Shown: positions 1-64,000 of the stretch, in pieces
Position numbering within the stretch: the first letter of the stretch is position 1
Layout: each line of letters opens with the position of its first letter
From: an uncultured Alphaproteobacteria bacterium
GTDB taxonomy: Bacteria > Pseudomonadota > Alphaproteobacteria > HIMB59 > GCA-002718135
Direction of reading: 5' to 3'
DNA length: 64,000 nucleotides
Assembly (NCBI GenBank): GCA_902561355.1
Contig: CACEPG010000004.1
Location: 13,133 to 77,132, forward strand
Translations under genes and position numbers: made by a program
The notes under the pieces: generated by a model
What the model was told of the DNA's origin: nothing
Database searches by the model: none
What the model saw: the letters and a program-made list of their open reading frames with translations, nothing else

Positions 1-630
1 CCACCAATCATTATTCTTTTCAAATACAGTTCTAACATCTTGTTCCCTAAAAGTAATTTTGAAAGGTCCAGTGCCGTTAGCATTTGATGCACAATAAGAA
101 GTTTCTCCAGCATCCCAATTATAAGAAGTTTCACAACCGTTTTCTTTTGACCAAGCTTCATTCATTACGAAAATTTGAGTAAGTTGGTTTAAAAGAATAG
201 GGTTAGGACCCTCAGTTTTTATTTCAAGAGTATGATCACTAGTAGCAGTTGCTGATTTTATACTTTTAATCAAATCAACCATATCAGATGGAGCAGTTTT
301 AGCTCTATTAATACTAAATGCGATATCGCTAGCTGTTAAAGATGATCCATCATGAAACTTAACACCCTTACGAATGTTAAAGACCCATGTATCTGCACTA
401 GTTGCATCCCATGACTCAGCAAGTTGAGGAAGTATTTCCATGTTTATACCTGGAGTTACTAAACCTTCATATACTTGGCGAGAAACCATATGGGTAGGTC
501 CTTCATTTTGTGCATGAGGATCTAATGTTAATGAGTCACCAGGCATTGACCACTTAATATTAGCAGCAAAAGTAGGTGAAACAAATCCAATGATCAAAAA
601 TGCCAAAATAGTTTTTATTACATTTTTCAT
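1..630 (-). CDS. ABC transporter periplasmic substrate-binding protein, family 5 (peptide/nickel/opine type); 5' part only, gene runs off the left edge
   Basis: Not in the supplied ORF track because it is open at the window edge. Reverse-strand reading from the ATG (complement of 628-630) gives MKNVIKTILAFLIIGFVSPTFAANIKWSMPGDSLTLDPHAQNEGPTHMVSRQVYEGLV..., a signal peptide followed by the LDPH..NE....VYEGLV opening typical of SBP_bac_5 proteins. GGAGG (complement of 641-645) lies 10 nt upstream. Confidence 0.75.
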   Translation of the reverse strand, partial: MKNVIKTILAFLIIGFVSPTFAANIKWSMPGDSLTLDPHAQNEGPTHMVSRQVYEGLVTPGINMEILPQLAESWDATSADTWVFNIRKGVKFHDGSSLTASDIAFSINRAKTAPSDMVDLIKSIKSATATSDHTLEIKTEGPNPILLNQLTQIFVMNEAWSKENGCETSYNWDAGETSYCASNANGTGPFKITFREQDVRTVFEKNNDWW

Positions 631-725
631 ATATTTATTTCCTCCATAGAAATTCAATAAGTTATCAATACAACCAAGAAATTATAATTCAATATTAATG
701 TTTATCTATTAAAAGAATTTTTGAC

Positions 726-1145
726 CTAAAATGGTTTAAATACTACTAAAATAATAATAAATGCAAGAATAACTGCTGGAACTTCATTAGTTATTCTAAA
801 AAACTTAGGGGAATATATGTTTTGATCTGTTTTAAATTTTTGCAAGCATACTTGGCAAAAAAAATGGTAACCGGTTAATATAAATACAAATAAAATTTTT
901 AATATCAGCCAAATATCCAAGCCTAAGTAATGAATCATTGCTAACCCAGTTAACCAGGTCAAAACAAAAGCAGGCGTCATTATAAATTTAAATAATCTTC
1001 TTTCCATTATTTTAAATGTTTCAGATGTTTCTTTAGTAATTTTTTTATCTGCATGATAAACAAAAAATCTTGGAAGATATAATAAACCAGCCATCCAAGA
1101 TATTACACTAAAGATATGAATAGTTTTTAATATATTAAATAACAA
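726..1145 (-). CDS. hemJ: Protoporphyrinogen IX oxidase, HemJ type (UPF0093/CopD-like membrane protein)
   Basis: 139 aa, about 4 TM helices. The N-terminus HIFSVISWMAGLLYLPRFFVYH matches the HemJ signature. TTG start. Last gene of a contiguous hem string. Confidence 0.8.
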   Translation of the reverse strand: MLFNILKTIHIFSVISWMAGLLYLPRFFVYHADKKITKETSETFKIMERRLFKFIMTPAFVLTWLTGLAMIHYLGLDIWLILKILFVFILTGYHFFCQVCLQKFKTDQNIYSPKFFRITNEVPAVILAFIIILVVFKPF

Positions 1146-1148
1146 CTA

Positions 1149-1970
1149 TTACTCCCATTTTGCTAGTGGAGGCATCGACATTAAAATTGCATCAATATTT
1201 CCACCTGTTTCAAGACCAAATTTTGTTCCTCTGTCATGTAGCAAATTAAATTCTACATACCGACTTCTTTTTTTTAATTGAATTTCTTTTTCTTCTTTAG
1301 TCCATTCTAGATCTTTTAATTTTAATAAAGTTTTTTTGACAAAGTTTTTAAAATAAACTCCAACTTCTTTAACAAATTCAAAATCTTCAACCCAATTGTT
1401 GGTATTTAGATTATCAAAAAAAATTCCTCCAATTCCTCTAGGTTCCTTTCGGTAATGAAGAAAAAAATATTCGTTACACCATTTACTAAATTTATCATAA
1501 TATGTAGAGTCATAATGATCACACAATGATTTTAAACCCTGATGATATGTTGTATTGTCTTCAAACTCTAAAGCTGGCGTAAGATCCATACCACCCCCAA
1601 ACCATTCATTAGAAGTTTTTAAAAATCTTGTATTAAAATGCATTGAAGGTATTTTTGGAGATAAAGGATGTAAAACAACACTTATGCCAGTTGCTAAATA
1701 GTTTGGGTTTTCATTTGAAGTGCCGGGAATTTTACCTATCATTTCATTTTTAAATTTACCTGAAACAGAAGATATATTAACTCCACCTTTTTCAATTACA
1801 GAACCTCTAATTTTACTTATAATACCACCACCTCCTCCTTGGTGATTCCATTCTGTCATTTCAAAAGAATTACCATCAATTTTTGAAATTTCTTCAACTA
1901 ATTCATTTCGAAGATTCTTAAAAGACTGCTCAGCAATATTAAAATTTTCATTAACTTTCATTTTTTCCAA
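1149..1970 (-). CDS. hemF: Oxygen-dependent coproporphyrinogen III oxidase
   Basis: 273 aa with the WNHQGGGGGIIS, GVNISSV and PRGIGGIFFD motifs characteristic of HemF. Overlaps hemH by 13 nt. Confidence 0.9.
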   Translation of the reverse strand: MEKMKVNENFNIAEQSFKNLRNELVEEISKIDGNSFEMTEWNHQGGGGGIISKIRGSVIEKGGVNISSVSGKFKNEMIGKIPGTSNENPNYLATGISVVLHPLSPKIPSMHFNTRFLKTSNEWFGGGMDLTPALEFEDNTTYHQGLKSLCDHYDSTYYDKFSKWCNEYFFLHYRKEPRGIGGIFFDNLNTNNWVEDFEFVKEVGVYFKNFVKKTLLKLKDLEWTKEEKEIQLKKRSRYVEFNLLHDRGTKFGLETGGNIDAILMSMPPLAKWE

Positions 1971-2983
1971 CCTTGAGTATGTTTAGTAATTAATTCACTA
2001 ATAAAATCTATATGCTCCTGACTATCATTTAGACAAGGTATATAATTATAAGAAGCGCCTCCTGCTTTAAGAAAATATTCTTTGTTTTCTTCTTCCAATT
2101 CTTCTAAAGTTTCCAGACAATCTGCACTAAAACCAGGAGAAATAATATGAATATCTTTAATATTTTGTTTAGGTAATTCTTTTAAAGTTTCACTTGTGTA
2201 AGGTTGCAACCATTCTTCTCTACCAAATCGACTTTGAAAAGTTGTCATAACATCTTCATCATTTAACTGCATATATTCTTTTACTAAACGCGTTGTTTTT
2301 AAACAAAAGCAATGATACGGATCGCCATTAATTAGATATCTTTTTGGTATTCCGTGATAGCTAAATATTATTTTTTCAGGTTTTTTGTTTTTTATCCAAA
2401 ACTTCTGAATGGAATTAGATAAAACTTTTATATAAGAGTTTTCTTCAAAATATTGATTAATAAATCTAACTTCTGGTATCCAACGCCATTTCTGCAGAAC
2501 ATTTGTTACAGCATCAAAAGTACTTCCTGTAGTCGCAGCACAGTATTGAGGATATAGTGGGAGAATTAGTAATCTTCTAACATGTTGAGACTGTAATTTT
2601 TTTAAAGCATTTTCAATTGAAGGGTTTCCATATCGCATACCTAATGCGATAACCATATTTGGATCAGACTTAGATAGCTTGTTTTTTATTGCGTTTAATT
2701 GACGAATAGAAATATCTAAAAGAGGAGATCCATTTTCTGTCCAAATTTTTTTATATGCCGCAGCTGATTTACTTGGTCTTATTTGTAAAATAACAAGTTG
2801 TAATATTAATTGCCAAATAAATTTAGGTATTTCAATTACTCTAGGGTCTGATAAAAATTGATTAAGATATTTTTTTAACTCTTTTCTTTTAGGTGCATCT
2901 GGCGTTCCTAGATTAGTAATTAATACACCTGTTTTATCGTCACTACCGTGTTCATAATTTTTTTCACCAAAATATTTAACCAT
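1958..2983 (-). CDS. hemH: Ferrochelatase
   Basis: 341 aa with the motifs GVLITNLGTPDAP, LSDPRVIEIP, LPLYPQYCAATTGS and FSYHGIP. Confidence 0.92.
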   Translation of the reverse strand: MVKYFGEKNYEHGSDDKTGVLITNLGTPDAPKRKELKKYLNQFLSDPRVIEIPKFIWQLILQLVILQIRPSKSAAAYKKIWTENGSPLLDISIRQLNAIKNKLSKSDPNMVIALGMRYGNPSIENALKKLQSQHVRRLLILPLYPQYCAATTGSTFDAVTNVLQKWRWIPEVRFINQYFEENSYIKVLSNSIQKFWIKNKKPEKIIFSYHGIPKRYLINGDPYHCFCLKTTRLVKEYMQLNDEDVMTTFQSRFGREEWLQPYTSETLKELPKQNIKDIHIISPGFSADCLETLEELEEENKEYFLKAGGASYNYIPCLNDSQEHIDFISELITKHTQGWKK

Positions 2984-2988
2984 TTTTA

Positions 2989-3987
2989 TTAACCAAATTC
3001 TTTTCTTATATTTTCAACAAATAAGTGTACATTTTTTTCTGGTGTATGCTTGTTTACTCCGTGACCTAATCCACAAACCCATCCGTTAATATTTTCAATT
3101 GATTTTATTGTGTGAATAAATGATTTTAATTCTAATAAAAAATCTGACTCATTAAGAAGCATTAAATTTTCATCAAAATTACCTTGTACAAAACCCATAT
3201 TAGATTTTAAAAAAACATCACTTAATAAAATATTGTGATCATATCCTATTCCAGCTAATGGCAAATTCATAACAGGTATTAATTCTTTAATTTCTTTACC
3301 CCTGGAATAGTAGCCAACTTTGTTGGGAAATTCATTCGTTAAATCTTTAAGTAAAGCAAAATATTGATTATTAAATGTAAGTGAATCTAGATCATACAAA
3401 CTACTATCAAAAATCATTACTATTTCAGCGCCCGATTGTAATTGCAGCCCTATGTTCATTTTAAGTAAAGGTGAAATTACATTTTTCATATACTCCATAT
3501 GAAAATCTTCGTATTTAAGTTTTTCTTTAGTTTTTCCTGTAGCAAATCGAAGCAAAGTCCATGGTCCGCCTACAAAACCTATTAAACTTTTATCTTGAGG
3601 CAGCATGTCTCGAGTCAATTTCAGAGCATCAGCTTGAAAACCAATATGATTAAACGCGTATTCTAAATTAGAAAAGTTTTTATAATTTTCTTTATTTACA
3701 TATTGTGAAAAAATTGGTCCTGGATTAAATTTAAGACCAAGACCCAAACCTTCCAATAAAAAAAGTATATCACTGAATAAAATAGCCACATCAAAATCAA
3801 ATTCTTTTATAGGTCCACAAGCCACTTCCGCTGCAAGTTCTGGAGTTTTGCATAATTGCTCAAAAGTATACTTTTCTTTCAATTTTTGATAATGCGAATG
3901 GTATCTACCTGCTTGACGCATAAACCAGATCGGAGGAATAGATTGGTTAACTCTTTTTAAAGCGTTTTCAAAATTTTTGTTACTCAC
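2989..3987 (-). CDS. hemE: Uroporphyrinogen decarboxylase
   Basis: 332 aa with the URO-D signature PPIWFMRQAGRY and AILFSDIL. Overlaps hemB by 8 nt. Confidence 0.92.
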   Translation of the reverse strand: MSNKNFENALKRVNQSIPPIWFMRQAGRYHSHYQKLKEKYTFEQLCKTPELAAEVACGPIKEFDFDVAILFSDILFLLEGLGLGLKFNPGPIFSQYVNKENYKNFSNLEYAFNHIGFQADALKLTRDMLPQDKSLIGFVGGPWTLLRFATGKTKEKLKYEDFHMEYMKNVISPLLKMNIGLQLQSGAEIVMIFDSSLYDLDSLTFNNQYFALLKDLTNEFPNKVGYYSRGKEIKELIPVMNLPLAGIGYDHNILLSDVFLKSNMGFVQGNFDENLMLLNESDFLLELKSFIHTIKSIENINGWVCGLGHGVNKHTPEKNVHLFVENIRKEFG

Positions 3988-4942
3988 TTATTCCTAATTC
4001 TTTCGATTTTCTTGCTCCATAACTAATGATAAATTGTGCTCCAGCTCTTTTCATTACATGCCAACTTTCTAATAAAGCATTATTAAAATTTAAAAGCTCT
4101 TTTTCGGCTGCTAAAGCAATACCAGCATATTCACCACTAACTTGATAAGCGCCTACCATTAATCCAGTTTTAATTTTAATTTCTTGAATAAGATCTATTG
4201 AACCTTGTCCTGGTTTTACCATTAACAAGTCTGCACCTTCTTCAAAACATCTTACAGATGCTCTTATTGCTTCAGATTTATTTCTATAATCTAGTTGATA
4301 TTGCTTTCTATCTCCAAATGAAGGCGCAGAATCTGCTGCATATCGAAATGGTCCATAAAAATTACTAGCAAATTTACTACTATAACTCATAATAGGAACT
4401 AAATTATATTTATTATCATCTAAAATTTTTCTTATAGAAACTGTTCTCCCATCCATCATATCGCTTGGGGCCAATCCATCGACTCCTGCTTCAGCATAAT
4501 TTAATGCAATTTTTGATAGAATAGAAAGACTACTACTTAAATCAATATTTTTGTTGTTATCAAATAAGCAGCAATGACCATGCGTAGTCATTGAACAAAG
4601 ACATACGTCTGCCCATAATAACATGTCATTTTTAAATGTATTTTTAATTGTTGAAATGACATTTTGCTGAAAATTAAAGTTAAAGTCGCTATCCTTTTTA
4701 TCTTTAGGAATCATAAATAATAAAAAATTTTTTTGATTATTTTTTAAATCTAATTCTATTTGCTGAATAGATTCTTTTAAGTTCATAACAAAATTATTTG
4801 GAATACCAGGAATCTCTTTTTTACTTTCTAAATTTTCACTTACAAAAATTGGTTGAATAAGTTGATCATTTAAAAATGTAGTCTCTACGCACATATTGCG
4901 TAAAATTTTATTTTTCTTTAATCTCATCAACATATCACTCAT
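3980..4942 (-). CDS. hemB: Porphobilinogen synthase (delta-aminolevulinate dehydratase)
   Basis: 320 aa. Cys-rich metal site DVCLCSMTTHGHCC, plus DLLMVKPG and YQVSGEYA active-site contexts. Confidence 0.92.
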   Translation of the reverse strand: MSDMLMRLKKNKILRNMCVETTFLNDQLIQPIFVSENLESKKEIPGIPNNFVMNLKESIQQIELDLKNNQKNFLLFMIPKDKKDSDFNFNFQQNVISTIKNTFKNDMLLWADVCLCSMTTHGHCCLFDNNKNIDLSSSLSILSKIALNYAEAGVDGLAPSDMMDGRTVSIRKILDDNKYNLVPIMSYSSKFASNFYGPFRYAADSAPSFGDRKQYQLDYRNKSEAIRASVRCFEEGADLLMVKPGQGSIDLIQEIKIKTGLMVGAYQVSGEYAGIALAAEKELLNFNNALLESWHVMKRAGAQFIISYGARKSKELGISE

Positions 4943-6461
4943 TGATTAATCCGTTCTTCCAATCTTCATAAGATAAATATACATGTAATTTCGCTGGGTC
5001 TTTTATCATTTTTTTTATTTGTTTATAGGTATTACCTGGTCCACAAGCATGATATGCATCTAATATATTAGGATTTTTATTAATAGCTAAATAAAACGCA
5101 GAAAAACTCATCCAATAGAAATATTTTTTATCCTTAAAATCGTAAGAATTCCCTTTTTCTATTAATTTATATGTTTTAATTGTATTTTTAATTCTACTTT
5201 CGGGAGCTGCTTCGTGCGTTAATTTAACCCAAGGAAAAGAAGTTAAAGAAGATATATTTGGATCTAAATCTTCACCTAAACCTTCTGCGCTTCCATTAAC
5301 CCAATAACCTCTTTCAGCTAATTTTTGCCATGTTTTAAGCCCACTTGCCCAAAATATATTATTTTTTGAAATTATTTTTTTTTCAGGCAATGATGAACTT
5401 CTAGTTATCCAAATACAATGATTATTAATTGAAGATAATTTGTTTGAATTTTTTTCAACTTCTATTCTATCAAAAAAATTATATTCGTTTAGATTATTAG
5501 GAAATATAACATCATTATGTACTTTTTTATCTTCAATTTTATTATGTTTATAAATTTCCCATTCAGCAAAACTGTTACCATCCTCTGTTTCACCTTTTTC
5601 AGAATGAATTAGACCAGCACTAGTTGGGAAAAAACTAACTCCTATCTTTTGATGGCAGCCTCCACCATAATTTTTTAAAATATCTCTCTCTAGATTAACA
5701 CATTTTATATCTATTTGAGAAGTGATAGAAGCAATCTTGCTATTTAAATCATTATTTTCTTTTTTTGTTTCTATTCCCAAGGCTCCTTGACCAGGAGAAG
5801 TTGGATTTTCTGATAATGGAGTGATCATCCATAAACATTTTTCAATATTTTTTTTAATTTCAAAAGATAAATTCCTATACTCTTCAAATGAATTATTAAT
5901 TAATCGGTCAATAGCTGCTTTTGCTATTACAATTGCATCAAAATCATTATCTAAAAATTTATTAATACGAGTAGGAATATTCCCTCTTATATTTTGAAAA
6001 TTAATATTATCTAATTTAAAAGGAAGATATTTTGGTAAAAAATATTGTAAATTGTAAATTCTTCTAGGAGAAGAACTTAAAACATTTAATGTTTTAGAAT
6101 TTTTTATTTGTTCTAATTTTTTTTTATTAAAAAAAATTATATCTCTTTGATCAGCTCTTTTTAAAGTACCTGATATATAAGATTCTTTTCCCAAATCAAT
6201 AGGGAGATCTTTCCATGAATGTACAATTAAATCACACTGATCATTTAAAAGATCTTTACGTAAATCATCAGTAAAAACTCCTGGTTCGGACATTTCGGAT
6301 AAAGGTGTTGTAAGATCTTTATCACCCGAAGTAGATTTTGTAATATACTCTATAGATAGTTCAGGATATTTTTCTTTTAAGAGCAATCCTACTTCCTTAG
6401 CTTGAATATTTGCTAAATCACTTTTTCTAGACAAAATTCTTATTGTATTTAATAACTTCAT
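4935..6461 (-). CDS. hemC: Hydroxymethylbilane synthase (porphobilinogen deaminase) fused to a divergent uroporphyrinogen-III synthase-like C-terminal domain
   Basis: The N-terminal ~300 aa read IRILSRKSDLANIQA..., SWKDLP, and the dipyrromethane-cysteine context NYGGGCHQKIGV. An extra ~210 aa follows, with HemD-like segments (CIWITRSS, FWASGLKTWQKLAERG, YHACGPGNTYKQI). The ORF track extends to a TTG at 6497; I prefer the ATG at 6461 (MKLLNTIRILSRKS), but the start is uncertain. Confidence 0.8.
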   Translation of the reverse strand: MKLLNTIRILSRKSDLANIQAKEVGLLLKEKYPELSIEYITKSTSGDKDLTTPLSEMSEPGVFTDDLRKDLLNDQCDLIVHSWKDLPIDLGKESYISGTLKRADQRDIIFFNKKKLEQIKNSKTLNVLSSSPRRIYNLQYFLPKYLPFKLDNINFQNIRGNIPTRINKFLDNDFDAIVIAKAAIDRLINNSFEEYRNLSFEIKKNIEKCLWMITPLSENPTSPGQGALGIETKKENNDLNSKIASITSQIDIKCVNLERDILKNYGGGCHQKIGVSFFPTSAGLIHSEKGETEDGNSFAEWEIYKHNKIEDKKVHNDVIFPNNLNEYNFFDRIEVEKNSNKLSSINNHCIWITRSSSLPEKKIISKNNIFWASGLKTWQKLAERGYWVNGSAEGLGEDLDPNISSLTSFPWVKLTHEAAPESRIKNTIKTYKLIEKGNSYDFKDKKYFYWMSFSAFYLAINKNPNILDAYHACGPGNTYKQIKKMIKDPAKLHVYLSYEDWKNGLINE

Positions 6462-6557
6462 TTCAGAAATAGATATAACAGTGCGACTAAAAAGCAAATA
6501 AATTAAAAAATCTATTAAATGACTTTTTAATTAAAATAACTATATATTTGTCAATAT

Positions 6558-7133
6558 ATGAAATACATTAAAAAAATTGATAAATTTAAGCTCAATATTG
6601 ATAAGATTAAAGCAGAGTTTTTAACAATATTTTATCAAATGAAAAGCTGGTCAAAAGATGATCCAGATTTGTATGATTTTAATGCAATATGTGTTAATCA
6701 AAAACCTAACGATCCATCATCTATCGCAGGTGGAAATATTAGAGGTAAATATTGGACTTATCCAACTTCTGAATGGAAAGAAGAAGAAAGATTAGTAACA
6801 ATTGATGAAAGTGAATACTCTGAAGTATGTGAACCATTTAAAAATACGTATATTGAAGAGGTATATGATCTAGTTAAATCTGAATGGAAAATAGGAAGAA
6901 TGAGATTTCTAATGAAGCCTCCAAGATCTTGTTTGAGTTGGCATAGAGATCCAGAAAAAAGACTGCACATACCAATAATTACAAATCCTGGTTGTAGAAT
7001 GGTTATAGAAGATGAGAGTTATCATATGCCCGCTGACGGATCAATTTATATAACTGATAATACAAAATATCATAATTTTTTTAATGGTGGAGAAATAGAT
7101 AGACTTCACTTGGTATCAACATTATTAAAATAA
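6558..7133 (+). CDS. Aspartyl/asparaginyl beta-hydroxylase-like (cupin-fold 2OG/Fe(II) oxygenase family) protein
   Basis: 191 aa. The C-terminal half LSWHRDPEKRLHIPIITNPGCRMVIED....GSIYITDNTKYHNFFNGGEIDRLHLV fits the Asp/Asn beta-hydroxylase domain pattern (H-x-D ... H). Confidence 0.6.
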   Translation: MKYIKKIDKFKLNIDKIKAEFLTIFYQMKSWSKDDPDLYDFNAICVNQKPNDPSSIAGGNIRGKYWTYPTSEWKEEERLVTIDESEYSEVCEPFKNTYIEEVYDLVKSEWKIGRMRFLMKPPRSCLSWHRDPEKRLHIPIITNPGCRMVIEDESYHMPADGSIYITDNTKYHNFFNGGEIDRLHLVSTLLK

Positions 7134-7134
7134 T

Positions 7135-8037
7135 TTAAGGAAGTATTGGTTCTCTTTTTCTCCTACTTCCATAACCATGAAAGATTACTGCAAAAGTTAT
7201 AACTACCCCGCCTATAATTACCGTAAGTGATGGTGTTTCATTAATTCCAAATATTGGAAGCCAAACCCAAAGCACTCCACCTACTACTTCCATTAATGAT
7301 AACAAAGCTAACTCTGCTGCAGGTAAATACTTTGCACCTAAACTATATAATATTAAACCTGAAGCTACAAATAAACCATGCAATAAACTCAGATATGAAT
7401 TTTTTACAGGCATAGTGTTAAAAGGCTCAAAAGAAAAACCTAAAAAAATAAATGAAAAAAAAGTACAAAATAAACCTGCAAGAACAACTGTGGTAAATTT
7501 TGGAGTTTCTGGTTTCCAACGAATAGTTACAGTATATAGAGCAAAGCCAGTTGCCGATACAAATCCTAGAAGTGCACCTAACACAGTACCTGTAATAGAG
7601 TCATTTATAATCATTATACAGACTCCTATAAAAGCAATAACCATAGAAATTAATGTTGAACGTCTAAGTATTTCATTAAGAAAAAAATAACCAAATATTG
7701 CTGCAATAAAAGGCATAGCAGCCAACATAAAAAGTGTCACCGCTGCGGAGGTTATAGTTATAGAATAAATGAATCCTGTAAAAGCTATGGCCAGAAAAAT
7801 CCCCCCCATAACTCCAGAAATTCCAATTTTTAAAAAATTCTTATAAAAATTTAATCCTTCAGTAATAAATAAATAAATTAAAAGAATTAATGCAATTGAA
7901 ATACCTCTATAAAATAAATATTGGAAAACATAAGAATTAGCTTCGTCCATATGACGCACAACAACCGCGCCAAAACTCCAAGACAAGCCAGCTAAAAAAA
8001 CTACAATAAAAGCATAAAAATACGAATTCTTAGTCAT
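7135..8037 (-). CDS. EamA/DMT-superfamily transporter
   Basis: 300 aa, about 10 TM helices with a duplicated EamA-like architecture. Confidence 0.75.
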   Translation of the reverse strand: MTKNSYFYAFIVVFLAGLSWSFGAVVVRHMDEANSYVFQYLFYRGISIALILLIYLFITEGLNFYKNFLKIGISGVMGGIFLAIAFTGFIYSITITSAAVTLFMLAAMPFIAAIFGYFFLNEILRRSTLISMVIAFIGVCIMIINDSITGTVLGALLGFVSATGFALYTVTIRWKPETPKFTTVVLAGLFCTFFSFIFLGFSFEPFNTMPVKNSYLSLLHGLFVASGLILYSLGAKYLPAAELALLSLMEVVGGVLWVWLPIFGINETPSLTVIIGGVVITFAVIFHGYGSRRKREPILP

Positions 8038-8109
8038 TACTAAACAATATGTGTATTAAAAAAATTGAAATGTAAATTATAATATCAAATTAAATTAAAT
8101 AATTATAGA

Positions 8110-8613
8110 TTAATTACAAGTACCTATTGAACCTAAGGAACATTTAGTACCATCTACCCAAATAGCATTAGATAAATTAGCTTCTTCAAATGTAGTACCT
8201 GCAATATTTGCTCCCAAAAGATTTGCTTCATATAAATTTGCACCCTTAAATGAAGAAGTAAATAAATTTGCACCTTCAAAATTAACTTTTGCTAAATTAG
8301 CATTTTCAAAATTAGCATTATTACAATTAGCACCCTGTAAATTAGCTGCATATAAATTAGAATTACTAAAATTAGAAAATATAAAATTGCCAACAGAAAG
8401 ATTAGCGTTATTAAGTTGAGATTTTTCAAGATTTGCTAAAGATAAATTGACTCCAGACATTTGAGCATTTGCCAGTCCAACTCCTTTTAAATCTAAATTT
8501 TCAACAAAATTACAATTTGTCCAATCCACTTCATTAGCTGGTTGATCATCACATCCTGAATAGGCTTTACTAGAGAACATTAAACTTAAGAATAAAAGGA
8601 TAATAAATTTCAT
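8110..8613 (-). CDS. Secreted pentapeptide-repeat protein
   Basis: 167 aa. Signal peptide MKFIILLFLSLMFSSKAYS, then tandem A(N/D)LxG-type pentapeptides (ANLQGANCNNANFENANLAKVNFEGANLF...). Confidence 0.85.
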   Translation of the reverse strand: MKFIILLFLSLMFSSKAYSGCDDQPANEVDWTNCNFVENLDLKGVGLANAQMSGVNLSLANLEKSQLNNANLSVGNFIFSNFSNSNLYAANLQGANCNNANFENANLAKVNFEGANLFTSSFKGANLYEANLLGANIAGTTFEEANLSNAIWVDGTKCSLGSIGTCN

Positions 8614-8654
8614 ACAAAGATAATTAAGTAAAATTTATGTTCAATTTAAGGCAA

Positions 8655-10526
8655 TTACTTTGACGTTAGTTTAAGTTCTATTCTTCTATTTTGTTGATAA
8701 TCCTCATTTGTTTCTCCATCACTAATAGGATAAAATTCACCATAACCAGCAGCAGCTAATCTTTCAGGTTCAAAACCTAACTCTAATAAAAGTTTTAAAA
8801 CTGAATTAGCTCTTGCCGTAGATAACTCCCAATTAGATGGGTATTGAGCTGTATTAATAGGTCTTTTATCGGTGTGCCCTTCTACTTGAATTATCCAATC
8901 AATTTCTTTTGGAATTTGAGAAGTTGTTTCTTTAAGAGTTATTCCAATTTCTTTTAATTTTTCTTTTCCTTCTATTTGTAAGACAGCAGATGCTGAGTCA
9001 AATAATAATTCAGACTCAAATATAAATCTATCTCCCACAATTTTTATGTCCTCTCTATCGCCAAGCAAAGATTGTAATTTACCAAAAAATTCAGATCTAT
9101 ATTTTTGTAATTCAAAAATTTTAGATGTAAGAGCTTTATTTAATCTTTCTCCCAAAACTTCTATTTCTAAATTTTTAGATGCTGTTTCAATTTCACTTGC
9201 TTCTAATGCTTTGTTTAATATCAAAATTTCATTTTTTAAATTATCTATTTCAGCTGATAATATTTCTACTTGCTGTAGTGTTTTTAATGAACGTAACTCC
9301 ATTTCTTGAATTTGCTGTATAGATATTTCTTTTTCTGATTCACTTAATTCTTGCAAAGATAAAATATTTTTTTCAAGCATAGTTATTTGTGATTCTTGAG
9401 CTAACTGAGTTTCTTGAGATATTGAGAGAATATCATTTAACTCAATGATTTTTCCTCTCAAATCAATAATTGTGTTATCTTTTTTAATTAGATTAGTATT
9501 TAATCTAGCTAGTTCTTGATTTTTAAAACGAATTGCTTCAAGTTGTTCTTGTAAAGAAGCATCCTTTAAACCTAAACTATCATTAATTTCTAATAAATCA
9601 TTCATTAAGTTCTGATATTGAGATATTTGACTTTGTAATTCTTCATCTCTTAAAGCGAGTTCTGTATTTGCATTTTGTAATAATTGAATCATATTTTTTG
9701 TTTCTTCTTGAGATAATATTAAATCATTATTTAATTTAATTAATGCGTCATTTTTTTTCTTTATAGCATTTAACTGCGCTGCTAAATCACCATCTTCTAT
9801 TCCTAAACTTTCATTAATTTTTATTAAATCATTATTTTTATTATTTAATTCAGTAATTCTTAATTCTAATTCATTTTCATTCTCAGTTAATTTGTCATTA
9901 AGCAAATTAAGTTCATTAATTTTTAAATTTAAATTATTTTCACTATCAGCTAATTTTTTATTTGTTATATCTAATTCATTATTTAAAGTTTTAAGCTGAG
10001 CAATCCGAGTAGCTAAAGCTTGATTTATTCTTTCTCCAAGACCTTCAGTTTCCAATGAAACATTATCAAAACCTTCATAAGTTTCTAATGCATTTGAAAC
10101 TATTCTTAATTCCTGCAATAAATTTGTAATTTGTTCAGATAAACCTATTATATTTTGCTCTTGTACGAATATTTCTGAACGTTTTTTTGCTATATCTGCT
10201 TGGAGTTCTTCACTTAAAAGTTCCTGAGTTTTAAGACTTTTACTTGTGATTCCAAGTTCCTCTTGAGTTTGTGTTAAATCAGTTAAAGCTTTTTCTTTTG
10301 AAGTTTTTTCAATTGATAAAATTTTGGAAAGCTCATTTATCTGATTACGCAAATCTACAAGAGCTTTGTCTCTGCCAGAAATAGCGTCACTTAAATAAAT
10401 TTGTGAAACAGTAAAAACCATTAAAATAAAAATTATTACAATTAATAATGTTGCTAAAACATCTACAAAACCTGGCCAGATATTAGTATTTTCTTGAAGT
10501 CTATTTCTTAATGACCTGGTTGTCAT
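8655..10526 (-). CDS. MotB/OmpA-family peptidoglycan-binding protein with N-terminal TM plug segment and a ~430-aa coiled-coil insertion
   Basis: 623 aa. N-terminal WPGFVDVLATLLIVIIFIL carries a TM helix with a MotB-type conserved Asp. Residues ~60-480 are heptad-rich (L/I/N/E/K). The C-terminus GHTDKRPI...SNWELSTARANSV...AAGYGEFYP...NRRIELKL is an OmpA/MotB domain. Confidence 0.8.
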   Translation of the reverse strand: MTTRSLRNRLQENTNIWPGFVDVLATLLIVIIFILMVFTVSQIYLSDAISGRDKALVDLRNQINELSKILSIEKTSKEKALTDLTQTQEELGITSKSLKTQELLSEELQADIAKKRSEIFVQEQNIIGLSEQITNLLQELRIVSNALETYEGFDNVSLETEGLGERINQALATRIAQLKTLNNELDITNKKLADSENNLNLKINELNLLNDKLTENENELELRITELNNKNNDLIKINESLGIEDGDLAAQLNAIKKKNDALIKLNNDLILSQEETKNMIQLLQNANTELALRDEELQSQISQYQNLMNDLLEINDSLGLKDASLQEQLEAIRFKNQELARLNTNLIKKDNTIIDLRGKIIELNDILSISQETQLAQESQITMLEKNILSLQELSESEKEISIQQIQEMELRSLKTLQQVEILSAEIDNLKNEILILNKALEASEIETASKNLEIEVLGERLNKALTSKIFELQKYRSEFFGKLQSLLGDREDIKIVGDRFIFESELLFDSASAVLQIEGKEKLKEIGITLKETTSQIPKEIDWIIQVEGHTDKRPINTAQYPSNWELSTARANSVLKLLLELGFEPERLAAAGYGEFYPISDGETNEDYQQNRRIELKLTSK

Positions 10527-10528
10527 TT

Positions 10529-11569
10529 TTATTTTTTATTCTTTGAAATAAGTTGCTTTATCCCCTTATCTAAGTTCTCAAATATTTTTTTAGTTTTTTT
10601 ATCAATTAATCCATTTTCATTAAGTTGATTAGTTAATTGGAGCATACTAGATTGAGTGTTAAGCTGTGTAGACAAGAAGTTGGATAATTTTTTATCAAGT
10701 TCAACAGAGTTAGAATTTATTTGTTTAAGGATTTCATTTAATTTTTCAAAATTAGAATTAAGTTGGTTTTGATTCTGTGAAGTTTCTTTTAAAGAAAACA
10801 CTATGTTGTCAAGATTTTCATAAATTTTTTGAATTGATTTATCTGTGGTGTTATCAGATTGTAAAATTTTTGAAAATTCTGGTGAAGAATTAAGATTTGC
10901 TATTTTTTCAAAGTATTGACTAAACTTATTCTGTGCTTGGCCTAAATTTATATCCATAAATCCTAATATTAATGATCCAGCTAATCCAAGTAATGAACTG
11001 CTGAATGCAATGCTCATTCCTTGCAGTGGCGCATTTAAACCATCTTTTAATGAATTAAAAAAACCTGCAACATTAGTATCGTCAATGCCTAATCCACTAA
11101 TCACATCTCCAACAGAACCTATTGTTTTTAATAAACCCCAAAAAGTTCCAAGAAGACCTAAAAATACTAATAAGCCTACTAAGTATCTTGAGGTTTCACG
11201 GATACTGGATAGGCTCATATCCGTATTTTCTATTAATCTATCAACCGACGAACTTTTAAAAACAAATCGACCATCTAATTCTTTAAGCTCTGATAATATA
11301 TTTTTTAAATTTCCTTTTGAATTAAGGAATGATTTTGGCGATTTATTAATATCAAAATTTATGAGTGCTATATAATCAGTATTTAATTCTGTTAACTTCA
11401 ATAAATTAAATACTATACCTATAAATAATGCTCCTATAATTATGATATTAATAAAAACATTTGATAAAAAAGCAGATTGCAAAACAGGGTAAAGCAAAAC
11501 AACAAAAATAAATATTAAAGCTAAAAATAATGATACTCTTAAAATATATTGATTTAAACTTTCCTGCAT
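10529..11569 (-). CDS. MotA/TolQ/ExbB-family proton-channel protein with a C-terminal coiled-coil tail
   Basis: 346 aa with a 4-TM, MotA-like topology. Channel signature LLGTFWGLLKTIG....MSIAFSSSLLGLAGSLILG. The last ~130 aa are predicted coiled coil. A 2-nt gap separates it from the MotB-like gene. Confidence 0.8.
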   Translation of the reverse strand: MQESLNQYILRVSLFLALIFIFVVLLYPVLQSAFLSNVFINIIIIGALFIGIVFNLLKLTELNTDYIALINFDINKSPKSFLNSKGNLKNILSELKELDGRFVFKSSSVDRLIENTDMSLSSIRETSRYLVGLLVFLGLLGTFWGLLKTIGSVGDVISGLGIDDTNVAGFFNSLKDGLNAPLQGMSIAFSSSLLGLAGSLILGFMDINLGQAQNKFSQYFEKIANLNSSPEFSKILQSDNTTDKSIQKIYENLDNIVFSLKETSQNQNQLNSNFEKLNEILKQINSNSVELDKKLSNFLSTQLNTQSSMLQLTNQLNENGLIDKKTKKIFENLDKGIKQLISKNKK

Positions 11570-11624
11570 AAATAATTAATTAGATTTATAAGTTGTTTAG
11601 TAAAAAAATTATATACAAATTGTG

Positions 11625-12809
11625 TCAATTATAAATATAATTTCTTGTTAAAGGTAAATTTTGTATATTTTTTGCAATTTGAATCTGGAAAACTACATTA
11701 CCCATATTAACAAATGAATATTTACTTGCTAGTAAATAAAATTCCCACATTCGAAAAAAACGTTCATCAAACATTCTAATAATTTTATCCTTATTTTTAA
11801 TTACATTTTGATACCAATGCGTTAGTGTATGCGCATAGTGTAAGCGCAAAATTTCAATATCTGTGATATTAATATTTAATTTTTCACAGTCTTTAATAAT
11901 ATCAGATAAAGAAGGAATATAACCTCCAGGAAAAATATATTTTCTTATCCAAGGACTAGTTGCGGTGGGTATCCCTCTTTGTCCTATGGTATGTAATAAA
12001 AAAACTCCTTTATCATTTAAAATGTCATATGTTTTTGAAAAAAAAGTTCTAAAATATTTTACTCCAACATGCTCAAACATACCTACTGAAACTATACGAT
12101 CATAATTTTCTTTTTCATCTCTATAGTCTTGTAATTTAAAAGTTACTTTTTCTGACAATCCTTCTTCTTGAGCTCTTTTTGAAGCTGTAGCTAATTGATT
12201 TTCTGATAACGTAATTCCTTTAACATATGCTCCAGTTTGCTTAGCAATTTCTATTGCCATACCGCCCCAACCACATCCAATATCTAATACTTTCATGTTT
12301 TCAGAAATTTGAAGCTTATTTATTATGTGATTTTTTTTATCAATTTGAGCCCGATCTAATCCGATATTTGCATTATGATAATAACCACATGAATACTGCA
12401 TATCTTTATCTAAAAATAAACGGTATAAATCTTCTTTCAAATCATAATGGTGTGCTACATTCTTTTTTGAATTTACAAATTCATTAATTTGCTGAAATGT
12501 TTTGAAATATCCAGAAAATTTTTCATAAAGTTTAAAATATTTATTATGCTTTATAAAATCATCGTATGCTGAGGTTACTAAATCTACTAACTGCTCAATA
12601 GTTCCTTCTTCAATTACTAATTCTTCATTCATATAGCCCTCACCAAAATGAAGGCTGGGATTTCTAAACAATTTTTTTTCTATTGATTTATTTTTAAGTT
12701 TTACTCTGACTAATGGATTACCTGATCCATATGTAAACTTTGTATTATTGGAATCAATGAATTCAAGAGTTCCATTAAATTTAATTTTATTTAGAACTGA
12801 GAAAAGCAT
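11625..12809 (-). CDS. cfa: Cyclopropane-fatty-acyl-phospholipid synthase family SAM-dependent methyltransferase
   Basis: 394 aa. Reads DLSNEFYRLFLD-like (DLKEDLYRLFLDKDMQYSCGYY), the SAM motif VLDIGCGWGGMA, and VSVGMFEHVG. Confidence 0.85.
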   Translation of the reverse strand: MLFSVLNKIKFNGTLEFIDSNNTKFTYGSGNPLVRVKLKNKSIEKKLFRNPSLHFGEGYMNEELVIEEGTIEQLVDLVTSAYDDFIKHNKYFKLYEKFSGYFKTFQQINEFVNSKKNVAHHYDLKEDLYRLFLDKDMQYSCGYYHNANIGLDRAQIDKKNHIINKLQISENMKVLDIGCGWGGMAIEIAKQTGAYVKGITLSENQLATASKRAQEEGLSEKVTFKLQDYRDEKENYDRIVSVGMFEHVGVKYFRTFFSKTYDILNDKGVFLLHTIGQRGIPTATSPWIRKYIFPGGYIPSLSDIIKDCEKLNINITDIEILRLHYAHTLTHWYQNVIKNKDKIIRMFDERFFRMWEFYLLASKYSFVNMGNVVFQIQIAKNIQNLPLTRNYIYN

Positions 12810-12870
12810 AGCTAAAAGTAAATAAATATTATTTTAAGAAAATGATTAATAAAGTCAATAGATTGAAATA

Positions 12871-12891
12871 AGGCTATATAAAATATAGCCT
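12871..12891 (-). terminator. Possible intrinsic terminator hairpin after the GcrA-like gene
   Basis: aggctata-taaaa-tatagcct perfect 8-bp stem. On the minus-strand RNA it is followed by only a weak U-rich tract (uauuucaauc). Confidence 0.35.
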
Positions 12892-12910
12892 CAAAAATAA
12901 ATTATATTTG

Positions 12911-13135
12911 CTAAGCTGCTATGCGACGATTTTTTTGAGCTTCTTTTACTTTTTTGAGCTCTTTTTCATCAATATAAGCTACATTACAATGATCGTGACA
13001 ATATGGTTTTCCTGGAACTGTGTCTAAATCACAAAAATGAAAATCTTTTTCTTGAGGATCACCAATTGGCCATTGACAACTTGAAAAGGTATGGGTTACC
13101 TTGTTTTGTTTAAAGTAATTCTTAATAATTGACAT
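12911..13135 (-). CDS. GcrA-like protein consisting of the C-terminal (sigma-70-interacting) domain only
   Basis: 74 aa. CQWPIGDPQEKDFHFCDLDTVPGKPYCHDHCNVAY matches the conserved GcrA C-terminal block (C-x-WP-x-GDP...F-x-FC...PYC..H...AY). No N-terminal DNA-binding domain is present. Confidence 0.7.
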   Translation of the reverse strand: MSIIKNYFKQNKVTHTFSSCQWPIGDPQEKDFHFCDLDTVPGKPYCHDHCNVAYIDEKELKKVKEAQKNRRIAA

Positions 13136-13298
13136 CTATTTTTCCTAAATTTGATTGAAAATACTTTTTAAAATCAATTAGTATATATGTTTCAAAACTG
13201 CATTATTCAATAAAAATTAAAAAAAATCTTTATATCCCAATATGTTAGTATAAAAAATTACTATAGCTACTACATATAGATATTTTATATATTTTATT

Positions 13299-13502
13299 TT
13301 AATTTAAAAACGAATCGGGACTACCTAGAAGATACAACAAAGCTAAAATTATTAAAAACATTCCAAATGAATAAAGTATTAATTTATTGGATAGCTTAGA
13401 CTTCAAGGGCTTTCTTACATAAATAAATACCACAATAAAAAACCAAAAAATAAATAGAATTAACCAACCTGTTATAAGAGCAATATAAAAATCTTCATTC
13501 AT
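13299..13502 (-). CDS. Small hypothetical membrane protein (2 TM)
   Basis: 67 aa with two hydrophobic helices. No recognisable motif. Confidence 0.4.
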   Translation of the reverse strand: MNEDFYIALITGWLILFIFWFFIVVFIYVRKPLKSKLSNKLILYSFGMFLIILALLYLLGSPDSFLN

Positions 13503-13537
13503 TTATATTTTAATTTACGTCAAAAAATTTAATATTT

Positions 13538-13993
13538 TTAAACAAAAATTTTCTGCTTTTGTACAAAATTTTGATGATATTCTTCTGCTTTAAAAAATTT
13601 ATCAGCTTTAGTAATTTCAGTAACAATTTTATTGTTAAATTTCTCTTGATTATCTAATTTTGATTTTTCAGCTATATCTCTCTGCTCTTCAGAAAAATAA
13701 AAGATAGCTGATCTATATTGTCTTCCTATATCAGGACCTTGTCTATCTAAAGTGGTTGGATCATGACATTTCCAAAAATGATTTATAATATTGTTATATG
13801 ATATTATATCTTGATCAAATTCAATATAAAGAACTTCTGCATGCTCTGTATTACCTTGACAAACGCTTTCATAAGTTGGGTTTTTAGTTATCCCTCCTGA
13901 ATAACCTACTTCTGTTTTATTAATACCCTCAATTTTGCTAAAGTATTCTTCAACTCCCCAAAAACATCCAGCTCCAAATATTGCTTTTTCCAT
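13538..13993 (-). CDS. msrA: Peptide-methionine (S)-S-oxide reductase
   Basis: 151 aa with the GAGCFWGVE active-site motif and HDPTTLDRQGPDIGRQYRS. Confidence 0.92.
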   Translation of the reverse strand: MEKAIFGAGCFWGVEEYFSKIEGINKTEVGYSGGITKNPTYESVCQGNTEHAEVLYIEFDQDIISYNNIINHFWKCHDPTTLDRQGPDIGRQYRSAIFYFSEEQRDIAEKSKLDNQEKFNNKIVTEITKADKFFKAEEYHQNFVQKQKIFV

Positions 13994-14035
13994 AATTATT
14001 TCAATATATAAGTAATTATTATATTATCAAATTCA

Positions 14036-14617
14036 ATGAAACCTAAATACAAAATTATCAATAAAAAAAATATTTATAAGGGATTTTTTGAGTTGAATAA
14101 AATTGAATTTAGTCATGAAAAACATGATGGGACTTGGAGCGGCCAAATTGAAAGAGAAATATTTGGAGGGGCGCATGTTTCTTCACTTCTTCCATATGAC
14201 CCAATAAAAAAAGAAATTGTATTAATTCAACAATTTAGAGCTGGAGCAATATCAAGATATGATAATAGCTACTTATATGAAATAGTCGCAGGAATAATTG
14301 GAAAAAATGAAAAACCTGAAGAAACAGCTCTTAGAGAATGTGAGGAAGAAACAGGATGTGTAGTAAAAAAAATTACTCCAATATATAGTTATTTTCCAGC
14401 TCCAGGATCCTCTGAGTCATTTTATCATCTCTTTATAGGCGAGGTTGATTCTTTTGATGGTAAAAGAATAAAAGGACTAAATAATGAAAATGAAGACATA
14501 CTTGTCTCTACTTTTAAAGTAAGTGAGGTACATGCAATGTTAAAAAATAAAATGATTAAAAATGGTGTAACATTAATAGCTTTGCAATGGTTTTTTCTTA
14601 ACTACTTTAAAGATTAG
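14036..14617 (+). CDS. NUDIX hydrolase (ADP-ribose pyrophosphatase-like)
   Basis: 193 aa with the Nudix box GIIGKNEKPEETALRECEEETGC. Confidence 0.85.
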   Translation: MKPKYKIINKKNIYKGFFELNKIEFSHEKHDGTWSGQIEREIFGGAHVSSLLPYDPIKKEIVLIQQFRAGAISRYDNSYLYEIVAGIIGKNEKPEETALRECEEETGCVVKKITPIYSYFPAPGSSESFYHLFIGEVDSFDGKRIKGLNNENEDILVSTFKVSEVHAMLKNKMIKNGVTLIALQWFFLNYFKD

Positions 14618-14952
14618 GTGCCTAGACCTCTTTCATAAGGCTGAACTAACTGCCTACAAACCAATTGCATATCCAATGTTTCGAGGGTTTGATCTAAAGT
14701 TTGATATTCTTGACATTCATAAATATCATCGTTTTTTTGCAATACTGTTACAAACAAAAGTAACATTAGTCCATTATCTGTTTCTATTTTATTAATACCA
14801 TAACCTTTAACTTCAAAACCTTCATCAACCAAATCTTTATAACTTTTATCTGAGTCCATCCACTGATCAGCATTTGGATTAGCAAATAGTAAATTTGAGA
14901 AAAAATAAATAAATATAAAAATAAAAAAAATATTTAATTTGTTTTCAGCCAT
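14614..14952 (-). CDS. Hypothetical secreted protein
   Basis: 112 aa with an N-terminal hydrophobic signal-like segment IFFIFIFIYFFSNLLFA. No recognisable family motif. Confidence 0.45.
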   Translation of the reverse strand: MAENKLNIFFIFIFIYFFSNLLFANPNADQWMDSDKSYKDLVDEGFEVKGYGINKIETDNGLMLLLFVTVLQKNDDIYECQEYQTLDQTLETLDMQLVCRQLVQPYERGLGT

Positions 14953-15488
14953 TCTATTAATTCATTTATGTGATTTTCTGGAGGAAAGATAGGATAAAAT
15001 ACTTTTTTAATTAAATTTTTTTCAATTACTAAAGTTAATCTTTTAATATAAATTTTTTCTTTAATTGAAAAAGTTGGAAGATTTAATAAATTTTTTAATT
15101 TTAAATCAGCGTCACTTAAAATGTCAAAAGGCACAGATAAACGAGTTGTCATTTCTTTCAAGTCTTCAATACTTTGTGTTGACACACCAATAGGAACAGA
15201 ATTTAAGCTTATAATTTCATCATACTTATCTCTAAAACTGCAAGTTTGTGACGTACATCCTTTTGCACCTGGTATAAGATTCCAATCAATTGGCAATGAT
15301 CTATCTGGCCTTCCTGTCATTGGAAAAAAATACAAAATTATTCGAAAAGTATCAGTTCTATTTAGTCTCAAATCATTACCATCTTGATTTGGTAGTGAAA
15401 TTTCTGGCAAAATTAAATTTGCAAGATGATTACAGCCACCATCATCCTCTGGAACTTGTATATCTTTTAATAAATCTGAATATTCCAT
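14934..15488 (-). CDS. Thioredoxin-fold peroxiredoxin, BCP/PrxQ-like
   Basis: 184 aa. GAKGCTSQTCSFRD resembles the BCP motif (GCT-x2-x-C-x-FRD, two Cys spaced by 5). Redoxin-like length. Confidence 0.65.
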   Translation of the reverse strand: MEYSDLLKDIQVPEDDGGCNHLANLILPEISLPNQDGNDLRLNRTDTFRIILYFFPMTGRPDRSLPIDWNLIPGAKGCTSQTCSFRDKYDEIISLNSVPIGVSTQSIEDLKEMTTRLSVPFDILSDADLKLKNLLNLPTFSIKEKIYIKRLTLVIEKNLIKKVFYPIFPPENHINELIEWLKTN

Positions 15489-15536
15489 TATTTTTAATGT
15501 TGTAATATTACTCTCTTTATATCATAACTATAAATT

Positions 15537-16475
15537 ATGACTCAAATAAAACCTTTGGAAGGTATGTTGACACCTCGCTTTGCTGATATTGCAACTTTTT
15601 TTCGATTACCCATTATTAAAGATTTAAGTAAATTAGATTATTGTATTTGTGGAGTTCCATGGGACGGAGGAACCACAAACAGACCTGGAGCCAGGCATGG
15701 TCCTAGAGAAATTAGAAATTCATCATCTTTGGTAAGATTATACCATCCTAGATCTTTAAAAAGTCCATATGATAAATTTAATGTAGCTGATATTGGAGAC
15801 TGTCCAGTAAATCCAGCTGATTTACAAGATTCATTATTAAAAATTGAGAATTTCTATAATAAAATTTTACAATCAAAAACTATTCCTATTTCAATAGGTG
15901 GTGATCATTTAGTTAGTTTACCTGTCTTAAGAGCTTTAGCAAAAAATAAACCTGTTGGTTTGTTTCAATTTGATTCTCACACAGATACTTATGATACATA
16001 TTTTGGAGGTTTTAAATATACTCATGGCACACCTTTTAGAAGAGCTATTGAAGAAAACTTAATTGATCCAAAAAAATACGTAATGTTAGGAATTAGAGGA
16101 TCATTATATCACCCTGACGATTTGAACTGGGCAAGAGAGCAAGGTGTTACGATAATTACTATAGATGATTTTCATGAAATGGGTTTTAATAAAGTAATAG
16201 ATACAATTTACAAAGTACTTGGAGATGTATCAACTTACTTAACGTTTGACATAGATGGAATAGATTGCACTTATGCGCCAGGCACAGGTACTCCTGAAGT
16301 AGGAGGATTCACTGTTCGAGAATCACAAACAATTATTAGAGCCTTAAATAAAATTAATTTTATAGGAGCTGATGTGGTAGAAGTATCTCCTCCATTTGAT
16401 ATCAACAATATGACGTCGCATATAGGGGCAACAATAGCATTTGAAATTTTATGCATGATGACAAGGACAAATTAA
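15537..16475 (+). CDS. Arginase-family ureohydrolase (agmatinase / guanidino-acid hydrolase)
   Basis: 312 aa with the motifs GVPWDGGTTNRPGARHGPREIR, GGDH, FDSHTD and TFDIDGID (binuclear Mn ligand motifs). Confidence 0.85.
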   Translation: MTQIKPLEGMLTPRFADIATFFRLPIIKDLSKLDYCICGVPWDGGTTNRPGARHGPREIRNSSSLVRLYHPRSLKSPYDKFNVADIGDCPVNPADLQDSLLKIENFYNKILQSKTIPISIGGDHLVSLPVLRALAKNKPVGLFQFDSHTDTYDTYFGGFKYTHGTPFRRAIEENLIDPKKYVMLGIRGSLYHPDDLNWAREQGVTIITIDDFHEMGFNKVIDTIYKVLGDVSTYLTFDIDGIDCTYAPGTGTPEVGGFTVRESQTIIRALNKINFIGADVVEVSPPFDINNMTSHIGATIAFEILCMMTRTN

Positions 16476-16476
16476 A

Positions 16477-16686
16477 ATGATTAATTCTTCTAAAAAACAT
16501 CTTGAAAACGCTAGAGAAAGTTATTTTGAACATATGTTTTTTGCTTTAAAAATTTCTATTAATTTGATTTTAGGAGGTTTTATGGCGCTTATACATTCTA
16601 TAGTTCCTGGAATTTTTACTAAAAATGCAAGTACTATAATTTTAAATTTGTCTGATCAAATTAAAGAAAGAAAGAAAGAAAGATAA
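16477..16686 (+). CDS. Small hypothetical membrane protein
   Basis: 69 aa with one central TM segment. Starts 1 nt after the ureohydrolase stop. The C-terminus is encoded by an (AAAG)5 repeat. Confidence 0.45.
   Translation: MINSSKKHLENARESYFEHMFFALKISINLILGGFMALIHSIVPGIFTKNASTIILNLSDQIKERKKER
16663..16682. repeat. Tetranucleotide microsatellite (AAAG)x5
   Basis: Read directly: aaag aaag aaag aaag aaag. It encodes the KERKKER tail of the 69-aa ORF. Confidence 0.95.
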
Positions 16687-19053
16687 TTAATTTTTTTTGA
16701 ATATTTGACTATAATTTTTTAACTTTATATTTAAGTTTTTTGGGAGTTTTAAATCTATTTTTTCTTTCTGAGGTTTTCCTTTTCCTTTCTTTATAAAAGA
16801 TAATTCAATTTTTTTTCCATTAATATTTATCTTAGGAATTAAGATTAAATTTTTCCCTTTTTTATAATTCACAGTTAATCCGTCATCAAAAATTATTGGT
16901 AAATTATTTTGGATAAAAACCTTACTTGTTTTGGAAGGGTATATTTCAACCTCTTTTATAGGTGCAAAATGTGGTTTACTTAATGAAAATTTTAATTTTG
17001 GAACTAATGTTCCTCCTCTTATTAGAATAGGTATTTTATATAATGGAGCTTCTAATTCCACAGAACCTCCACAGCTAATTAATTTTTTTGAAAAATAATC
17101 AAACCAACCCTCGTTACAAAAAGGTAAAAATATTTTTTTTTTAAATGTATTTTTATGCAAAATTGGAGCAATAATAATTCTTTCATTAATTGAAAAAACC
17201 TCCTCTTGATTAAAATGTTCTTTTTCAGGAAAATCAAAAAACATCGGTCGTACTATTGGTTCTCCAGAATTAAAATATCTCCATATAGCTGAATATAAAA
17301 TTGGTAAAATTTCATATCTTAACTTGATAATTTTACTTACTTCTAAAATGCTATCTTTATAGTTCCAAGGAAAATTAGTCTTATTTAGAAAGTCTGTAGA
17401 TGTTTGTTTACTTGTCTGTTTATTTAAACCAGGCTTCCATGAGTTCATTAGAAATCTAGGATGAAATAACATAAGTTGAAAAGATCTAATCAGTAATTCT
17501 TTCTCAGTTTTTTTTCCACAAAAACCCCCTATATCATGACCAAAAAAACCAATACCTGAAAGCGAAAGGCCTAGACTTATTGACATACTCCATTTCAAAG
17601 AATGCCATGAGGTTTTATTATCACCTGTCCAAGTCTCAACATGATTTTGAATACCAATACTTCCTGATCTTGTGACTCCATGATTTCGGATCATCGGGTA
17701 AAATGATTGAGTAGCTTCTGAACTACTTTTTGTCATCATGTAAGCTTGCAAGGAAATGAAATTTTTAGTTGCTACTTTTCTTCTATTGAAGTCTGAAAAA
17801 CCTATGAAATTTTCTAAGTCATATTCATTATTATCATTCCAAATAGCATCAAAACCCTGGGATAAAATATATTTTTTTATATTTTTTTTCCACCAAGTTT
17901 GTGAATCTTTTTTTAAAAAATCTATAAAACTTCCTTTACCGCCCCAAAATTGTATCAGAAGAGGATTATTAAATTTATCATTAATAAATAAATTTTCTTT
18001 TTTTGCTTTTTCATAAAAAGGGTGATCTTTCAATAACGCTGGTTTAAGATTGGCAACTAAATAAATACCCTTTTGTTTTAGTTTTTTTAAAAAATTTTTA
18101 GGATCAGGAAATTTTTTTTTATTCCATATAAAGACGTACCTTTTATTATTATGCAAACTATATCCTGAACTAAAATGCAAAGCACTTAAAGGAATATTAT
18201 ATTTTTTACATTTATTTAAAAAGTCAATATATAAACTTCTTGAATTTTTGTGATCAGCTATTTCCATAGATGAAAATTGAAAACCTAAACTCCATTTAGG
18301 AGGCAAATACCTATTTCCAATCAAATCATTTAATGTTGATACAATTGTTTTTTTAGAATTTTTTAAAATTATAATTAAATCTATTCCTTTTTTTTGTGTC
18401 TCATAATACCGATATGGTTCATGATAATTTGAATGTTCACTTCCTAAATCTATTATTGATGGAGATAGCTGATCATAGAGAATGCCGTAATCTTTTTCTC
18501 TGTTTTTAGTATTAACAACATAAATCCATGGAAAAGATTTGTATAAAGGGTCACTTTTTTCAGCGTTATAACCCAAGGTATCTTTTTGAGACATAACAAA
18601 TCTTCTAAAAGAACGATCAATAGAGCCTGATTTTTCACCTAATCCATAAATACTTTGATCATTATTTCTTAATTGATAATGGCTAGTTTTATTCTCTTCT
18701 TGATTCCAATACCAAGCTCCTGTGGGTCTATCTTGTTTGATTAAAATCCATTTTGATTTTATTTTCTTATAAAATTTTAAACATAATGGATTTTGATATA
18801 AATTTATTTTTAAATTAGTTGTTTCTATTGAATAGACTTTCCCTCTATTAATTATTGTGAAATTTTTACTTTTTATTTTTTTTCCAGAAAGCATAGTTAT
18901 GCTTTCTAAGTTTTTTTCTTTATTAGGTTTAAAAGATATTTTGATTATATTGTCTTCAAAAAAATTTATTTTCAGACTCCATTCATAATCTAGTTGAAAA
19001 ATTATTTTTTTTTCTACAACTTTGAAATCTTTAATAATATTAAAAGACAACAT
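16687..19053 (-). CDS. Glycoside hydrolase family 31 (alpha-glucosidase-type; substrate unknown)
   Basis: 788 aa. GH31 nucleophile motif AIWNDNNEYD (WxDMNE type), acid/base context GHDIGGF, and KRYVFIWNKKKFPDP (compare KRYFTWD..FP of GH31 alpha-glucosidases). Confidence 0.85.
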   Translation of the reverse strand: MLSFNIIKDFKVVEKKIIFQLDYEWSLKINFFEDNIIKISFKPNKEKNLESITMLSGKKIKSKNFTIINRGKVYSIETTNLKINLYQNPLCLKFYKKIKSKWILIKQDRPTGAWYWNQEENKTSHYQLRNNDQSIYGLGEKSGSIDRSFRRFVMSQKDTLGYNAEKSDPLYKSFPWIYVVNTKNREKDYGILYDQLSPSIIDLGSEHSNYHEPYRYYETQKKGIDLIIILKNSKKTIVSTLNDLIGNRYLPPKWSLGFQFSSMEIADHKNSRSLYIDFLNKCKKYNIPLSALHFSSGYSLHNNKRYVFIWNKKKFPDPKNFLKKLKQKGIYLVANLKPALLKDHPFYEKAKKENLFINDKFNNPLLIQFWGGKGSFIDFLKKDSQTWWKKNIKKYILSQGFDAIWNDNNEYDLENFIGFSDFNRRKVATKNFISLQAYMMTKSSSEATQSFYPMIRNHGVTRSGSIGIQNHVETWTGDNKTSWHSLKWSMSISLGLSLSGIGFFGHDIGGFCGKKTEKELLIRSFQLMLFHPRFLMNSWKPGLNKQTSKQTSTDFLNKTNFPWNYKDSILEVSKIIKLRYEILPILYSAIWRYFNSGEPIVRPMFFDFPEKEHFNQEEVFSINERIIIAPILHKNTFKKKIFLPFCNEGWFDYFSKKLISCGGSVELEAPLYKIPILIRGGTLVPKLKFSLSKPHFAPIKEVEIYPSKTSKVFIQNNLPIIFDDGLTVNYKKGKNLILIPKININGKKIELSFIKKGKGKPQKEKIDLKLPKNLNIKLKNYSQIFKKN

Positions 19054-19065
19054 GTCAGTTAATAA

Positions 19066-20082
19066 TTATATTGAAATACCGTCTTTATTAAACCAATGGG
19101 CATTTTCTTTTTCAAAACTTATATCAATTTCAGAATTTACTTTAATATCTGTTTGATGATTTAATTTAATTGATAAATTTTGATTAGATACTGTTTCTCC
19201 ATAGAGATAACTATCTGAACCAAGCTGTTCGACATTTTTTATTTTTAATTTTAATGAATGTTCATTTCCAATATAAAGATGTTCAGGACGAACTCCAAAA
19301 ACATTTGAATTACTAGGGGCAAAACTTTTAATATCATTTGGCAAACTTTCAAATTCTAAAAAATTCATTCTAGGTGAACCAATGAAGCCAGCAACAAATA
19401 TATTTGCAGGTTTATTATAAAGATTGAGTGGTGAACCAACTTGCTCAACAATACCTTCATTAATTACAACTATTTTATCTGCCATCGTCATAGCTTCTAC
19501 CTGATCATGAGTTACATAAATCATAGTATTGCCTAGTCTTTCATGTAGAGCCTTTAATTCAACACGTGTTGCAACCCTCAATTCTGCATCTAAATTTGAT
19601 AAAGGTTCATCAAATAAGTAAATTGAAGGTTCTCTAACAATAGCTCTGCCAATTGCCACTCTTTGTCTTTGACCGCCTGATAATTGACCTGGTTTTCTTT
19701 TTAAATAATCTTCAATTCTTAAAAGTTTAACTGCTTGCATAATTCTTTCATCAATTTCATCCTTTTTCATTTTTAAATTTTCTAATCCAAAAGCTAAATT
19801 TTGACGAACAGACATGTGGGGGTATAATGCATATGATTGAAAAACCATTGCCAGACCTCTTTTTGCTGCAGAAATATTATTTACAGTTTTTCCATCAATT
19901 ACAATTTTTCCTTCCGTAATAGCTTCCAGCCCAGCTATCATTCTTAACAAAGTTGATTTGCCACAACCAGATGGTCCTACAAGCACACAAAATTCACCAT
20001 CAGATATTTCTAAATCAATACCATGTATAACTTGAAGTTTATCATAAGTTTTTTTTACATCTATTAATTCTAAATTAGCCAT
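19066..20082 (-). CDS. Sugar ABC transporter ATP-binding protein (MalK/UgpC type)
   Basis: 338 aa. Walker [10 protein letters not shown], signature LSGGQRQR, Walker [10 protein letters not shown], and a C-terminal MalK-like regulatory domain. Confidence 0.9.
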
Positions 20083-20085
20083 AAT

Positions 20086-21525
20086 TTATTTCATTCCTGT
20101 AGTTGCAATTCCTGTAGTGATGTATCTTTGTAAAAACACAAATACTAAAGTTGTGGGTATCAAACTAACAACTGTCATAGCAAGTCTATAATGTTCTTGT
20201 GCAACATATTCACCTTGAAAGTCAAGTAAGCAAAGTTGAATTGTGTAAGCAGTTTTGGTAGTGGAAACAGCAATCATCGGTAAAATCAAGTCATTCCATC
20301 TCCAAATTATTGATAAAATTGCTAATACTGCAATTGCTGGAAGAGCAAGGGGAAAAACAATTCGCCAAAAAATACTCCACTCGCTAGCTGCATCCATCCT
20401 TGCAGCTTCAAGTAACTCATCAGGTATAGTAAGCATATATTGTCTTAACATGAAAACTCCTGTTGGAGTTGCTGCACCCGGTATAATGACACCCCATAAT
20501 GTTCCTGACAAACCAGTTACGGAAACCATTTTAAATATTCCAACAATAAGAACTGAAGCAGGTACCATTAAAGTTGCTAAAATAATAATAAAGAAAATTA
20601 TTTGTCCGTTAAATCGGTATTTAGAGAGAGCAAAAGCTGCCATAGAATTAATTAAGACGGTAATTATTGTAGCAACAATTGTAACAAAAACTGAATTATT
20701 TAGGCATTTTATTGCATCAAAATTCATACCTCTAACATTATTAGTCAAAGGATCAGAATAGTTTATCCAAGATGGTCTTAATTTTTTATTAACAATAATT
20801 TCGTTTGAAGGAATTTTTACAATGCCTCCTTGAGGGTTACTTATTAACCTTGCATTTATTGTTTCTTTGTTAGTATTTATACGATTAACAGAATATTCTT
20901 CTATTTCTTGTGTATCTGGATTTATTGCAGAAACCAATATTTGAGATGTAAATCCATTAGGTTTGTATGGTTTTAATACTAAAAATTCAGATAAAAGTCT
21001 TATCTCTTCTTCATTTAAGCCTTTTAAATATGTATCTGGATCATAATCTTTTTTTGCATTAGGAAACATGCTTGGATACTTAATTAACCATTCAGGTAAA
21101 TTTTTATTTTTAATTAATTCTTTTGCATGTTTTGAAACAAGGCCAAGATGAGTTCTTAAAGCATAATATTCATTACCATCAAATTTTAAAATAAATGCCT
21201 CTGGATCATTTTTTTGTTTTTTGTCTTCATCACGCAATTCGTTCCAATATATTACCCAGTCTGGTAAATCTTTTATTATAAAAATTTCTTTACCTTCGGG
21301 TCCAAAAACTGTTGCTCTAACAACCCTATCATAATCTAGAGGCAGAAGATTGGTGTCTAATTTTTGAAGAAGAAATTGAGACTTAATTGAGTTTAAAAGC
21401 AACCAAGCAACAGGTAAAAAAATAATTAAAAATCCTAAAAAAAGATACCCATAAGCAATCCAATCAACAAAAGACAATTTTTTATGTCCTTGTGTTCTTG
21501 AAAAAAACTTTATTACAGCGCTCAT
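20086..21525 (-). CDS. Sugar ABC transporter permease (MalG-like) with a very large first periplasmic loop
   Basis: 479 aa. EAA-type loop EAARMDAASEWSIFWRIVFP. About 230 aa lie between TM1 and TM2. Confidence 0.85.
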   Translation of the reverse strand: MSAVIKFFSRTQGHKKLSFVDWIAYGYLFLGFLIIFLPVAWLLLNSIKSQFLLQKLDTNLLPLDYDRVVRATVFGPEGKEIFIIKDLPDWVIYWNELRDEDKKQKNDPEAFILKFDGNEYYALRTHLGLVSKHAKELIKNKNLPEWLIKYPSMFPNAKKDYDPDTYLKGLNEEEIRLLSEFLVLKPYKPNGFTSQILVSAINPDTQEIEEYSVNRINTNKETINARLISNPQGGIVKIPSNEIIVNKKLRPSWINYSDPLTNNVRGMNFDAIKCLNNSVFVTIVATIITVLINSMAAFALSKYRFNGQIIFFIIILATLMVPASVLIVGIFKMVSVTGLSGTLWGVIIPGAATPTGVFMLRQYMLTIPDELLEAARMDAASEWSIFWRIVFPLALPAIAVLAILSIIWRWNDLILPMIAVSTTKTAYTIQLCLLDFQGEYVAQEHYRLAMTVVSLIPTTLVFVFLQRYITTGIATTGMK

Positions 21526-22577
21526 AATTTTACCTGTCTTCGCGTTAAATAAAATTGAAGCAAAGATAAGAGTATTAACAATAATGCAACTAATAAAGAT
21601 GCCATTGCCGCTATACCTAAACCAAACGTTGTTTTTTGCCCTCTTAATCCTGCTGTTTCAAAAATATAGGAAACTAAGGATATCCAACCTACTTGCAATG
21701 CAAATAATTCTTCAAAAGCCTGGAAAGCTTTTATCAAAGATAAAACTGTAACAACTAAAAGAATAGGCATTAGCAAAGGTAAAGTTATTCTCCAAAAAAC
21801 TCTTTGATCTGAAGTGCCGTCCATTTCGGCAGCTTCATATAAATCTTTTGGAATAGATTGAAGACCCGCAAGCAAAATAAGCATGTAAAATCCTAAATGA
21901 GCCCAAGTATATATAAAAACTGACCAAAACATTGTCCATGAAGGATCAGTCAACCATTGAATTGGTTCATCTATCCAGTTCCATTCCATTAAAGTTTGTG
22001 ACAATAAACCCTGTCTTTTTAAAATTAATGTCCATAAAAATGCTACAACTACTGGACTTAACATGACAGGGTAGAAATATACAGCTCGCCAAAAAGCCCT
22101 TCCTATTACTTCTCTATTTAAAACTATAGCTGTAATAAGAGCGACTACAATCATGATTGGCACCTGAAATAAAACAAAAACAAATGTATCAGCAATTGAA
22201 GATTTAAATTTATCATCTTCCATATTCTCGACACCAGTATCGATCTGTGTTTCTAATACTATTCTAGCTAAATTGTCTGAACCTGAATAATCTCTAGAAG
22301 AAAAATTAATGCTTTCTCCATCGGTCACAGAAAAACCAAAATTCATAAAAAGTGGTAAAAAAGTAAATAATCCAAAAATTAAAATATTTGGAAATAAAAA
22401 CAAATATGGGAGACTCTTTGTTCCACTAAATCGTTGAGTTGTTTCAATAGGCCACCCTATTGTTGACATTAATCTAGGTATAAAACCTATTACGTCTCTA
22501 GATAGTAAAAAACCAATAAAAAGGTAAACAAATAAGACAAAATACCAATAATTAATATTAAAAATATTTTCAATCAT
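21522..22577 (-). CDS. Sugar ABC transporter permease (MalF-like)
   Basis: 351 aa. EAA loop EAAEMDGTSDQRVFWRITLP. 4-nt overlap with the next permease. Confidence 0.88.
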   Translation of the reverse strand: MIENIFNINYWYFVLFVYLFIGFLLSRDVIGFIPRLMSTIGWPIETTQRFSGTKSLPYLFLFPNILIFGLFTFLPLFMNFGFSVTDGESINFSSRDYSGSDNLARIVLETQIDTGVENMEDDKFKSSIADTFVFVLFQVPIMIVVALITAIVLNREVIGRAFWRAVYFYPVMLSPVVVAFLWTLILKRQGLLSQTLMEWNWIDEPIQWLTDPSWTMFWSVFIYTWAHLGFYMLILLAGLQSIPKDLYEAAEMDGTSDQRVFWRITLPLLMPILLVVTVLSLIKAFQAFEELFALQVGWISLVSYIFETAGLRGQKTTFGLGIAAMASLLVALLLILLSLLQFYLTRRQVKL

Positions 22578-22611
22578 CTATTGGAAAACTGCATGCAAGT
22601 TTTAAAAAAAT

Positions 22612-22634
22612 AAGGCCGATAAACTATCGGCCTT
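22612..22634 (-). terminator. Intrinsic terminator/attenuator hairpin between the binding-protein gene and the permease genes
   Basis: aaggccgata-aac-tatcggcctt. On the minus-strand RNA the GC-containing stem is followed by auuuuuuu. Confidence 0.7.
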
Positions 22635-22648
22635 AAATAAAAAAATAA

Positions 22649-23899
22649 CTATTCAGCAATTTTTGCTGCTACATCAGCATCAATAGCTTTTAAAGCATCT
22701 TCTAGACTCATTTCTCCTGTTATAGCTTTAGTAATGTAGTCAGGTACAATTCCGTATATCGCGAAATTTTTATTATACCCTTGGAACCAATAAGCTTGAG
22801 GAGTTGTGTCAGCTGCTTTACCAGCATTAGCTGCAAATATAGCTAAACCTTCTGCTACAGTTGGACTTACACCAGAATAATCTATACCAGATTTTTGCAA
22901 ACCTTGGTGAGCAGTTATATTGCTAGTGCTTGCTGCAAATGTTTCGGCATTTTCAGTTTGAGATAAAAAGTTAATCAATGAAGCTGCTGCTTCAGGATTT
23001 TTAGTTGATTTAAATGCAACAACACCTGAGCCTCCTGGCATTGCTCCACAACCTCCAGGTCCACATGGAATTGGTACTACTTTCCATTCAAAATCAGTAA
23101 TATTTTTATCATAATTACCTAACATCCAAGATCCAGACATATGCATTGCTACAGTTCCATCTAAAAATAATGGTGCAGCATTTTTATAAGCTGTGCCTGA
23201 TCCAGCTGGCCAACCTTCTGCTGGCATTAATCCTTCTTTATGCCATCCAACAAAAACTTCAGAAAACTTTCTAAAACCTTCATCAACTAAAATTGGAGTT
23301 CCATTTTCATGGAATTTTGCTCCATAAGAAAACGCAGGTCCAGCCCAACGATGAGCTGTTCTATCTAATGCAAGACCTGCTGTTAAACCTAGTTCTGATT
23401 TAACTTGTCTTAAAGCATCAGCCCAATCATCCCAGCTAGAACCTTCCTCGGGCATGTCTACTCCCGCATCTTCAAACATTGTTACATTAACATAAGGTCC
23501 TGTAACTGTAAGTTGCGTTTGCCATCCATAAATCCCATCATCACCTGAGGGTTTTCTATACCAAGGTAAAGTAGCTCCATAATTAGTTTCCCAATAAGAA
23601 GAATCTACATAAGGCTTTAGGTCCAAATAAAATTTATTTAAACCACCTAAGTTAGTTACCCTAGCTAAGTCTGGCGCTGCATCAGATTCTAATTGATTTT
23701 CAAGTTGCTCTCTAATAACTTCATAACCAACAGTTTCAATATTTAATGTGTGCCCTGAAGACGCTTCCCAAGGTTTTGCTATCTCAGCAATTGTATCACA
23801 TTCATTAATATCCTGATAACAAACAAATTTCAATTCAGCAGAAATTGCTGAAAAAGAAGATGTTAGAATAACAGAAATAATTAAAAAAATTTTCTTCAT
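22649..23899 (-). CDS. Sugar ABC transporter periplasmic substrate-binding protein (family 1)
   Basis: Signal peptide MKKIFLIISVILTSSFSAISA. I moved the start from the ORF-track 23935 to the ATG at 23899, which is preceded by AGGAGG. Size and composition are typical of SBP_bac_1. Confidence 0.85.
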   Translation of the reverse strand: MKKIFLIISVILTSSFSAISAELKFVCYQDINECDTIAEIAKPWEASSGHTLNIETVGYEVIREQLENQLESDAAPDLARVTNLGGLNKFYLDLKPYVDSSYWETNYGATLPWYRKPSGDDGIYGWQTQLTVTGPYVNVTMFEDAGVDMPEEGSSWDDWADALRQVKSELGLTAGLALDRTAHRWAGPAFSYGAKFHENGTPILVDEGFRKFSEVFVGWHKEGLMPAEGWPAGSGTAYKNAAPLFLDGTVAMHMSGSWMLGNYDKNITDFEWKVVPIPCGPGGCGAMPGGSGVVAFKSTKNPEAAASLINFLSQTENAETFAASTSNITAHQGLQKSGIDYSGVSPTVAEGLAIFAANAGKAADTTPQAYWFQGYNKNFAIYGIVPDYITKAITGEMSLEDALKAIDADVAAKIAE

Positions 23900-23903
23900 T
23901 TTT

Positions 23904-23909
23904 CCTCCT
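23904..23909 (-). promoter_or_regulatory. Shine-Dalgarno sequence (AGGAGG) for the sugar-binding protein gene
   Basis: The complement of cctcct lies 4 nt upstream of the ATG at 23899. Confidence 0.6.
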
Positions 23910-24108
23910 AAATCACAAATATACTGAAGATACATAACATAGCAGGTAAGTAATGCAATTTTTAATGTTATAAAAAAAGCCAGAAAACTATTAAATAATT
24001 CTGATTTATTATTATTTATTCCAATATATTGATAAATTAATTATTTATATTTTAATTATAAATAATATTGATTAAATAAAATTCTTCAAACAAATCAAAA
24101 GGGTTCTA

Positions 24109-25485
24109 ATGATTGGATATTTAGGAGTAGCAAGAGAAACTTTTGATATTAATCTTGCTAAAAAAAAATTTGATGAAGCAAAAAATTTAATTCATTCCTT
24201 AAACCCTAATAGCAAAGGTATTGATGAATTAATCACAAATAATGAGTCTGCTATAAAAGCAATAAATTATTTTAAGAAAAATAAATTCAAAAAAATTTTA
24301 TTTTTTCAAACTACATTTACTGATGCAAAATTTATACTTCACTTTGCAATTACTATTAAAAAACCTATATGTATTTTAGCTTTTCCAGAACAAAGAACTG
24401 GTCGTCGGTTAAGATTAAATTCTATTTGTGGCTTAAATTTAGGTATGCATTCTCTAATTAAGAATAAAATTGTTCCTAATTTTATTATTATTGATCAAAA
24501 CAAAAAAAATTATACTAAATATTTAAGTACTTTTATAAAAAAAAATAAAATAAAAAATAAAGTTGAAAACTGGAAGAAAATATTTGTTTCAAAAAAAAAT
24601 GAATTAACAAATAATATTAAAAAACAAAAAATTGGAATCATTGGAATAAAACCTGAGGGTTTTGATACGTGCGATTATAAAGATAGAGAAATAAAAGAAA
24701 AACTTAATTTCGATCTTAAAAAAATCAGTCTTAATAATCTGTTTGAAGAATCAAATAAAATTAAAAAAAATAAAATAATTAAAACTAAATCAATGATAGC
24801 TAAAACTTTAAGGGATACAAAAAAATTAAATCAAAAAGAATTTGAAAAAAGTATTTCAATATATCATGGTTTAGAAAGTCTAAAAAATAAACACAATGTT
24901 CAAGCATTTGCAGTAAGATGTTGGCCTGAAATGTTTACTAAATTTGGTTGTGCATCATGTGGGCCTATGGCAATGATGAATGAAAAAAATATTAGTTGTG
25001 CTTGTGAAGTTGATGTTTTAGGGAGTATAAGTTGTAATATTTTAAATCAATTAAATGGGAAACCTTCGTTATTAGTTGATATAGTTGACATAGATAGTAA
25101 AGATAATAGTCTTGTATTTTGGCATTGTGGATTGGCGCCAATCAGCATGTCTAAAAAGAAAGAAGCAAGTGCAGATGTACATTCAAATAGAAGAAAACCA
25201 CTTCTTCATAATTTTAGTTTAAAACCTGGAATAATTACTATTTTTAGAGTTTCTAAATCTTCTAATAAGCTAAAGTTTTTTGTAACGAAAGGAGAAATAA
25301 AAAATAGAAAAAATTCTTTTTCTGGGACTTCTGGAGTGGTTAGTTTGGGAAACAATACTATAAATAAAATCAATATGATGTTTAAGGGCGGCCTAGAACA
25401 TCATGTTGCCTTTACGTATGGTAATCTTTATGATGAAATTATTAGTTTAGGAAAAAAAATGAAAATTCCAACCTACACAGTATGA
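24109..25485 (+). CDS. L-fucose/L-arabinose isomerase-family sugar isomerase (substrate unknown)
   Basis: 458 aa. The C-terminal half AFAVRCWPEMF...CACEVDVLGS...VFWHCG...LEHHVAFTYG resembles metal-dependent aldose-ketose isomerases of the FucI/AraA superfamily. Confidence 0.6.
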   Translation: MIGYLGVARETFDINLAKKKFDEAKNLIHSLNPNSKGIDELITNNESAIKAINYFKKNKFKKILFFQTTFTDAKFILHFAITIKKPICILAFPEQRTGRRLRLNSICGLNLGMHSLIKNKIVPNFIIIDQNKKNYTKYLSTFIKKNKIKNKVENWKKIFVSKKNELTNNIKKQKIGIIGIKPEGFDTCDYKDREIKEKLNFDLKKISLNNLFEESNKIKKNKIIKTKSMIAKTLRDTKKLNQKEFEKSISIYHGLESLKNKHNVQAFAVRCWPEMFTKFGCASCGPMAMMNEKNISCACEVDVLGSISCNILNQLNGKPSLLVDIVDIDSKDNSLVFWHCGLAPISMSKKKEASADVHSNRRKPLLHNFSLKPGIITIFRVSKSSNKLKFFVTKGEIKNRKNSFSGTSGVVSLGNNTINKINMMFKGGLEHHVAFTYGNLYDEIISLGKKMKIPTYTV

Positions 25486-26570
25486 ATAAAAAAACAAAAT
25501 ATGCAATAATTGGATCAGGAGCAATGGGACGAGAACACATTCGTAACATAAATATAATTGAAGATGCAGAGGTTGTAGCTTTGTCTGATCCTCACAATAA
25601 TTCATTAAAACAAAGTTTAGAATTATTAAATAAAAATATTCCGACCTTCACAAATCACATCGAATTAATGAATTCAAATCTTGCAGATGCTTATATTGTA
25701 TCAAGTCCAAATTTTACCCATATAAATATTTTACAAGATATTATTGTTTCAAAAAAACACCTCTTAATTGAAAAACCTTTATGTACAACTACTGATGATT
25801 GTAAAAAATTTAAGGAACTTACTAAAAATTATCCTGCAGTTATTTGGACAGCTATGGAATACAGATATATGCCCCCAGTAAAAAAAATGATTAAAGCAAT
25901 ACATAATAATAAAATAGGTGATTTAAAAATGTTATCAATTAGAGAACATCGTTTTCCTTTCTTAAAAAAAATAAATGATTGGAATAGATTTTCTATTAAC
26001 TCAGGTGGAACATTAGTAGAAAAATGCTGTCATTTTTTTGATTTAATGAGATTGATTATTAGAAGTGAGCCTGAAAAAATTTATGCTAGCGGTAAACAAG
26101 ATGTAAACCATTTAAATGAAGATTATAATGGCAAAAAACCAGATATAATTGATAATGCTTATGTAATTGTAGATTTTAAAAATGGAGTTCGAAGTCTTTT
26201 AGATTTATGCATGTTTGCAGAAAATTCTAAATATCAAGAAGAGCTCTGTGCAGTTGGTAATTTAGGTAAAATTGAAACCGAAGTTCCTGCAAGTAGATCA
26301 GGTCTAGCTTCTTCAGAACTACGAATTGGATTAAGAGAAAACAATAAAATGGAAACCGAAGTTGTCGAAGTAGATAAAAAAATTTTAGAAGCAGGTCATC
26401 ATCACGGTTCAACTTATTATGAACATTTAGCTTTTTTAAATTCAATTAAAAAAAATACAAAAGCTGAAGTTTCTTTAAATGATGGTCTTATGGCCGTTGC
26501 TATTGGTGAGGCTGCAGAACTGTCAATAAAAGAAAATAGAGTTGTATTTATGAAAGAGTTTAAATTATAA
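25482..26570 (+). CDS. Gfo/Idh/MocA-family NAD(P)-dependent oxidoreductase
   Basis: 362 aa. N-terminal Rossmann motif YAIIGSGAMGREH and an EKP motif (LLIEKPL). 4-nt overlap with the isomerase gene. Confidence 0.88.
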   Translation: MNKKTKYAIIGSGAMGREHIRNINIIEDAEVVALSDPHNNSLKQSLELLNKNIPTFTNHIELMNSNLADAYIVSSPNFTHINILQDIIVSKKHLLIEKPLCTTTDDCKKFKELTKNYPAVIWTAMEYRYMPPVKKMIKAIHNNKIGDLKMLSIREHRFPFLKKINDWNRFSINSGGTLVEKCCHFFDLMRLIIRSEPEKIYASGKQDVNHLNEDYNGKKPDIIDNAYVIVDFKNGVRSLLDLCMFAENSKYQEELCAVGNLGKIETEVPASRSGLASSELRIGLRENNKMETEVVEVDKKILEAGHHHGSTYYEHLAFLNSIKKNTKAEVSLNDGLMAVAIGEAAELSIKENRVVFMKEFKL

Positions 26571-27488
26571 TTTAAAAAACTCTTTTACTGAATTTGCAAT
26601 AAATTCGCTTACTCTCGTATTAGACTCTTCAGTCACACCAGCAATATGAGGTGTAAGTATACAATTTGTATTACTTTTTATACTATTTAAAAAATTTTTT
26701 TGTACTGGCTCGTTATCATATACATCAAGAGCAAATCCCGTTATTAGTTTTTCATCATAAGCTCTTAATAAATCTTCTTCATTAATTATAGAACCTCTTG
26801 AAGAATTAATAATGATGGGTTGTTTTAGCATTTTCTTAAAAACCTCGTAATTCAATAAATTTTTAGTATTTACATTAAGAGGTAAATGGATTGAAATAAT
26901 ATCAGCTAGTTGAAATATCTCCTTTATATCAAGTAACTTAACATCAAATTTATTACCAACACTGGAATCAATAAATGGATCATATGCAATTATTTTAGCA
27001 TTAAATACCTTGGCCAAGATAGATACTTTTTTTGCAATTAAACCAAAACCCAATAAACCAATTGTTTTACCTTGCAATTCTTTTGAAGCAATTGATGTAC
27101 GGGGCCAATTACCTATTGAAGTTTCCTGATGCATTAAAGGGAGATTTTTTAATAAGGATAGGGATGTATTTATTACATATTCTGCGACAGAATCAGCATT
27201 CATACCTGTAGCTGGCTGCACAAAAATGTTATTGCTTTTACAATAATCAGTATCAATATTATCTAAACCGACTCCTAAACGTCCAATAAATTTTAAATTA
27301 GTTGCTTTTTCTAGCACTTCTTTTTTAACTTGAGTTTTATTTCTCACAATTAAAGCATCAAATTTACTAATTATTTTTTTTAACTCATTAGAGTTTGCTG
27401 ATAAATCATGATCAACTGTAACATCAAAATTTATTTTTAGAACTTCTACAAATCTAACTTCCATAAATTCTGTGATCAATATTTTCAT
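26565..27488 (-). CDS. D-isomer-specific 2-hydroxyacid dehydrogenase (PGDH/GyaR-like)
   Basis: 307 aa. NAD motif GLLGFGLIAKKV, plus SSRGSIINEEDL, LDVYDNEP and TPHIAGVT. Confidence 0.88.
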   Translation of the reverse strand: MKILITEFMEVRFVEVLKINFDVTVDHDLSANSNELKKIISKFDALIVRNKTQVKKEVLEKATNLKFIGRLGVGLDNIDTDYCKSNNIFVQPATGMNADSVAEYVINTSLSLLKNLPLMHQETSIGNWPRTSIASKELQGKTIGLLGFGLIAKKVSILAKVFNAKIIAYDPFIDSSVGNKFDVKLLDIKEIFQLADIISIHLPLNVNTKNLLNYEVFKKMLKQPIIINSSRGSIINEEDLLRAYDEKLITGFALDVYDNEPVQKNFLNSIKSNTNCILTPHIAGVTEESNTRVSEFIANSVKEFFKL

Positions 27489-27492
27489 AAAA

Positions 27493-28398
27493 TTATATTT
27501 TCCTTAACTGGATTTGTTTTGTAAAATTTTTAACAGATGAAAACGAAGGTAGGGAATAAATACCTCCATATTTGGTGCATTTTAAAGAAGCAGTGGCAGT
27601 AGCTAATTTCATTGTCTCAATAATAGAATACTTTTTATGTATAAAGGCTGCAAATGCTCCATGGAAAACATCTCCTGCACAATTAGTTTCAACAACTTTT
27701 ATTGCTGGAGGTTTACAATTAAAAATAATACCATTTTCAATCCAATAAACCCCTTTTTTACCCGCAGTGATGGCATAGAATTTATTTTTTAATGAATTCA
27801 TTTTCTTTAATGAACTAATTATTGATTTGGTTTTTGTATATTCGAACGCACCTGTTTCAGAAAAGATAGGATATGAAGCAAGATCTACAATTTGTTTTAT
27901 TTTTGAGGTTAATTTATAATTGTCCAAATCAACAACATGTATTAAATTTTTTTTTTTACAATTTTTAGCAACATAAAGAGAGGCATCAACCCATCGTAAG
28001 TCAGTAATAAAAGTTGTATTTTTACTAAAAGAGATTTTAGGTAATTTTCTATTTTTCAATAATTTTTTTTCATTAAAAGCAGCTAGAAGTCTTTCACCTT
28101 GCTTATCTTCATAAACATAACTTTGTGATGTTTGAGCTCCTTTAATTGTTATAGAATCTTTGTATTTAATTTTAAATTTATTCAACTCTCCTGTTAAAAA
28201 TTTAGACACATCATCATCTCCAAACCTACCAATAAATGAAGTGTTTATTCCAAGTTGTTTTATAGTAAAACAAGCTACAGCAGCTGATCCCCCAAGTCTC
28301 TTTTCAATTCCTTTAGCTAATATTTTTATGGGAGTTTTAGGAAATGAATCAATTTTAATGATATGATCTAGAAAAATTGAACCAACTGAATAAATCAT
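27493..28398 (-). CDS. PfkB-family carbohydrate kinase
   Basis: 301 aa. N-terminal GGSAAVA-type motif (RLGGSAAVAC) and the C-terminal PfkB signature VETNCAGDVFHGAFA. Confidence 0.85.
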   Translation of the reverse strand: MIYSVGSIFLDHIIKIDSFPKTPIKILAKGIEKRLGGSAAVACFTIKQLGINTSFIGRFGDDDVSKFLTGELNKFKIKYKDSITIKGAQTSQSYVYEDKQGERLLAAFNEKKLLKNRKLPKISFSKNTTFITDLRWVDASLYVAKNCKKKNLIHVVDLDNYKLTSKIKQIVDLASYPIFSETGAFEYTKTKSIISSLKKMNSLKNKFYAITAGKKGVYWIENGIIFNCKPPAIKVVETNCAGDVFHGAFAAFIHKKYSIIETMKLATATASLKCTKYGGIYSLPSFSSVKNFTKQIQLRKI

Positions 28399-28418
28399 AG
28401 TTTCTTATAAAGAAAAAA

Positions 28419-28988
28419 TTAAAGGTACGAAACCAAACCTATTTTTTTCCTAAATCGATCTCTTATTGTTACAGGATTAAGCGGTATTGGTTTAACTGGT
28501 ACATTTCCTGATTTAATCTTAGATATTATAACATAAGAATTATTTTTATCAGAAAGTGCTTTCTGTAAGTTTTCACTAGTTTCTTCTCCTGAGCATTGAA
28601 TAACATTTTGGCATCCTGAGCCTTTTGCAACATCCTTCAATGAAGTACGCTCACCAGTAAAAGTTTTTTGATCACCAGTAGAACCATAAGATGCGTTATC
28701 AATTATTAATAAGGTATAATTAGAAGGCGCTCTATTACCTATCGTAGCAAGTGTATTCATATTCATTAATACAGATCCATCCCCATCTATACTAATAACA
28801 TTTTTATTTATTGATAATGCTAGCCCTAATCCAATGGAAGATGATAATCCCATACTTCCAAGCATGTAAAAATAATTTGGTTGATCATTGATTTGATACA
28901 ATTCTTGAGATGGAAGACCAATATTACAAATTACTAATTCTTCTTGAATAGTTTTTTGTAATAATTTTAAAAGTTCAAATCGATTCAT
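28419..28988 (-). CDS. comE: Sulfopyruvate decarboxylase beta subunit (ThDP-binding; phosphonopyruvate decarboxylase is the alternative)
   Basis: 189 aa. ThDP motif GDGSVLMNMNTLATIG...N. Split alpha/beta arrangement with a 4-nt overlap. Confidence 0.7.
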   Translation of the reverse strand: MNRFELLKLLQKTIQEELVICNIGLPSQELYQINDQPNYFYMLGSMGLSSSIGLGLALSINKNVISIDGDGSVLMNMNTLATIGNRAPSNYTLLIIDNASYGSTGDQKTFTGERTSLKDVAKGSGCQNVIQCSGEETSENLQKALSDKNNSYVIISKIKSGNVPVKPIPLNPVTIRDRFRKKIGLVSYL

Positions 28989-29485
28989 TGATCATCTTTC
29001 ATTAAATCAAAATTACAAAGAATGGCTACTGGACCCTCTATTACTTTTGCATGTTTTGATTGTGTTTCTATTTTATGAATATCGCTTTCTTTATTACAAT
29101 GAAGTATAGGTATGCGAAGTGTATTAAGAATTTCTTCAGTTACACTAGCCATTGCACCTTGTGCTCCTACAGGTTCACCTGGCGTACCTCTATAACTAAT
29201 TAAAAATACTATTGGCATTTGATACAATTGCAAAAGAGAGACGATGGAATTTACAGAATTACCAATACCAGTATTTTGCATCATTATACAAGGAAGTTTA
29301 TTTCCTAAATAAGCTCCTGCACAAATTCCCATACCTTCTTCTTCTCTAGGTATTGCTGAATAAAATACTTCTTTGTCTGCCTCTAAGATTGTAATCATAT
29401 TAGCTAAAAGTTTACACGGGACACTTAAGAAAAAATCTACTCCACCATCTTTAAGTTTAGATATTATTTTTTGGCTAATTTTCAT
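28985..29485 (-). CDS. comD: Sulfopyruvate decarboxylase alpha subunit (ThDP pyrimidine-binding domain)
   Basis: 166 aa. Reads SVPCKLL...PREEEGMGICAGAYLGNK...MQNTGIGN, with the size expected of ComD. Confidence 0.7.
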   Translation of the reverse strand: MKISQKIISKLKDGGVDFFLSVPCKLLANMITILEADKEVFYSAIPREEEGMGICAGAYLGNKLPCIMMQNTGIGNSVNSIVSLLQLYQMPIVFLISYRGTPGEPVGAQGAMASVTEEILNTLRIPILHCNKESDIHKIETQSKHAKVIEGPVAILCNFDLMKDDQ

Positions 29486-29546
29486 TTATTCCCTAATAAT
29501 TTAAAGCAATAATAAAACAAGAATTTAATAATTGAAATTGATTTAA

Positions 29547-30452
29547 TTATATTTTTCTTTCTCTATGTTTAATAGTGATTTTTTGTTTAACATAAATAAT
29601 TATACCACCTAAAACAATAAACAATGCGCCAGGAAATAATTGATCAATAGGCCACTCTTTAAAGAATATCCAACCTAAAATTAAAGCAAAAAATATTTCA
29701 ATATAGTCAAAAGGCATAATTTTACTAAGTTCTGCTTTTCTTGAGCCATAAATTAATAATAAAACACCTGAACCACCTGCCAAACCCATTATAAACAATA
29801 TAAGCAAATCATATAAACTTTTAAAATTTTCCCACATATTAAATGTAATAACTAAGAGTATTGCACAAATTAAAGTTCCAATATTGGCGTAAAGATTAAT
29901 TAATGGCACAGGGGTATCATTTGAAAAATTTAAAGCTGTTACCCTAGCAAGAGAATAACCAAAAGCAGCCATTACTGGAAGTAACATATAATAATTAAAA
30001 CTTTCAGACCAAGGTTGCATAATAAAAATTATGCCTACGAAACCTGTTAATACAGCTAATGATTTATACCATCCAAATTTTTCACCTAGTAGTGGTATTG
30101 CTAATAATGTAATCATGATTGGTCCTGTGTACTCCATTGTTGCAACCAAAGCGTAGGGTAAATAAAGATAAGAGGTATATAAACATAGTTGCGCAAAAGA
30201 CATAATTAGTCCTCTTGCTAAGCCAAAGCGCCATCTTTTTATTACTAATTTTTTTCCACTAGCATGCCAGTCTTGTGAAAAATACAATGCAATAAAACAT
30301 GGTATCATTCCAAACAGATTTCTAAAAACTGATAATTGTGCAGCTGGATAATCTTCTCTAAGGTATTTTATGGCAATGCCCATACAGTCTAATAAAAATA
30401 ATCCAGATAAGGAAAGTACAACTGCTATAAATAAATTACTTTTCACCCACAA
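29547..30452 (-). CDS. EamA/DMT-superfamily transporter
   Basis: 301 aa, about 10 TM helices. Non-ATG start (TTG at 30452 or GTG at 30446) overlapping the 3' end of the upstream ATPase gene. Confidence 0.75.
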   Translation of the reverse strand: MWVKSNLFIAVVLSLSGLFLLDCMGIAIKYLREDYPAAQLSVFRNLFGMIPCFIALYFSQDWHASGKKLVIKRWRFGLARGLIMSFAQLCLYTSYLYLPYALVATMEYTGPIMITLLAIPLLGEKFGWYKSLAVLTGFVGIIFIMQPWSESFNYYMLLPVMAAFGYSLARVTALNFSNDTPVPLINLYANIGTLICAILLVITFNMWENFKSLYDLLILFIMGLAGGSGVLLLIYGSRKAELSKIMPFDYIEIFFALILGWIFFKEWPIDQLFPGALFIVLGGIIIYVKQKITIKHRERKI

Positions 30453-31435
30453 TTAACACAACATTGATCAACCCAATGATCTGGTTCAACTTGAATTAAA
30501 CCCATTTCTATATTTCCTTCTTTACAATCATGCGTTGGGTTTGGACATCTTGTTCTAAAGACACAGCCTGAAGGAGGATCCATTGCGCTAGGAATTTCTC
30601 CCTTTAACTCTATTGCAGTAGATTTATTTTCAGGATCTATTGATGGAATAGAAGATAATAAAGCTTTAGTATAAGAATGACGAGGATTAGAGAATAATTT
30701 TCTTGAAGGTGCCATCTCAACTATATGACCTAAATACATTACAGCAACAATATCACAAACGTGAGCCACAACACTTAAGTCATGACTAATAAATAAATAT
30801 GTTAAATTTAATTCATTTTGTAACTGTTTAAGTAAATTTAAAATATCTGCTTGTATTGAAACATCTAATGCTGCCACACTTTCATCAGCAACTATAAATT
30901 TTGGATTACTTACAAGAGCTCTTGCAATAGAAATACGTTGTCTTTGACCTCCTGAAAATGCATGGGGATATCTTCTTAAATGCTCTAAATTTAATCGACA
31001 TTTTGAAGCAATTTCTCTAACTTTTTCATCAGTTTCTTGACGTGAATTTGTAATCTTCATCACCTCTAAAGGTTCTGCAATTATATCCCTAACTGTCATT
31101 CTTGGGCTAAGAGCAGCGTATGGATCTTGAAATATAAGTTGTGCTTTTTTTCTATAATCTTTCATTTCTTTTGCAGTAATTCTTGTTAAATCAAAATCTC
31201 TTTCATCATCATGAAAAATCACATTTCCTTGACTAATTTTGTTGGCACCTAATATTGCTCTGCCTAGAGTAGTTTTGCCTGAACCAGACTCACCAACTAA
31301 ACCAAAGAAAGATCCTTTTTTAATCTTAATATTAATATTATTAACTGCTTTTATTTTTTGTTTTTTTGATAAAAAATTTTCTTGATAATCAAAAGATACA
31401 GATAAATTATTTACTGATACTATATTTTCACTCAT
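30443..31435 (-). CDS. Opp/Dpp-type ABC transporter ATP-binding protein (OppF/DppF-like) with a Cys-rich C-terminal extension
   Basis: 330 aa. Walker A GESGSGKTT, signature FSGGQRQR, Walker B FIVADESVAALD, and C-terminal CVFRTRCPNPTHDCKEG...QCCVNCG. Confidence 0.9.
   Translation of the reverse strand: MSENIVSVNNLSVSFDYQENFLSKKQKIKAVNNINIKIKKGSFFGLVGESGSGKTTLGRAILGANKISQGNVIFHDDERDFDLTRITAKEMKDYRKKAQLIFQDPYAALSPRMTVRDIIAEPLEVMKITNSRQETDEKVREIASKCRLNLEHLRRYPHAFSGGQRQRISIARALVSNPKFIVADESVAALDVSIQADILNLLKQLQNELNLTYLFISHDLSVVAHVCDIVAVMYLGHIVEMAPSRKLFSNPRHSYTKALLSSIPSIDPENKSTAIELKGEIPSAMDPPSGCVFRTRCPNPTHDCKEGNIEMGLIQVEPDHWVDQCCVNCG
30450..30565. repeat. 116-nt near-identical tract, copy 1 (3' end of the OppF-like gene)
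   Basis: Hand alignment to 31446-31561 gives 4 mismatches in 116 nt. The remainder of the two paralogous genes is much more diverged. Confidence 0.9.
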
Positions 31436-31438
31436 AAC

Positions 31439-32419
31439 TTAACCGCAATTAACACAACATTGATCAACCCAATGTCCTGGTTCAACTTCAATTAAACCCA
31501 TTTCTATATTTCCTTCTTTACAATCATGCGTTGGGTTTGGACATCTTGTTCTAAATACACATGCGCTTGGTCTGTCTAAAGGGCTTGGTATATTTCCTGG
31601 TATTGGTTTTAAAGGTGCATCAAGATTATTAATATCAGGTAGAGCGTTTAAAAGACCTTTAGTATATGGATGTTTAGGATTTTTTAAAATTTCATTAACA
31701 GGTCCTTTTTCTACTACACTACCTAAATACATCACCGCTACATCATCTGCTACTTGAGCAATTACACCTAAATCATGAGTTATAAAAATAACACCCATAT
31801 TAAATTCTTTGATTATATCTTTCATTAAATTGATAACTTGTGCTTGTATAGTTACATCAAGTGCAGTGGTTGGCTCATCAGCTAACAATAATTTAGGCAT
31901 TGTAGATAATGCCATAGCAATCATTGCACGTTGTCTCATACCTCCAGATAATTCAAATGCATACTGGTTAAATCTTTTTTCTGCATCAGCAATCCCTACT
32001 CTGTTCAACATATCTATAGATATATTTTTTGCTTCCTTTTTGTCTAGCGGCTTATGAAGCATTAATTGCTCAACCATTTGGTAACCAATTTTAATTGCTG
32101 GAGCAAAGCTGGCCATTGGTTCTTGAAAAATCATTGAAACTTTTCCACCTCTAATTTTTTTTAAGTCATTTTTAGAAGTAAATTTTAAAACATTTTCATC
32201 ATCAATTATTATTTCCGCAGTATCGTTATAAATTGTATTTCCTGGATTAAGTTGCATGATTGATTTAGCAGTAACTGATTTACCAGAACCTGACTCACCA
32301 ACAATCCCCAAAACCTTACCTTGATCTAATGAAAGAGATACATTTTCTATTGCAGTAATGCGCCCTTCATCAGTATCAAATTTAACATCAAGGTTGTTTA
32401 TCTCTAATAGATGAGCCAT
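31439..32419 (-). CDS. Opp/Dpp-type ABC transporter ATP-binding protein (OppD/DppD-like) with a Cys-rich C-terminal extension
   Basis: 326 aa. Walker A GESGSGKSV, signature LSGGMRQR, Walker B LLLADEPTTALD, and the same C-terminal CVFRTRCPNPTHDCKEG...QCCVNCG. Confidence 0.9.
   Translation of the reverse strand: MAHLLEINNLDVKFDTDEGRITAIENVSLSLDQGKVLGIVGESGSGKSVTAKSIMQLNPGNTIYNDTAEIIIDDENVLKFTSKNDLKKIRGGKVSMIFQEPMASFAPAIKIGYQMVEQLMLHKPLDKKEAKNISIDMLNRVGIADAEKRFNQYAFELSGGMRQRAMIAMALSTMPKLLLADEPTTALDVTIQAQVINLMKDIIKEFNMGVIFITHDLGVIAQVADDVAVMYLGSVVEKGPVNEILKNPKHPYTKGLLNALPDINNLDAPLKPIPGNIPSPLDRPSACVFRTRCPNPTHDCKEGNIEMGLIEVEPGHWVDQCCVNCG
31446..31561. repeat. 116-nt near-identical tract, copy 2 (3' end of the OppD-like gene)
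   Basis: See 30450-30565. Confidence 0.9.
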
Positions 32420-32421
32420 AA

Positions 32422-33582
32422 TTATTTGGTTTTATGTGGATCTGCTGCATCTCGAAGACCATCTCCGACATATACAAATGTTAAAATTAAAACAACTAAG
32501 AAAAAAACAGGTATGAAATACCACTGATAGTTTAACAAAACATCTGCCTTAGTTGCGTTTTGTAAAAGTACACCCAATGAATTTACAGGCTCTCTTAAAC
32601 CTAGCCCAATAAAACTAAGAGCTGTTTCTGATAAAAGCATGTACGGAAAGCTTATTACGAGATCAACTATAATATAACTTGTAAAACTTGGTAAAAGATG
32701 TCGAACAATAATATGTGTTGATGATGCACCACACATTTGAGCAGCTAAAATATATTCTTGACTTCTCTCACTTAGTAAATGTGTTCGAACACGCCTTGCT
32801 AATGTTGGCCATGAAATCAAACCTAGCAAACAGGATATAAAGAAAAATCTTAGTTCAGAACTCCATTCAAGAGGTGCAAAAGCTGCTAAACACATAAATA
32901 AAGGTATGGGTGGTACTGTTCGTATAGCATCAGTAAACATTTGCAGCAGACTATCAATCCACCCGCCATAATATCCTGAGATACCTCCAATAATTAAAGA
33001 TAGAACAAAAGAAATAAAAACTCCCAATGTTCCGACTGCAAGTGAAATATAAATTGCACTTAAGGTTCTACTAAACAAATCCTTTCCTGCTTTATCTGTA
33101 CCAAAAAGATGAATACCTCCTTCTTCAACACCAAATAAATGTGTATCAAATGATAATCCTGGAATAGTAAAATCTAATCTCTTACCAGGGAGATTAATTT
33201 TATAATTAAAATATTTATATTCCCAACCTTTAACAAAAAAATAAACATAACGTCTTTTCTCAGTATCAATTTTATATACCCATCTAAAATTTGTATCCGC
33301 ACCTCTATATTTGCTTAAAGTATGAAGAAAAGGTCTTGGTGAAAAACCATTTTCATCCCAAAACATAGGAATCTGAGGAGCTCCATTTTCATAATCTTTG
33401 TCACGACCAGCAATTGTTGGATCATATGGAGAGAGAAAACCTGAAAATAAACTGCACACAATCATAAATAACAATATTGAGCCAGCAATCATCGCAGAAC
33501 GATTTCCAAAGAAACGAGTTCTTACCAATTGCATTTGGGTAGCAGTATAATATGCTTCTTTCTTTTTTGAACTAACCTCCAC
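32422..33582 (-). CDS. Opp/Dpp-type ABC transporter permease (OppC/DppC-like)
   Basis: 386 aa. Long loop after TM1, BPD_transp_1 core, and overlap with the upstream permease gene. Confidence 0.88.
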   Translation of the reverse strand: MEVSSKKKEAYYTATQMQLVRTRFFGNRSAMIAGSILLFMIVCSLFSGFLSPYDPTIAGRDKDYENGAPQIPMFWDENGFSPRPFLHTLSKYRGADTNFRWVYKIDTEKRRYVYFFVKGWEYKYFNYKINLPGKRLDFTIPGLSFDTHLFGVEEGGIHLFGTDKAGKDLFSRTLSAIYISLAVGTLGVFISFVLSLIIGGISGYYGGWIDSLLQMFTDAIRTVPPIPLFMCLAAFAPLEWSSELRFFFISCLLGLISWPTLARRVRTHLLSERSQEYILAAQMCGASSTHIIVRHLLPSFTSYIIVDLVISFPYMLLSETALSFIGLGLREPVNSLGVLLQNATKADVLLNYQWYFIPVFFLVVLILTFVYVGDGLRDAADPHKTK

Positions 33583-34585
33583 CCATAACTCCTTTCCTTA
33601 TTCTTGGATCCATTATTGCTAAAATTATATCAGTTATAAAATTTACAAATACTATTGTTGCAGTTAATAAAAAAATAATAGCGCCAGCTAATTGCTGATC
33701 ATTAGATCTAGCCAAAGCCTCTATCAATAATGCGCCAGCTTCAGTTAAAATTAAAATCAATGCAACAACTGGAAGAGCACTAAATATTCTATTTAAATCA
33801 AAACCAATGGAATTGATTACTGGTCCAAGTGAGTGTTTTGCTGGGTAACGCCATAATAAACTCATACCTGATATTCCTCTAGCTCTTGCTGCCATTACAT
33901 ACAGTTTATCATTTTCATCTAACATTAATGCTCTTACGGTTTGAAGTGCAAAAGCAGTGGCATTCCATCCAAGAACAAAAATTGGTAGCCAAGCTCTGCT
34001 AAGAAAATCTTTTGCCTTATCAGCCGACCATGGAGCATTTTCATATTCTTGGGAAAATAAACCGGTCATCGTATCTCCAAAATATACTGTCATAAAAAGC
34101 ATAATACAAAGTGCTACTAAAAAATTTGGTAAAGCTATACCAAGATAACTAACAAATTTAAGAGTCTGATCTAAAGAAGCATATTTTGTCGTGGCGGAAA
34201 TAATACCAACTGGTATCGCTATTAAATAAGAAAAAATTAATGCTACTAAACATATAGTAAGTGAGAGAACAAACCTTCCACTAAGAAGTTCATTAATACT
34301 CATCCGAAGAATACAACTATCTCCAAAATCTTGTCTAACAACAATATCTGAAACCCATTTTCCATATCTATAAAAAAAAGGCTTATCTAAACCTAGTCGA
34401 ACTTTTTCAGCTTCAATATCTTCAAATGTTATCTGGGAACCTTGTGTATTTTTAAATGCTAAATATCTTTCTGCACATGTACCAGGAACTAATTCCATTA
34501 ATGAAAAAACTATAAAACAAACTATGAGCAATGTAACAATAGCTAAAAAAGCTCTGGTCAATGTGAATTGAATAAAATTAATCAT
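33572..34585 (-). CDS. Opp/Dpp-type ABC transporter permease (OppB/DppB-like)
   Basis: 337 aa. The N-terminus FTLTRAFLAIVTLLIV...FSLMELVPG is typical of DppB/OppB, and the C-terminus reads DILAIMDPRIR. Confidence 0.9.
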   Translation of the reverse strand: MINFIQFTLTRAFLAIVTLLIVCFIVFSLMELVPGTCAERYLAFKNTQGSQITFEDIEAEKVRLGLDKPFFYRYGKWVSDIVVRQDFGDSCILRMSINELLSGRFVLSLTICLVALIFSYLIAIPVGIISATTKYASLDQTLKFVSYLGIALPNFLVALCIMLFMTVYFGDTMTGLFSQEYENAPWSADKAKDFLSRAWLPIFVLGWNATAFALQTVRALMLDENDKLYVMAARARGISGMSLLWRYPAKHSLGPVINSIGFDLNRIFSALPVVALILILTEAGALLIEALARSNDQQLAGAIIFLLTATIVFVNFITDIILAIMDPRIRKGVMGGG

Positions 34586-34630
34586 AGTTCATTTCTCATA
34601 ATTGATACTCAAGAATAATTAAAAAAAGAA

Positions 34631-34655
34631 AAGCGGCAATACAAAATTGCCGCTT
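34631..34655 (-). terminator. Intrinsic terminator/attenuator hairpin between the binding-protein gene and the permease genes
   Basis: aagcggcaat-acaaa-attgccgctt. On the minus-strand RNA it is followed by uuucuuuuuuu. Confidence 0.75.
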
Positions 34656-34678
34656 TTAAACATATTTATTAACTTATC

Positions 34679-36724
34679 TTATTCGTCTAACCACCACTGA
34701 GTAGCTAAATACGGATAAGTTCTGTAATACTCATAAGAAGTTGTTTTGAATTGTGTAAAGTTTTTCAAAGCATTTCTATGATATGTTGGGAAAGGTGCTT
34801 TTACAGTACCAATTAACAGAGTTTGCTCTGTTAACATAGTTGTAATTTTTTGACCCCACTCATTTGACTCAGCAGTACCTAATTCATATGATTGGAATTT
34901 ATCAATTCCATCACTTAAATCATATACCCACTTAGGAGGTTCTACACCATCAGATCCACCACTATCAATATAAGCTCCCCATAACATTCCTTGTGTATGG
35001 TTAAAGTAATTACCAAAAGGCGCTTTAAATGTTTCAGGATTACCTGCTATAATCGCTAATGGTTGTCCTTTGTCCCATGCATGAACATCAAGAGCATTAG
35101 ATGATTGAGATCCACGATATTCATCTGGAGTTACCTCTTTAAAAGAAGTTTTAACCCCTACATCGTTCCACATACGAGCTACTAATTCAACTTCAACACC
35201 ACCTATACCTTGAGTAGCATAGTCAATGTTCATTGCAAAAGGTGCTCCGTTTGGAAGTTCTCTAAATCCATCTCCATCAACATCTTTTAACCCAACTTCA
35301 TCTAGAAGTGCATTAGCAGTATCTGGATCGTATTGAGTCATATGCATTTTGATTTCATCAGGAACAAAGTCAGGTGCAGGTGAAATACCTACAAACTGCT
35401 CTACCACACCCAAACCGTAGTAAGCTACATCATTGATCTCATTTCTATCAAGTGCAATTGACATTGCTTGACGGAAACGAATGTCACCATAAACTTTACG
35501 TTTTTCCAAATCTGGATGAGTAACGTTAAAGCTAAATAGTGCTGCTCCACAACCTGGATTAATTTGAAGGTTATATCCACCAGCTTCTGCTCCATCTAGT
35601 AATTGAGGTGCAGATTCAAGTTGTACTGATTGTGATTTATAATCAACTTCACCATTAACAAGTTTTAGAAGTCTAATCTCATTTTCATTGATATATCTTT
35701 CATTTTGATAATCAATATATGGTAATTGATTTCCAGCAGTATCAACTTGGTGGAAATATGGATTAGCTGCATACACTCTTCCTTCAGTCGTATCTTCAAT
35801 AGTCATATACGCTTCTAAAGAAGGGTAAGCTGCATATTCTAAACCACCAACTAAATCAGGGTTTCTCAACATAGGAGTAGGAGTATCAGTCCAACCAGAG
35901 TTACCATAATAAGCTGCTAAAGCATCCCATCCATTTTCAAAACCAAGTGCTTGTGCATTAGCATCAGCATTTGAATCTATTTCTGGATGAAACTGTTCTA
36001 AGAAGTGTGCAGGTATAAATGCTTGGTTATAAGACCATGCAAGTGTTGCTAAAAGTCCTGGGAACGGAGATGGTAAGTTAAATCTTACAGTTGTATCATT
36101 AACTACATCTACGGTCATAGGCTCACCACCAACTAGAAGATAAGGATATGGTTTTTCTCTGATGTTTGTATTCATCATCATATCTTCATACCAAAACTCA
36201 ACATCTCTTGCTGTAAACGGCTCACCATTTGACCACTTATGACCTTTTCTCAGAGTAAAAGTCAATTCAGTGAAATCACTATTCCATGAGTAATCTTTTG
36301 CTACGTTTGGAACAATAGTTGATAAGTCATCAGCAAAACGAACTAAGTTTACATGACGAGTTGATAGCATATCAGAAGTACCTGCTTCTGTTGCATTTGA
36401 TAAAAAGTTAATTGTGCCCCCATATGATCCAATTGAATCATAAGGAACAATAACTAGCGGTTCATCAGGTAAACGATCAGCTACTCCTGCTAACCCTTTG
36501 TTACCTTGAATTGTTGCATTAATACTCGCAATATTCGGATTTTCAGAAAAGCTCATAGTACATCCGGCTGCACTTTCAAATTCTGATAATTCATATTGCT
36601 GAGGATATTTTCCACCTGTAAGTCCATCGTTCATAGTTGAACCTGAACATGCTGCATAAGAGTTTACACTCCACAACACAGTAGATGATGAAAATACCAA
36701 TGCTAAAAATAATTTTTTAAACAT
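34679..36724 (-). CDS. ABC transporter periplasmic substrate-binding protein, family 5, large (681 aa); ligand unknown
   Basis: Signal peptide MFKKLFLALVFSSSTVLWSVNSYA, SBP_bac_5-like core (HKWSNGEPFTARDVEFWYED), and a GAGGAG Shine-Dalgarno sequence 8 nt upstream. Confidence 0.85.
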   Translation of the reverse strand: MFKKLFLALVFSSSTVLWSVNSYAACSGSTMNDGLTGGKYPQQYELSEFESAAGCTMSFSENPNIASINATIQGNKGLAGVADRLPDEPLVIVPYDSIGSYGGTINFLSNATEAGTSDMLSTRHVNLVRFADDLSTIVPNVAKDYSWNSDFTELTFTLRKGHKWSNGEPFTARDVEFWYEDMMMNTNIREKPYPYLLVGGEPMTVDVVNDTTVRFNLPSPFPGLLATLAWSYNQAFIPAHFLEQFHPEIDSNADANAQALGFENGWDALAAYYGNSGWTDTPTPMLRNPDLVGGLEYAAYPSLEAYMTIEDTTEGRVYAANPYFHQVDTAGNQLPYIDYQNERYINENEIRLLKLVNGEVDYKSQSVQLESAPQLLDGAEAGGYNLQINPGCGAALFSFNVTHPDLEKRKVYGDIRFRQAMSIALDRNEINDVAYYGLGVVEQFVGISPAPDFVPDEIKMHMTQYDPDTANALLDEVGLKDVDGDGFRELPNGAPFAMNIDYATQGIGGVEVELVARMWNDVGVKTSFKEVTPDEYRGSQSSNALDVHAWDKGQPLAIIAGNPETFKAPFGNYFNHTQGMLWGAYIDSGGSDGVEPPKWVYDLSDGIDKFQSYELGTAESNEWGQKITTMLTEQTLLIGTVKAPFPTYHRNALKNFTQFKTTSYEYYRTYPYLATQWWLDE

Positions 36725-36732
36725 ATTATTTT

Positions 36733-36738
36733 CTCCTC
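36733..36738 (-). promoter_or_regulatory. Shine-Dalgarno sequence (GAGGAG) for the family-5 binding-protein gene
   Basis: The complement of ctcctc lies 8 nt upstream of the ATG at 36724. Confidence 0.6.
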
Positions 36739-36842
36739 TTTAAATTTAAAGTAATTCTAAACTCATGACATGAATAGGCAAAAAACACAAAAATTAAATA
36801 CTAAATTATAGTAATTTTATTGAAAAAAATGTGTATTCATTC

Positions 36843-37751
36843 TTAGAGCCAAACTGGGTTTGTCCAGGCAAAATTCCCAGAATCATCAGCAATACTAACC
36901 CTAAACCACTCCGAAGGATAGTCTGTGAGATCAAATTCAGCGTTTGTAATATTTTTTCCATTCTGACTCATAGATTTGGCTCCTTGGCCAACTAAACACA
37001 CTTGGTTTGAAGGTGAACATTGGATATTTACTTTACTATTATTCATTTCAAACTCAAAAATTTCAATTCCAGTAGTTGAATAATATTGCCCATTTTTTAA
37101 AGCGTTTAAAATAGATATTTCGGATAAATTATCTGCTGCAACCATCACCCATCCACCTCCAAAATCTTGCATTCTAAAATGTGAGTCATCAGTAGCAGTT
37201 AAAAATATTTTATTATTTTCTTGTAATAAATAATCTGCTGTCGCAGTACCAAAACCACGTTGAGCTTCTAAATGGCAAGAATGATTATAAATTTCAACTC
37301 CATGAGCATGACTTACAGAAAGACATTCATCAAACGTTAGAGTGTACCATTCTGGATGAGCAATTGTAACAAACGCACCTGCTTCAATTGCTCTTTGAAC
37401 TAGATGAGGTGCTGTTTCTTTTTCATCAGCACATTTAAAATCTAATGGCAAACCATTTGCAACAATATGCCAAAGACCATCCCTAATATATTTTTTACCC
37501 TTACAATGAAGTTCTGCTGAGGGGATAGTGATAAAATCTTTTTGATTAAGATTTTTTGTTTCTAATACTGTTTCAGCTGCGAATTTACTCCCTTGCCATA
37601 AGTGATCTGAAAGACATGTAAAATCATAACCTATTTCTTTATACTTATTAATTACTTCTTGTGGATTTAAAGCTCCGTCTGAATGATTTGAATGTCCATG
37701 TAAATTACCTCTAAAGTATTGATGTGTATTTTTTGAAGGTAATAAATGCAT
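36843..37751 (-). CDS. PHP-domain metal-dependent phosphoesterase (CehA/McbA-like)
   Basis: 302 aa with the motifs GNLHGHSNHSDG, LSDH, IAHPEW and TDDSH (PHP His/Asp clusters). Confidence 0.75.
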   Translation of the reverse strand: MHLLPSKNTHQYFRGNLHGHSNHSDGALNPQEVINKYKEIGYDFTCLSDHLWQGSKFAAETVLETKNLNQKDFITIPSAELHCKGKKYIRDGLWHIVANGLPLDFKCADEKETAPHLVQRAIEAGAFVTIAHPEWYTLTFDECLSVSHAHGVEIYNHSCHLEAQRGFGTATADYLLQENNKIFLTATDDSHFRMQDFGGGWVMVAADNLSEISILNALKNGQYYSTTGIEIFEFEMNNSKVNIQCSPSNQVCLVGQGAKSMSQNGKNITNAEFDLTDYPSEWFRVSIADDSGNFAWTNPVWL

Positions 37752-37813
37752 AAATATTATTAGAATAAATTTTATTTATTTTTAATTAAAATAAAATCTA
37801 TATAATTTAATGC

Positions 37814-38866
37814 ATGTTAACAACCGTTATCGGGGCTTACCCTAAACCAAATTATTTAAAAATTACTGATTGGTTTAATGCTTCAGGAGGAACTGACACT
37901 CAATTTCCTACTAAATTTTATAATGATGAAATAAAAGAAATGGGAAGTGAAGCTGAAAAATTGTTTCTTCGTGCTACAAAAGAAATAATTCATGATCAGC
38001 AAGAGTGTGGTGTTGATATAATAACAGATGGTGAAGTTCGTAGAGAAAATTATATTCATTATCACTGTAGACATTTAGCAGGTATAGATTTTGATAATCT
38101 TACTGAAAAATTAGCAAGAACAGGAAATTATAAATGTTGGTTGCCAACAATAACAAGTAAAATATCAGCAAAAGATCCTTTTTTAGTAGATGAATGGACG
38201 CATAATCAAAGTCTATCTGATAAACCAATTAAAGTAACTATTCCTGGCCCTATGACAATTACAGATACTATTGCTAACACATATTACAAATCAGATGAAG
38301 AAATGGGTTATGATTTAGCAATTGCTATTAATACAGAAATTAAAAGATTAGTTGATAAAGGATGCAAATTTATCCAAGTTGATGAACCGTTGTTTGCAAG
38401 AAAACCAGAAAATGCCTTAGCCTTTGGAATAAAGAATTTAGAAAAATGTTTTGAAGGAGTTAATCAAAATGATGTAGAAAAAATAACTCATATTTGCTGT
38501 GGTTATCCAGATAAACTTGATGCAATAGATTATCCTAAAGCACCTTTAAATTCTTACAAAAAAATTGCTAAGGCTCTAGATGCATCAACAATTGATAGTG
38601 TATCTATTGAAGATGCTCATCGTAATAATGATTTAACATTGCTTAAAGACTTTGAACATACAAAAATAATTTTTGGAATCATTAAAATTGCTAGTTCTAA
38701 AATTGAAACTGTTGAAGAGGTTGAGGGTAGAATAAAAAATTCTTTAAAATTTATTTCTCAAGAACAATTAATAGTTGCTCCTGATTGTGGTCTTGGACAT
38801 TTAACTAGAGAGCTTGCAATGAAAAAATTAAAAATTATGACTTTAGCTGCAAAAAAATTTAATTAA
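37814..38866 (+). CDS. Short cobalamin-independent methionine synthase-like protein (MetE catalytic C-terminal barrel only)
   Basis: 350 aa. Reads IGAYPKP..., FIQVDEP, and the Zn-ligand contexts HICCGYPD and APDCGLG. Confidence 0.8.
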   Translation: MLTTVIGAYPKPNYLKITDWFNASGGTDTQFPTKFYNDEIKEMGSEAEKLFLRATKEIIHDQQECGVDIITDGEVRRENYIHYHCRHLAGIDFDNLTEKLARTGNYKCWLPTITSKISAKDPFLVDEWTHNQSLSDKPIKVTIPGPMTITDTIANTYYKSDEEMGYDLAIAINTEIKRLVDKGCKFIQVDEPLFARKPENALAFGIKNLEKCFEGVNQNDVEKITHICCGYPDKLDAIDYPKAPLNSYKKIAKALDASTIDSVSIEDAHRNNDLTLLKDFEHTKIIFGIIKIASSKIETVEEVEGRIKNSLKFISQEQLIVAPDCGLGHLTRELAMKKLKIMTLAAKKFN

Positions 38867-38867
38867 T

Positions 38868-39728
38868 TTAAAGACCGTGTGATTGATTATATTGTGATAC
38901 TTTTGGAGATTCCCATTTCTCTAAAACATCTGAATTAGACTTTAATACTGAAACTTTTAATGGATAACATCTGGCTTTATCAGATGAATGCTCACTACTA
39001 CAGTCACCACCTGGACAAGCTGACAATACACCCATTAAATCAAGTTCAGCAAAAAATTCAATAAAGTCTCCTGGTCTTACAGGACTAGCCTTCATAAAAT
39101 ATTGATGAGTATCATAGGTAAAACCTGTACACATAAAAACATTTAAGACATCATGAACTAAACTCTCTGCTTCTTTTTTTTCAAGATCTTTTTCTTTTAC
39201 TAATGCTCTAGTTAAATTTGAATGACAACAAAAATGATATTGATCATTTGAAATTAAATTTTTAGTATACGGATCACATCTAGTTCCAATTACATCATGA
39301 ACAGATCCTCCATCTTGATCAAATCCATACCAATCTAGTGTGTCATATGTAATTGTTACAAGAGGTCTTAAATATGGAAATGAGCTCCACATTTGATCCT
39401 TTGTTGAGAGATGTGTTCCATGCAGTGCTCTTGTTTTACCTGAATAAAATTTTTCCTTATAATTATTGGAATTAAATAAATTAAGATCACCAACTTGCGG
39501 ACCTTCAATACTTTCTATTCTAAAAAAACTACCTGCTTTTACTTCAAAACATTTTGCATCTCTTGGTTTGACAATAATTTCATCAATTTTTTCCAAACTC
39601 TTTCTTGCTAGTTGATAATTTTCCCAATGATCAACTATTATTTTATCACTTGGATAACATATAACAGGTTTAGTTAGCTTTCTATTTTCTCCATCTTCAG
39701 GTTTCTGATGTTGTGAATATTTTTTCAT
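38868..39728 (-). CDS. DUF1989 (urea-carboxylase-associated / carboxyguanidine-deiminase-like) family protein
   Basis: 286 aa. Reads KCFEVKAGSFFRIESIEGPQVGDLNLF, HDVIGTRCDPY, CHSNLTRAL, NVFMCTGF and GDFIEFFAELDLMGVLSACPGGD. Confidence 0.7.
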   Translation of the reverse strand: MKKYSQHQKPEDGENRKLTKPVICYPSDKIIVDHWENYQLARKSLEKIDEIIVKPRDAKCFEVKAGSFFRIESIEGPQVGDLNLFNSNNYKEKFYSGKTRALHGTHLSTKDQMWSSFPYLRPLVTITYDTLDWYGFDQDGGSVHDVIGTRCDPYTKNLISNDQYHFCCHSNLTRALVKEKDLEKKEAESLVHDVLNVFMCTGFTYDTHQYFMKASPVRPGDFIEFFAELDLMGVLSACPGGDCSSEHSSDKARCYPLKVSVLKSNSDVLEKWESPKVSQYNQSHGL

Positions 39729-40705
39729 TATTTATAGGCAATAACACTAATTATCTCAAACATAACAGCTGCGGCTACCATAGATGTAATATTATTTTTT
39801 TGATCTTTGGTAGGCATTAAACATACCACGTCACCTCCAATTACATTTTTATTCTTAACTGATTGAATTAAAGCTTTTGCTTCATCGATTGTAAAACCAG
39901 TAAAACTTGGCTCTATGTTTGCTACAGCAGGAGCTACTGATGCATCAAGTGAATCTAAATCAAAGGTGATATATAAAGGATTGTCTCCAATTTTATCTAA
40001 TAATTCTTTGATAACATCTTCAATACCTCTTTTTTGAAACTCATCCATAGTAACAACATTATATCCAAGATCGTAACTTGGCTGCAACCAGTCCAAAGTA
40101 CGGGGATTACCACGCATACCAATTTGCATACTTGTTCTAGGATCTATAATGCCTTGTTCAACAAGATAAGCCCCCCAATGAGCGGCACTTTTTTTTGCTC
40201 CCATAAAATGATCAAGTTGACTAAAAGTATCTGTGTGAGCATCAATATGAAGGAATGAAATTTTTTTTCCTTGGGTCATCTCTAAATTATTAGACCCTAA
40301 ACCTTGTAAGATACCGCCGGTAATAGAATGATCTCCACCAATCGATACAACAGGTTTATTTTCTCTTGCGATTCTTTTATAAAAATTAGTTATATCCTCT
40401 ATACATTTTTCATTATTATTAGCTTGAGGAAGAGCAACATCACCAAGATCAAAAATCTTTTTCTTTTTCCACGGATTAATATTAAATTCTAAATGAACTC
40501 TTCTTAGTCCTGCTGAAATGTGGCGAACTGCCCTTGGTCCTAAATGCTGATCTCGTTCTGTTGTTCCATTACCCGTGCTATGTGGTACTCCAACCAAAGC
40601 AATATCACAATTTGATAAATCTTTATTATGCTCACAACGAAATAATGTTGGTACACCCCACCAATACATTGTTTCCATCATTAACTCATCATTTGAGTCA
40701 GTCAT
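39728..40705 (-). CDS. Arginase-family ureohydrolase (guanidino-compound hydrolase; second paralogue)
   Basis: 325 aa with the motifs GVPHSTGNGTTERDQHLGPRAVR, GGDHSIT, IDAHTD and TFDLDSLD. Confidence 0.85.
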   Translation of the reverse strand: MTDSNDELMMETMYWWGVPTLFRCEHNKDLSNCDIALVGVPHSTGNGTTERDQHLGPRAVRHISAGLRRVHLEFNINPWKKKKIFDLGDVALPQANNNEKCIEDITNFYKRIARENKPVVSIGGDHSITGGILQGLGSNNLEMTQGKKISFLHIDAHTDTFSQLDHFMGAKKSAAHWGAYLVEQGIIDPRTSMQIGMRGNPRTLDWLQPSYDLGYNVVTMDEFQKRGIEDVIKELLDKIGDNPLYITFDLDSLDASVAPAVANIEPSFTGFTIDEAKALIQSVKNKNVIGGDVVCLMPTKDQKNNITSMVAAAVMFEIISVIAYK

Positions 40706-40715
40706 ATAGATTTGA

Positions 40716-41831
40716 TTAATTAATTGCCTTGCTTGGGTTTACAAACTCTAAACCCAAATCATCAGCTACAGCTTTATAAGTAACATTACCTAGACAAACA
40801 TTTAAGCCTGCTAAAAAATTAGCATCACTTGCTAAAGCATTTTTATATCCTTCTTTTGCCAACTTTAAAACAAAAGGTAAAGTAGCAGCATTTAAAGCTA
40901 GTGTTGAAGTCATTGGAACACCGCCCGGCATATTAGCAACACAGTAATGTACAACATCGTCAATTATATAAGTTGGATTAGCATGTGTAGTTGGTTTACT
41001 TGTCTCAACACACCCTCCTTGATCAATTGCTACATCTACAACAACAGATCCTCTTTTCATTTCTTTAATCATTTCTTTAGAAACTAACTTTGGAGCATTT
41101 GCTCCGGGTATTAACACCCCTCCTATTAATAAATCACATTGAGTAACATATTCTTCAAGTTTTATTTCATCAGATAGAAGCGTCGTAATATTCTCTCCAA
41201 ATTGAGATTTTAACTCATTTAATCTTGCCTCCGATTTATCAACTATAAAAACATTTGCTTGCATTCCTGAAGCAATAATTGCTGCATTCTCTCCGACAAC
41301 TCCTCCACCTAAAATCAAAACTGTTGCAGGATTAACTCCTGGGGCTCCTCCTAGCAAAAGACCTCTTCCGCCTAAAGGCTTTTCTAAAGAACGGGCGCCA
41401 GCTTGTATTGACATTCTCCCAGCAACAGCACTCATTGGGGCTAATAATGGTAAACGGTTATTTTCATCTGTTACTGTCTCATAAGCAATACAAATAGATT
41501 TCGAATTGATTAAACCTTTTGTTAAATCAGGTGCTGCTGAAAGATGAAGATAAGTAAAAAGTATTTGATTTTCTCTTAGCATCGATACTTCTTCATTTAA
41601 TGGTTCTTTAACTTTAACTATCATTTCTGCATCATTAAATACATCGCCAGCACTTGGAGCTATTTTCGCTCCTGTTTTTTCGTAGTCAGAATTTTCAAAT
41701 CCTGCATTAAATCCTGCATTATCTTGGATAATTACTTCATGACCATAATTTACAAGTTCTTGAACACTTGCAGGTGTTAAGCCGACACGTGATTCTTGGG
41801 CTTTAATTTCTGTTGGAACTCCAACTTTCAT
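40716..41831 (-). CDS. ald: Alanine dehydrogenase
   Basis: 371 aa. Reads MKVGVPTEIKAQESRVGLTPASV..., the NAD motif ILGGGVVGENAA, and VDVAIDQGGC. Confidence 0.92.
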   Translation of the reverse strand: MKVGVPTEIKAQESRVGLTPASVQELVNYGHEVIIQDNAGFNAGFENSDYEKTGAKIAPSAGDVFNDAEMIVKVKEPLNEEVSMLRENQILFTYLHLSAAPDLTKGLINSKSICIAYETVTDENNRLPLLAPMSAVAGRMSIQAGARSLEKPLGGRGLLLGGAPGVNPATVLILGGGVVGENAAIIASGMQANVFIVDKSEARLNELKSQFGENITTLLSDEIKLEEYVTQCDLLIGGVLIPGANAPKLVSKEMIKEMKRGSVVVDVAIDQGGCVETSKPTTHANPTYIIDDVVHYCVANMPGGVPMTSTLALNAATLPFVLKLAKEGYKNALASDANFLAGLNVCLGNVTYKAVADDLGLEFVNPSKAIN

Positions 41832-43171
41832 TACCTATCTTTCATATAATTAGAAATACCGGTTCTTAATTTCTCGATAATTTCATCAATATGATTTTTT
41901 TCACAAACAAATGGTGGGGCAACAATTAAACAATCACCAGTTGCTTTTAAACTTAAACCAGCTTCAAATAGTTTTTTGAAACACGCATAACCAGCTTTAC
42001 CTAGACGTTCATCCATTCTAATATCTATTCCACCCATCATTCCATAACCTCTTATGTCACCAATAATATCAAGATCTTTTAAGCTAAATAAACCATCTAA
42101 AAAATATGGTGACATATCTTTAGCACGATCAAATAGTTTTTCTTTTTCAAAAATATCCTGCATTGCAAGTCCAGCTGCCATTGAAACAGGAATAGCTGAA
42201 TAAGTGTAACCATGAAAAAATTCTACTGCTCCAGTTGGTGAAGCATTAACAATAGTGTCATATATTTCTTCACGCGAAGCTACTGCTCCAAGTGGTACTA
42301 CGCCGTTGGTAATCGCTTTTGCCATTGTTATCATGTCTGGTGTTACATCAAATGCTTGAGATGCAAATGGAGCTCCCATCCTACCCCAACCAGTAATTAC
42401 CTCATCAAAAATCAAAACTATTCCATGCTTATCACAAATTTCACGTAATCTTTTCAAATAACCTTTTGGAGGAACAAGTGTGCCTGTAGATCCTGCTACA
42501 GGTTCAACAATGCAAGCTGCAATATTTTCTGCGCCAATATTGCCTGCTATTCTCTCAAGATCATCTGCTAAATCTGCTCCTTCTTCAGGCTCTCCTTTAA
42601 CAAATAAATTTTGTGGTAAATGTGTATGACGTAAGTGGTGAACATTTGGCATTAAAATATTTGAGAATGTTTTTCTATTAGCTATCATTCCTCCAACAGA
42701 AATACCTCCAATATTCATTCCATGATATCCTCTTTCACGACCGACAATATGAGATCTGTGACCTTCTCCTTTTGCTTTAAAATATGCAATTACTGTTTTG
42801 ATTGCAGTTTCAACTGCTGATGAACCACATATTGTAAAGAAAATTCTATTTAAGTCCTCTGGAGTGTGTTTAGATATTCTTCTTGCTAGCTCAAATGAGC
42901 CACTATAACCTTGTTGAAATGGTTGAACATAATCTAGTTCTTCCAATTGTTTAGATACAGCTTCACGAATTTCTGGTCTGGAATGACCTGCAGGGCTACA
43001 AAAAAGACCGGAGCTTGCATCAATTAATTTATTTCCATGATGATCTGTATAATAAACACCTTCAGCTTTTACCATCAATCTAGGACTGTTTTTATAATCT
43101 TTATTTGACGTGAATGGCATCCAATGTTCTTCAAGAGAATTTGGCAAATTGTTTCTTTTTTCTATATCCAT
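41831..43171 (-). CDS. tpa: Class-III omega-aminotransferase, pyruvate-dependent (taurine:pyruvate or beta-alanine:pyruvate aminotransferase type)
   Basis: 446 aa. Reads GSSAVETAIK, IFDEVITGWGRMG, and the PLP-lysine context ITMAKAITNG. 1-nt overlap with ald, and pta lies divergently upstream. Confidence 0.6.
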   Translation of the reverse strand: MDIEKRNNLPNSLEEHWMPFTSNKDYKNSPRLMVKAEGVYYTDHHGNKLIDASSGLFCSPAGHSRPEIREAVSKQLEELDYVQPFQQGYSGSFELARRISKHTPEDLNRIFFTICGSSAVETAIKTVIAYFKAKGEGHRSHIVGRERGYHGMNIGGISVGGMIANRKTFSNILMPNVHHLRHTHLPQNLFVKGEPEEGADLADDLERIAGNIGAENIAACIVEPVAGSTGTLVPPKGYLKRLREICDKHGIVLIFDEVITGWGRMGAPFASQAFDVTPDMITMAKAITNGVVPLGAVASREEIYDTIVNASPTGAVEFFHGYTYSAIPVSMAAGLAMQDIFEKEKLFDRAKDMSPYFLDGLFSLKDLDIIGDIRGYGMMGGIDIRMDERLGKAGYACFKKLFEAGLSLKATGDCLIVAPPFVCEKNHIDEIIEKLRTGISNYMKDR

Positions 43172-43305
43172 AATTATTTTCCTAAAACTGCAAAATTTAT
43201 TAAGCCATATAGGATAGATTGTCTTAATCCAAGCAGAATTCTACTTATATAGTTTAATTTCATAGGAAAAAATAAGAGGCTAGTATAGAAGGTAAAATAT
43301 CTGCT

Positions 43306-44217
43306 ATGCTTAGTAATTTAAAAGCTATTGTGCCTGAAAATTTGATTTCTTTGGCTAAGAAAACTCCAAAAATCCCTGTCGGTATCATAAGTGCGAATCA
43401 CTACCCAGTTATTAAATCAGCTAAAGAAGCTTATGATTTAAATTTAATTAATCCAATTTTTATTGGTAATAAAAAAGAGATTATAGAGGAGGCCAATAAA
43501 CTATCTTGGAATATTAGTGCTCACGAAATTTTAGAAACAAATAGTAACCTTGATTCTGCAACTAAAGGTGCAGAGCTTGCAAGAGATAATAAAATAAAAG
43601 TAATGATTAAAGGCAACCTTCATACAGATATTTTAATGCGCACTTACTTAAAAAAAGAATTTGGTTTGATTGAAGGAAAACGACTGAGTCATATATGGCA
43701 CATGACAACAAATAATGATTCAAAACCACTTTTTATTACAGACGGTGCACTAAACGTTTCTCCACGTATTGATGTAAAAATGCATATTCTGAAAAATGTT
43801 ATTGAATTTGCTAACAAAATTGAAATTCAGAAACCTCGAGTAGCGATTTTATCTGGAACTGAAGATCCAATTGAAAGCATGCCAAGTTCAATTGAAGCTA
43901 AAGAAGTAATGGAGCGTGCTACAAAAGAAAATATAAATGCTTATGTACAAGGTCCTCTTGCTTTGGATAACGCTGTCTCGCCTGAAGCTGCAAAAATTAA
44001 AAAAATTACAAATGACGTGGCTGGAAAAGCTGATATATTATTAGTTCCAAACTTAGAAACTGGAAATGCTTTATCTAAAATTATGGTTTATTTTATGGGA
44101 GCTTGTGCAGCTGGATTCATCGTAGGTGGAAAAGTACCAGTTGTTGTAACTAGTCGAGCTGATAATTCAGCTTCAAGAATTGCATCTATTGCTGCTTCTA
44201 TAATTGCAGCACAATAG
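43306..44217 (+). CDS. pta: Phosphate acetyl/butyryl-transferase family protein (short Pta)
   Basis: 303 aa. Reads MIKGNLHTD, ITDGALN, and LLVPNLETGNALSK, typical of the PTA_PTB family. Confidence 0.8.
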   Translation: MLSNLKAIVPENLISLAKKTPKIPVGIISANHYPVIKSAKEAYDLNLINPIFIGNKKEIIEEANKLSWNISAHEILETNSNLDSATKGAELARDNKIKVMIKGNLHTDILMRTYLKKEFGLIEGKRLSHIWHMTTNNDSKPLFITDGALNVSPRIDVKMHILKNVIEFANKIEIQKPRVAILSGTEDPIESMPSSIEAKEVMERATKENINAYVQGPLALDNAVSPEAAKIKKITNDVAGKADILLVPNLETGNALSKIMVYFMGACAAGFIVGGKVPVVVTSRADNSASRIASIAASIIAAQ

Positions 44218-45119
44218 TGATAAAAAATAAATATCTCTATGTAACTTTTCTCGCTATCGGCGCGACTCTGTTTGGCTCCTTCATGGGCGCTGGTGTAAAA
44301 CTTTTATCAGATGGTTTAAACCCAATTATTATTTGTTTTTACAGGTGTTTAATGGGATTAATATTAATAACACCATTTGTTGCTATCAACAATTTTAAAG
44401 CGATAAAATCTAATAATACAAATCTTCAACTAATAAGAGCAGCAATAAATATCATCTCAATGATTTGTTGGTTCAGTGCAATTGGTATAATGCACTTTGA
44501 AAAAGCAACAGCTCTTGGTTTTACGACTCCTTTATTTACAACTATTTTAGCAGTACTAGTTTTAGGTGAAGTAATTCGGTTTCATAGAACAGCTGCATTA
44601 ATATTAGGTTTTATTGGAATAATTATCATTATTCGACCAGGTTATGTGCCCTTTGAGTTTGGGACAGTTTTAATGTTAATTGCTTCATTTAGCTTTTCAT
44701 TTGTTTTAATTCTTGTAAAAAAATTATCAGCTACTGATTCAAGTCTCACGATTATATTCTGGCATTTGCTATTTATGACACCTGTATTTTTTATACTGTC
44801 ATTATTTTTTTGGGAAAGTGTAACTTTTAACCAATTACTAATTTTTGTTTTTATGGGAGCAGCTGGATTGTTATCTCATTGGTGCTTAGCTCAAGCATTT
44901 AAATTATCTGACACTACCTTTGTAATGCCTTTACAATTTACAAAATTGATATGGGCATCATTAATTGGTTTATTCATATTTTCAGAACAACCTAATATTT
45001 GGACTTGGGTTGGCGGTGTAATAATCTTTATTTCGGTTGTTTATATAACTTATCGTGAAGCATTTAAGAAAAAAGGAACAGAAAAACCTATCCAGGTTGA
45101 TAGGGCAATTATAAATTAA
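44217..45119 (+). CDS. EamA/DMT-superfamily transporter
   Basis: 300 aa, about 10 TM helices. GTG start overlapping the pta stop by 1 nt. Confidence 0.75.
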   Translation: MIKNKYLYVTFLAIGATLFGSFMGAGVKLLSDGLNPIIICFYRCLMGLILITPFVAINNFKAIKSNNTNLQLIRAAINIISMICWFSAIGIMHFEKATALGFTTPLFTTILAVLVLGEVIRFHRTAALILGFIGIIIIIRPGYVPFEFGTVLMLIASFSFSFVLILVKKLSATDSSLTIIFWHLLFMTPVFFILSLFFWESVTFNQLLIFVFMGAAGLLSHWCLAQAFKLSDTTFVMPLQFTKLIWASLIGLFIFSEQPNIWTWVGGVIIFISVVYITYREAFKKKGTEKPIQVDRAIIN

Positions 45120-45177
45120 TTTTTAAAAGACCTAAATATATATTGTAAATAAAGAAAGTGATTAAAAAATCAAAAGA

Positions 45178-46047
45178 TTACTTATTATGATTATAAATAG
45201 CTATAGTGCCTGAAACAACTATAACTACTATTCCTATAATTGTTGTTGAGCTAATTTTCTCAGAAAAAAAAATTGTACCAAAAAGAGTAGCCCAGATTAT
45301 TTGAGTAAAGAAAAACGGACTTATTATGCTGCTGTATTTTCCTGCAATATGAAATGCTGCATTCCACGCCCACATAGAAATCATTACAATAACACCTGCA
45401 CAAACAAATAAAATTAACTCTATAAAAGTAGGAATAATAGGATCAAATATAAAAAATAAATAAGAAAAAAAAGTAAAGGGAATATATTGATAAAAAGTAA
45501 AGCCAAATGATGAGGCAATATGTGAATATTTACTCACTAATGTAAAGTTAAATGCATTATAAATAGCAACAAATAGTACTAAAAATACAAAAATATTTAT
45601 ATTAGAAGCACTAGGTTGCAAAACTATTAATACTCCACAAAAACCAACAAATATTGCAACCCAGCTTAATAAATTCAGTGTCTCTTTTAAAATAAATTTT
45701 GCAAATATTAGAAGAAAAAAAGGAGAAGTCATTAGCAGTATAGTAAAAATATTAATAGGTATGTAGTTAAGTGCATAAAAGATTATTATTAATATAGGAA
45801 TAAAAGTTATGCCTCTCAAAATAGGTAAAAAATAAAAAATTTTTTTCTTCAAAAAAATATTTTTTTTTATTCCATCTGTCAAAAATAAAAAAAATAAAAA
45901 AACAATAATTGCTGCTGTTCCACCTATTGAATAATAATGATACCACTTGTAGTTGTTAATACTCAAATATTTTGTAATTGTATCAAACGTAGATCCAGCT
46001 AATGTGTTAAGGCAAACTAAAAAAATTCCTACAAGTAATATCTTCAT
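45178..46047 (-). CDS. EamA/DMT-superfamily transporter
   Basis: 289 aa, about 10 TM helices. Confidence 0.7.
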   Translation of the reverse strand: MKILLVGIFLVCLNTLAGSTFDTITKYLSINNYKWYHYYSIGGTAAIIVFLFFLFLTDGIKKNIFLKKKIFYFLPILRGITFIPILIIIFYALNYIPINIFTILLMTSPFFLLIFAKFILKETLNLLSWVAIFVGFCGVLIVLQPSASNINIFVFLVLFVAIYNAFNFTLVSKYSHIASSFGFTFYQYIPFTFFSYLFFIFDPIIPTFIELILFVCAGVIVMISMWAWNAAFHIAGKYSSIISPFFFTQIIWATLFGTIFFSEKISSTTIIGIVVIVVSGTIAIYNHNK

Positions 46048-46114
46048 CCAAATCTTTCATTTATTTAATAATAAAATATTAAATTAATATCTTATAACTA
46101 TTAAAGGAATTTTA

Positions 46115-46510
46115 TTATTTTAGATCTCCCTTTGAGCGCATTTCTTTTCGTATATTAGTTGCAGAAATTTTATGAATTTTTTCACCTAAATCATGCTCAG
46201 TAAAAGTATAACCTACTCCTCTTCCATAAGAAATATCAATGATGTTCGGGACTTTTATAACAACGTATTCTTTTCCTTCTGAATATCCGTAAGGGGCTAA
46301 ACCTTCTATAATATTTTTTTTAACTTCTTCAAATTGAAAAGGATTGTCATTTTGTCCTGCTACACCAGCATCAACACCTCCTACATCTCGATACATAATA
46401 CATACCTGGCCTGTTTTTTGTAATGCCTTTTTAAAAAGAGCTGTATGACCATCATGCCATGGTTGCCAGCGTCCAAGCATTTCAACAGTTGGTTTTTTCC
46501 AATCAAACAT
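46115..46510 (-). CDS. Small HxGH-motif nucleotidyltransferase (cytidylyltransferase superfamily; NMNAT/NadM-like opening)
   Basis: 131 aa. GRWQPWHDGH corresponds to the (H/T)xGH motif, and ISATNIR to the ISSTxxR motif of this superfamily. Confidence 0.65.
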   Translation of the reverse strand: MFDWKKPTVEMLGRWQPWHDGHTALFKKALQKTGQVCIMYRDVGGVDAGVAGQNDNPFQFEEVKKNIIEGLAPYGYSEGKEYVVIKVPNIIDISYGRGVGYTFTEHDLGEKIHKISATNIRKEMRSKGDLK

Positions 46511-46997
46511 TTGTAATTTTCTCTGCTAGTTCTTTTATTTCTTTATCACTTAAAAAGGAAGTTATATGTATGTCTGGATTATTAGGATTTTCAAACATTT
46601 TATTTGTATCATCAAACTTTTTACTAGTAGATAATTGATCAGCATCAAAAGGCAGGTTATCTATATCTTTTAATTGATTTAATTTAGCTGAAACAACCCT
46701 ACCTTCTTTAACAGTATCCATCCAAATTAAACAATCTGCTGCAAATGATTCACGAACTTTGTTAGTAGGAGCAACAAAATCACATATAACATGTCGTCTT
46801 TGAGATTTTTCAAAATCAGCAAAAGCTTTCATTCTATTAGCTTGTCGAATTCTTCCTTCAACTTCAAAATCCCAGTCGTTTGAATATTTTCTAACAAAAT
46901 CAGCATTATACCACGCACAATTTTTTATATTCTTCTGGAGTCTTTCAGCTAACCAAGTTTTGCCTGATCCTGGAAGTCCACATACTAATATCTTCAT
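46503..46997 (-). CDS. P-loop kinase, adenylyl-sulfate (APS) kinase-like
   Basis: 164 aa, colinear with E. coli CysC as I recall it. GLPGSGKTW matches [35 protein letters not shown] matches [39 protein letters not shown] matches [29 protein letters not shown] matches FTGIDSVYEAPESAEIHL. The DGD motif is replaced by NAD. Confidence 0.55.
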   Translation of the reverse strand: [164 protein letters not shown]

Positions 46998-47114
46998 AGA
47001 ATTATTAATAAATATTAATTTTAAACAAGCAATAAATGTTTGTATTTAATAAAAAAAACATTAAGAAATTCTGGTAAAACAATACATTCAAGCTAAATAC
47101 TTTATAATATAAAT

Positions 47115-47909
47115 ATGTTTAATATAAACCCGTTTGCTGATCTTGCTCAATCTATACCCAGTATTCTTATGCAAACCTTTGTATTACTAATGTTTCTATT
47201 AATAGTTATAGGAACGATATTTGATATTATTCATAAAAAAAATGTAAAATATTTTTTTGAAAATGCTAAAAAAGCAAAAAAAAATGCCAAAATAGAATTA
47301 AGCACATCAAAAAAAACATCAGTTATTTTAAAAACTGTTACTAATGAAATTTTAACTACTTCAGAGCTAGGAAGAGGAAAAAGAAGAATTGCTCATTTGC
47401 TAGGAATGTACGGAACCATATTATTTTGGGTCACATCTATTATTATGATTTTTTTTTATTCAGAAAAAAATTCAATTACACCTTCTATATATCCAGTTCT
47501 TTGGCATCTTGGTGCAGTTATGACATGCTTGGGCGGATATTGGTTTTGGTTTTTTTTAAGAGTAGATGTATCTGCAGAAGCTTATCCTTGGTATAGAATT
47601 ATACAAGCTGATCTTTTTGTTTTATCTTTAGTCATAAGTGCAACTTTTGGAATAATCTGGTCTTTTCTTCAATCAGCTAACATCTTATTTTTTGATACGT
47701 TATTTTTTGTTTTATTTTGTCTATCCAATATAGTTTTATTTGGAGGAATATATTGGTCAAAATTTGCTCATATGTTTTACAAACCTGGAGCTGCTATTCA
47801 AAGAAATTTAGCAGAAGCAGATGGATCTAGAGATAATTTACCAGAACCTTCTAATAAACCTAAACAATTTGGTTTGGGAATAAAAAGAGAAGCTCCAAAG
47901 CATTATTAA
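47115..47909 (+). CDS. aprM: AprM-like membrane anchor for APS reductase
   Basis: 264 aa with five predicted TM helices and a hydrophilic C-terminal tail. It sits immediately upstream of aprBA, the arrangement described for AprM-type sulfur oxidisers. Confidence 0.6.
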   Translation: MFNINPFADLAQSIPSILMQTFVLLMFLLIVIGTIFDIIHKKNVKYFFENAKKAKKNAKIELSTSKKTSVILKTVTNEILTTSELGRGKRRIAHLLGMYGTILFWVTSIIMIFFYSEKNSITPSIYPVLWHLGAVMTCLGGYWFWFFLRVDVSAEAYPWYRIIQADLFVLSLVISATFGIIWSFLQSANILFFDTLFFVLFCLSNIVLFGGIYWSKFAHMFYKPGAAIQRNLAEADGSRDNLPEPSNKPKQFGLGIKREAPKHY

Positions 47910-47963
47910 TATGAATTTTAATAGAACTAAATTAATAAATATTGATGAAAGGAAATAATTAAA

Positions 47964-48434
47964 ATGTCTACTTTTGTATATATGACTAAATGTGATGGTT
48001 GCGGACATTGTGTAGACATATGCCCTTCAGACATAATGCATATAGATCCTGTTACTAGAAGAGCAGTTAATATTGAGCCGAACATGTGCTGGGAATGTTA
48101 TTCGTGTGTTAAAGCTTGTCCAAATGAAGCTATAGACGCTAGAGGGTATGCAGACTTTGCACCTATGGGGCACAGTGTGAGAGTTCTTCGTGAAGAAGAA
48201 AAAGGTACTATTTCTTGGAGAATAAAGTTTAGAAATGGCACAGAGAAAAATTTTGAATCTCCTATAACAACAAAACCTTGGGGTGAGCATATTCCAAAAT
48301 TAACAGAAGAAGCAGAGCCGGATCAAAAAGAAATCAATTCACAAATTTTATATTCTGAACCTGAAGGATTAAACACGAAAAAAGAATTACCCACTATAAG
48401 TAAAAGTTCTTTCAAAAAGGGAGTTTACTATTAA
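47964..48434 (+). CDS. aprB: Adenylylsulfate (APS) reductase beta subunit
   Basis: 156 aa. Two ferredoxin-type clusters (CDGCGHCVDICP and CWECYSCVKACP) followed by the AprB-type tail. Confidence 0.9.
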   Translation: MSTFVYMTKCDGCGHCVDICPSDIMHIDPVTRRAVNIEPNMCWECYSCVKACPNEAIDARGYADFAPMGHSVRVLREEEKGTISWRIKFRNGTEKNFESPITTKPWGEHIPKLTEEAEPDQKEINSQILYSEPEGLNTKKELPTISKSSFKKGVYY

Positions 48435-50293
48435 TGCCAAAAAATAAAACAGTTTACGAAAATTGTGATGTACTTGTTATTGGGGGAGGAATGGCAGGAA
48501 CTGGCGCAGCATTTGAAGCTAGACATTGGGGAAGGGACTTAAAAATAGTATGTGTTGAAAAAGCAAATATAGATCGGAGTGGTGCTGTTGCTCAAGGCCT
48601 ATATGCAATTAATTGTTATATGGGAATGCAATGGGATGAAAATCAACCTGAAGATCATGTTCGTTATGCACGTAATGATTTAATGGGACTTGTTCGTGAA
48701 GATTTAGGATACGATATGGCTCGTCATGTAGATTCTACTGTTCATATGTTTGATGAATGGGGTTTGCCAATGATGCGCAATGAAAAAACTGGAAGATATC
48801 AACGAGAAGGTAAATGGCAAATAATGATCCATGGAGAAAGTTACAAGCCTATCGTTGCCGAAGCAGCAAAAAAATCTGCTGATAAAATTTACAACAGAGT
48901 TATGATTACACACCTCTTAATGGATGACAGTAAAACAAACAGAGTTGGTGGGGCAGTTGGATTTAACATGCGAACTGGTGACTTTCATGTCTTTAAAGCA
49001 AAAACAGTTATTGTCGCTGCAGGCGGTGCATCTCATATATTTAAACCAAGGGCCGTTGGTGAAGGAATGGGCAGAACATGGTATGCGCCATGGAGCAATG
49101 GGTCGGCTTATGCCTTACCAATTGAAGTTGGTGCTAAAATGACACAAATGGAAAATCGTATAGTTTTATGTAGATTTAAAGATGGTTACGGACCTGTTGG
49201 AGCATATTTTTTACATCTTAAAACATATACACAAAATGCAAATGGTGAAAATTATGAAAAGAAATGGTACGACCAAACAAAAGAATTAGTAGGTGAGTAT
49301 ATAGATCATCAACCAACTCCAACTTGTTTACGAAATCATGCTTTTATTCAAGAAGTTATGGCTGGCAGAGGTCCAATACATATGGTCACTAAAGAAGCTT
49401 TCCAAGATCCGCATTTAGAAACAATTGGTTGGGAAAATTTTTTAGGAATGACAGTTGGTCAAGCAGTAGTTTGGGCTTCTCAAAATGTAGATCCAAAATA
49501 TCAAAATCCCGAACTAACTACTTCTGAACCCTACGTTATGGGATCACATGCTACTTGTTCAGGAGCTTGGGTAAGCGGACCAGAAGATCTATCTCCTCCA
49601 GAATATTTTTGGGGATATAATAGGATGACAACAGTGGAAGGGTTATTTGGAGCTGGTGATACGGTTGGTGGAAGTGCACATAAGTTTTCTTCAGGATCTT
49701 TCACAGAGGGTCGTTTAGCTGCTAAAGCTGCTATTAAATATATTCAAGATAAAAAAGCAGAGGACATAGAAGTTAATGATAGCCAATGTGAAAACTTTAG
49801 AGAAGTAATTTATAAACCTCTTGAAAATTATAAGGTTGGAAGAAATGAAATAACTGCTGGTACAGTTTCTCCAAGTTATATTCTTCCAATTCAAGGCTTA
49901 CAACGTCTTCAAAAAATTATGGACGAATATGTTGGAGGTATATCTTTTAATTATATGACAAATGAAAATACTCTTAAAAAAGGATTGGAATTGTTAGGTT
50001 GGTTACAAGAAGATTTAGAACATGTTGGAGCTGAAGATTATCATCAATTAATGCGTGCTTGGGAATTAAAACATCGGACCCTAACTTCTCAGTGTGTAAC
50101 TGAGCATACTTTGTTTAGAGAAGAAACACGTTGGCCTGGATATTATTACAGAGGCGATCATATGAAACTTGATGATGAAAATTGGCATTGTTTAACAGTA
50201 TCAAGACGTGATCCAGAAACAGGTAAATTTACTATGGAAAAAATGCCTGTGTATCACATAGTAGATGAAGAAAAGAAAAAAGAAGCTTCATAA
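48434..50293 (+). CDS. aprA: Adenylylsulfate (APS) reductase alpha subunit (flavoprotein)
   Basis: 619 aa. FAD motif VLVIGGGMAGTGAA and fumarate-reductase-family flavoprotein architecture. 1-nt overlap with aprB. Confidence 0.9.
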   Translation: MPKNKTVYENCDVLVIGGGMAGTGAAFEARHWGRDLKIVCVEKANIDRSGAVAQGLYAINCYMGMQWDENQPEDHVRYARNDLMGLVREDLGYDMARHVDSTVHMFDEWGLPMMRNEKTGRYQREGKWQIMIHGESYKPIVAEAAKKSADKIYNRVMITHLLMDDSKTNRVGGAVGFNMRTGDFHVFKAKTVIVAAGGASHIFKPRAVGEGMGRTWYAPWSNGSAYALPIEVGAKMTQMENRIVLCRFKDGYGPVGAYFLHLKTYTQNANGENYEKKWYDQTKELVGEYIDHQPTPTCLRNHAFIQEVMAGRGPIHMVTKEAFQDPHLETIGWENFLGMTVGQAVVWASQNVDPKYQNPELTTSEPYVMGSHATCSGAWVSGPEDLSPPEYFWGYNRMTTVEGLFGAGDTVGGSAHKFSSGSFTEGRLAAKAAIKYIQDKKAEDIEVNDSQCENFREVIYKPLENYKVGRNEITAGTVSPSYILPIQGLQRLQKIMDEYVGGISFNYMTNENTLKKGLELLGWLQEDLEHVGAEDYHQLMRAWELKHRTLTSQCVTEHTLFREETRWPGYYYRGDHMKLDDENWHCLTVSRRDPETGKFTMEKMPVYHIVDEEKKKEAS

Positions 50294-50307
50294 AAAATTA
50301 AAATAAA

Positions 50308-50658
50308 ATGAATCTGCAAGATAAAACAGATGAAGAAATAATAAAAATAGCTAATCCTCTATGGGATAACCTTGTAAAAAGTTCAAATAATAAAGACTAT
50401 AGTGGATTTACAAAAGATTTTTCTGCCGAAATGCTTTACGGCGCAAATGAAGTGGAAATTGGAAAGCAATGGGCAAATAATGATTTATTAGTTAATTTAT
50501 CAAATGATAAAATTTGTCTTGGTTGTTTAAGAAGAAATGAATACGTAACAGTTTTATATAAACAAAAAAGTACAAAACTTTCTGGAGATTTTTTAGGACG
50601 TCTAGTTATAGGATCAGAAGAAGGTATTATTAAAATATTTGGGGCAACTATATTTTAA
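50308..50658 (+). CDS. Hypothetical protein downstream of aprA
   Basis: 116 aa with no recognisable motif. Starts 14 nt after the aprA stop. Confidence 0.45.
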   Translation: MNLQDKTDEEIIKIANPLWDNLVKSSNNKDYSGFTKDFSAEMLYGANEVEIGKQWANNDLLVNLSNDKICLGCLRRNEYVTVLYKQKSTKLSGDFLGRLVIGSEEGIIKIFGATIF

Positions 50659-51451
50659 TTAAATTATTTGAAGCTACAAATTCTGGGTTTATCAAACTAT
50701 CTTTTGTGTTATAAAATATTTGTTTGTTGTTTAAGGTTAACAATGTCCCCCCTGCTTCTTTTAAAATTATATGACCAGCAGCAATATCCCATTCAGAAGT
50801 TGGCCCAAATCTAGGATAAAAGTCAGCATTGCCCTCAGCAATTTCACAAAATTTTAATGAACTACCTTTCTTTAGAAATTTTACTTTATCAAAATTTTCT
50901 GAAATCCAATTATTTACTTTGTCATTTGAGTGAGATCTACTACTTATTATTCGAGTCTCATTTAAATTTGTAAGTCTATTTACTTTTATAGATTGAGATT
51001 CATTCAAATTCTCAAAAATTTTGGAGCCAGTTAATTTAAATGCTCCATTATTTTTACTGGCATAATATAATTTTGATAGTGCTGGCGCATAAATTACACC
51101 AATAACTGGTTCATTTTTTTCAATTAAGGCAATATTTACAGTAAATTCATCATTTTTATTTATAAATTCTTTTGTCCCATCCAGAGGATCAACTAACCAA
51201 TATTGTGACCAAGTTTTTCTTGTATTCCAATCAACTAAAGACTCTTCAGTTATAATTTTAATTTTTTTATCAAGAGAATTAAGTTCTTGAATAATTAAGT
51301 TGTTTGCTGCAAGATCTGCTTCTGTTAAAGGTGAAGAATCCTTCTTAAAAATAACTTCATTATTATTATTATAAAATTGCATGATCTCATGCCCAGCTTT
51401 TATAGATATATTACAAAGATTGAGTAACAAATTATCATATTTATTTTTCAT
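50648..51451 (-). CDS. cysQ: 3'(2'),5'-bisphosphate nucleotidase (PAP phosphatase)
   Basis: 267 aa of the inositol-monophosphatase fold. Reads WLVDPLDGTKEF and SSLKFCEIAEGNADFYPRFGPTSEWDIAAG, typical of CysQ. Confidence 0.85.
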   Translation of the reverse strand: MKNKYDNLLLNLCNISIKAGHEIMQFYNNNNEVIFKKDSSPLTEADLAANNLIIQELNSLDKKIKIITEESLVDWNTRKTWSQYWLVDPLDGTKEFINKNDEFTVNIALIEKNEPVIGVIYAPALSKLYYASKNNGAFKLTGSKIFENLNESQSIKVNRLTNLNETRIISSRSHSNDKVNNWISENFDKVKFLKKGSSLKFCEIAEGNADFYPRFGPTSEWDIAAGHIILKEAGGTLLTLNNKQIFYNTKDSLINPEFVASNNLIKI

Positions 51452-51499
51452 TTTGATTTGACATTTATAAAGTCTAAAATAGTGTTTTAACAGATTTTT

Positions 51500-52681
51500 A
51501 TGGTTTTAGATATTTTTAGTATTATTGATAAAAAAAAACTGGATGTTGTTGGTGAGTCTATTGAAAACGCACACGGTCTTCCAAATGAATGCTATTTAAA
51601 TGGAGCCTATACTGAAATAGAAAGAAAAAAAATTTTTGAAGATAAATGGGTAACTATAGGTGTTGCAAGTTCGGTTCCAAATCCTGGTGATACAAAACCA
51701 TTTGATCTGTTGGGAATACCATTAATTATAATAAGAGATAAAAATAATAAAGTTAGAGTATTCCATAATGTATGTAGTCACAGAGGATATAAATTAGTTC
51801 ATGAAGAATGCTCTCTAAAAAATATTTTACGTTGTCCTTATCATTCATGGTCTTACGATTTCGAAGGTAATCTAGTTGCTACACCACACATAGGGGGCAT
51901 TAATCAACATGATCATGAAATGTTTGATAAAACAAAAAGTGGTTTGAAAGAAGTTCGATCCACAGTTTGGTTAGATTTGATAATGGTGAATATTTCAAAT
52001 AATGAAATATCTTTTGATCAATACATAAAACCTTTAGAAGAAAGATGGTCAGCTTTTTGGACAAAGAAAGATCAAGAAATGATATGTCATCCTAGAGATT
52101 ATGGATATTTTTTATTAGAAGCTAAATGTAATTGGAAATTTGCAATTGAAAATTACTGTGAGAGCTACCATCTGCCTTTTGTTCATCCAGGTTTGAATGC
52201 TTATTCAAAAATTGATGACCATTATCATATTCAAGGACTGCCTAATAGATTTGCTGGTCAAGGAACTCTAGTTTATAATCCACGATTTAAAGATAACAAA
52301 CAATTTCCAAATTTTCCAGGTTGGTCAAAAGAAAAAGAAAAACATGCAGAATATGTTGCATTATTTCCAAATGTAATGCTTGGTATACATAAAGATCATT
52401 ATTATGCTTATTGGCTTGAACCAGTTAATCATCAATACACTAAAGAACATATGGAAATTTATTATGTTGGAGAAGAAGCAGCTTTATCTGAAAAATATAA
52501 ATCCCTTCGTGAACAAAATTTTAATCAATGGCATAGTATTCAATCTGAAGATCTGATGATTATAGAAGGTATGCAGGAAGGTCGTAATTCACCAGCTTAT
52601 AATGGTGGTAATTTTTCTCCTGTACTTGATAATCCTACACATCATTTTAATAAGTGGGTTGCAAAAAACTTAACTGAATAA
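51500..52681 (+). CDS. Rieske [2Fe-2S] non-heme-iron oxygenase, alpha subunit (choline/betaine-monooxygenase-like group)
   Basis: 393 aa. Rieske motif CSHRGYKLV-x16-CPYHSWSY and mononuclear iron motif NYCESYHLPFVHPG. Confidence 0.85.
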   Translation: MVLDIFSIIDKKKLDVVGESIENAHGLPNECYLNGAYTEIERKKIFEDKWVTIGVASSVPNPGDTKPFDLLGIPLIIIRDKNNKVRVFHNVCSHRGYKLVHEECSLKNILRCPYHSWSYDFEGNLVATPHIGGINQHDHEMFDKTKSGLKEVRSTVWLDLIMVNISNNEISFDQYIKPLEERWSAFWTKKDQEMICHPRDYGYFLLEAKCNWKFAIENYCESYHLPFVHPGLNAYSKIDDHYHIQGLPNRFAGQGTLVYNPRFKDNKQFPNFPGWSKEKEKHAEYVALFPNVMLGIHKDHYYAYWLEPVNHQYTKEHMEIYYVGEEAALSEKYKSLREQNFNQWHSIQSEDLMIIEGMQEGRNSPAYNGGNFSPVLDNPTHHFNKWVAKNLTE

Positions 52682-52695
52682 GTTGGGTAGTCAAT

Positions 52696-53316
52696 ATGAA
52701 AGATACTGATAATAAAATTCCAATTTACAAAATTAATTCTAAAGAACAAATTTTAGAATACTATACTAATTGGACCAATGATAATCAATATAACAAAGAT
52801 ATGATAGATTGGAATTACATAGCACCTAGCAATGCTGTAAAAATTTTTACCAATCATACAAATAATTTATCTCAAAAAATATTAGATGCAGGTTGTGGAA
52901 CAGGATTAGTTGGAAAAGAGTTAAAAAATTTAGGCTTCAAAAATATTATTGGGGTAGATTTTTCACAAGACATGTTAGACCTTGTACCAAATAATATTTA
53001 TGAAAAATTAGATCTAGTCGATTTAAATAATTCATTAGATTATAAAGATAATGAATTTGATAGTATTATTTGTGTAGGTACATTTACTTATGGTCATGTT
53101 AAAGCAAATGCTTTAGATGAATTTATTAGAATTACTAACTCTAATGGATTAATTTGTTTCAGTATAAATGAAGGAATTTATAAAAAAAATAACTTTGATA
53201 AAAAAATTCAAGAACTTGAAAATAATAAAAAATGGGAAATTTTAGAATTAGAAAAAACAAGTTACATTGTAAATAAAGATGTGGACGCTTGGTTTTGTAT
53301 TGCCAAAAAAAATTAA
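52696..53316 (+). CDS. Class I SAM-dependent methyltransferase
   Basis: 206 aa. Motif I ILDAGCGTGLVG and motif II FDSIICVG. Confidence 0.8.
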   Translation: MKDTDNKIPIYKINSKEQILEYYTNWTNDNQYNKDMIDWNYIAPSNAVKIFTNHTNNLSQKILDAGCGTGLVGKELKNLGFKNIIGVDFSQDMLDLVPNNIYEKLDLVDLNNSLDYKDNEFDSIICVGTFTYGHVKANALDEFIRITNSNGLICFSINEGIYKKNNFDKKIQELENNKKWEILELEKTSYIVNKDVDAWFCIAKKN

Positions 53317-53317
53317 A

Positions 53318-54580
53318 TTAGATTTGTTCTAAAGGAATAGAAGAAAATAATTCTAAACCATTGTTTGTAACTAAATATTGATCTTCTAGTTTTATACCCT
53401 CTTTACCACCAACTTCACCTATGTAACTTTCAACACAAATAGTCATATTTTCTTCAAATATAGAGTTAAAATCTCCATTAGAATAATCTTTATTCGGATA
53501 TTTAATAAAAGGCCATTCATCACACATGCCGATTCCATGAACTTGACAAGGGTAGTGATTATCATAACAACTATCAGGAAGTTTCCAGGATTTTTCTGCA
53601 AATTCTCTAAAAGTGAGACCTGGTTTAATTAATTCTGCATTAAATTTTATATGTTCCACCGCTAAATTATGTAATTTTTTTTGTTCATCACTGAACTTTT
53701 TACCTTCTACAAATGTTCGAGAAAGATCTGCACAATAACCATAAGGTCCGACCATGTCAGTATCAAAAGCAACTAGATCTCCTTTTTGAATTTTACGATT
53801 ACTACATTCTTGAAGCCATGGATTAGTTCTTTCTCCTGAACACAGAAGTCTTGTTTCAAGCCATTCTCCTCCATTTTCAATATTAACTTTATGTAAATAT
53901 GACCATAGCTCTTCTTCCGTTATACCCGCAACTAAACTCCTATGCATTTCTAATATTCCTTTTTCAGCAACCTTTATTGAAGCACGTAAACATGTTATTT
54001 CATCAATAGATTTTATTGAACGTGCTTTTTCTAGTAAACTTTGAGCATTAAATAAATTGTATTTATAATTATTATTTATAGCTTTGATTCCAACTGGATC
54101 ACAAATATCTATTGCTAAATTTTTATTTTTAAAAGAATATTTTCTCATTAAATCATCAACTATTTTTGCAAATAAAGAAGCAAACTCATCTACCTTTTCA
54201 CCTGTTGAAAAAAAATCCCAACTCACTACTTCTCTTACTTCATCAATAGTGTTTAAATGTTTTGAAAGATGTTCTGTTTTTGGATAATCAAATAAAATTA
54301 CAGGCCCTGACAACGGTATATACACGTACCGTGCAAGAGTATGCATAGTAAATATACTCATGTTACGTGCATCAGTTGCATAACGTATATTAATTGGATC
54401 AAATAAAATTACTGCTCCTATATCTTGTAATTCCATTTGTTTACGAACTCTATTTAAACGATACAAACGCATACGGTCAAAATCGATTTGATCCTCAAAA
54501 ATTCTTGGTTTTATATTATTAAAATTCTTATTTTGAGGATTAATTTTTCTCTCAATATTCTTACTTTTAAATAAATTCAT
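53318..54580 (-). CDS. M24-family (creatinase/prolidase fold) metalloenzyme; DddP-like DMSP lyase candidate
   Basis: 420 aa. Pita-bread fold metal-ligand contexts FDTDMVGPYGYCADLSRT, QVHGIGMCDEWP, CVESYIGE and IKLEDQ. The block GGEWLETRLLCSGERTNPWLQEC resembles what I recall of DddP, but that is from memory only. Confidence 0.6.
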   Translation of the reverse strand: MNLFKSKNIERKINPQNKNFNNIKPRIFEDQIDFDRMRLYRLNRVRKQMELQDIGAVILFDPINIRYATDARNMSIFTMHTLARYVYIPLSGPVILFDYPKTEHLSKHLNTIDEVREVVSWDFFSTGEKVDEFASLFAKIVDDLMRKYSFKNKNLAIDICDPVGIKAINNNYKYNLFNAQSLLEKARSIKSIDEITCLRASIKVAEKGILEMHRSLVAGITEEELWSYLHKVNIENGGEWLETRLLCSGERTNPWLQECSNRKIQKGDLVAFDTDMVGPYGYCADLSRTFVEGKKFSDEQKKLHNLAVEHIKFNAELIKPGLTFREFAEKSWKLPDSCYDNHYPCQVHGIGMCDEWPFIKYPNKDYSNGDFNSIFEENMTICVESYIGEVGGKEGIKLEDQYLVTNNGLELFSSIPLEQI

Positions 54581-54667
54581 ATAGTTTTAATTTAATATTT
54601 TAAATTTATCTCAAGTGACAACTTAGTCAATTAAGATTATAGTTATAATAAATAGAAAAGAGGTATT

Positions 54668-55039
54668 ATGGATGAAGAATTATTTAAAAAAGGTTTAGAA
54701 AAAAGAAAAGCAACACTCGGTGCAGAATATGTAGAAAAAAATCTTGAAAAAGCAGATGATTTTACATTACCATTCCAAAAAGCAATGACTGAATGGTGTT
54801 GGGGTTTTGGTTGGGGTGATGAAGTTATTGATATGAAAACAAGATCAATGATGAATCTTTCAATGATTGGTGCTTTAGGTAAAATGAATGAATGGGAAAT
54901 ACATTGCAGAGGAGCAATTACAAATGGAGTTAGTAAAAATGAAATAAGAGCTATAATTCATGTAATAGGAATTTATTGTGGAGTTCCCCAGGCATTAGAA
55001 TGTTTCAAAGTTGCTAAAAAAGTGCTTGAAGAAGAATAG
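54668..55039 (+). CDS. Carboxymuconolactone decarboxylase (AhpD-like) family protein
   Basis: 123 aa. Reads TEWCWGFGWGD...RSMMNLSMIGALG...E...H, typical of the CMD family. Confidence 0.8.
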   Translation: MDEELFKKGLEKRKATLGAEYVEKNLEKADDFTLPFQKAMTEWCWGFGWGDEVIDMKTRSMMNLSMIGALGKMNEWEIHCRGAITNGVSKNEIRAIIHVIGIYCGVPQALECFKVAKKVLEEE

Positions 55040-55048
55040 AACAATATT

Positions 55049-55969
55049 CTAGTTGTAGATATAAAATATATATCCAACATAAAGAATCAAACCTAAAATT
55101 CCATAAGTTCTATCAAGACATTTTTTGAATAACATAAAAAATATAATTAATAATGTTACAATTATCATGAAAATTAAATCTTGATTAACTAAATTACTTG
55201 GCATTTTAAAATTTCCAAAAAAAGATGAAATTCCAAGCACACCCAAAACATTGTAAATGTTTGAACCAAGTATGTTCCCAAGAGCAAAATCCACTTTACG
55301 CTTTAAAGCTGACATTATTCCTACTACAAGTTCAGGCAATGAAGTTCCAAAGGCAACAATTGATATACCTACAACTGACTCAGGTATATTTAATTGTTTT
55401 GCAATACTAATTGCAGAACCTACAAATAGTCTTGATCCATAGATAAGTAATAAAATACCAATAATAATAAAAACAATTGAAATAACAAAACTATAGGCTG
55501 CTTTATCTTGTACTTCATCTATTTTTGGTTGACTGTTTTTAAATTGCAAAAACATTATTGTTGACAATGATAAGATTGCAATAATACCAAAAACAAAATT
55601 AAAATTAATTGAAAAAAATCCCATTAATATTAAAGTGATTGCTAAAATAATATTTACAAATCCTTGATTGATTTGATTTTGACTAATATCATAAATAGGG
55701 ATTAGTAAAGTTGTTGCAGCCATAATTAAAATTAAGTTCGCAATATTACTCCCAACTATAGCTCCTAAAGCTAAATTAGCATGCCCAGATGTAACAGCAC
55801 TAATACTGCTAGCAAGCTCTGGCAGTGAAGTTCCTCCAGCTACAATTACGATACCTATAACAAATAATGAAATATTTATTTTTTTACCTAAGCTAACTGA
55901 ACCTTTTATAATTATTTCTGCACCAAAAATTAAAGTTGCTAGACCACAAACAAGATATATTAAATTCAC
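55049..55969 (-). CDS. Ca2+/Na+ antiporter (CaCA family, YrbG-like)
   Basis: 306 aa. Duplicated alpha-repeat motifs GTSLPELASSI and GTSLPELVVGI. Confidence 0.88.
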   Translation of the reverse strand: MNLIYLVCGLATLIFGAEIIIKGSVSLGKKINISLFVIGIVIVAGGTSLPELASSISAVTSGHANLALGAIVGSNIANLILIMAATTLLIPIYDISQNQINQGFVNIILAITLILMGFFSINFNFVFGIIAILSLSTIMFLQFKNSQPKIDEVQDKAAYSFVISIVFIIIGILLLIYGSRLFVGSAISIAKQLNIPESVVGISIVAFGTSLPELVVGIMSALKRKVDFALGNILGSNIYNVLGVLGISSFFGNFKMPSNLVNQDLIFMIIVTLLIIFFMLFKKCLDRTYGILGLILYVGYIFYIYN

Positions 55970-56026
55970 AACGATATAATTATCTTAAATGTTTTCATGA
56001 ATATACTAAAAGTTTGAATTAAAATA

Positions 56027-57796
56027 TTATTGAATTATTGTATCTTTTGCGTGAATTCCAGCAACTTCAACAGGCGCTTTCATTGCATCTCTTCTAAATG
56101 GTTCGCCTAATTCTTGATTTAAAATTACCTCTATAAAAGTTGTGATACCATTCATTTGATCTTCACAAGATTTTTTTAAAGCTTCAGTTAATTCTGATTG
56201 GGTATTAACTTGTATACCTTTAAACCCACAGGCTTCAGCTATCTTAGCATAACTAAGTTTAGTATCTAATTCTGTTCCCACAAAGTTATTATCATACCAA
56301 AGAATAGTATTTCTTTTTTCAGCTCCCCATTGAAAATTTCTAAAAATAATCATAGAAATATTAGGCCAATCATCTCTGTTGCAGGATGTCATTTCGCTCA
56401 TACTTATTCCAAATGCTCCATCCCCAGCAAATCCAATAACTGGAGTATCTGGACATCCAATTTTAGCTCCTAAAACAGATGGAAAACCATACCCACAAGG
56501 ACCGAATAAGCCTGGGGCAAGATATTTTCTGCCTTTTTCAAAAGTTGGATAAGCATTACCTATTGCGCAGTTATTGCCTATGTCACTTGAGATAATAGCA
56601 TTGTCAGGTAATGCGGCTTGTATAGCTCTCCAAGCCATTCTTGGGGACATCCTATCAGGTTCACGGTTTCGAGAATCTTTATTCCAAGATGTGCCAGGAT
56701 CATCTTCTTCATGATCTAAACTTGTTAATGTTTGTAACCAAGAAGATTTAGTTTGATGAATTAAAGCTTTTCTATCTTCTCTACTATCATTTCCAGCATT
56801 AGAAGATAAATTTTCTAAAATCTGCATAGCAACAAGTTTAGCATCTCCACATATACCAACAGAAACTTTTTTTGTAAGACCTATTCTGTCTGAATTAATA
56901 TCAACCTGAATAATTTTTGCATTTTTGGGCCAATAATCAATACCGTAACCGGGTAAAGTTGAAAAAGGATTTAATCTTGTTCCTAATGCTAATACTACAT
57001 CAGCTTTAGAAATAATCTCCATTGCTGCTTTTGAGCCATTATATCCAAGAGGACCAACAGCTAAAGGATGCTTTCCTGGGAAACTATCATTGTGTTGATA
57101 TCCGCAAGCTACTGGAGCATCCAATTTTTCAGCCAAATTTTTGCATTCATCAATTGCATCAGCCAAAACAACACCTGCGCCTGATAAAATAGCTGGGAAT
57201 TTTGCATTGGATAAAAGATCTGCAGCCTTTTTAATTGCTTCAATTCCTCCAGATGGTCTTTCAAAATCGATTATAGCTGGTAATTCAATATCAATTTGCT
57301 GTGTCCAAAAATCTCTTGGTACATTTATTTGAGCTGGGGCTGATCCACGAATTGCTTTTAAAATTACACGATTTAATACTTCTGCTATCCGAGAAGCATC
57401 ACGAACTTCTTCTTGATAACAAACCATGTCTTTAAATAAGTTCATTTGTTCAACTTCTTGAAACCCTCCTTGCCCCATAGTTTTGTTTGCTGCTTGTGGT
57501 GTAACAAGCAACATAGGAGTATGATTCCAATAAGCAGTTTTAATTGGCGTAACAAAACCAGTAATTCCAGGTCCATTTTGGGCAATACACATAGCAATTT
57601 TACCGGTTGCACGTGTGTAGCCATCTGCCATTATTCCACCATTTGATTCATGAGCAACATCCCAAAAAGTTATACCTGCCTTTGGAAACAAATCAGAAAT
57701 AGGCATAAATGCAGAACCTATGATACCAAAAGAGTGCTGTATTCCATGCTTTTGCAGCACTTTTACAAAAGCCTCTTCTGTAGTCATTTTTGCCAT
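56027..57796 (-). CDS. xsc: Sulfoacetaldehyde acetyltransferase (ThDP-dependent)
   Basis: 589 aa. The N-terminus MAKMTTEEAFVKVLQKHGIQHSFGIIGSAFMPISDLFPKAGITFWDVAHE is characteristic of Xsc. ThDP motif GDGAFGISMSEM...N. Confidence 0.85.
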   Translation of the reverse strand: MAKMTTEEAFVKVLQKHGIQHSFGIIGSAFMPISDLFPKAGITFWDVAHESNGGIMADGYTRATGKIAMCIAQNGPGITGFVTPIKTAYWNHTPMLLVTPQAANKTMGQGGFQEVEQMNLFKDMVCYQEEVRDASRIAEVLNRVILKAIRGSAPAQINVPRDFWTQQIDIELPAIIDFERPSGGIEAIKKAADLLSNAKFPAILSGAGVVLADAIDECKNLAEKLDAPVACGYQHNDSFPGKHPLAVGPLGYNGSKAAMEIISKADVVLALGTRLNPFSTLPGYGIDYWPKNAKIIQVDINSDRIGLTKKVSVGICGDAKLVAMQILENLSSNAGNDSREDRKALIHQTKSSWLQTLTSLDHEEDDPGTSWNKDSRNREPDRMSPRMAWRAIQAALPDNAIISSDIGNNCAIGNAYPTFEKGRKYLAPGLFGPCGYGFPSVLGAKIGCPDTPVIGFAGDGAFGISMSEMTSCNRDDWPNISMIIFRNFQWGAEKRNTILWYDNNFVGTELDTKLSYAKIAEACGFKGIQVNTQSELTEALKKSCEDQMNGITTFIEVILNQELGEPFRRDAMKAPVEVAGIHAKDTIIQ

Positions 57797-57900
57797 ATTT
57801 AATTCTCCAAATTATTCGTTATGTTATCTTTATAAATTTATAATTACAAAGTTGAACTATAATAATTTTATATCATAATCTATATAATAAATAAAAACTG

Positions 57901-59799
57901 ATGAAAAAAAATCAAATAAATAAAAATAATTCTAAAGAATTTTTGCAAGAAAATGTAAATTCCACTTTAAAAGGACAAGATATAATTAAATTTATAGCTA
58001 AAACTTTGCCACATCAACCAGGCGTTTATCAAATGGAAGATAATGATGGAAAAATCTTATATATAGGGAAAGCAAAAAACCTAGCTAAAAGAGTAATCAA
58101 TTATACTTCTCTTAATACTTTAACTCGACGTTTACAAAGAATGGTAAGCTTAACTAGAAAAATGAATTTTTTTGTTACAAACACAGAAATTGAAGCTTTG
58201 TTATTAGAATGTAATTTAATTAAAAGACATAAACCTAGGTTTAATATAATATTACGAGACGACAAATCATTTCCTTATATTCTTATTAATAAAGAATTTT
58301 CATATGCTAGGTTGCAGAAATATAGAGGGCTAAAAAAATTTAAAGGAGATTATTTTGGTCCATTTGTATCGCCTTCTGTAGCTAATTACACAATAATAGC
58401 ACTTCAAAAAGCTTTTTTATTAAGAAGCTGTACTGAAGGAACATTTCACAATCGTTCAAGACCTTGTTTATTATATGATATTAAAAGATGCAGTGCACCC
58501 TGTGTAGGATATATTAGTAATAATAAATATTTAGAAAGTATAGATGATGCAAAAAAATTTTTAAAAGGAAATACAAAAAAAATTGAAAAAAAGTTGAACT
58601 TAAAAATGCAAATTGCAAGTAAAAAACAAATGTACGAAGAAGCTGCAAGATTGCGCGATAGAATTAAATCTATAAACCAAATTCAAAAATATCAATCTGT
58701 TTATATAAAAGAAATGCGAAATATAGATATTTTTGCAATTAAATTAGTCGATGGAAAAAGTTGTATACATGGAAAATTCTACAGAAATGGAAGTAATTAT
58801 GGGAATAAATCATTTTTTCCCTCTCATGAAGTAACAGCTCAAGAAAATGAAATTTTAGAATCTTTTTTATATCAATTTTATGCTGACAAAGATGTTCCTC
58901 CTAAAATATTAATCAATCTTTCAGAGTCATTATTCAAAGAGGTTGAAAAAATACTTAAATTAAAAAATAAAATTAAAACAAGTATTCTTAGACCAAAATC
59001 AGGTGAAAAACTTCAACATGTGCTTCTTGCTGAAAAAAATGCTTTTGAAAGCATCAAGTTAAAAAGATCAAGTTTAGAATCTCATCTCTCTGCCCTTAAT
59101 CGTTTAGAAAAATTACTAAATTTAAAAATAAAACTAAAAAGAATAGAAATATTTGACAATAGTCATACTGCAGGAAAAAATGCAATGGGAGTAATGGTAG
59201 TTTCAGACAGAGATGGTCTCAGTCCCAAACATTATAGAAAATATAATATAAAATACGATAAGCCATTAAAAAAATTATCTACTAACGATGATTATTATAT
59301 GATGGAAGAAGTGTTAACTAGAAGATTGAGAAGATTAAATGAATCTGAAAATGTTATATTGCCAGATTTGATTATTTTAGATGGAGGAAGAGGTCAATTT
59401 AATACCGTATTAAAAATAATTAAAAAACTTGTTAAAAAAAATATTAATTTATTAAGTGTATCTAAAGGTCCAAATAGGAATTCAGGCAGAGAAATTATTC
59501 ACCTAAAGGATAAAAATATTAATCTTAAACCAAATGATCCACTTTTACATTTTATTCAACGTCTAAGAGATGAGGCTCATAGGTTTGCTATAACTTCACA
59601 CCGATCAAAAAGATTTAAATCAAGCGTAAAATCAGTATTTGATGAATTAAAAGGAATTGGGCCAAAAAGAAAAAAAATGCTTATGTTGCATTTTGGAACT
59701 GTGGACAAAATTAAATCAGCAACATTAAATGACTTAAAAAAAATTAAGACTATTCCAATTAAACAATTAAAAGAGATATATGAATTTTTTAATAGCTAA
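57901..59799 (+). CDS. uvrC: Excinuclease ABC subunit C
   Basis: 632 aa. GIY-YIG domain (GVYQMEDNDGKILYIGKAKNLAKR), UVR domain (YEEAARLRDRI), and a C-terminal endonuclease plus (HhH)2 domain. Confidence 0.92.
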   Translation: MKKNQINKNNSKEFLQENVNSTLKGQDIIKFIAKTLPHQPGVYQMEDNDGKILYIGKAKNLAKRVINYTSLNTLTRRLQRMVSLTRKMNFFVTNTEIEALLLECNLIKRHKPRFNIILRDDKSFPYILINKEFSYARLQKYRGLKKFKGDYFGPFVSPSVANYTIIALQKAFLLRSCTEGTFHNRSRPCLLYDIKRCSAPCVGYISNNKYLESIDDAKKFLKGNTKKIEKKLNLKMQIASKKQMYEEAARLRDRIKSINQIQKYQSVYIKEMRNIDIFAIKLVDGKSCIHGKFYRNGSNYGNKSFFPSHEVTAQENEILESFLYQFYADKDVPPKILINLSESLFKEVEKILKLKNKIKTSILRPKSGEKLQHVLLAEKNAFESIKLKRSSLESHLSALNRLEKLLNLKIKLKRIEIFDNSHTAGKNAMGVMVVSDRDGLSPKHYRKYNIKYDKPLKKLSTNDDYYMMEEVLTRRLRRLNESENVILPDLIILDGGRGQFNTVLKIIKKLVKKNINLLSVSKGPNRNSGREIIHLKDKNINLKPNDPLLHFIQRLRDEAHRFAITSHRSKRFKSSVKSVFDELKGIGPKRKKMLMLHFGTVDKIKSATLNDLKKIKTIPIKQLKEIYEFFNS

Positions 59800-59827
59800 C
59801 AATAAAATCTTACACTAAAAAAAAATT

Positions 59828-60376
59828 ATGAAATACAACATATCAAATATCTTAACATTATTAAGAATTATAGTAATCCCAGTTATTGTTATTTGTATAT
59901 ATTTAAAAAATCCTGTTTATGGGTGGTTAGGTTTTGTTCTTTTTTGTATAGCAAGCATAACAGATTATTTTGATGGATATATTGCTAGAATAAGAAATGA
60001 AATTACAAATTTTGGAACATTTCTTGATCCAATTGCTGACAAGTTACTTGTAGCTGCAGTTATACTAATATTGACATCAAAAGAAGTGATTGCAGATTGG
60101 GAAACTATTCCTGCATTAATAATATTACTAAGAGAAATAGCAGTATCTGGTTTGAGGGAATATTTAGCTGGTATAAAAGTTAGTGTACCTGCTTCTAGAA
60201 TCTCTAAAATTAAAACTTCAATTCAACTTATCGCTCTTGCATTATTAATTTTAATTGAAAGTGGAGTAAGTATAATACCTATTTTATTGATTGGCAAACT
60301 TGCTTTATGGATTGCAGGTATTTTAACACTATATACTGGATATGATTATTTAAAATCAGGATTAAGACATTTTTAA
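59828..60376 (+). CDS. pgsA: CDP-diacylglycerol--glycerol-3-phosphate 3-phosphatidyltransferase
   Basis: 182 aa. CDP-alcohol phosphatidyltransferase motif DYFDGYIARIRNEITNFGTFLDPIADK. Confidence 0.88.
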   Translation: MKYNISNILTLLRIIVIPVIVICIYLKNPVYGWLGFVLFCIASITDYFDGYIARIRNEITNFGTFLDPIADKLLVAAVILILTSKEVIADWETIPALIILLREIAVSGLREYLAGIKVSVPASRISKIKTSIQLIALALLILIESGVSIIPILLIGKLALWIAGILTLYTGYDYLKSGLRHF

Positions 60377-60622
60377 ATGCAGATAAAATATTTTGCTTGG
60401 ATTAAAGATATTACTCTATGTGATGAGGAAAAGTTAGACGACATTAAGATAAATGATATAGAAAATTTAAAATTATTTCTTATCAACAAGTATCCTAATT
60501 TAAAAAAACATATTCAACAAAAAATATTAAGATTTGCAATAAATAAAGAATATATATCAAATAATTCGAATTTAAAAAATGATGATGAAGTAGCTATTTT
60601 TCCTCCCGTAAGTGGGGGATAA
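60377..60622 (+). CDS. moaD: Molybdopterin synthase sulfur-carrier subunit
   Basis: 81 aa, ubiquitin-like size, C-terminal FPPVSGG. Immediately precedes moaE. Confidence 0.85.
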   Translation: MQIKYFAWIKDITLCDEEKLDDIKINDIENLKLFLINKYPNLKKHIQQKILRFAINKEYISNNSNLKNDDEVAIFPPVSGG

Positions 60623-61038
60623 TGATTAAAATTCAAAAAGAAAATTTTAATGTTGAAACTGAAATTGAATCTATCAAATCATTATATTCCGATATAGGCG
60701 CAGTAACAACATTCATAGGTTATGTAAGAGATACTAACAATAATAAAATTGTAAAATCAATTAATTTAGAAGTGTATGAAGAAATGGCTTTAAAAGAACT
60801 GAACAAAATAATTATTAAAGCTAAACAAAAATGGTCATTGATTGATTGTCTTATTATTCATCGATATGGAAATTTAAAAGTGAATGATAAAATAGTATTA
60901 GTTGCAAGTTTTTCAAAACATAGAATTGATAGTTTTGAATCTTGCAATTACATAATGAATTATCTTAAGAAAGATGCACCTTTTTGGAAAAAAGAAAATT
61001 ATAATAATGAGAGTAAGTGGTTAACAAATACTAACTAG
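60622..61038 (+). CDS. moaE: Molybdopterin synthase catalytic subunit
   Basis: 138 aa. Reads GAVTTFIGYVRD, HRYGNLKVNDKIVLVA and APFWKKE. Confidence 0.88.
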   Translation: MIKIQKENFNVETEIESIKSLYSDIGAVTTFIGYVRDTNNNKIVKSINLEVYEEMALKELNKIIIKAKQKWSLIDCLIIHRYGNLKVNDKIVLVASFSKHRIDSFESCNYIMNYLKKDAPFWKKENYNNESKWLTNTN

Positions 61039-61915
61039 TTTTACTAACTAAATTACTAAAGTCACCCATAAATTTAAAAGTTGTTGTATTATCCCCAGTA
61101 TTAAAATTTATATTATCAATTGATCTAATAGGAGTAATTTCAGCAGCAGTACCAGTTAAAAAAGCTTCATCGTATTTACTTATTTCTTCTGGTAAAATAT
61201 GACGTTCTGTAATTTCAAATCCTTGACTTTTAGACATTTCAATAACTGTTTGACGAGTAATGCCATTTAAAAAACAGTCAGGAATAGGTGTATGAATACT
61301 TTTATCTTGAATAAAAAAAATATTTGCTCCAGTTCCTTCAGCAACATACCCTCGATAATCAAGCATAAGCGCATCATGATATCCTTTTTTTTCAGCATAT
61401 TCTTTTGACATTGTACAAATAATATATGGGCCAGATGCTTTTGCTTCATAAGGAGCTGTATCTGGTGCTGGTCTTTTCCAAGGTGATGTTATTAATCGTA
61501 AACCAGCTTTTCTATCTTCAATCTTATAATATGAATCCCAATCATCCCAAACAGCAATTGCAACATTGATATCTGAATTTGATGTTGAAAGACCCATTTG
61601 ATTTCCACCTCGCCAAGCTATAGGTCTCACATAGCAATCCTTTAAATTCATTTTTTTAATTAATTCATTTTTTGCTAGATTAATTTCCTCTTCAGAATAG
61701 GGTAAGTTCATGCCTATTATTTCAGCTGATTTAAAAAAACGAATCGTGTGTTCATTAGATTTAAAAATTTTTCCATTATAAGCTCGTTCACCTTCAAATA
61801 CAGCACTGGCATAATGTAATCCCTGAGAAATAATATGTGCTTTTGCATTTTTCCATTCGATAAACTCTCCATTCAACCATATCAAGCCATCTCTATTTTC
61901 AAACGATTTCGTCAT
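61031..61915 (-). CDS. ilvE: Branched-chain-amino-acid aminotransferase (class IV)
   Basis: 294 aa. Reads HYASAVFEGERAY, EGTGANIFF and GITR. Its 3' end overlaps moaE convergently. Confidence 0.9.
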   Translation of the reverse strand: MTKSFENRDGLIWLNGEFIEWKNAKAHIISQGLHYASAVFEGERAYNGKIFKSNEHTIRFFKSAEIIGMNLPYSEEEINLAKNELIKKMNLKDCYVRPIAWRGGNQMGLSTSNSDINVAIAVWDDWDSYYKIEDRKAGLRLITSPWKRPAPDTAPYEAKASGPYIICTMSKEYAEKKGYHDALMLDYRGYVAEGTGANIFFIQDKSIHTPIPDCFLNGITRQTVIEMSKSQGFEITERHILPEEISKYDEAFLTGTAAEITPIRSIDNINFNTGDNTTTFKFMGDFSNLVSKTS

Positions 61916-61977
61916 TTTTTGTAAGTTAAAATTTTTTAAATGACAATTGACTATCAGTGATGCATAATTAAGTCAAT

Positions 61978-62466
61978 ATGGCTGACCTAAATAAGTTGTT
62001 AACACCTCTTTTCTTGAATGAGAAGGAAATAAGAAAAGTAATCGAACTTCTATTTTTTTCATATAGAGATTTCACAGCTGGACCTGATAAGATACTTGAA
62101 AAACTTGGTTTTGGAAGAGCTCATCATAGAGTGATATATTTTGTCGGTAAACAACAAAAACTTACAATAAAAGATTTGTTAACTATTCTTCAAATTACTA
62201 AACAAAGCTTATCTCGTGTCCTTAATCAATTAGTTAAAGAAAAATATATAATAGTATCAACTGGAATAGATAAAAGAACAAAAAATTTATCTTTGACAAA
62301 AAAGGGTCAGGAGCTTGAAAATGAGCTTTCCACAATCCAAATAAAAAAAATAAGAAAAATAATTAAAAACTATGATGAGACTGACATTAACGGATTCAAA
62401 AAAGTTTTGTATTCTATGATAGAAGAAAAAAATAAATTAAAATTTAATGAGATAAATTATAAATAA
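61978..62466 (+). CDS. MarR-family transcriptional regulator
   Basis: 162 aa. Winged-helix segment LTIKDLLTILQITKQSLSRVLNQLVKEKYI....DKRTKNLSLTKKG. Confidence 0.85.
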   Translation: MADLNKLLTPLFLNEKEIRKVIELLFFSYRDFTAGPDKILEKLGFGRAHHRVIYFVGKQQKLTIKDLLTILQITKQSLSRVLNQLVKEKYIIVSTGIDKRTKNLSLTKKGQELENELSTIQIKKIRKIIKNYDETDINGFKKVLYSMIEEKNKLKFNEINYK

Positions 62467-63146
62467 TGAAGAAAAATATTTTACTAGTAGATGATGATCA
62501 AAGATTAAGAGAATTACTAAAAGACTATCTAAGTGAAAAAAAACTTGATGTTTTTGTTTGTGATGATTTTAATAATGCTGATCAAATAATTAAATTTTTT
62601 ATTTTTGATTTAATTATACTGGATAGGATGATGCCAACAGGTGATGGTATTGATTTAATTTCTTCTATCAAAAAATACTCTAATACTCCAGTGATTATGT
62701 TAACTGCAATGGGAGAGGATGTAAATAAAATTGATGGTTTAAAAACTGGAGCTGATGATTACGTATCTAAACCTTTTGAACCTGAAGAACTTTATTTAAG
62801 AATAAAAAAATTGTTACTACTTTATAATAATATTAATAACCAACAAATTAATATAGGTTTTGGAGAATACATATTTAATACAACAACTTTAAATCTTAAA
62901 AAAAATGAAAAAATAATTTATTTAACAGAAGGAGAAAATAATCTTTTATTAAAATTAGTAAAAAAAAGAAATGACATTGTTTTAAGGGAGGAATTAGCTG
63001 ATAGTGAATTTGATGAGACAGAATTAAGAAAAGTAGATGTAAGTATAACAAGATTGAGACAAAAAATTGAAACTAACCCAAAACAACCTCAATTCATTAA
63101 AACAGTGAGAGGAAAAGGTTACAAGTTAATTTGTAATAAATTATGA
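62466..63146 (+). CDS. OmpR-family two-component response regulator
   Basis: 226 aa. Receiver domain (LLVDDD..., LIILDRMMP, conserved K in VSKPF) and a winged-helix output domain (ITRLRQKIE...IKTVRGKGY). Confidence 0.9.
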   Translation: MKKNILLVDDDQRLRELLKDYLSEKKLDVFVCDDFNNADQIIKFFIFDLIILDRMMPTGDGIDLISSIKKYSNTPVIMLTAMGEDVNKIDGLKTGADDYVSKPFEPEELYLRIKKLLLLYNNINNQQINIGFGEYIFNTTTLNLKKNEKIIYLTEGENNLLLKLVKKRNDIVLREELADSEFDETELRKVDVSITRLRQKIETNPKQPQFIKTVRGKGYKLICNKL

Positions 63147-64000
63147 TTTATAAAAAATTAATTCCTTCTTCATTATTAGGAAGATCAATAATTATAATTT
63201 TTGTTCCCATAATTATTTTAGTTATATTGACAGCATTTGTTTTTTACCAAACTTCCTGGAATATAATCTCTAAACGTTTAACTCAATCTGTAGTTGCAGA
63301 TATTAATGTTATTGTAAAATTATTTGATCAGGATTTAAAACTTAATGCAATTCAAATTGCTAAAGATGATTTTAAAATGGATATTGATATAATACCGAAA
63401 AAAAACTTAGATCCTTTTTCTTTTAGAACTGAAAGTGGCATTTTGTCAAAAAGATTAAATCAGGCACTAGAAGAATTAGATAAACCTTTTTTTTATGATG
63501 TAAGCAATATTGATAAAGGTGCAAAAATAGCAATTTTGTTAGATAATAATTTTCTAATTATTAATGTTAATAAAGATAGACTTTATAGTGAAAGTGCTTT
63601 TGTGTTTTTGTTATGGATGATTTTTGCATCTTTAATCCTACTTTTTTTCTCTTATTTTTTTATGAGTAAACAGATAAGGCCTTTAAAAAGATTATCAATT
63701 ATTGCTGAAACATTTGGAAGAGGTTTAGATGCGCCAGAACTAAAAAGTACAGGTGCTAGTGAAATAAAACAAACTGCAATTGCATTTAATCAAATGCGTA
63801 CTAGAATAAGACGTTTTTTAAAACAACGCACAGATATGTTAGCTGGAGTAAGTCATGATTTGCGAACTCCTTTAACTAGAATGAAACTACAAGTATCTCT
63901 TTTGAAAGATGAAAAAGCAAAAAAGGAATTTGAACTAGACATAAAAGAAATGACAGCAATGCTAGATAGTTATGTTAGTTTTGTAAGATCAGAAGCTCCT
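63143..64000 (+). CDS. Sensor histidine kinase (EnvZ/ChvG-like), 5' part; continues beyond the right edge
   Basis: Not in the ORF track because it is open at the edge. ATGA overlap with the regulator stop. Two TM segments flank a periplasmic domain, followed by a HAMP-like region and the H-box GVSHDLRTPLTRM. Confidence 0.85.
   Translation, partial: MIYKKLIPSSLLGRSIIIIFVPIIILVILTAFVFYQTSWNIISKRLTQSVVADINVIVKLFDQDLKLNAIQIAKDDFKMDIDIIPKKNLDPFSFRTESGILSKRLNQALEELDKPFFYDVSNIDKGAKIAILLDNNFLIINVNKDRLYSESAFVFLLWMIFASLILLFFSYFFMSKQIRPLKRLSIIAETFGRGLDAPELKSTGASEIKQTAIAFNQMRTRIRRFLKQRTDMLAGVSHDLRTPLTRMKLQVSLLKDEKAKKEFELDIKEMTAMLDSYVSFVRSEAP

Follow-up and report, generated by a model that had tools for sequence, protein, structure and literature searches.

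In the bacteria in which it is described (Bilophila, Rhodococcus and Ruegeria), the classic taurine dissimilation set consists of Tpa, Ald, Xsc and Pta, and we know of no described taurine cluster with an attached ureohydrolase. In the guanidine carboxylase pathway, the carboxyguanidine deiminase CgdAB (UAAP1/UAAP2) is a heteromeric pair of DUF1989 proteins. In Pseudomonas aeruginosa, the amidinohydrolase GpuA (3-guanidinopropionase, 3nip) or GbuA (3nio) releases urea and an omega-amino acid, and the pyruvate-dependent class-III transaminase BauA (4b98) acts on the latter. The human guanidino acid hydrolase GDAH/AGMAT, also of the arginase family, needs an acidic group on its substrate and hydrolyses taurocyamine best (PMC9772407); therefore, taurocyamine hydrolysis by an arginase fold has precedent.

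The window analyzed here (the whole stretch of 64,000 nucleotides) comes from a marine bacterium of the HIMB59/AEGEAN-169 clade. Its minus strand carries, in this order, genes for an aminotransferase (AT, 41831-43171), an alanine dehydrogenase (Ald, 40716-41831), an arginase-family ureohydrolase (UH, 39728-40705) and a stand-alone DUF1989 protein (38868-39728). An earlier note had described these genes as joined by a 1-nt overlap, a 10-nt gap and a 1-nt overlap, and both coordinates and junctions were confirmed from the ORF list and the sequence (TAATG at AT/Ald, a 10-nt gap at Ald/UH, TAATG at UH/DUF1989). On the opposite strand, as also noted, a pta-like phosphate acetyl/butyryl-transferase gene (pta, 43306-44217) and an EamA/DMT permease gene (EamA, 44217-45119; GTG start codon, 1-nt overlap with pta) diverge from the same spacer, 134 nt from the AT start codon to the pta start (43172-43305). 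The family calls hold, with matches to PF00202 (Aminotran_3, 301 bits), TIGR00518 (alaDH, 487 bits, cutoff 392), PF00491 (Arginase, 216 bits), PF09347 (DUF1989, 146 bits), PF01515 (PTA_PTB) and PF00892 (EamA, two repeats). The pta product narrowly passes the NCBIfam subfamily PRK08190 (286.8 vs. 282), the match being to the C-terminal PTA part, and pta is the sole PTA_PTB-family gene found among the window ORFs scanned. The second ureohydrolase paralogue (15537-16475) is indeed of the arginase family and passes the agmatinase equivalog TIGR01230 (198 vs. 174). Promoter and terminator scans of the putative operon gave scores no higher than those of shuffled sequence, and the spacer had no Rfam match, guanidine riboswitches included. 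Alignment of 15 spacers revealed sequence blocks conserved among UH-carrying HIMB59 genomes.

The same gene order recurs in >15 independent HIMB59-type assemblies (73-95% amino-acid identity), so the arrangement is not due to chance. EamA-pta divergent from AT-Ald was present in every HIMB59-type locus holding AT (24 loci compared, ∼18 distinct), with pta invariably divergent and EamA kept with it. UH was missing only from one lineage (L093/L094), in which a MetE-like gene (Meth_synt_2, PF01717; 37814-38866 on the plus strand of the window, where it is the stable convergent flank) directly follows Ald. Of the 18 UH-bearing relatives that could be read, 9 also had DUF1989, in one case as a truncated copy. 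The invariant core is thus EamA-pta and AT-Ald, UH is an add-on and DUF1989 a second, facultative one, a pattern that bears out the earlier view of a hydrolase joined to a deamination module. The MetE-like gene lies after Ald, UH or DUF1989 in nearly all HIMB59 loci and delimits the operon at its variable 3′-end. Gene identities, this layered architecture and a sulfonate neighborhood are observed features of the locus.

The sulfonate context proposed earlier lies entirely inside the window. Sulfoacetaldehyde acetyltransferase (Xsc, 56027-57796, minus strand) scored 1026 against NF005713 (cutoff 620) and 952 against TIGR03457 (cutoff 676). Sulfopyruvate decarboxylase ComE/ComD (28419-29485, minus strand), which would be a second source of sulfoacetaldehyde, scored 224 against TIGR03846 (cutoff 221.5) and 156 against TIGR03845 (cutoff 148). 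APS reductase AprB-AprA, for sulfite oxidation, is encoded at 47964-50293 on the plus strand (PF12139 APS-reductase_C, FAD_binding_2 and Succ_DH_flav_C), and aprBA adjoins the module in three other loci too (L005, L095 and L096).

We propose that the conserved HIMB59 unit is a divergent operon pair for amine deamination and for sulfoacetaldehyde products, into which UH would feed a guanidino-derived amine, with taurocyamine as the favored substrate; we assign this reading a probability of about 50%. AT and Ald would deaminate an omega-amino acid with pyruvate, regenerating the pyruvate and releasing ammonium; taurine, or else a closely related sulfonate or sulfinate, is the most likely amine. 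Xsc would cleave sulfoacetaldehyde and supply acetyl phosphate, which Pta would convert to acetyl-CoA, and EamA may mediate membrane passage of a sulfur anion or of the substrate. UH, added 3′ of AT-Ald in most lineages, would most likely convert an omega-guanidino acid to urea and the omega-amino acid used by AT. Taurocyamine is the compound we would name first, and UH may accept guanidino acids broadly; we infer all substrates as well as the direction of flux. The placement of UH on an AT-Ald module in a sulfonate island suggests conversion of a guanidino acid such as taurocyamine to the amine plus urea, and on these sequence data the taurocyamine idea is plausible. Against it stands that a literature search found no report of bacterial taurocyamine hydrolysis.

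The earlier note had placed AT in the taurine-type set. AT is indeed a class-III omega-amino acid:pyruvate aminotransferase, but it is not a canonical Tpa: it passes the NCBIfam AptA equivalog (585 vs. 500; next model 370), its best PDB matches are BauA/omega-APT (4b98 and 3a8u, ∼50% identity), and JGI names its relatives beta-alanine--pyruvate transaminase (KO-based annotation, K00822-type names). The names and the AptA score count against a taurine route, as does the window itself, among whose ORFs profile matches revealed no tauABC taurine transporter and no TauR. The same features fit a carboxylate route resembling Pseudomonas gpuA plus bauA, in which UH would be a 3-guanidinopropionase (or 4-guanidinobutyrase), AT a beta-alanine:pyruvate transaminase and Ald the recycler of pyruvate, pta and xsc being coincidental. 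JGI names the UH relatives guanidinopropionase, GpuA is the best PDB match of UH (3nip, 137 bits; GbuA next), and on a Rhodobacteraceae plasmid ald is part of a beta-alanine operon of the order AT-mmsA-ald. We nevertheless consider this route unlikely. The operon and its flanks hold no mmsA or malonate-semialdehyde dehydrogenase gene, unlike all Arg-form plasmid homologs of AT with informative context (three loci: Thalassospira, mmsA and pyrimidine-degradation genes; Ralstonia, mmsA; Rhodobacteraceae M382, mmsA and ald), pta-EamA is the invariant partner, and UH is only ∼33% identical to GpuA and has no equivalent of E. coli SpeB Glu274. Moreover, the carboxylate-binding "flipping" Arg of BauA/omega-APT (GFYVRFGGD) is replaced by Lys in AT (GLSLKATGD), as in 112 of 112 readable HIMB59 homologs. 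The best plasmid match to AT (Novosphingobium pentaromativorans pLA3, 54.5% identity) is the only other Lys form among the plasmid homologs whose motif was read, and it adjoins genes for a MocR-type regulator, an aldehyde dehydrogenase and a TauE/SafE exporter. The Arg-to-Lys change, a correlation of two lineages only, leans towards a sulfonate substrate.

It is improbable that UH and AT share no pathway at all, with UH (and DUF1989) having been inserted at a recombination-prone spot that separates Ald from the MetE-like gene and serving an unrelated role, e.g., in obtaining nitrogen from guanidino compounds of the arginine-derived or polyamine type, as the stand-alone SAR11 orthologs of UH would do. 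Depending on the genome, this spot is occupied by alr, by a small membrane ORF or by DUF1989, or is empty, which makes adjacency less telling here than elsewhere. Within SAR11 proper, ∼60 loci carry the orthologous hydrolase (67-71% identical) as a monocistronic gene next to a different EamA and a betA-like gene, with AT, Ald and pta all missing within 10 kb, which counts against a link between UH and AT. The DUF1989 orthologs (65-71% identical) likewise lie in unrelated contexts, beside pxpBC, leuA-like, XDH-like or aldehyde dehydrogenase genes. Against this, UH is always on the operon strand, 10-14 nt past Ald, in the HIMB59 loci having it, and the HIMB59 subclades have kept it at 81-94% identity; the content of the spot also looks functionally coherent, because alr is itself alanine-related.

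UH falls below every NCBIfam cutoff. A search of the genome collection gave 559 relatives, of which the 80 best all belong to HIMB59 or Pelagibacteraceae, and the subfamily, judged by sequence, is restricted to SAR11 and HIMB59 in the sample searched. Arg68 of UH aligns with GbuA Arg72 and human GDAH Arg105, which are proposed to bind the acid group of the substrate (PMC9772407). Cys295 takes the place of a Glu whose role is to bind and position the guanidinium (Glu274 of E. coli SpeB). The SpeB variant E274A is left with only 1-2% of the activity and is a poor binder of the guanidinium moiety (PMC8125230), so the usual guanidino chemistry cannot be taken for granted and UH may not be a standard guanidino hydrolase. 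A third alternative, which we also consider improbable, is that enzymes of this Cys clade act not on an ordinary monosubstituted guanidine but on an N-substituted or altered amidino group (e.g., methylated guanidino compounds, asterubine-type, or an amidine), or use a different metal. Besides the Glu-to-Cys change, it is favored by a loop that reads AVANIEPSF, with a 2-residue insertion, instead of GTGTP, by Cys24, which largely follows Cys295 in the wider clade (34-48% identity), and by two reports of Ni-dependent arginase-family members with changed substrates, guanidine hydrolase and metformin hydrolase (PMC11271267, PMC11399263). Against it, UH has kept the six metal ligands, the catalytic His and Asp159 (equivalent to Asp153), one Cys-clade member reaches 206 bits against GpuA, and the annotated neighbors showed no accessory genes for Ni insertion.

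DUF1989 had been linked earlier to carboxyguanidine deiminase, and this assignment was rejected. The protein scored 42 and 20 bits against the UAAP2 and UAAP1 models (cutoffs 285 and 206), it is encoded by a single gene with orthologs in unrelated contexts, and no carboxylase-sized ORF was found anywhere in the window. Nor does it track UH, being missing from about half of the UH operons. It matches PDB 3di4 from R. pomeroyi (E = 3e-123, ∼65% identity), of a stand-alone, uncharacterized subfamily, and it shares with the Tdm DUF1989 domain one His and three Cys at aligned positions. In HIMB59 genomes, DUF1989 is another 3′ addition to the operon, and a dispensable one.

Compared with described systems, the proposed guanidino-sulfonate module uses the same enzyme families in the same logical order as P. 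aeruginosa GpuA or GbuA followed by BauA. Unlike there, both enzymes are encoded together with Ald in a single operon, next to pta and not to mmsA, and they carry the Cys and Lys replacements. UH shares family and acid-contacting Arg with human GDAH (PMC9772407), but it forms a separate clade, whereas GDAH is 60% identical to GbuA and has the canonical Glu by family consensus. DUF1989 shares its Pfam domain with CgdAB, but it is one gene, with no carboxylase or allophanate hydrolase nearby, and is closer to the 3di4 subfamily. The pLA3 cluster, in which the regulator gene is divergent from an aminotransferase-permease pair and whose putative role comes from annotation, lacks Ald, pta and a ureohydrolase; it has the closest annotated AT homolog in a sulfonate-type context, likewise without mmsA. 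From the classic taurine set the locus differs in its non-Tpa aminotransferase (by annotation), in that no tauABC or TauR genes were found in the window, in the 13 kb between xsc and pta and in the attached ureohydrolase; it shares with that set a pyruvate-dependent aminotransferase coupled to Ald, and an island that holds both xsc and pta and provides AprBA for handling sulfite.

The four minus-strand genes encode a class-III aminotransferase (AT, 41831-43171), an alanine dehydrogenase (Ald, 40716-41831; TIGR00518, 487 vs. a cutoff of 392), an arginase-family ureohydrolase (hereafter the hydrolase, 39728-40705; Pfam PF00491, 216 bits over residues 34-318) and a DUF1989 protein (38868-39728). 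These coordinates are exactly those of an earlier note on this DNA, and the families it had named were supported by Pfam and NCBIfam models. The junctions it had described were confirmed by reading the sequence: on the minus strand, AT/Ald and hydrolase/DUF1989 each meet in TAATG, a one-base overlap, and Ald and the hydrolase are 10 nt apart. As also claimed there, pta (PTA_PTB protein, 43306-44217) is divergent from AT, with 134 nt between the two start codons, and is joined by a one-base overlap to a DMT permease gene (EamA, 44217-45119; both by Pfam and NCBIfam). Pattern scans for promoters and terminators gave counts at or below shuffle expectation and were uninformative for co-transcription; it is therefore from the spacing that we infer co-transcription of the four genes. 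In the 134-nt spacer (43172-43305), the blocks CTTCTATACTAG, TTTTCCTAYGAAATT and AGAATTCTNCTTGGA are conserved among the hydrolase-carrying HIMB59 genomes, and the sequence diverges in the lineage that lacks the hydrolase. These blocks may form a shared regulatory region. Neither the spacer nor the rest of the window matched any Rfam RNA, guanidine riboswitches included, whether the gathering threshold or a limit of E ≤ 1 was applied.

All loci fetched from other genomes were searched with the window proteins, and the called genes were read on further contigs. The architecture has three layers: (i) EamA-pta divergent from AT-Ald was present in every HIMB59-type locus, regardless of the outer genes; (ii) the hydrolase was found 3′ of Ald in all lineages but the MarineAlpha5_Bin9 type (L093 and L094), in which the convergent MetE-like gene directly follows Ald and a SpeB-type paralogue is the sole nearby arginase-family gene; and (iii) DUF1989 followed the hydrolase in the window, L001/L022, L005, L009-L012, L095 and L096, was truncated in L097, and was absent from L006-L008, L013-L017 and L020. 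The earlier note asked whether DUF1989 co-varies with the hydrolase in related genomes; the gene is missing from about half of the operons that have the hydrolase. In the DUF1989-less genomes the space before the MetE-like gene is empty or holds an opposite-strand alanine racemase or a small membrane ORF, and because of this differing content the operon 3′ end is a variable spot. Of the two additions there, that of the hydrolase is common and that of DUF1989 facultative.

The alanine-racemase-like gene (355 aa), called by eye from an AxxIKADAYGxG PLP-lysine motif and not by HMM, lies on the opposite strand in L008, L009 and L014-L017, with the MetE-like gene on one side and the hydrolase or DUF1989 on the other; a membrane ORF of 174-182 aa follows the hydrolase in L013 and L014. 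Among species-representative genomes, the nearest relatives of the hydrolase come from HIMB59 or 'uncultured Alphaproteobacteria' single-cell genomes and MAGs (90-94% identity), and the next nearest from Pelagibacteraceae (67-71%). This ranking assigns the window to the HIMB59/AEGEAN-169 clade. An exact-sequence look-up in public assemblies returned no record of the window hydrolase.

The binuclear metal site of the hydrolase, defined by the His in GGDHS, the Asp, His and Asp in DAHxD and the two Asp in DxDxxD, is intact: H126, D155, H157, D159, D249 and D251 were invariant in three hydrolase alignments (A1-A3), and in the subfamily alignments none of the six metal ligands is lost, nor are Asp159 and His176, the catalytic His. 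The guanidinium-binding Glu is replaced, the family motif DVVEVSP reading DVVCLMP, and the resulting Cys295 is invariant within the subfamily. Counting residues in the SpeB alignment places Cys295 at Glu274 of E. coli SpeB, which we take to be the equivalent of rat arginase Glu277. The E. coli SpeB E274A variant has 1-2% of the activity left and has lost guanidinium binding (PMC8125230). The subfamily also carries AVANIEPSF, two residues longer, in place of the GTGTP loop, and a KKSAAHW motif peculiar to it.

The hydrolase fell below every NCBIfam cutoff, among them those of the agmatinase SpeB models TIGR01230 (119 vs. 174) and NF002564 (168 vs. 302). The second arginase-family paralogue reported at 15537-16475 is present and is agmatinase-type, passing the TIGR01230 equivalog (198 vs. 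174). The best PDB match of the hydrolase was P. aeruginosa GpuA (137 bits, ∼33% identity), with GbuA (120 bits) and E. coli SpeB (110 bits) scoring nearly as high. Its Arg68 aligns with GbuA Arg72 and human GDAH Arg105, for which a contact to the acid group of taurocyamine has been proposed (PMC9772407).

With alignment A3, a search across 1.8 billion cluster representatives revealed a wider clade, at 34-48% identity, that shares the Cys. In A3, Cys24 largely co-varies with Cys295 across this clade, and the pair is suggestive of a joint structural or catalytic role where the family has the guanidinium-binding Glu. The clade branches near the guanidino-acid hydrolases, as the 206 bits of one member against GpuA indicate; the genomic contexts of three distant members (P0362, P0368 and P0381) were uninformative. 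The subfamily has 559 relatives in the species-representative collection, and the best 80 of the 559 are all SAR11 or HIMB59; the Cys-type hydrolase is common to HIMB59 and most of the SAR11 genomes sampled, under a loose annotation as agmatinase or guanidinopropionase. By sequence, the enzyme is a ureohydrolase superfamily member that is closest to the guanidino-acid hydrolases and fails one defining active-site feature.

In SAR11 proper (L023-L087), the orthologous hydrolase, at about 10001-10969 of the fetched loci, is monocistronic. It is divergent from an EamA permease gene of its own, a conserved pairing, and is convergent with a betA-like (choline-dehydrogenase-like) gene (NF002550, 740 vs. 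605), and a BKACE/thioesterase/SDR set of the kind typical for carnitine-type catabolism lies near it. No AT, Ald, pta or DUF1989 was found in the SAR11 flanks examined. A nearby SMR gene, considered as a guanidinium exporter, scored as Qac/EmrE-like and not as SugE/Gdx, and was discarded. Two SAR11 strains examined are without urease (PMC8437039), and SAR11_0808, a candidate orthologue of AT, sits between tauA (SAR11_0807) and ald (SAR11_0809) (PMC3870248, PMC11485210). The HIMB59 operon is the sole context found here that links the hydrolase to a downstream pathway, and therefore offers a concrete, testable substrate hypothesis.

AT passed the NCBIfam AptA equivalog (585 vs. a cutoff of 500; next model 370), its relatives all bear the source name beta-alanine--pyruvate transaminase, and it is ∼50% identical both to the P. 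putida omega-amino acid:pyruvate aminotransferase and to BauA. Judged by these names and the AptA model rather than against a reference Tpa, AT is probably not a canonical Tpa by homology. The co-location expected for a Tpa pathway was found, Ald being translationally coupled to AT, pta divergent and xsc 13 kb off. The Pseudomonas omega-amino acid:pyruvate enzyme also takes taurine and hypotaurine.

The flipping-Arg site is occupied by Lys in AT (GLSLKATGD), as it is in each of the 112 HIMB59 homologues that could be read, and by Arg in 3a8u and 4b98 (GFYVRFGGD) and in nine plasmid homologues; we take the Arg of GFYVRFGGD to bind the substrate carboxylate in this group of class-III transaminases. 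Arg-type plasmid genes lie in the order AT-mmsA amid pyrimidine-degradation genes (Thalassospira), AT-mmsA (Ralstonia) and AT-mmsA-ald-TRAP (Rhodobacteraceae M382), and occur also in plasmids of Rhizobium, Sinorhizobium, Methylobacterium, Mameliella and Sphingobium; P. aeruginosa bauA is a further Arg type adjoining mmsA. Unlike the Arg-type homologues next to mmsA, AT has no malonate/methylmalonate-semialdehyde dehydrogenase gene in its operon or among the annotated neighbours. The only Lys form among annotated plasmid homologues, on Novosphingobium pLA3, is also the best overall match (54.5% identity); genes for a MocR-type regulator, an amino-acid permease, an aldehyde dehydrogenase and a TauE/SafE exporter surround it. 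A C-terminal peptide search for further Lys-type plasmid enzymes recovered the Novosphingobium protein alone, the Paracoccus and Pseudosulfitobacter matches lying in unrelated contexts. In this small sample, it is suggestive that the Lys type tracks sulfonate settings in two independent lineages, whereas three plasmid Arg lineages lie beside mmsA. Within a single orthologous group, the Arg-to-Lys change may be a usable marker to tell transaminases of sulfonate amines from those of beta-alanine.

The sulfonate context named in the earlier note is borne out by Xsc (56027-57796; NF005713, 1026 vs. 620), sulfopyruvate decarboxylase ComDE (28419-29485; both subunits above cutoff) and APS reductase AprBA (47964-50293), all within the window (G+C ∼29%). 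No tauABC, TauKLM, TauR, urease or mmsA was detected among the window ORFs scanned. A gene run at 16687-29485 resembles sulfoquinovose-type sulfoglycolysis ending at sulfoacetaldehyde, with a GH31 glycosidase, a sugar ABC transporter, a GFO/IDH/MocA oxidoreductase, a 2-hydroxyacid dehydrogenase, a PfkB kinase, ComDE and an isomerase-like protein whose match to the sulfoquinovose isomerase SftI is sub-threshold (287 bits vs. a cutoff of 700). The HIMB59 literature found makes no mention of sulfoquinovose or taurine. At 46503-50293, an APS-kinase-like gene and a 264-aa ORF without family match (47115-47909) precede AprB-AprA, a block conserved beside EamA-pta and AT-Ald in L005, L095 and L096. 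Beyond the MetE-like gene lie a CehA/McbA-family PHP metallohydrolase (36843-37751), replaced by a sulfatase in close relatives (L095:13365-14894), and the genes of an Opp-type ABC transporter, whose SBP_bac_5 protein has 681 aa (30443-36724). The region 51500-54580 holds a Rieske oxygenase, which scores below threshold with the model of the glycine betaine monooxygenase GbcA (121 bits vs. a cutoff of 670), and an M24/creatinase-N protein, both possible osmolyte/methylamine catabolic genes. A haem biosynthesis cluster (hemF, hemH, hemE, hemB and a 520-aa hemC-containing ORF) occupies 726-6497 at the left window end.

DUF1989 had been connected with the carboxyguanidine deiminase CgdAB. This assignment was rejected: the protein scored 42 vs. 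285 and 20 vs. 206 with the UAAP1/UAAP2 models (TIGR03424/TIGR03425), it is encoded by a single gene with no adjacent paralogue pair, no ORF of the size of a urea/guanidine carboxylase was found (the longest window ORF, 788 aa, being the GH31 enzyme), no allophanate hydrolase lies close by, and the gene is facultative. The protein is ∼65% identical to an uncharacterised R. pomeroyi protein (PDB 3di4), and has one His and three Cys in common with the TMAO demethylase DUF1989 domain. Its orthologues (65-71% identity) lie beside an aldehyde dehydrogenase in Denitrobaculum, between leuA-like and SpoU genes in a SAR11 locus (L090), beside an XDH-like cluster in L091 and, in a marine single-cell genome (L088:4544-7870; 71% identity), directly after pxpB-pxpC (CT_C_D, CT_A_B). 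In the last, LamB/YcsF is divergent, which recalls the association of DUF1989 with carboxyltransferase-domain enzymes. No constant partner emerged among these contexts, and nothing on point was found in the literature on DUF1989 function or this subfamily. By its conservation, the protein is a widespread, highly conserved stand-alone putative enzyme, and its position here is a weak sign of a link to the hydrolase.

On these established gene identities and this architecture, AT and Ald would deaminate an omega-amino sulfonate; taurine is the most likely one, sulfoacetaldehyde would be the product, and Ald would set the ammonium free. Xsc would cleave the sulfoacetaldehyde, Pta would take the acetyl phosphate, and AprBA and/or the DMT permease would handle the sulfite; the added hydrolase would make the amine from a guanidino acid, with release of urea. 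To this general scheme, with substrates that we infer throughout, we give a probability of about 0.5. Taurocyamine in particular is a doubtful candidate for the guanidino substrate. The fullest version, a Cys-type taurocyamine (guanidino-sulfonate) amidinohydrolase of non-canonical active site that with the Lys-type, sulfonate-adapted AT, Ald, Xsc and Pta yields acetyl-CoA, sulfite, ammonium and urea, DUF1989 being a new by-product enzyme, strikes us as unlikely; if true, bacteria would have a hitherto undescribed route for guanidino sulfonates of the invertebrate phosphagen type. Literature searches on bacterial taurocyamine hydrolysis and HIMB59 sulfonate metabolism found nothing on point.

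Three rival explanations were weighed. A carboxylate route, from 3-guanidinopropionate to beta-alanine, would agree with the AptA-type score of AT and the GpuA match of the hydrolase, and has against it the Lys form of AT and its mmsA-free surroundings. The genes might have no functional link and have landed by insertion in the variable spot, as the shifting 3′ content would allow; the recurrence of the hydrolase behind Ald in all lineages but one speaks for a link. A Cys-type enzyme with altered chemistry would fit the lost Glu, and sits less easily with the intact metal ligands and catalytic His.

SAR11 and HIMB59 rank with the most abundant heterotrophs of the ocean, and their use of dissolved organic N and S shapes those cycles. 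If the hydrolase cleaves guanidino acids, these cells would be a urea source and a guanidino-compound sink in seawater. The main value of the operon is the concrete handle it gives on the hydrolase, an enzyme that is uncharacterised, occurs in marine bacteria of very high abundance and is without a residue thought essential for guanidinium binding. The pathway logic is not new, because amidinohydrolase-then-transaminase routes have been described in Pseudomonas, and humans have an enzyme of the same fold that hydrolyses taurocyamine. What is new here is (i) an operon that joins the hydrolase to Ald, next to pta and within a sulfonate island; (ii) a hydrolase subfamily without the canonical Glu, which in our sample is confined to SAR11 and HIMB59; and (iii) a Lys variant of the aminotransferase.

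Follow-up and report, generated by a model that had tools for sequence, protein, structure and literature searches.

The apr locus and its surroundings

The window, by which we mean the whole analysed stretch of 64 kb of DNA from an uncultured marine alphaproteobacterium of the SAR11 type, carries seven genes between positions 46115 and 51451, and our check of its open reading frames confirmed the gene set and the coordinates given for it in an earlier reading made from the sequence only. These genes, followed by those of the taurine route in the same window, are:

46115..46510 (-): nucleotidyltransferase (NTase), 131 aa, HxGH adenylyltransferase; candidate non-canonical sulfate adenylyltransferase
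46503..46997 (-): P-loop kinase, 164 aa, APS-kinase lineage, divergent CysC-like (PF01583, 30 bits)
47115..47909 (+): AprM-like integral membrane protein, 264 aa (weak QmoC membrane-domain match; hydrophobic spans)
47964..48434 (+): AprB, APS reductase beta subunit (TIGR02060, 189 bits; PF12139, 110 bits)
48434..50293 (+): AprA, APS reductase alpha (FAD) subunit (TIGR02061, 1010 bits)
50308..50658 (+): conserved 116-aa protein (orf116), function unassigned, last gene of the SAR11-type apr operon
50648..51451 (-): CysQ, 3'(2'),5'-bisphosphate nucleotidase (PAP phosphatase; TIGR01331, 285 bits)
56027..57796 (-): Xsc, sulfoacetaldehyde acetyltransferase, source of sulfite (TIGR03457, 952 bits)
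40716-41831 (-): alanine dehydrogenase (TIGR00518, 487 bits)
41831-43171 (-): omega-aminotransferase (NF052567, 585 bits)
43306-44217 (+): phosphotransacylase (NF006045, 287 bits)

AprB, AprA and CysQ exceed the cut-offs of their curated models (136 bits for TIGR02060, 642 bits for TIGR02061 and 228.8 bits for TIGR01331, for which CysQ is an equivalog match with 284.9 bits). Xsc, whose presence had so far been inferred, is indeed encoded in the window (cut-off 676 bits), together with the remainder of the taurine route at 40716..44217. The kinase and NTase genes lie back-to-back with aprM-aprBA inside this taurine/sulfonate island, and the arrangement of the gene set is found again in at least eight independent assemblies (L090-L097).

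No curated model exists for AprM; the protein encoded directly upstream of aprBA matches the QmoC membrane domain weakly (25 bits), has 4-5 hydrophobic spans and is 64-70% identical to aprBA-adjacent proteins in SAR11 single-cell genomes. It has been reported that aprM always precedes lineage-I aprBA (PMC2211403), and with its equivalog scores and the multi-span protein upstream the locus conforms to an AprBA of this lineage with AprM. No qmo genes were found in the cluster, and the AprM-like protein is presumed to be a quinone-linked anchor for AprBA. The small orf116 always follows aprA in SAR11-type loci, whatever their arrangement (62-65% identity), and has no match in Pfam, NCBIfam, PHROG or PDB.

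As noted before, the cluster is devoid of a canonical ATP sulfurylase, and this holds for the entire window: tblastn found no CysD, CysN or CysC in the 64 kb (with E. coli CysD and CysN as queries for CysDN), and the Sat signature motifs QxRNPxHxxH and GRDHAG do not occur anywhere in it. A search for sulfotransferases had also been suggested; in the window and the SAR11-type loci, tblastn with two sulfotransferase queries, a weak probe because these enzymes are diverse, detected none, while loci elsewhere (L085 and L086, see below) carry them. An Rfam scan of the 64-kb window returned zero matches, and a scan for promoters and terminators stayed at the background level in AT-rich DNA.

The kinase and the nucleotidyltransferase

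The kinase passes the gathering score of the Pfam family APS_kinase (PF01583; 30.3 versus 21.1 bits), but it reaches only 23-31 bits with the NCBIfam CysC models, whose cut-offs are 127-244 bits (e.g. 24.4 versus 138.7 for TIGR00455). Its AF2 model (pLDDT 79.5) shows the APS-kinase fold: about 40 of the top 50 Foldseek PDB matches are APS kinases (TM 0.66-0.74), and nicotinamide riboside kinase is absent from these 50. In an alignment with E. coli CysC and the CysC domain of the fusion protein P0378 (see below) the residues G7, L8, G12, K13, D33, R36, F44, R49 and P77 are invariant. The P-loop is present, as are the catalytic Asp of DGD and the APS-clamping Arg/Phe residues (D-x-x-R, LGF, xDR), roles that we assign after the PAPSS1 and Penicillium structures. 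The substitution of DGD by NAD described earlier is correct: residues 31-33 read NAD (YNADFVR), the first position being Asn in the window kinase and N or D across the family. The canonical mobile lid (DPKGLYKKARAG...FTGID) is missing, with about 20 lid residues gone family-wide and only ...GRFxDTN...P left; a 27-residue lineage-specific insert in the window kinase (about residues 101-127), modelled with low confidence, is unrelated to the lid. Kinase scores are graded, from 21-31 bits in SAR11 and SAR86 via 45-61 bits in fused forms to canonical enzymes. Judged by its modelled fold and conserved residues, the kinase belongs to the APS-kinase lineage, and we propose that it is a lid-less derivative of APS kinase, putatively forming PAPS from APS and ATP.

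The NTase has the motifs and the Rossmann-like core of the HxGH nucleotidyltransferase superfamily (PF01467), with HxGH (WHDGH) and ISATNIR invariant across the family. Its score with the Pfam model CTP_transf_like is 17.1 bits and therefore below the threshold of 21, which other family members pass (P0374, 28 bits). Members are about 105-130 aa long and share the motifs GRxQPxHxGH, NP, PNI, YGRxVGY and ISATxIR. A profile search of the PDB returned archaeal NMNAT (3e-12) and NadM (9e-11) as nearest solved relatives, but by the N-terminal part only (positions 9-81). Foldseek matches of the AF2 model (pLDDT 85.7) are PPAT/NMNAT cores, the top ones being PPATs with a TM of only about 0.45 and E of about 1e-3; PPAT sequence matches are insignificant (E 0.01-2). 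The best NCBIfam matches are NMNAT models, all far below their cut-offs (NF002243, 27 versus 127 bits; TIGR01527, 19 versus 181). Among JGI records, one names the NTase an NMNAT and several a PPAT. Sat (PF01747) is absent from the PDB profile matches at E<=10 and from the top 50 Foldseek matches, and the NTase has none of its signature motifs. An identification as a mini-Sat by the likeness of YGRDVGY to the GRDHAG loop of Sat was rejected: since neither the profile search nor Foldseek gave a link to Sat, we dropped the motif argument and draw the functional claim for the NTase from genomic context alone.

Coupling of the pair and its genomic contexts

In the window the kinase and NTase reading frames overlap by 8 nt, by which the NTase is translationally coupled to the kinase. 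The two are fused in 21 of 52 family representatives, usually with the kinase domain first, and single-ORF fusions are found in isolated phages; both window proteins match one PHROG. The kinase lies directly upstream of the NTase in nearly all of 80 genomic loci and in 72 of 80 viral loci. By overlap, fusions and adjacency, the NTase is an obligate partner of the kinase, not the bystander for which it had been taken, and the pair is an autonomous module. Its carriers comprise SAR11, SAR86, soil alphaproteobacteria and at least 558 viral contigs, and it is abundant in T4-like phages.

Sulfur genes are lacking around the pair in most carriers (about 40 Pelagibacteraceae loci, most SAR86 and 80 of 80 viral loci), and apr is likewise not nearby in about 40 Pelagibacteraceae loci, SAR86 and all 80 viral loci. 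The phage neighbours are replication and nucleotide genes, and the phage contexts (Sano, DLP_6; 30 viral loci) are neutral, speaking neither for nor against a role in sulfur metabolism; contigs of the divergent fusions P0329, P0369 and P0263 from metagenomes are short and their contexts uninformative. The flanking genes examined, 89 bacterial and 150 viral, comprised no NAD- or CoA-related families and no PnuC, NadV or Nudix genes.

Wherever a partner of the NTase is informative, it is one that handles APS. In P0378, found on four independent contigs, it is fused to a bona fide CysC (TIGR00455, 234 bits versus a cut-off of 139). In three loci (L067, L068 and L070) the NTase alone lies directly upstream of aprM-aprB-aprA-orf116-TauE, i.e. 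in the position of sat, and a kinase is undetectable there even at E<=1. A further contig (L080, a single MAG contig) has the order CbiX, tetrapyrrole methylase, CysI, CysH (CC...CxxC type), kinase and NTase; neither CysDN nor Sat occurs within 18 kb. Four loci (L009-L012) read xsc, transporter, cysQ, kinase and NTase, and carry no apr within 10 kb. Sulfotransferases accompany the fused form in L085 (fusion, GT2, GT4 and sulfotransferase, the last a borderline match with 27.5 versus 27 bits) and in L086 (divergent from a TPR-sulfotransferase); in L018 polysaccharide genes and a gene of the PAPS_reduct family come after the pair. In three arrangements that also differ in their outer flanks, the NTase is at most one gene away from apr. 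The apr and xsc contexts of SAR11 are phylogenetically not fully independent of each other. These contexts point to the NTase as the missing sulfate adenylyltransferase.

Several known systems resemble what we find. PAPS synthases and Sat-CysC fusions (human PAPSS1/2, bacterial and fungal Sat-APS-kinase, CysN-CysC) also couple an adenylyltransferase to a domain of APS-kinase fold, exist in fused and split forms and occur near sulfotransferases, cysH and cysQ. The module differs from them in the order (kinase, then NTase), in a kinase that is below CysC thresholds and has no canonical lid, and in an NTase of only about 105-130 aa that has an HxGH/ISxTxxR core and does not detectably resemble Sat (PF01747) or CysD. 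For indirect sulfite oxidation, Allochromatium vinosum and other sulfur oxidisers possess a sat-aprMBA operon. With it, our loci share lineage I AprM and AprBA and an adjacent gene for the step between APS and sulfate, which sits exactly in the sat position in the three loci with the NTase alone, with the sulfite exporter TauE and xsc nearby; unlike that operon, they encode no Sat homologue, the NTase and kinase genes of the window are divergent from aprM and not co-transcribed with it, and sulfite in the window stems from organosulfonates rather than from sulfur lithotrophy. Finally, Bacillus subtilis represents an operon type with cysH, (cysP), sat, cysC and sirohaem genes. The MAG contig likewise combines co-directional sirohaem genes, sulfite reductase, Fe-S-type CysH, a CysC-like kinase and an adenylyltransferase, but with the small NTase instead of Sat and the lid-less kinase instead of CysC, and on one contig other than the window.

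Proposed function and alternatives

We consider it likely that kinase and NTase form one two-gene module which activates sulfate non-canonically. The NTase, a candidate non-canonical sulfate adenylyltransferase whose substrate we infer from its partner genes, would interconvert ATP + sulfate and APS + PPi, a reaction otherwise catalysed by Sat or CysDN, and the kinase would convert APS + ATP to PAPS. In the window organism, taurine would be converted to sulfoacetaldehyde by the aminotransferase, with the amino acceptor recycled by alanine dehydrogenase, and Xsc would release sulfite. AprBA would then form APS from sulfite and AMP, passing electrons to the membrane via AprM, and the NTase, working in the direction of pyrophosphorolysis, would yield ATP and sulfate from APS and PPi. 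This step would complete the classical indirect sulfite oxidation (pathway described in PMC10356861), whose last enzyme SAR11 is thought to lack. The kinase could divert some APS to PAPS, and CysQ would clear the PAP. The module of the window probably completes sulfite oxidation and can make PAPS.

This proposal is supported by the obligate pairing, the APS-kinase-like kinase, the APS-handling partners, the lack of NAD or CoA genes among the neighbours examined, the gap recorded for SAR11 (PMC10356861) and the reported transcription of viral cysC as an auxiliary gene (PMC10914622). In agreement with the earlier reading, published work describes the AprBA of SAR11 as removing sulfite and most SAR11 as being without Sat (PMC10356861; PMC12636525). 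Freshwater LD12 is reported to be without assimilatory sulfate reduction (PMC6018831). Counting against it are the NTase, which lacks detectable similarity to Sat in sequence or fold and has NMNAT and PPAT as nearest relatives, the kinase with its low CysC scores, missing lid and Asn for the first Asp of DGD, and the majority of carriers, which show no sulfur gene nearby. Further points against it are the incomplete independence of the apr and xsc contexts of SAR11, the single contig behind L080 and the borderline sulfotransferase score in L085.

The model of the sequence-only reading is that APS made by AprBA is the sole source from which the kinase supplies PAPS to sulfotransferases, that CysQ recycles the PAP and that the NTase is unrelated. 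The APS-kinase-like nature of the kinase, the clustering of apr, kinase and cysQ in the window and in L090-L094 and the lack of canonical Sat or CysDN in the 64 kb agree with this model. However, the NTase is fused or coupled to the kinase everywhere, it is the NTase and not the kinase that accompanies aprMBA in L067, L068 and L070, and no sulfotransferase turned up in the window or the SAR11-type loci. In most carriers the pair has no apr in its vicinity, so that AprBA cannot be a general requirement for its supply of PAPS, and as the contexts point to a sulfate adenylyltransferase, such a backward route to PAPS, though possible, is unnecessary. Neither is cysQ kept next to apr, as had been supposed: among close relatives it is absent or truncated in L095 and L096, and in L009-L012 it accompanies the pair away from apr. 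We regard this model as unlikely.

Could the pair be a phage-derived mobile module with some unrelated nucleotide-metabolic role, its place beside apr reflecting insertion into a variable island? The many viral carriers, the replication and nucleotide genes around phage copies, the mostly uninformative bacterial contexts and the identity of the window NTase to the best viral copies (up to 71%, versus about 57% for the main Pelagibacteraceae group) fit this scenario. It leaves the three arrangements around apr and the independent sulfur contexts in unrelated lineages (L080, L085, L086, L018, P0378) unaccounted for, and we judge it very unlikely. Viral cysC has been reported as a transcribed auxiliary gene, and there is good documentation of cysC/cysH as sulfur auxiliary genes of viruses (PMC10914622), so that carriage by phages can be reconciled with a role in sulfur metabolism.

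A NadR-like NAD salvage pair, useful to phages such as the T4-like carriers, with a kinase acting on nicotinamide riboside and the NTase as NMN adenylyltransferase, would suit the profile and NCBIfam matches; NadM-type NMNAT, the closest sequence relative, shares GRxQPxHxGH, (D/N)PF, ISxTxxR and the Rossmann-like core. Yet only the 70-80 residues of the ATP-binding N-terminal part are similar, curated thresholds are never reached, and at 120-130 aa versus 170-180 aa the NTase is 40-50 residues shorter and lacks the NMN-binding C-terminal part, a PNI...YGRxVGY segment taking its place; moreover, the kinase matches APS kinases, no NAD-related context was found, and the CysC fusion and the sulfur operons would be unexplained, making NAD salvage highly improbable. 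We give equally little credence to a compact CoA synthase (the NTase as phosphopantetheine adenylyltransferase, the kinase phosphorylating the 3'-OH of dephospho-CoA by APS-kinase-like chemistry), a logic that mirrors PAPS synthase and suits the PPAT matches and CysQ, for which the PAP set free by phosphopantetheinyl transfer is a substrate as well: these matches are poor, both phosphosulfate-binding Arg residues are invariant in the kinase, the partner in P0378 is a true CysC, and the apr, cysH/cysI, TauE, xsc and sulfotransferase contexts are unrelated to CoA.

Returning to the non-canonical sulfate-activating module, the pair is probably an unrecognised enzyme system making or breaking APS/PAPS, a reading that follows from the genes with which it is associated across many other genomes and phages. 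SAR11, the most abundant ocean heterotroph, is a textbook oddity in its sulfur metabolism, requiring reduced sulfur, carrying AprBA and having 'incomplete' sulfate pathways. On balance, we lean towards the view that HxGH NTases of about 120 aa constitute a third, previously unrecognised class of sulfate adenylyltransferase and form, with the lid-less kinase, a miniature PAPS synthase, which would supply the 'missing Sat' of SAR11 (most of which 'lack ATP sulfurylase', PMC10356861), potentially sulfate assimilation in a few SAR11-type genomes (L080), and one of the more widespread sulfur auxiliary modules in marine T4-like phages. If this is true, ATP sulfurylases of 120 residues would constitute a new family of enzymes catalysing a central reaction, and the 'cysC' auxiliary genes of viruses would in fact encode two-enzyme PAPS synthases. 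For sulfur cycling, pathway-completeness calls based on KEGG/Pfam sat/cysDN would then be systematically wrong for SAR11, SAR86 and many viruses, and SAR11 would gain ATP by substrate-level phosphorylation from organosulfonate-derived sulfite, releasing sulfate.

The apr cluster and its sulfite source

All seven ORFs that the sequence-only reading had placed in the cluster at 46115-51451 are present at exactly those positions. In window order they are:

46115-46510 (-), 131-aa HxGH nucleotidyltransferase (NTase)
46503-46997 (-), 164-aa CysC-like P-loop protein (kinase)
5' of aprB, AprM-like protein of 264 aa
AprB, TIGR02060, 189 bits (cut-off 136)
AprA, TIGR02061, 1010 bits (cut-off 642)
50308-50658 (+), 116-aa ORF (orf116)
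CysQ, TIGR01331, 285 bits (cut-off 229)

The 264-aa protein has 4-5 hydrophobic spans and a weak match to the QmoC membrane domain; together with its place before aprB this is consistent with AprM, which precedes lineage-I aprBA in every case (PMC2211403). The 116-aa ORF gave no family matches in Pfam, NCBIfam, PHROG and PDB searches. It contains a CxxC pair (C70, C73) and always comes next after aprA in SAR11-type loci, whatever the apr arrangement (62-65% identity). The SAR11 apr operon seems to have in this ORF a fourth, as yet uncharacterised, component.

Xsc, the proposed source of sulfite, is indeed encoded in the window (952 bits; cut-off 676), as are an omega-aminotransferase, an alanine dehydrogenase and a phosphotransacylase of the taurine route. 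We also confirmed that a canonical Sat is lacking: its signature motif is absent throughout the 64 kb, and no CysD, CysN or CysC was found there by tblastn. That SAR11 carries aprMBA and is devoid of Sat is already known. The window (29.6% G+C) is most closely related to SAR11-type single-cell genomes and to a 'MarineAlpha5' MAG, and at least eight independent assemblies from its lineage repeat the gene order.

A Rieske oxygenase and a methyltransferase adjoin cysQ (51500-53316, +), and in about 40 Pelagibacteraceae loci these two lie directly 5' of the kinase-NTase pair; gene order here therefore seems conserved apart from the apr-cysQ block, which was apparently either inserted or lost. Elsewhere in the window a 302-aa ORF (36843-37751) takes the place that two close relatives give to a 509-aa sulfatase (PF00884; L094 17708-19237 and L097 8347-9876), between a MetE-like gene and a peptide-binding protein.

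Sequence and predicted fold of the kinase and the NTase

Despite weak scores (30 bits against Pfam; 24-31 bits against the NCBIfam CysC models, with cut-offs of 127-244), the kinase clearly belongs to the APS-kinase lineage, as judged from alignment and modelling. Aligning the kinase with E. coli CysC and a genuine CysC domain shows no change in the P-loop or at D33 (second Asp of DGD), R36, F44, R49 and P77; from PAPSS1 and Penicillium structures we take these residues to be the catalytic Asp and the clamps on the APS adenine and phosphosulfate. The AF2 model (pLDDT 79.5) retrieved APS kinases as about 40 of its top 50 Foldseek matches (TM 0.66-0.74), with neither dephospho-CoA kinase nor nicotinamide riboside kinase among these 50. 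Scores rise from 21-31 bits for SAR11/SAR86 kinases over 45-61 bits for fused forms, which carry a near-canonical 'DLGFSxxDR', to the canonical enzymes. The alignment further shows that about 20 lid residues are missing, and the first Asp of DGD is N or D across the family; the CysC-like label of the sequence-only reading, including NAD in place of DGD, holds. Taken together, residues, fold, gradient and the lid and DGD differences lead us to predict an APS-kinase-like enzyme, yet a non-canonical CysC.

At the lid position the kinases of the window's lineage share a conserved 27-residue insert (residues about 101-127; 46695-46775), in which V102, K105, L106, L109, I112, L115, P116, F117, L122 and S125 are invariant among close relatives. 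It is missing from Ia Pelagibacteraceae, SAR86, phage and fused kinases, and model confidence is low across it.

The NTase family is marked by the motifs GRxQPxHxGH, NP, PNI, YGRxVGY and ISATxIR. Profile matches (archaeal NMNAT, 3e-12; NadM, 9e-11) are confined to the ATP-binding N-terminal 70-80 positions, and ATP sulfurylase is not matched even at E<=10. The AF2 model (pLDDT 85.7) modestly matches PPAT and NMNAT cores (TM 0.45-0.68), with no Sat match in Foldseek, and database labels disagree (NMNAT, PPAT, cytidyltransferase, hypothetical). Therefore, the second substrate stays unassigned by homology.

Coupling and distribution of the pair

Kinase and NTase are one module, and the NTase is not the bystander it had been taken for. 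The two ORFs share an 8-nt overlap, one phage protein family, PHROG 10255, matches the kinase with one half and the NTase with the other, and isolated Xylella, Xanthomonas, Stenotrophomonas and Clavibacter phages encode both in a single ORF of about 245 aa. We searched 1.8 billion representative proteins exhaustively and obtained 1,036 NTase clusters; a complete NTase domain is present in 52 representatives, 21 of which contain the kinase domain as well. Species-representative genomes (Pelagibacteraceae, SAR86, a Synechococcus MAG and soil alphaproteobacteria) contributed 80 loci, and in nearly all of these, as in 72 of the 80 best viral contigs, the kinase lies directly 5' of the NTase. At least 558 IMG/VR viral contigs encode the NTase; flanking Gp23, UvsX, gp41-type helicase and ThyX genes identify T4-like marine myoviruses, among which the pair is thus widespread and very frequent. 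The best viral NTases reach 71% identity to that of the window, compared to about 57% for the main Pelagibacteraceae group, suggesting that SAR11-type hosts and phages have exchanged genes. Phage carriage fits the published viral cysC/cysH auxiliary genes (PMC10914622), and those 'cysC' may be another family. One family member (P0329; L006 785-1972) has a DUF4118 membrane domain N-terminal to kinase and NTase, so the module also comes in membrane-anchored form.

The sequence-only reading also needs revision in that the module is autonomous and in most cases occurs without apr. Likewise cysQ, supposedly kept beside apr, is absent or truncated there in close relatives and instead accompanies the pair in the window's closest relatives (L009-L012). 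These have the order xsc > transporter > cysQ > kinase > NTase, in which the first genes are 8, 5 and 13 nt apart and kinase and NTase overlap by 8 nt; apr does not occur within 10 kb.

Genomic context and proposed role of the NTase

All informative NTase partners use or make APS, and this context points to sulfate/APS as the probable NTase substrate; neighbourhoods are uninformative in all 80 viral loci and most other carriers, and the SAR11 contexts are phylogenetically correlated. On four independent contigs the NTase is fused to a true CysC, whose APS kinase domain scores 234 bits on TIGR00455 (cut-off 139; P0378). Three Pelagibacteraceae single-cell genomes have NTase > aprM > aprB > aprA > orf116 > TauE, with xsc nearby and no kinase detectable at E<=1. 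In classical sat-aprMBA operons, the first position, here taken by the lone NTase, is held by sat. In one relative TauE follows the NTase and apr is missing, and the lone NTases keep all family motifs. In two soil alphaproteobacteria a kinase-NTase fusion either opens a GT2 > GT4 > sulfotransferase operon (L085; borderline sulfotransferase match) or is divergent from a TPR-sulfotransferase (L086); at another locus (L018) polysaccharide genes and a PAPS_reduct-family gene come after the pair, and in one SAR86 genome a PF03601 transporter lies directly 5'. The flanking genes, 89 bacterial and 150 viral, include no NAD- or CoA-related families.

In an assimilatory operon on a single contig of the Pelagibacteraceae MAG SP38 (L080; PBCY01000027.1, 3267-8404, 27% G+C) the co-directional order is CbiX > tetrapyrrole methylase > sulfite reductase (E = 3e-111 to E. 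coli CysI) > CysH > kinase > NTase, with sirohaem genes at its head. The CysH has the CC...CxxC pairs that mark the Fe-S, APS-dependent type, and sulfate to APS is therefore the indispensable missing step. With neither CysDN nor Sat in the 18-kb locus, the NTase is the only candidate for it. Assimilatory sulfate reduction has been reported missing in marine and LD12 SAR11 (PMC6018831), so it may occur in some lineage, unless the contig has been mis-binned.

Three further neighbours were observed. The 279-nt 'gap' between cysH and kinase in that operon (about 7285-7550, +) codes for a short hydrophobic protein (...SITWRVVASADTFLIAWFITG...YYFHERGW...) that seems to us to resemble DUF2061, which occurs fused to or beside APS kinases. 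A TenA/PQQC-family protein (also matching Haem_oxygenas_2), preceded by an MFS transporter, is always directly 5' of the kinase-less NTase (L067, L068, L070, L073; e.g. L068 9303-9968). E. coli-type ArsC (PF03960), absent from the window, lies directly 3' of the NTase in MarineAlpha5-type contigs (L090-L093 10413-10766, +) and two SAR86 loci (L021 2167-2499, -; L025 10385-10717, -); ATP sulfurylases act on arsenate, so this adjacency may be other than chance.

We consider it fairly probable that the kinase-NTase pair is a non-canonical sulfate-activating module, and rate it as a candidate non-orthologous, miniature PAPS synthase/ATP sulfurylase. Our literature search found no paper on such a pair or on a cytidylyltransferase-like sulfate adenylyltransferase. 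A 'backwards' supply of PAPS from AprBA-made APS, as first proposed, is possible, but not needed to account for the genes; no sulfotransferase was seen by tblastn in the window or SAR11-type loci. For the sulfate-activating module we infer the direction of flux and the use of PAPS in this organism as follows. Taurine would be converted to sulfoacetaldehyde and, by Xsc, to sulfite, which AprBA would oxidize to APS, passing electrons via AprM; pyrophosphorolysis on the NTase would then yield ATP and sulfate. In a side branch the kinase may turn APS into PAPS, with CysQ clearing PAP. It has been stated that 'most SAR11 lack ATP sulfurylase' (PMC10356861), and another paper calls SAR11 pathways 'incomplete' and describes aprAB as a core gene on which purifying selection acts strongly (PMC12636525). 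The conversion of APS to sulfate on the NTase would be the very step that this literature calls missing in SAR11.
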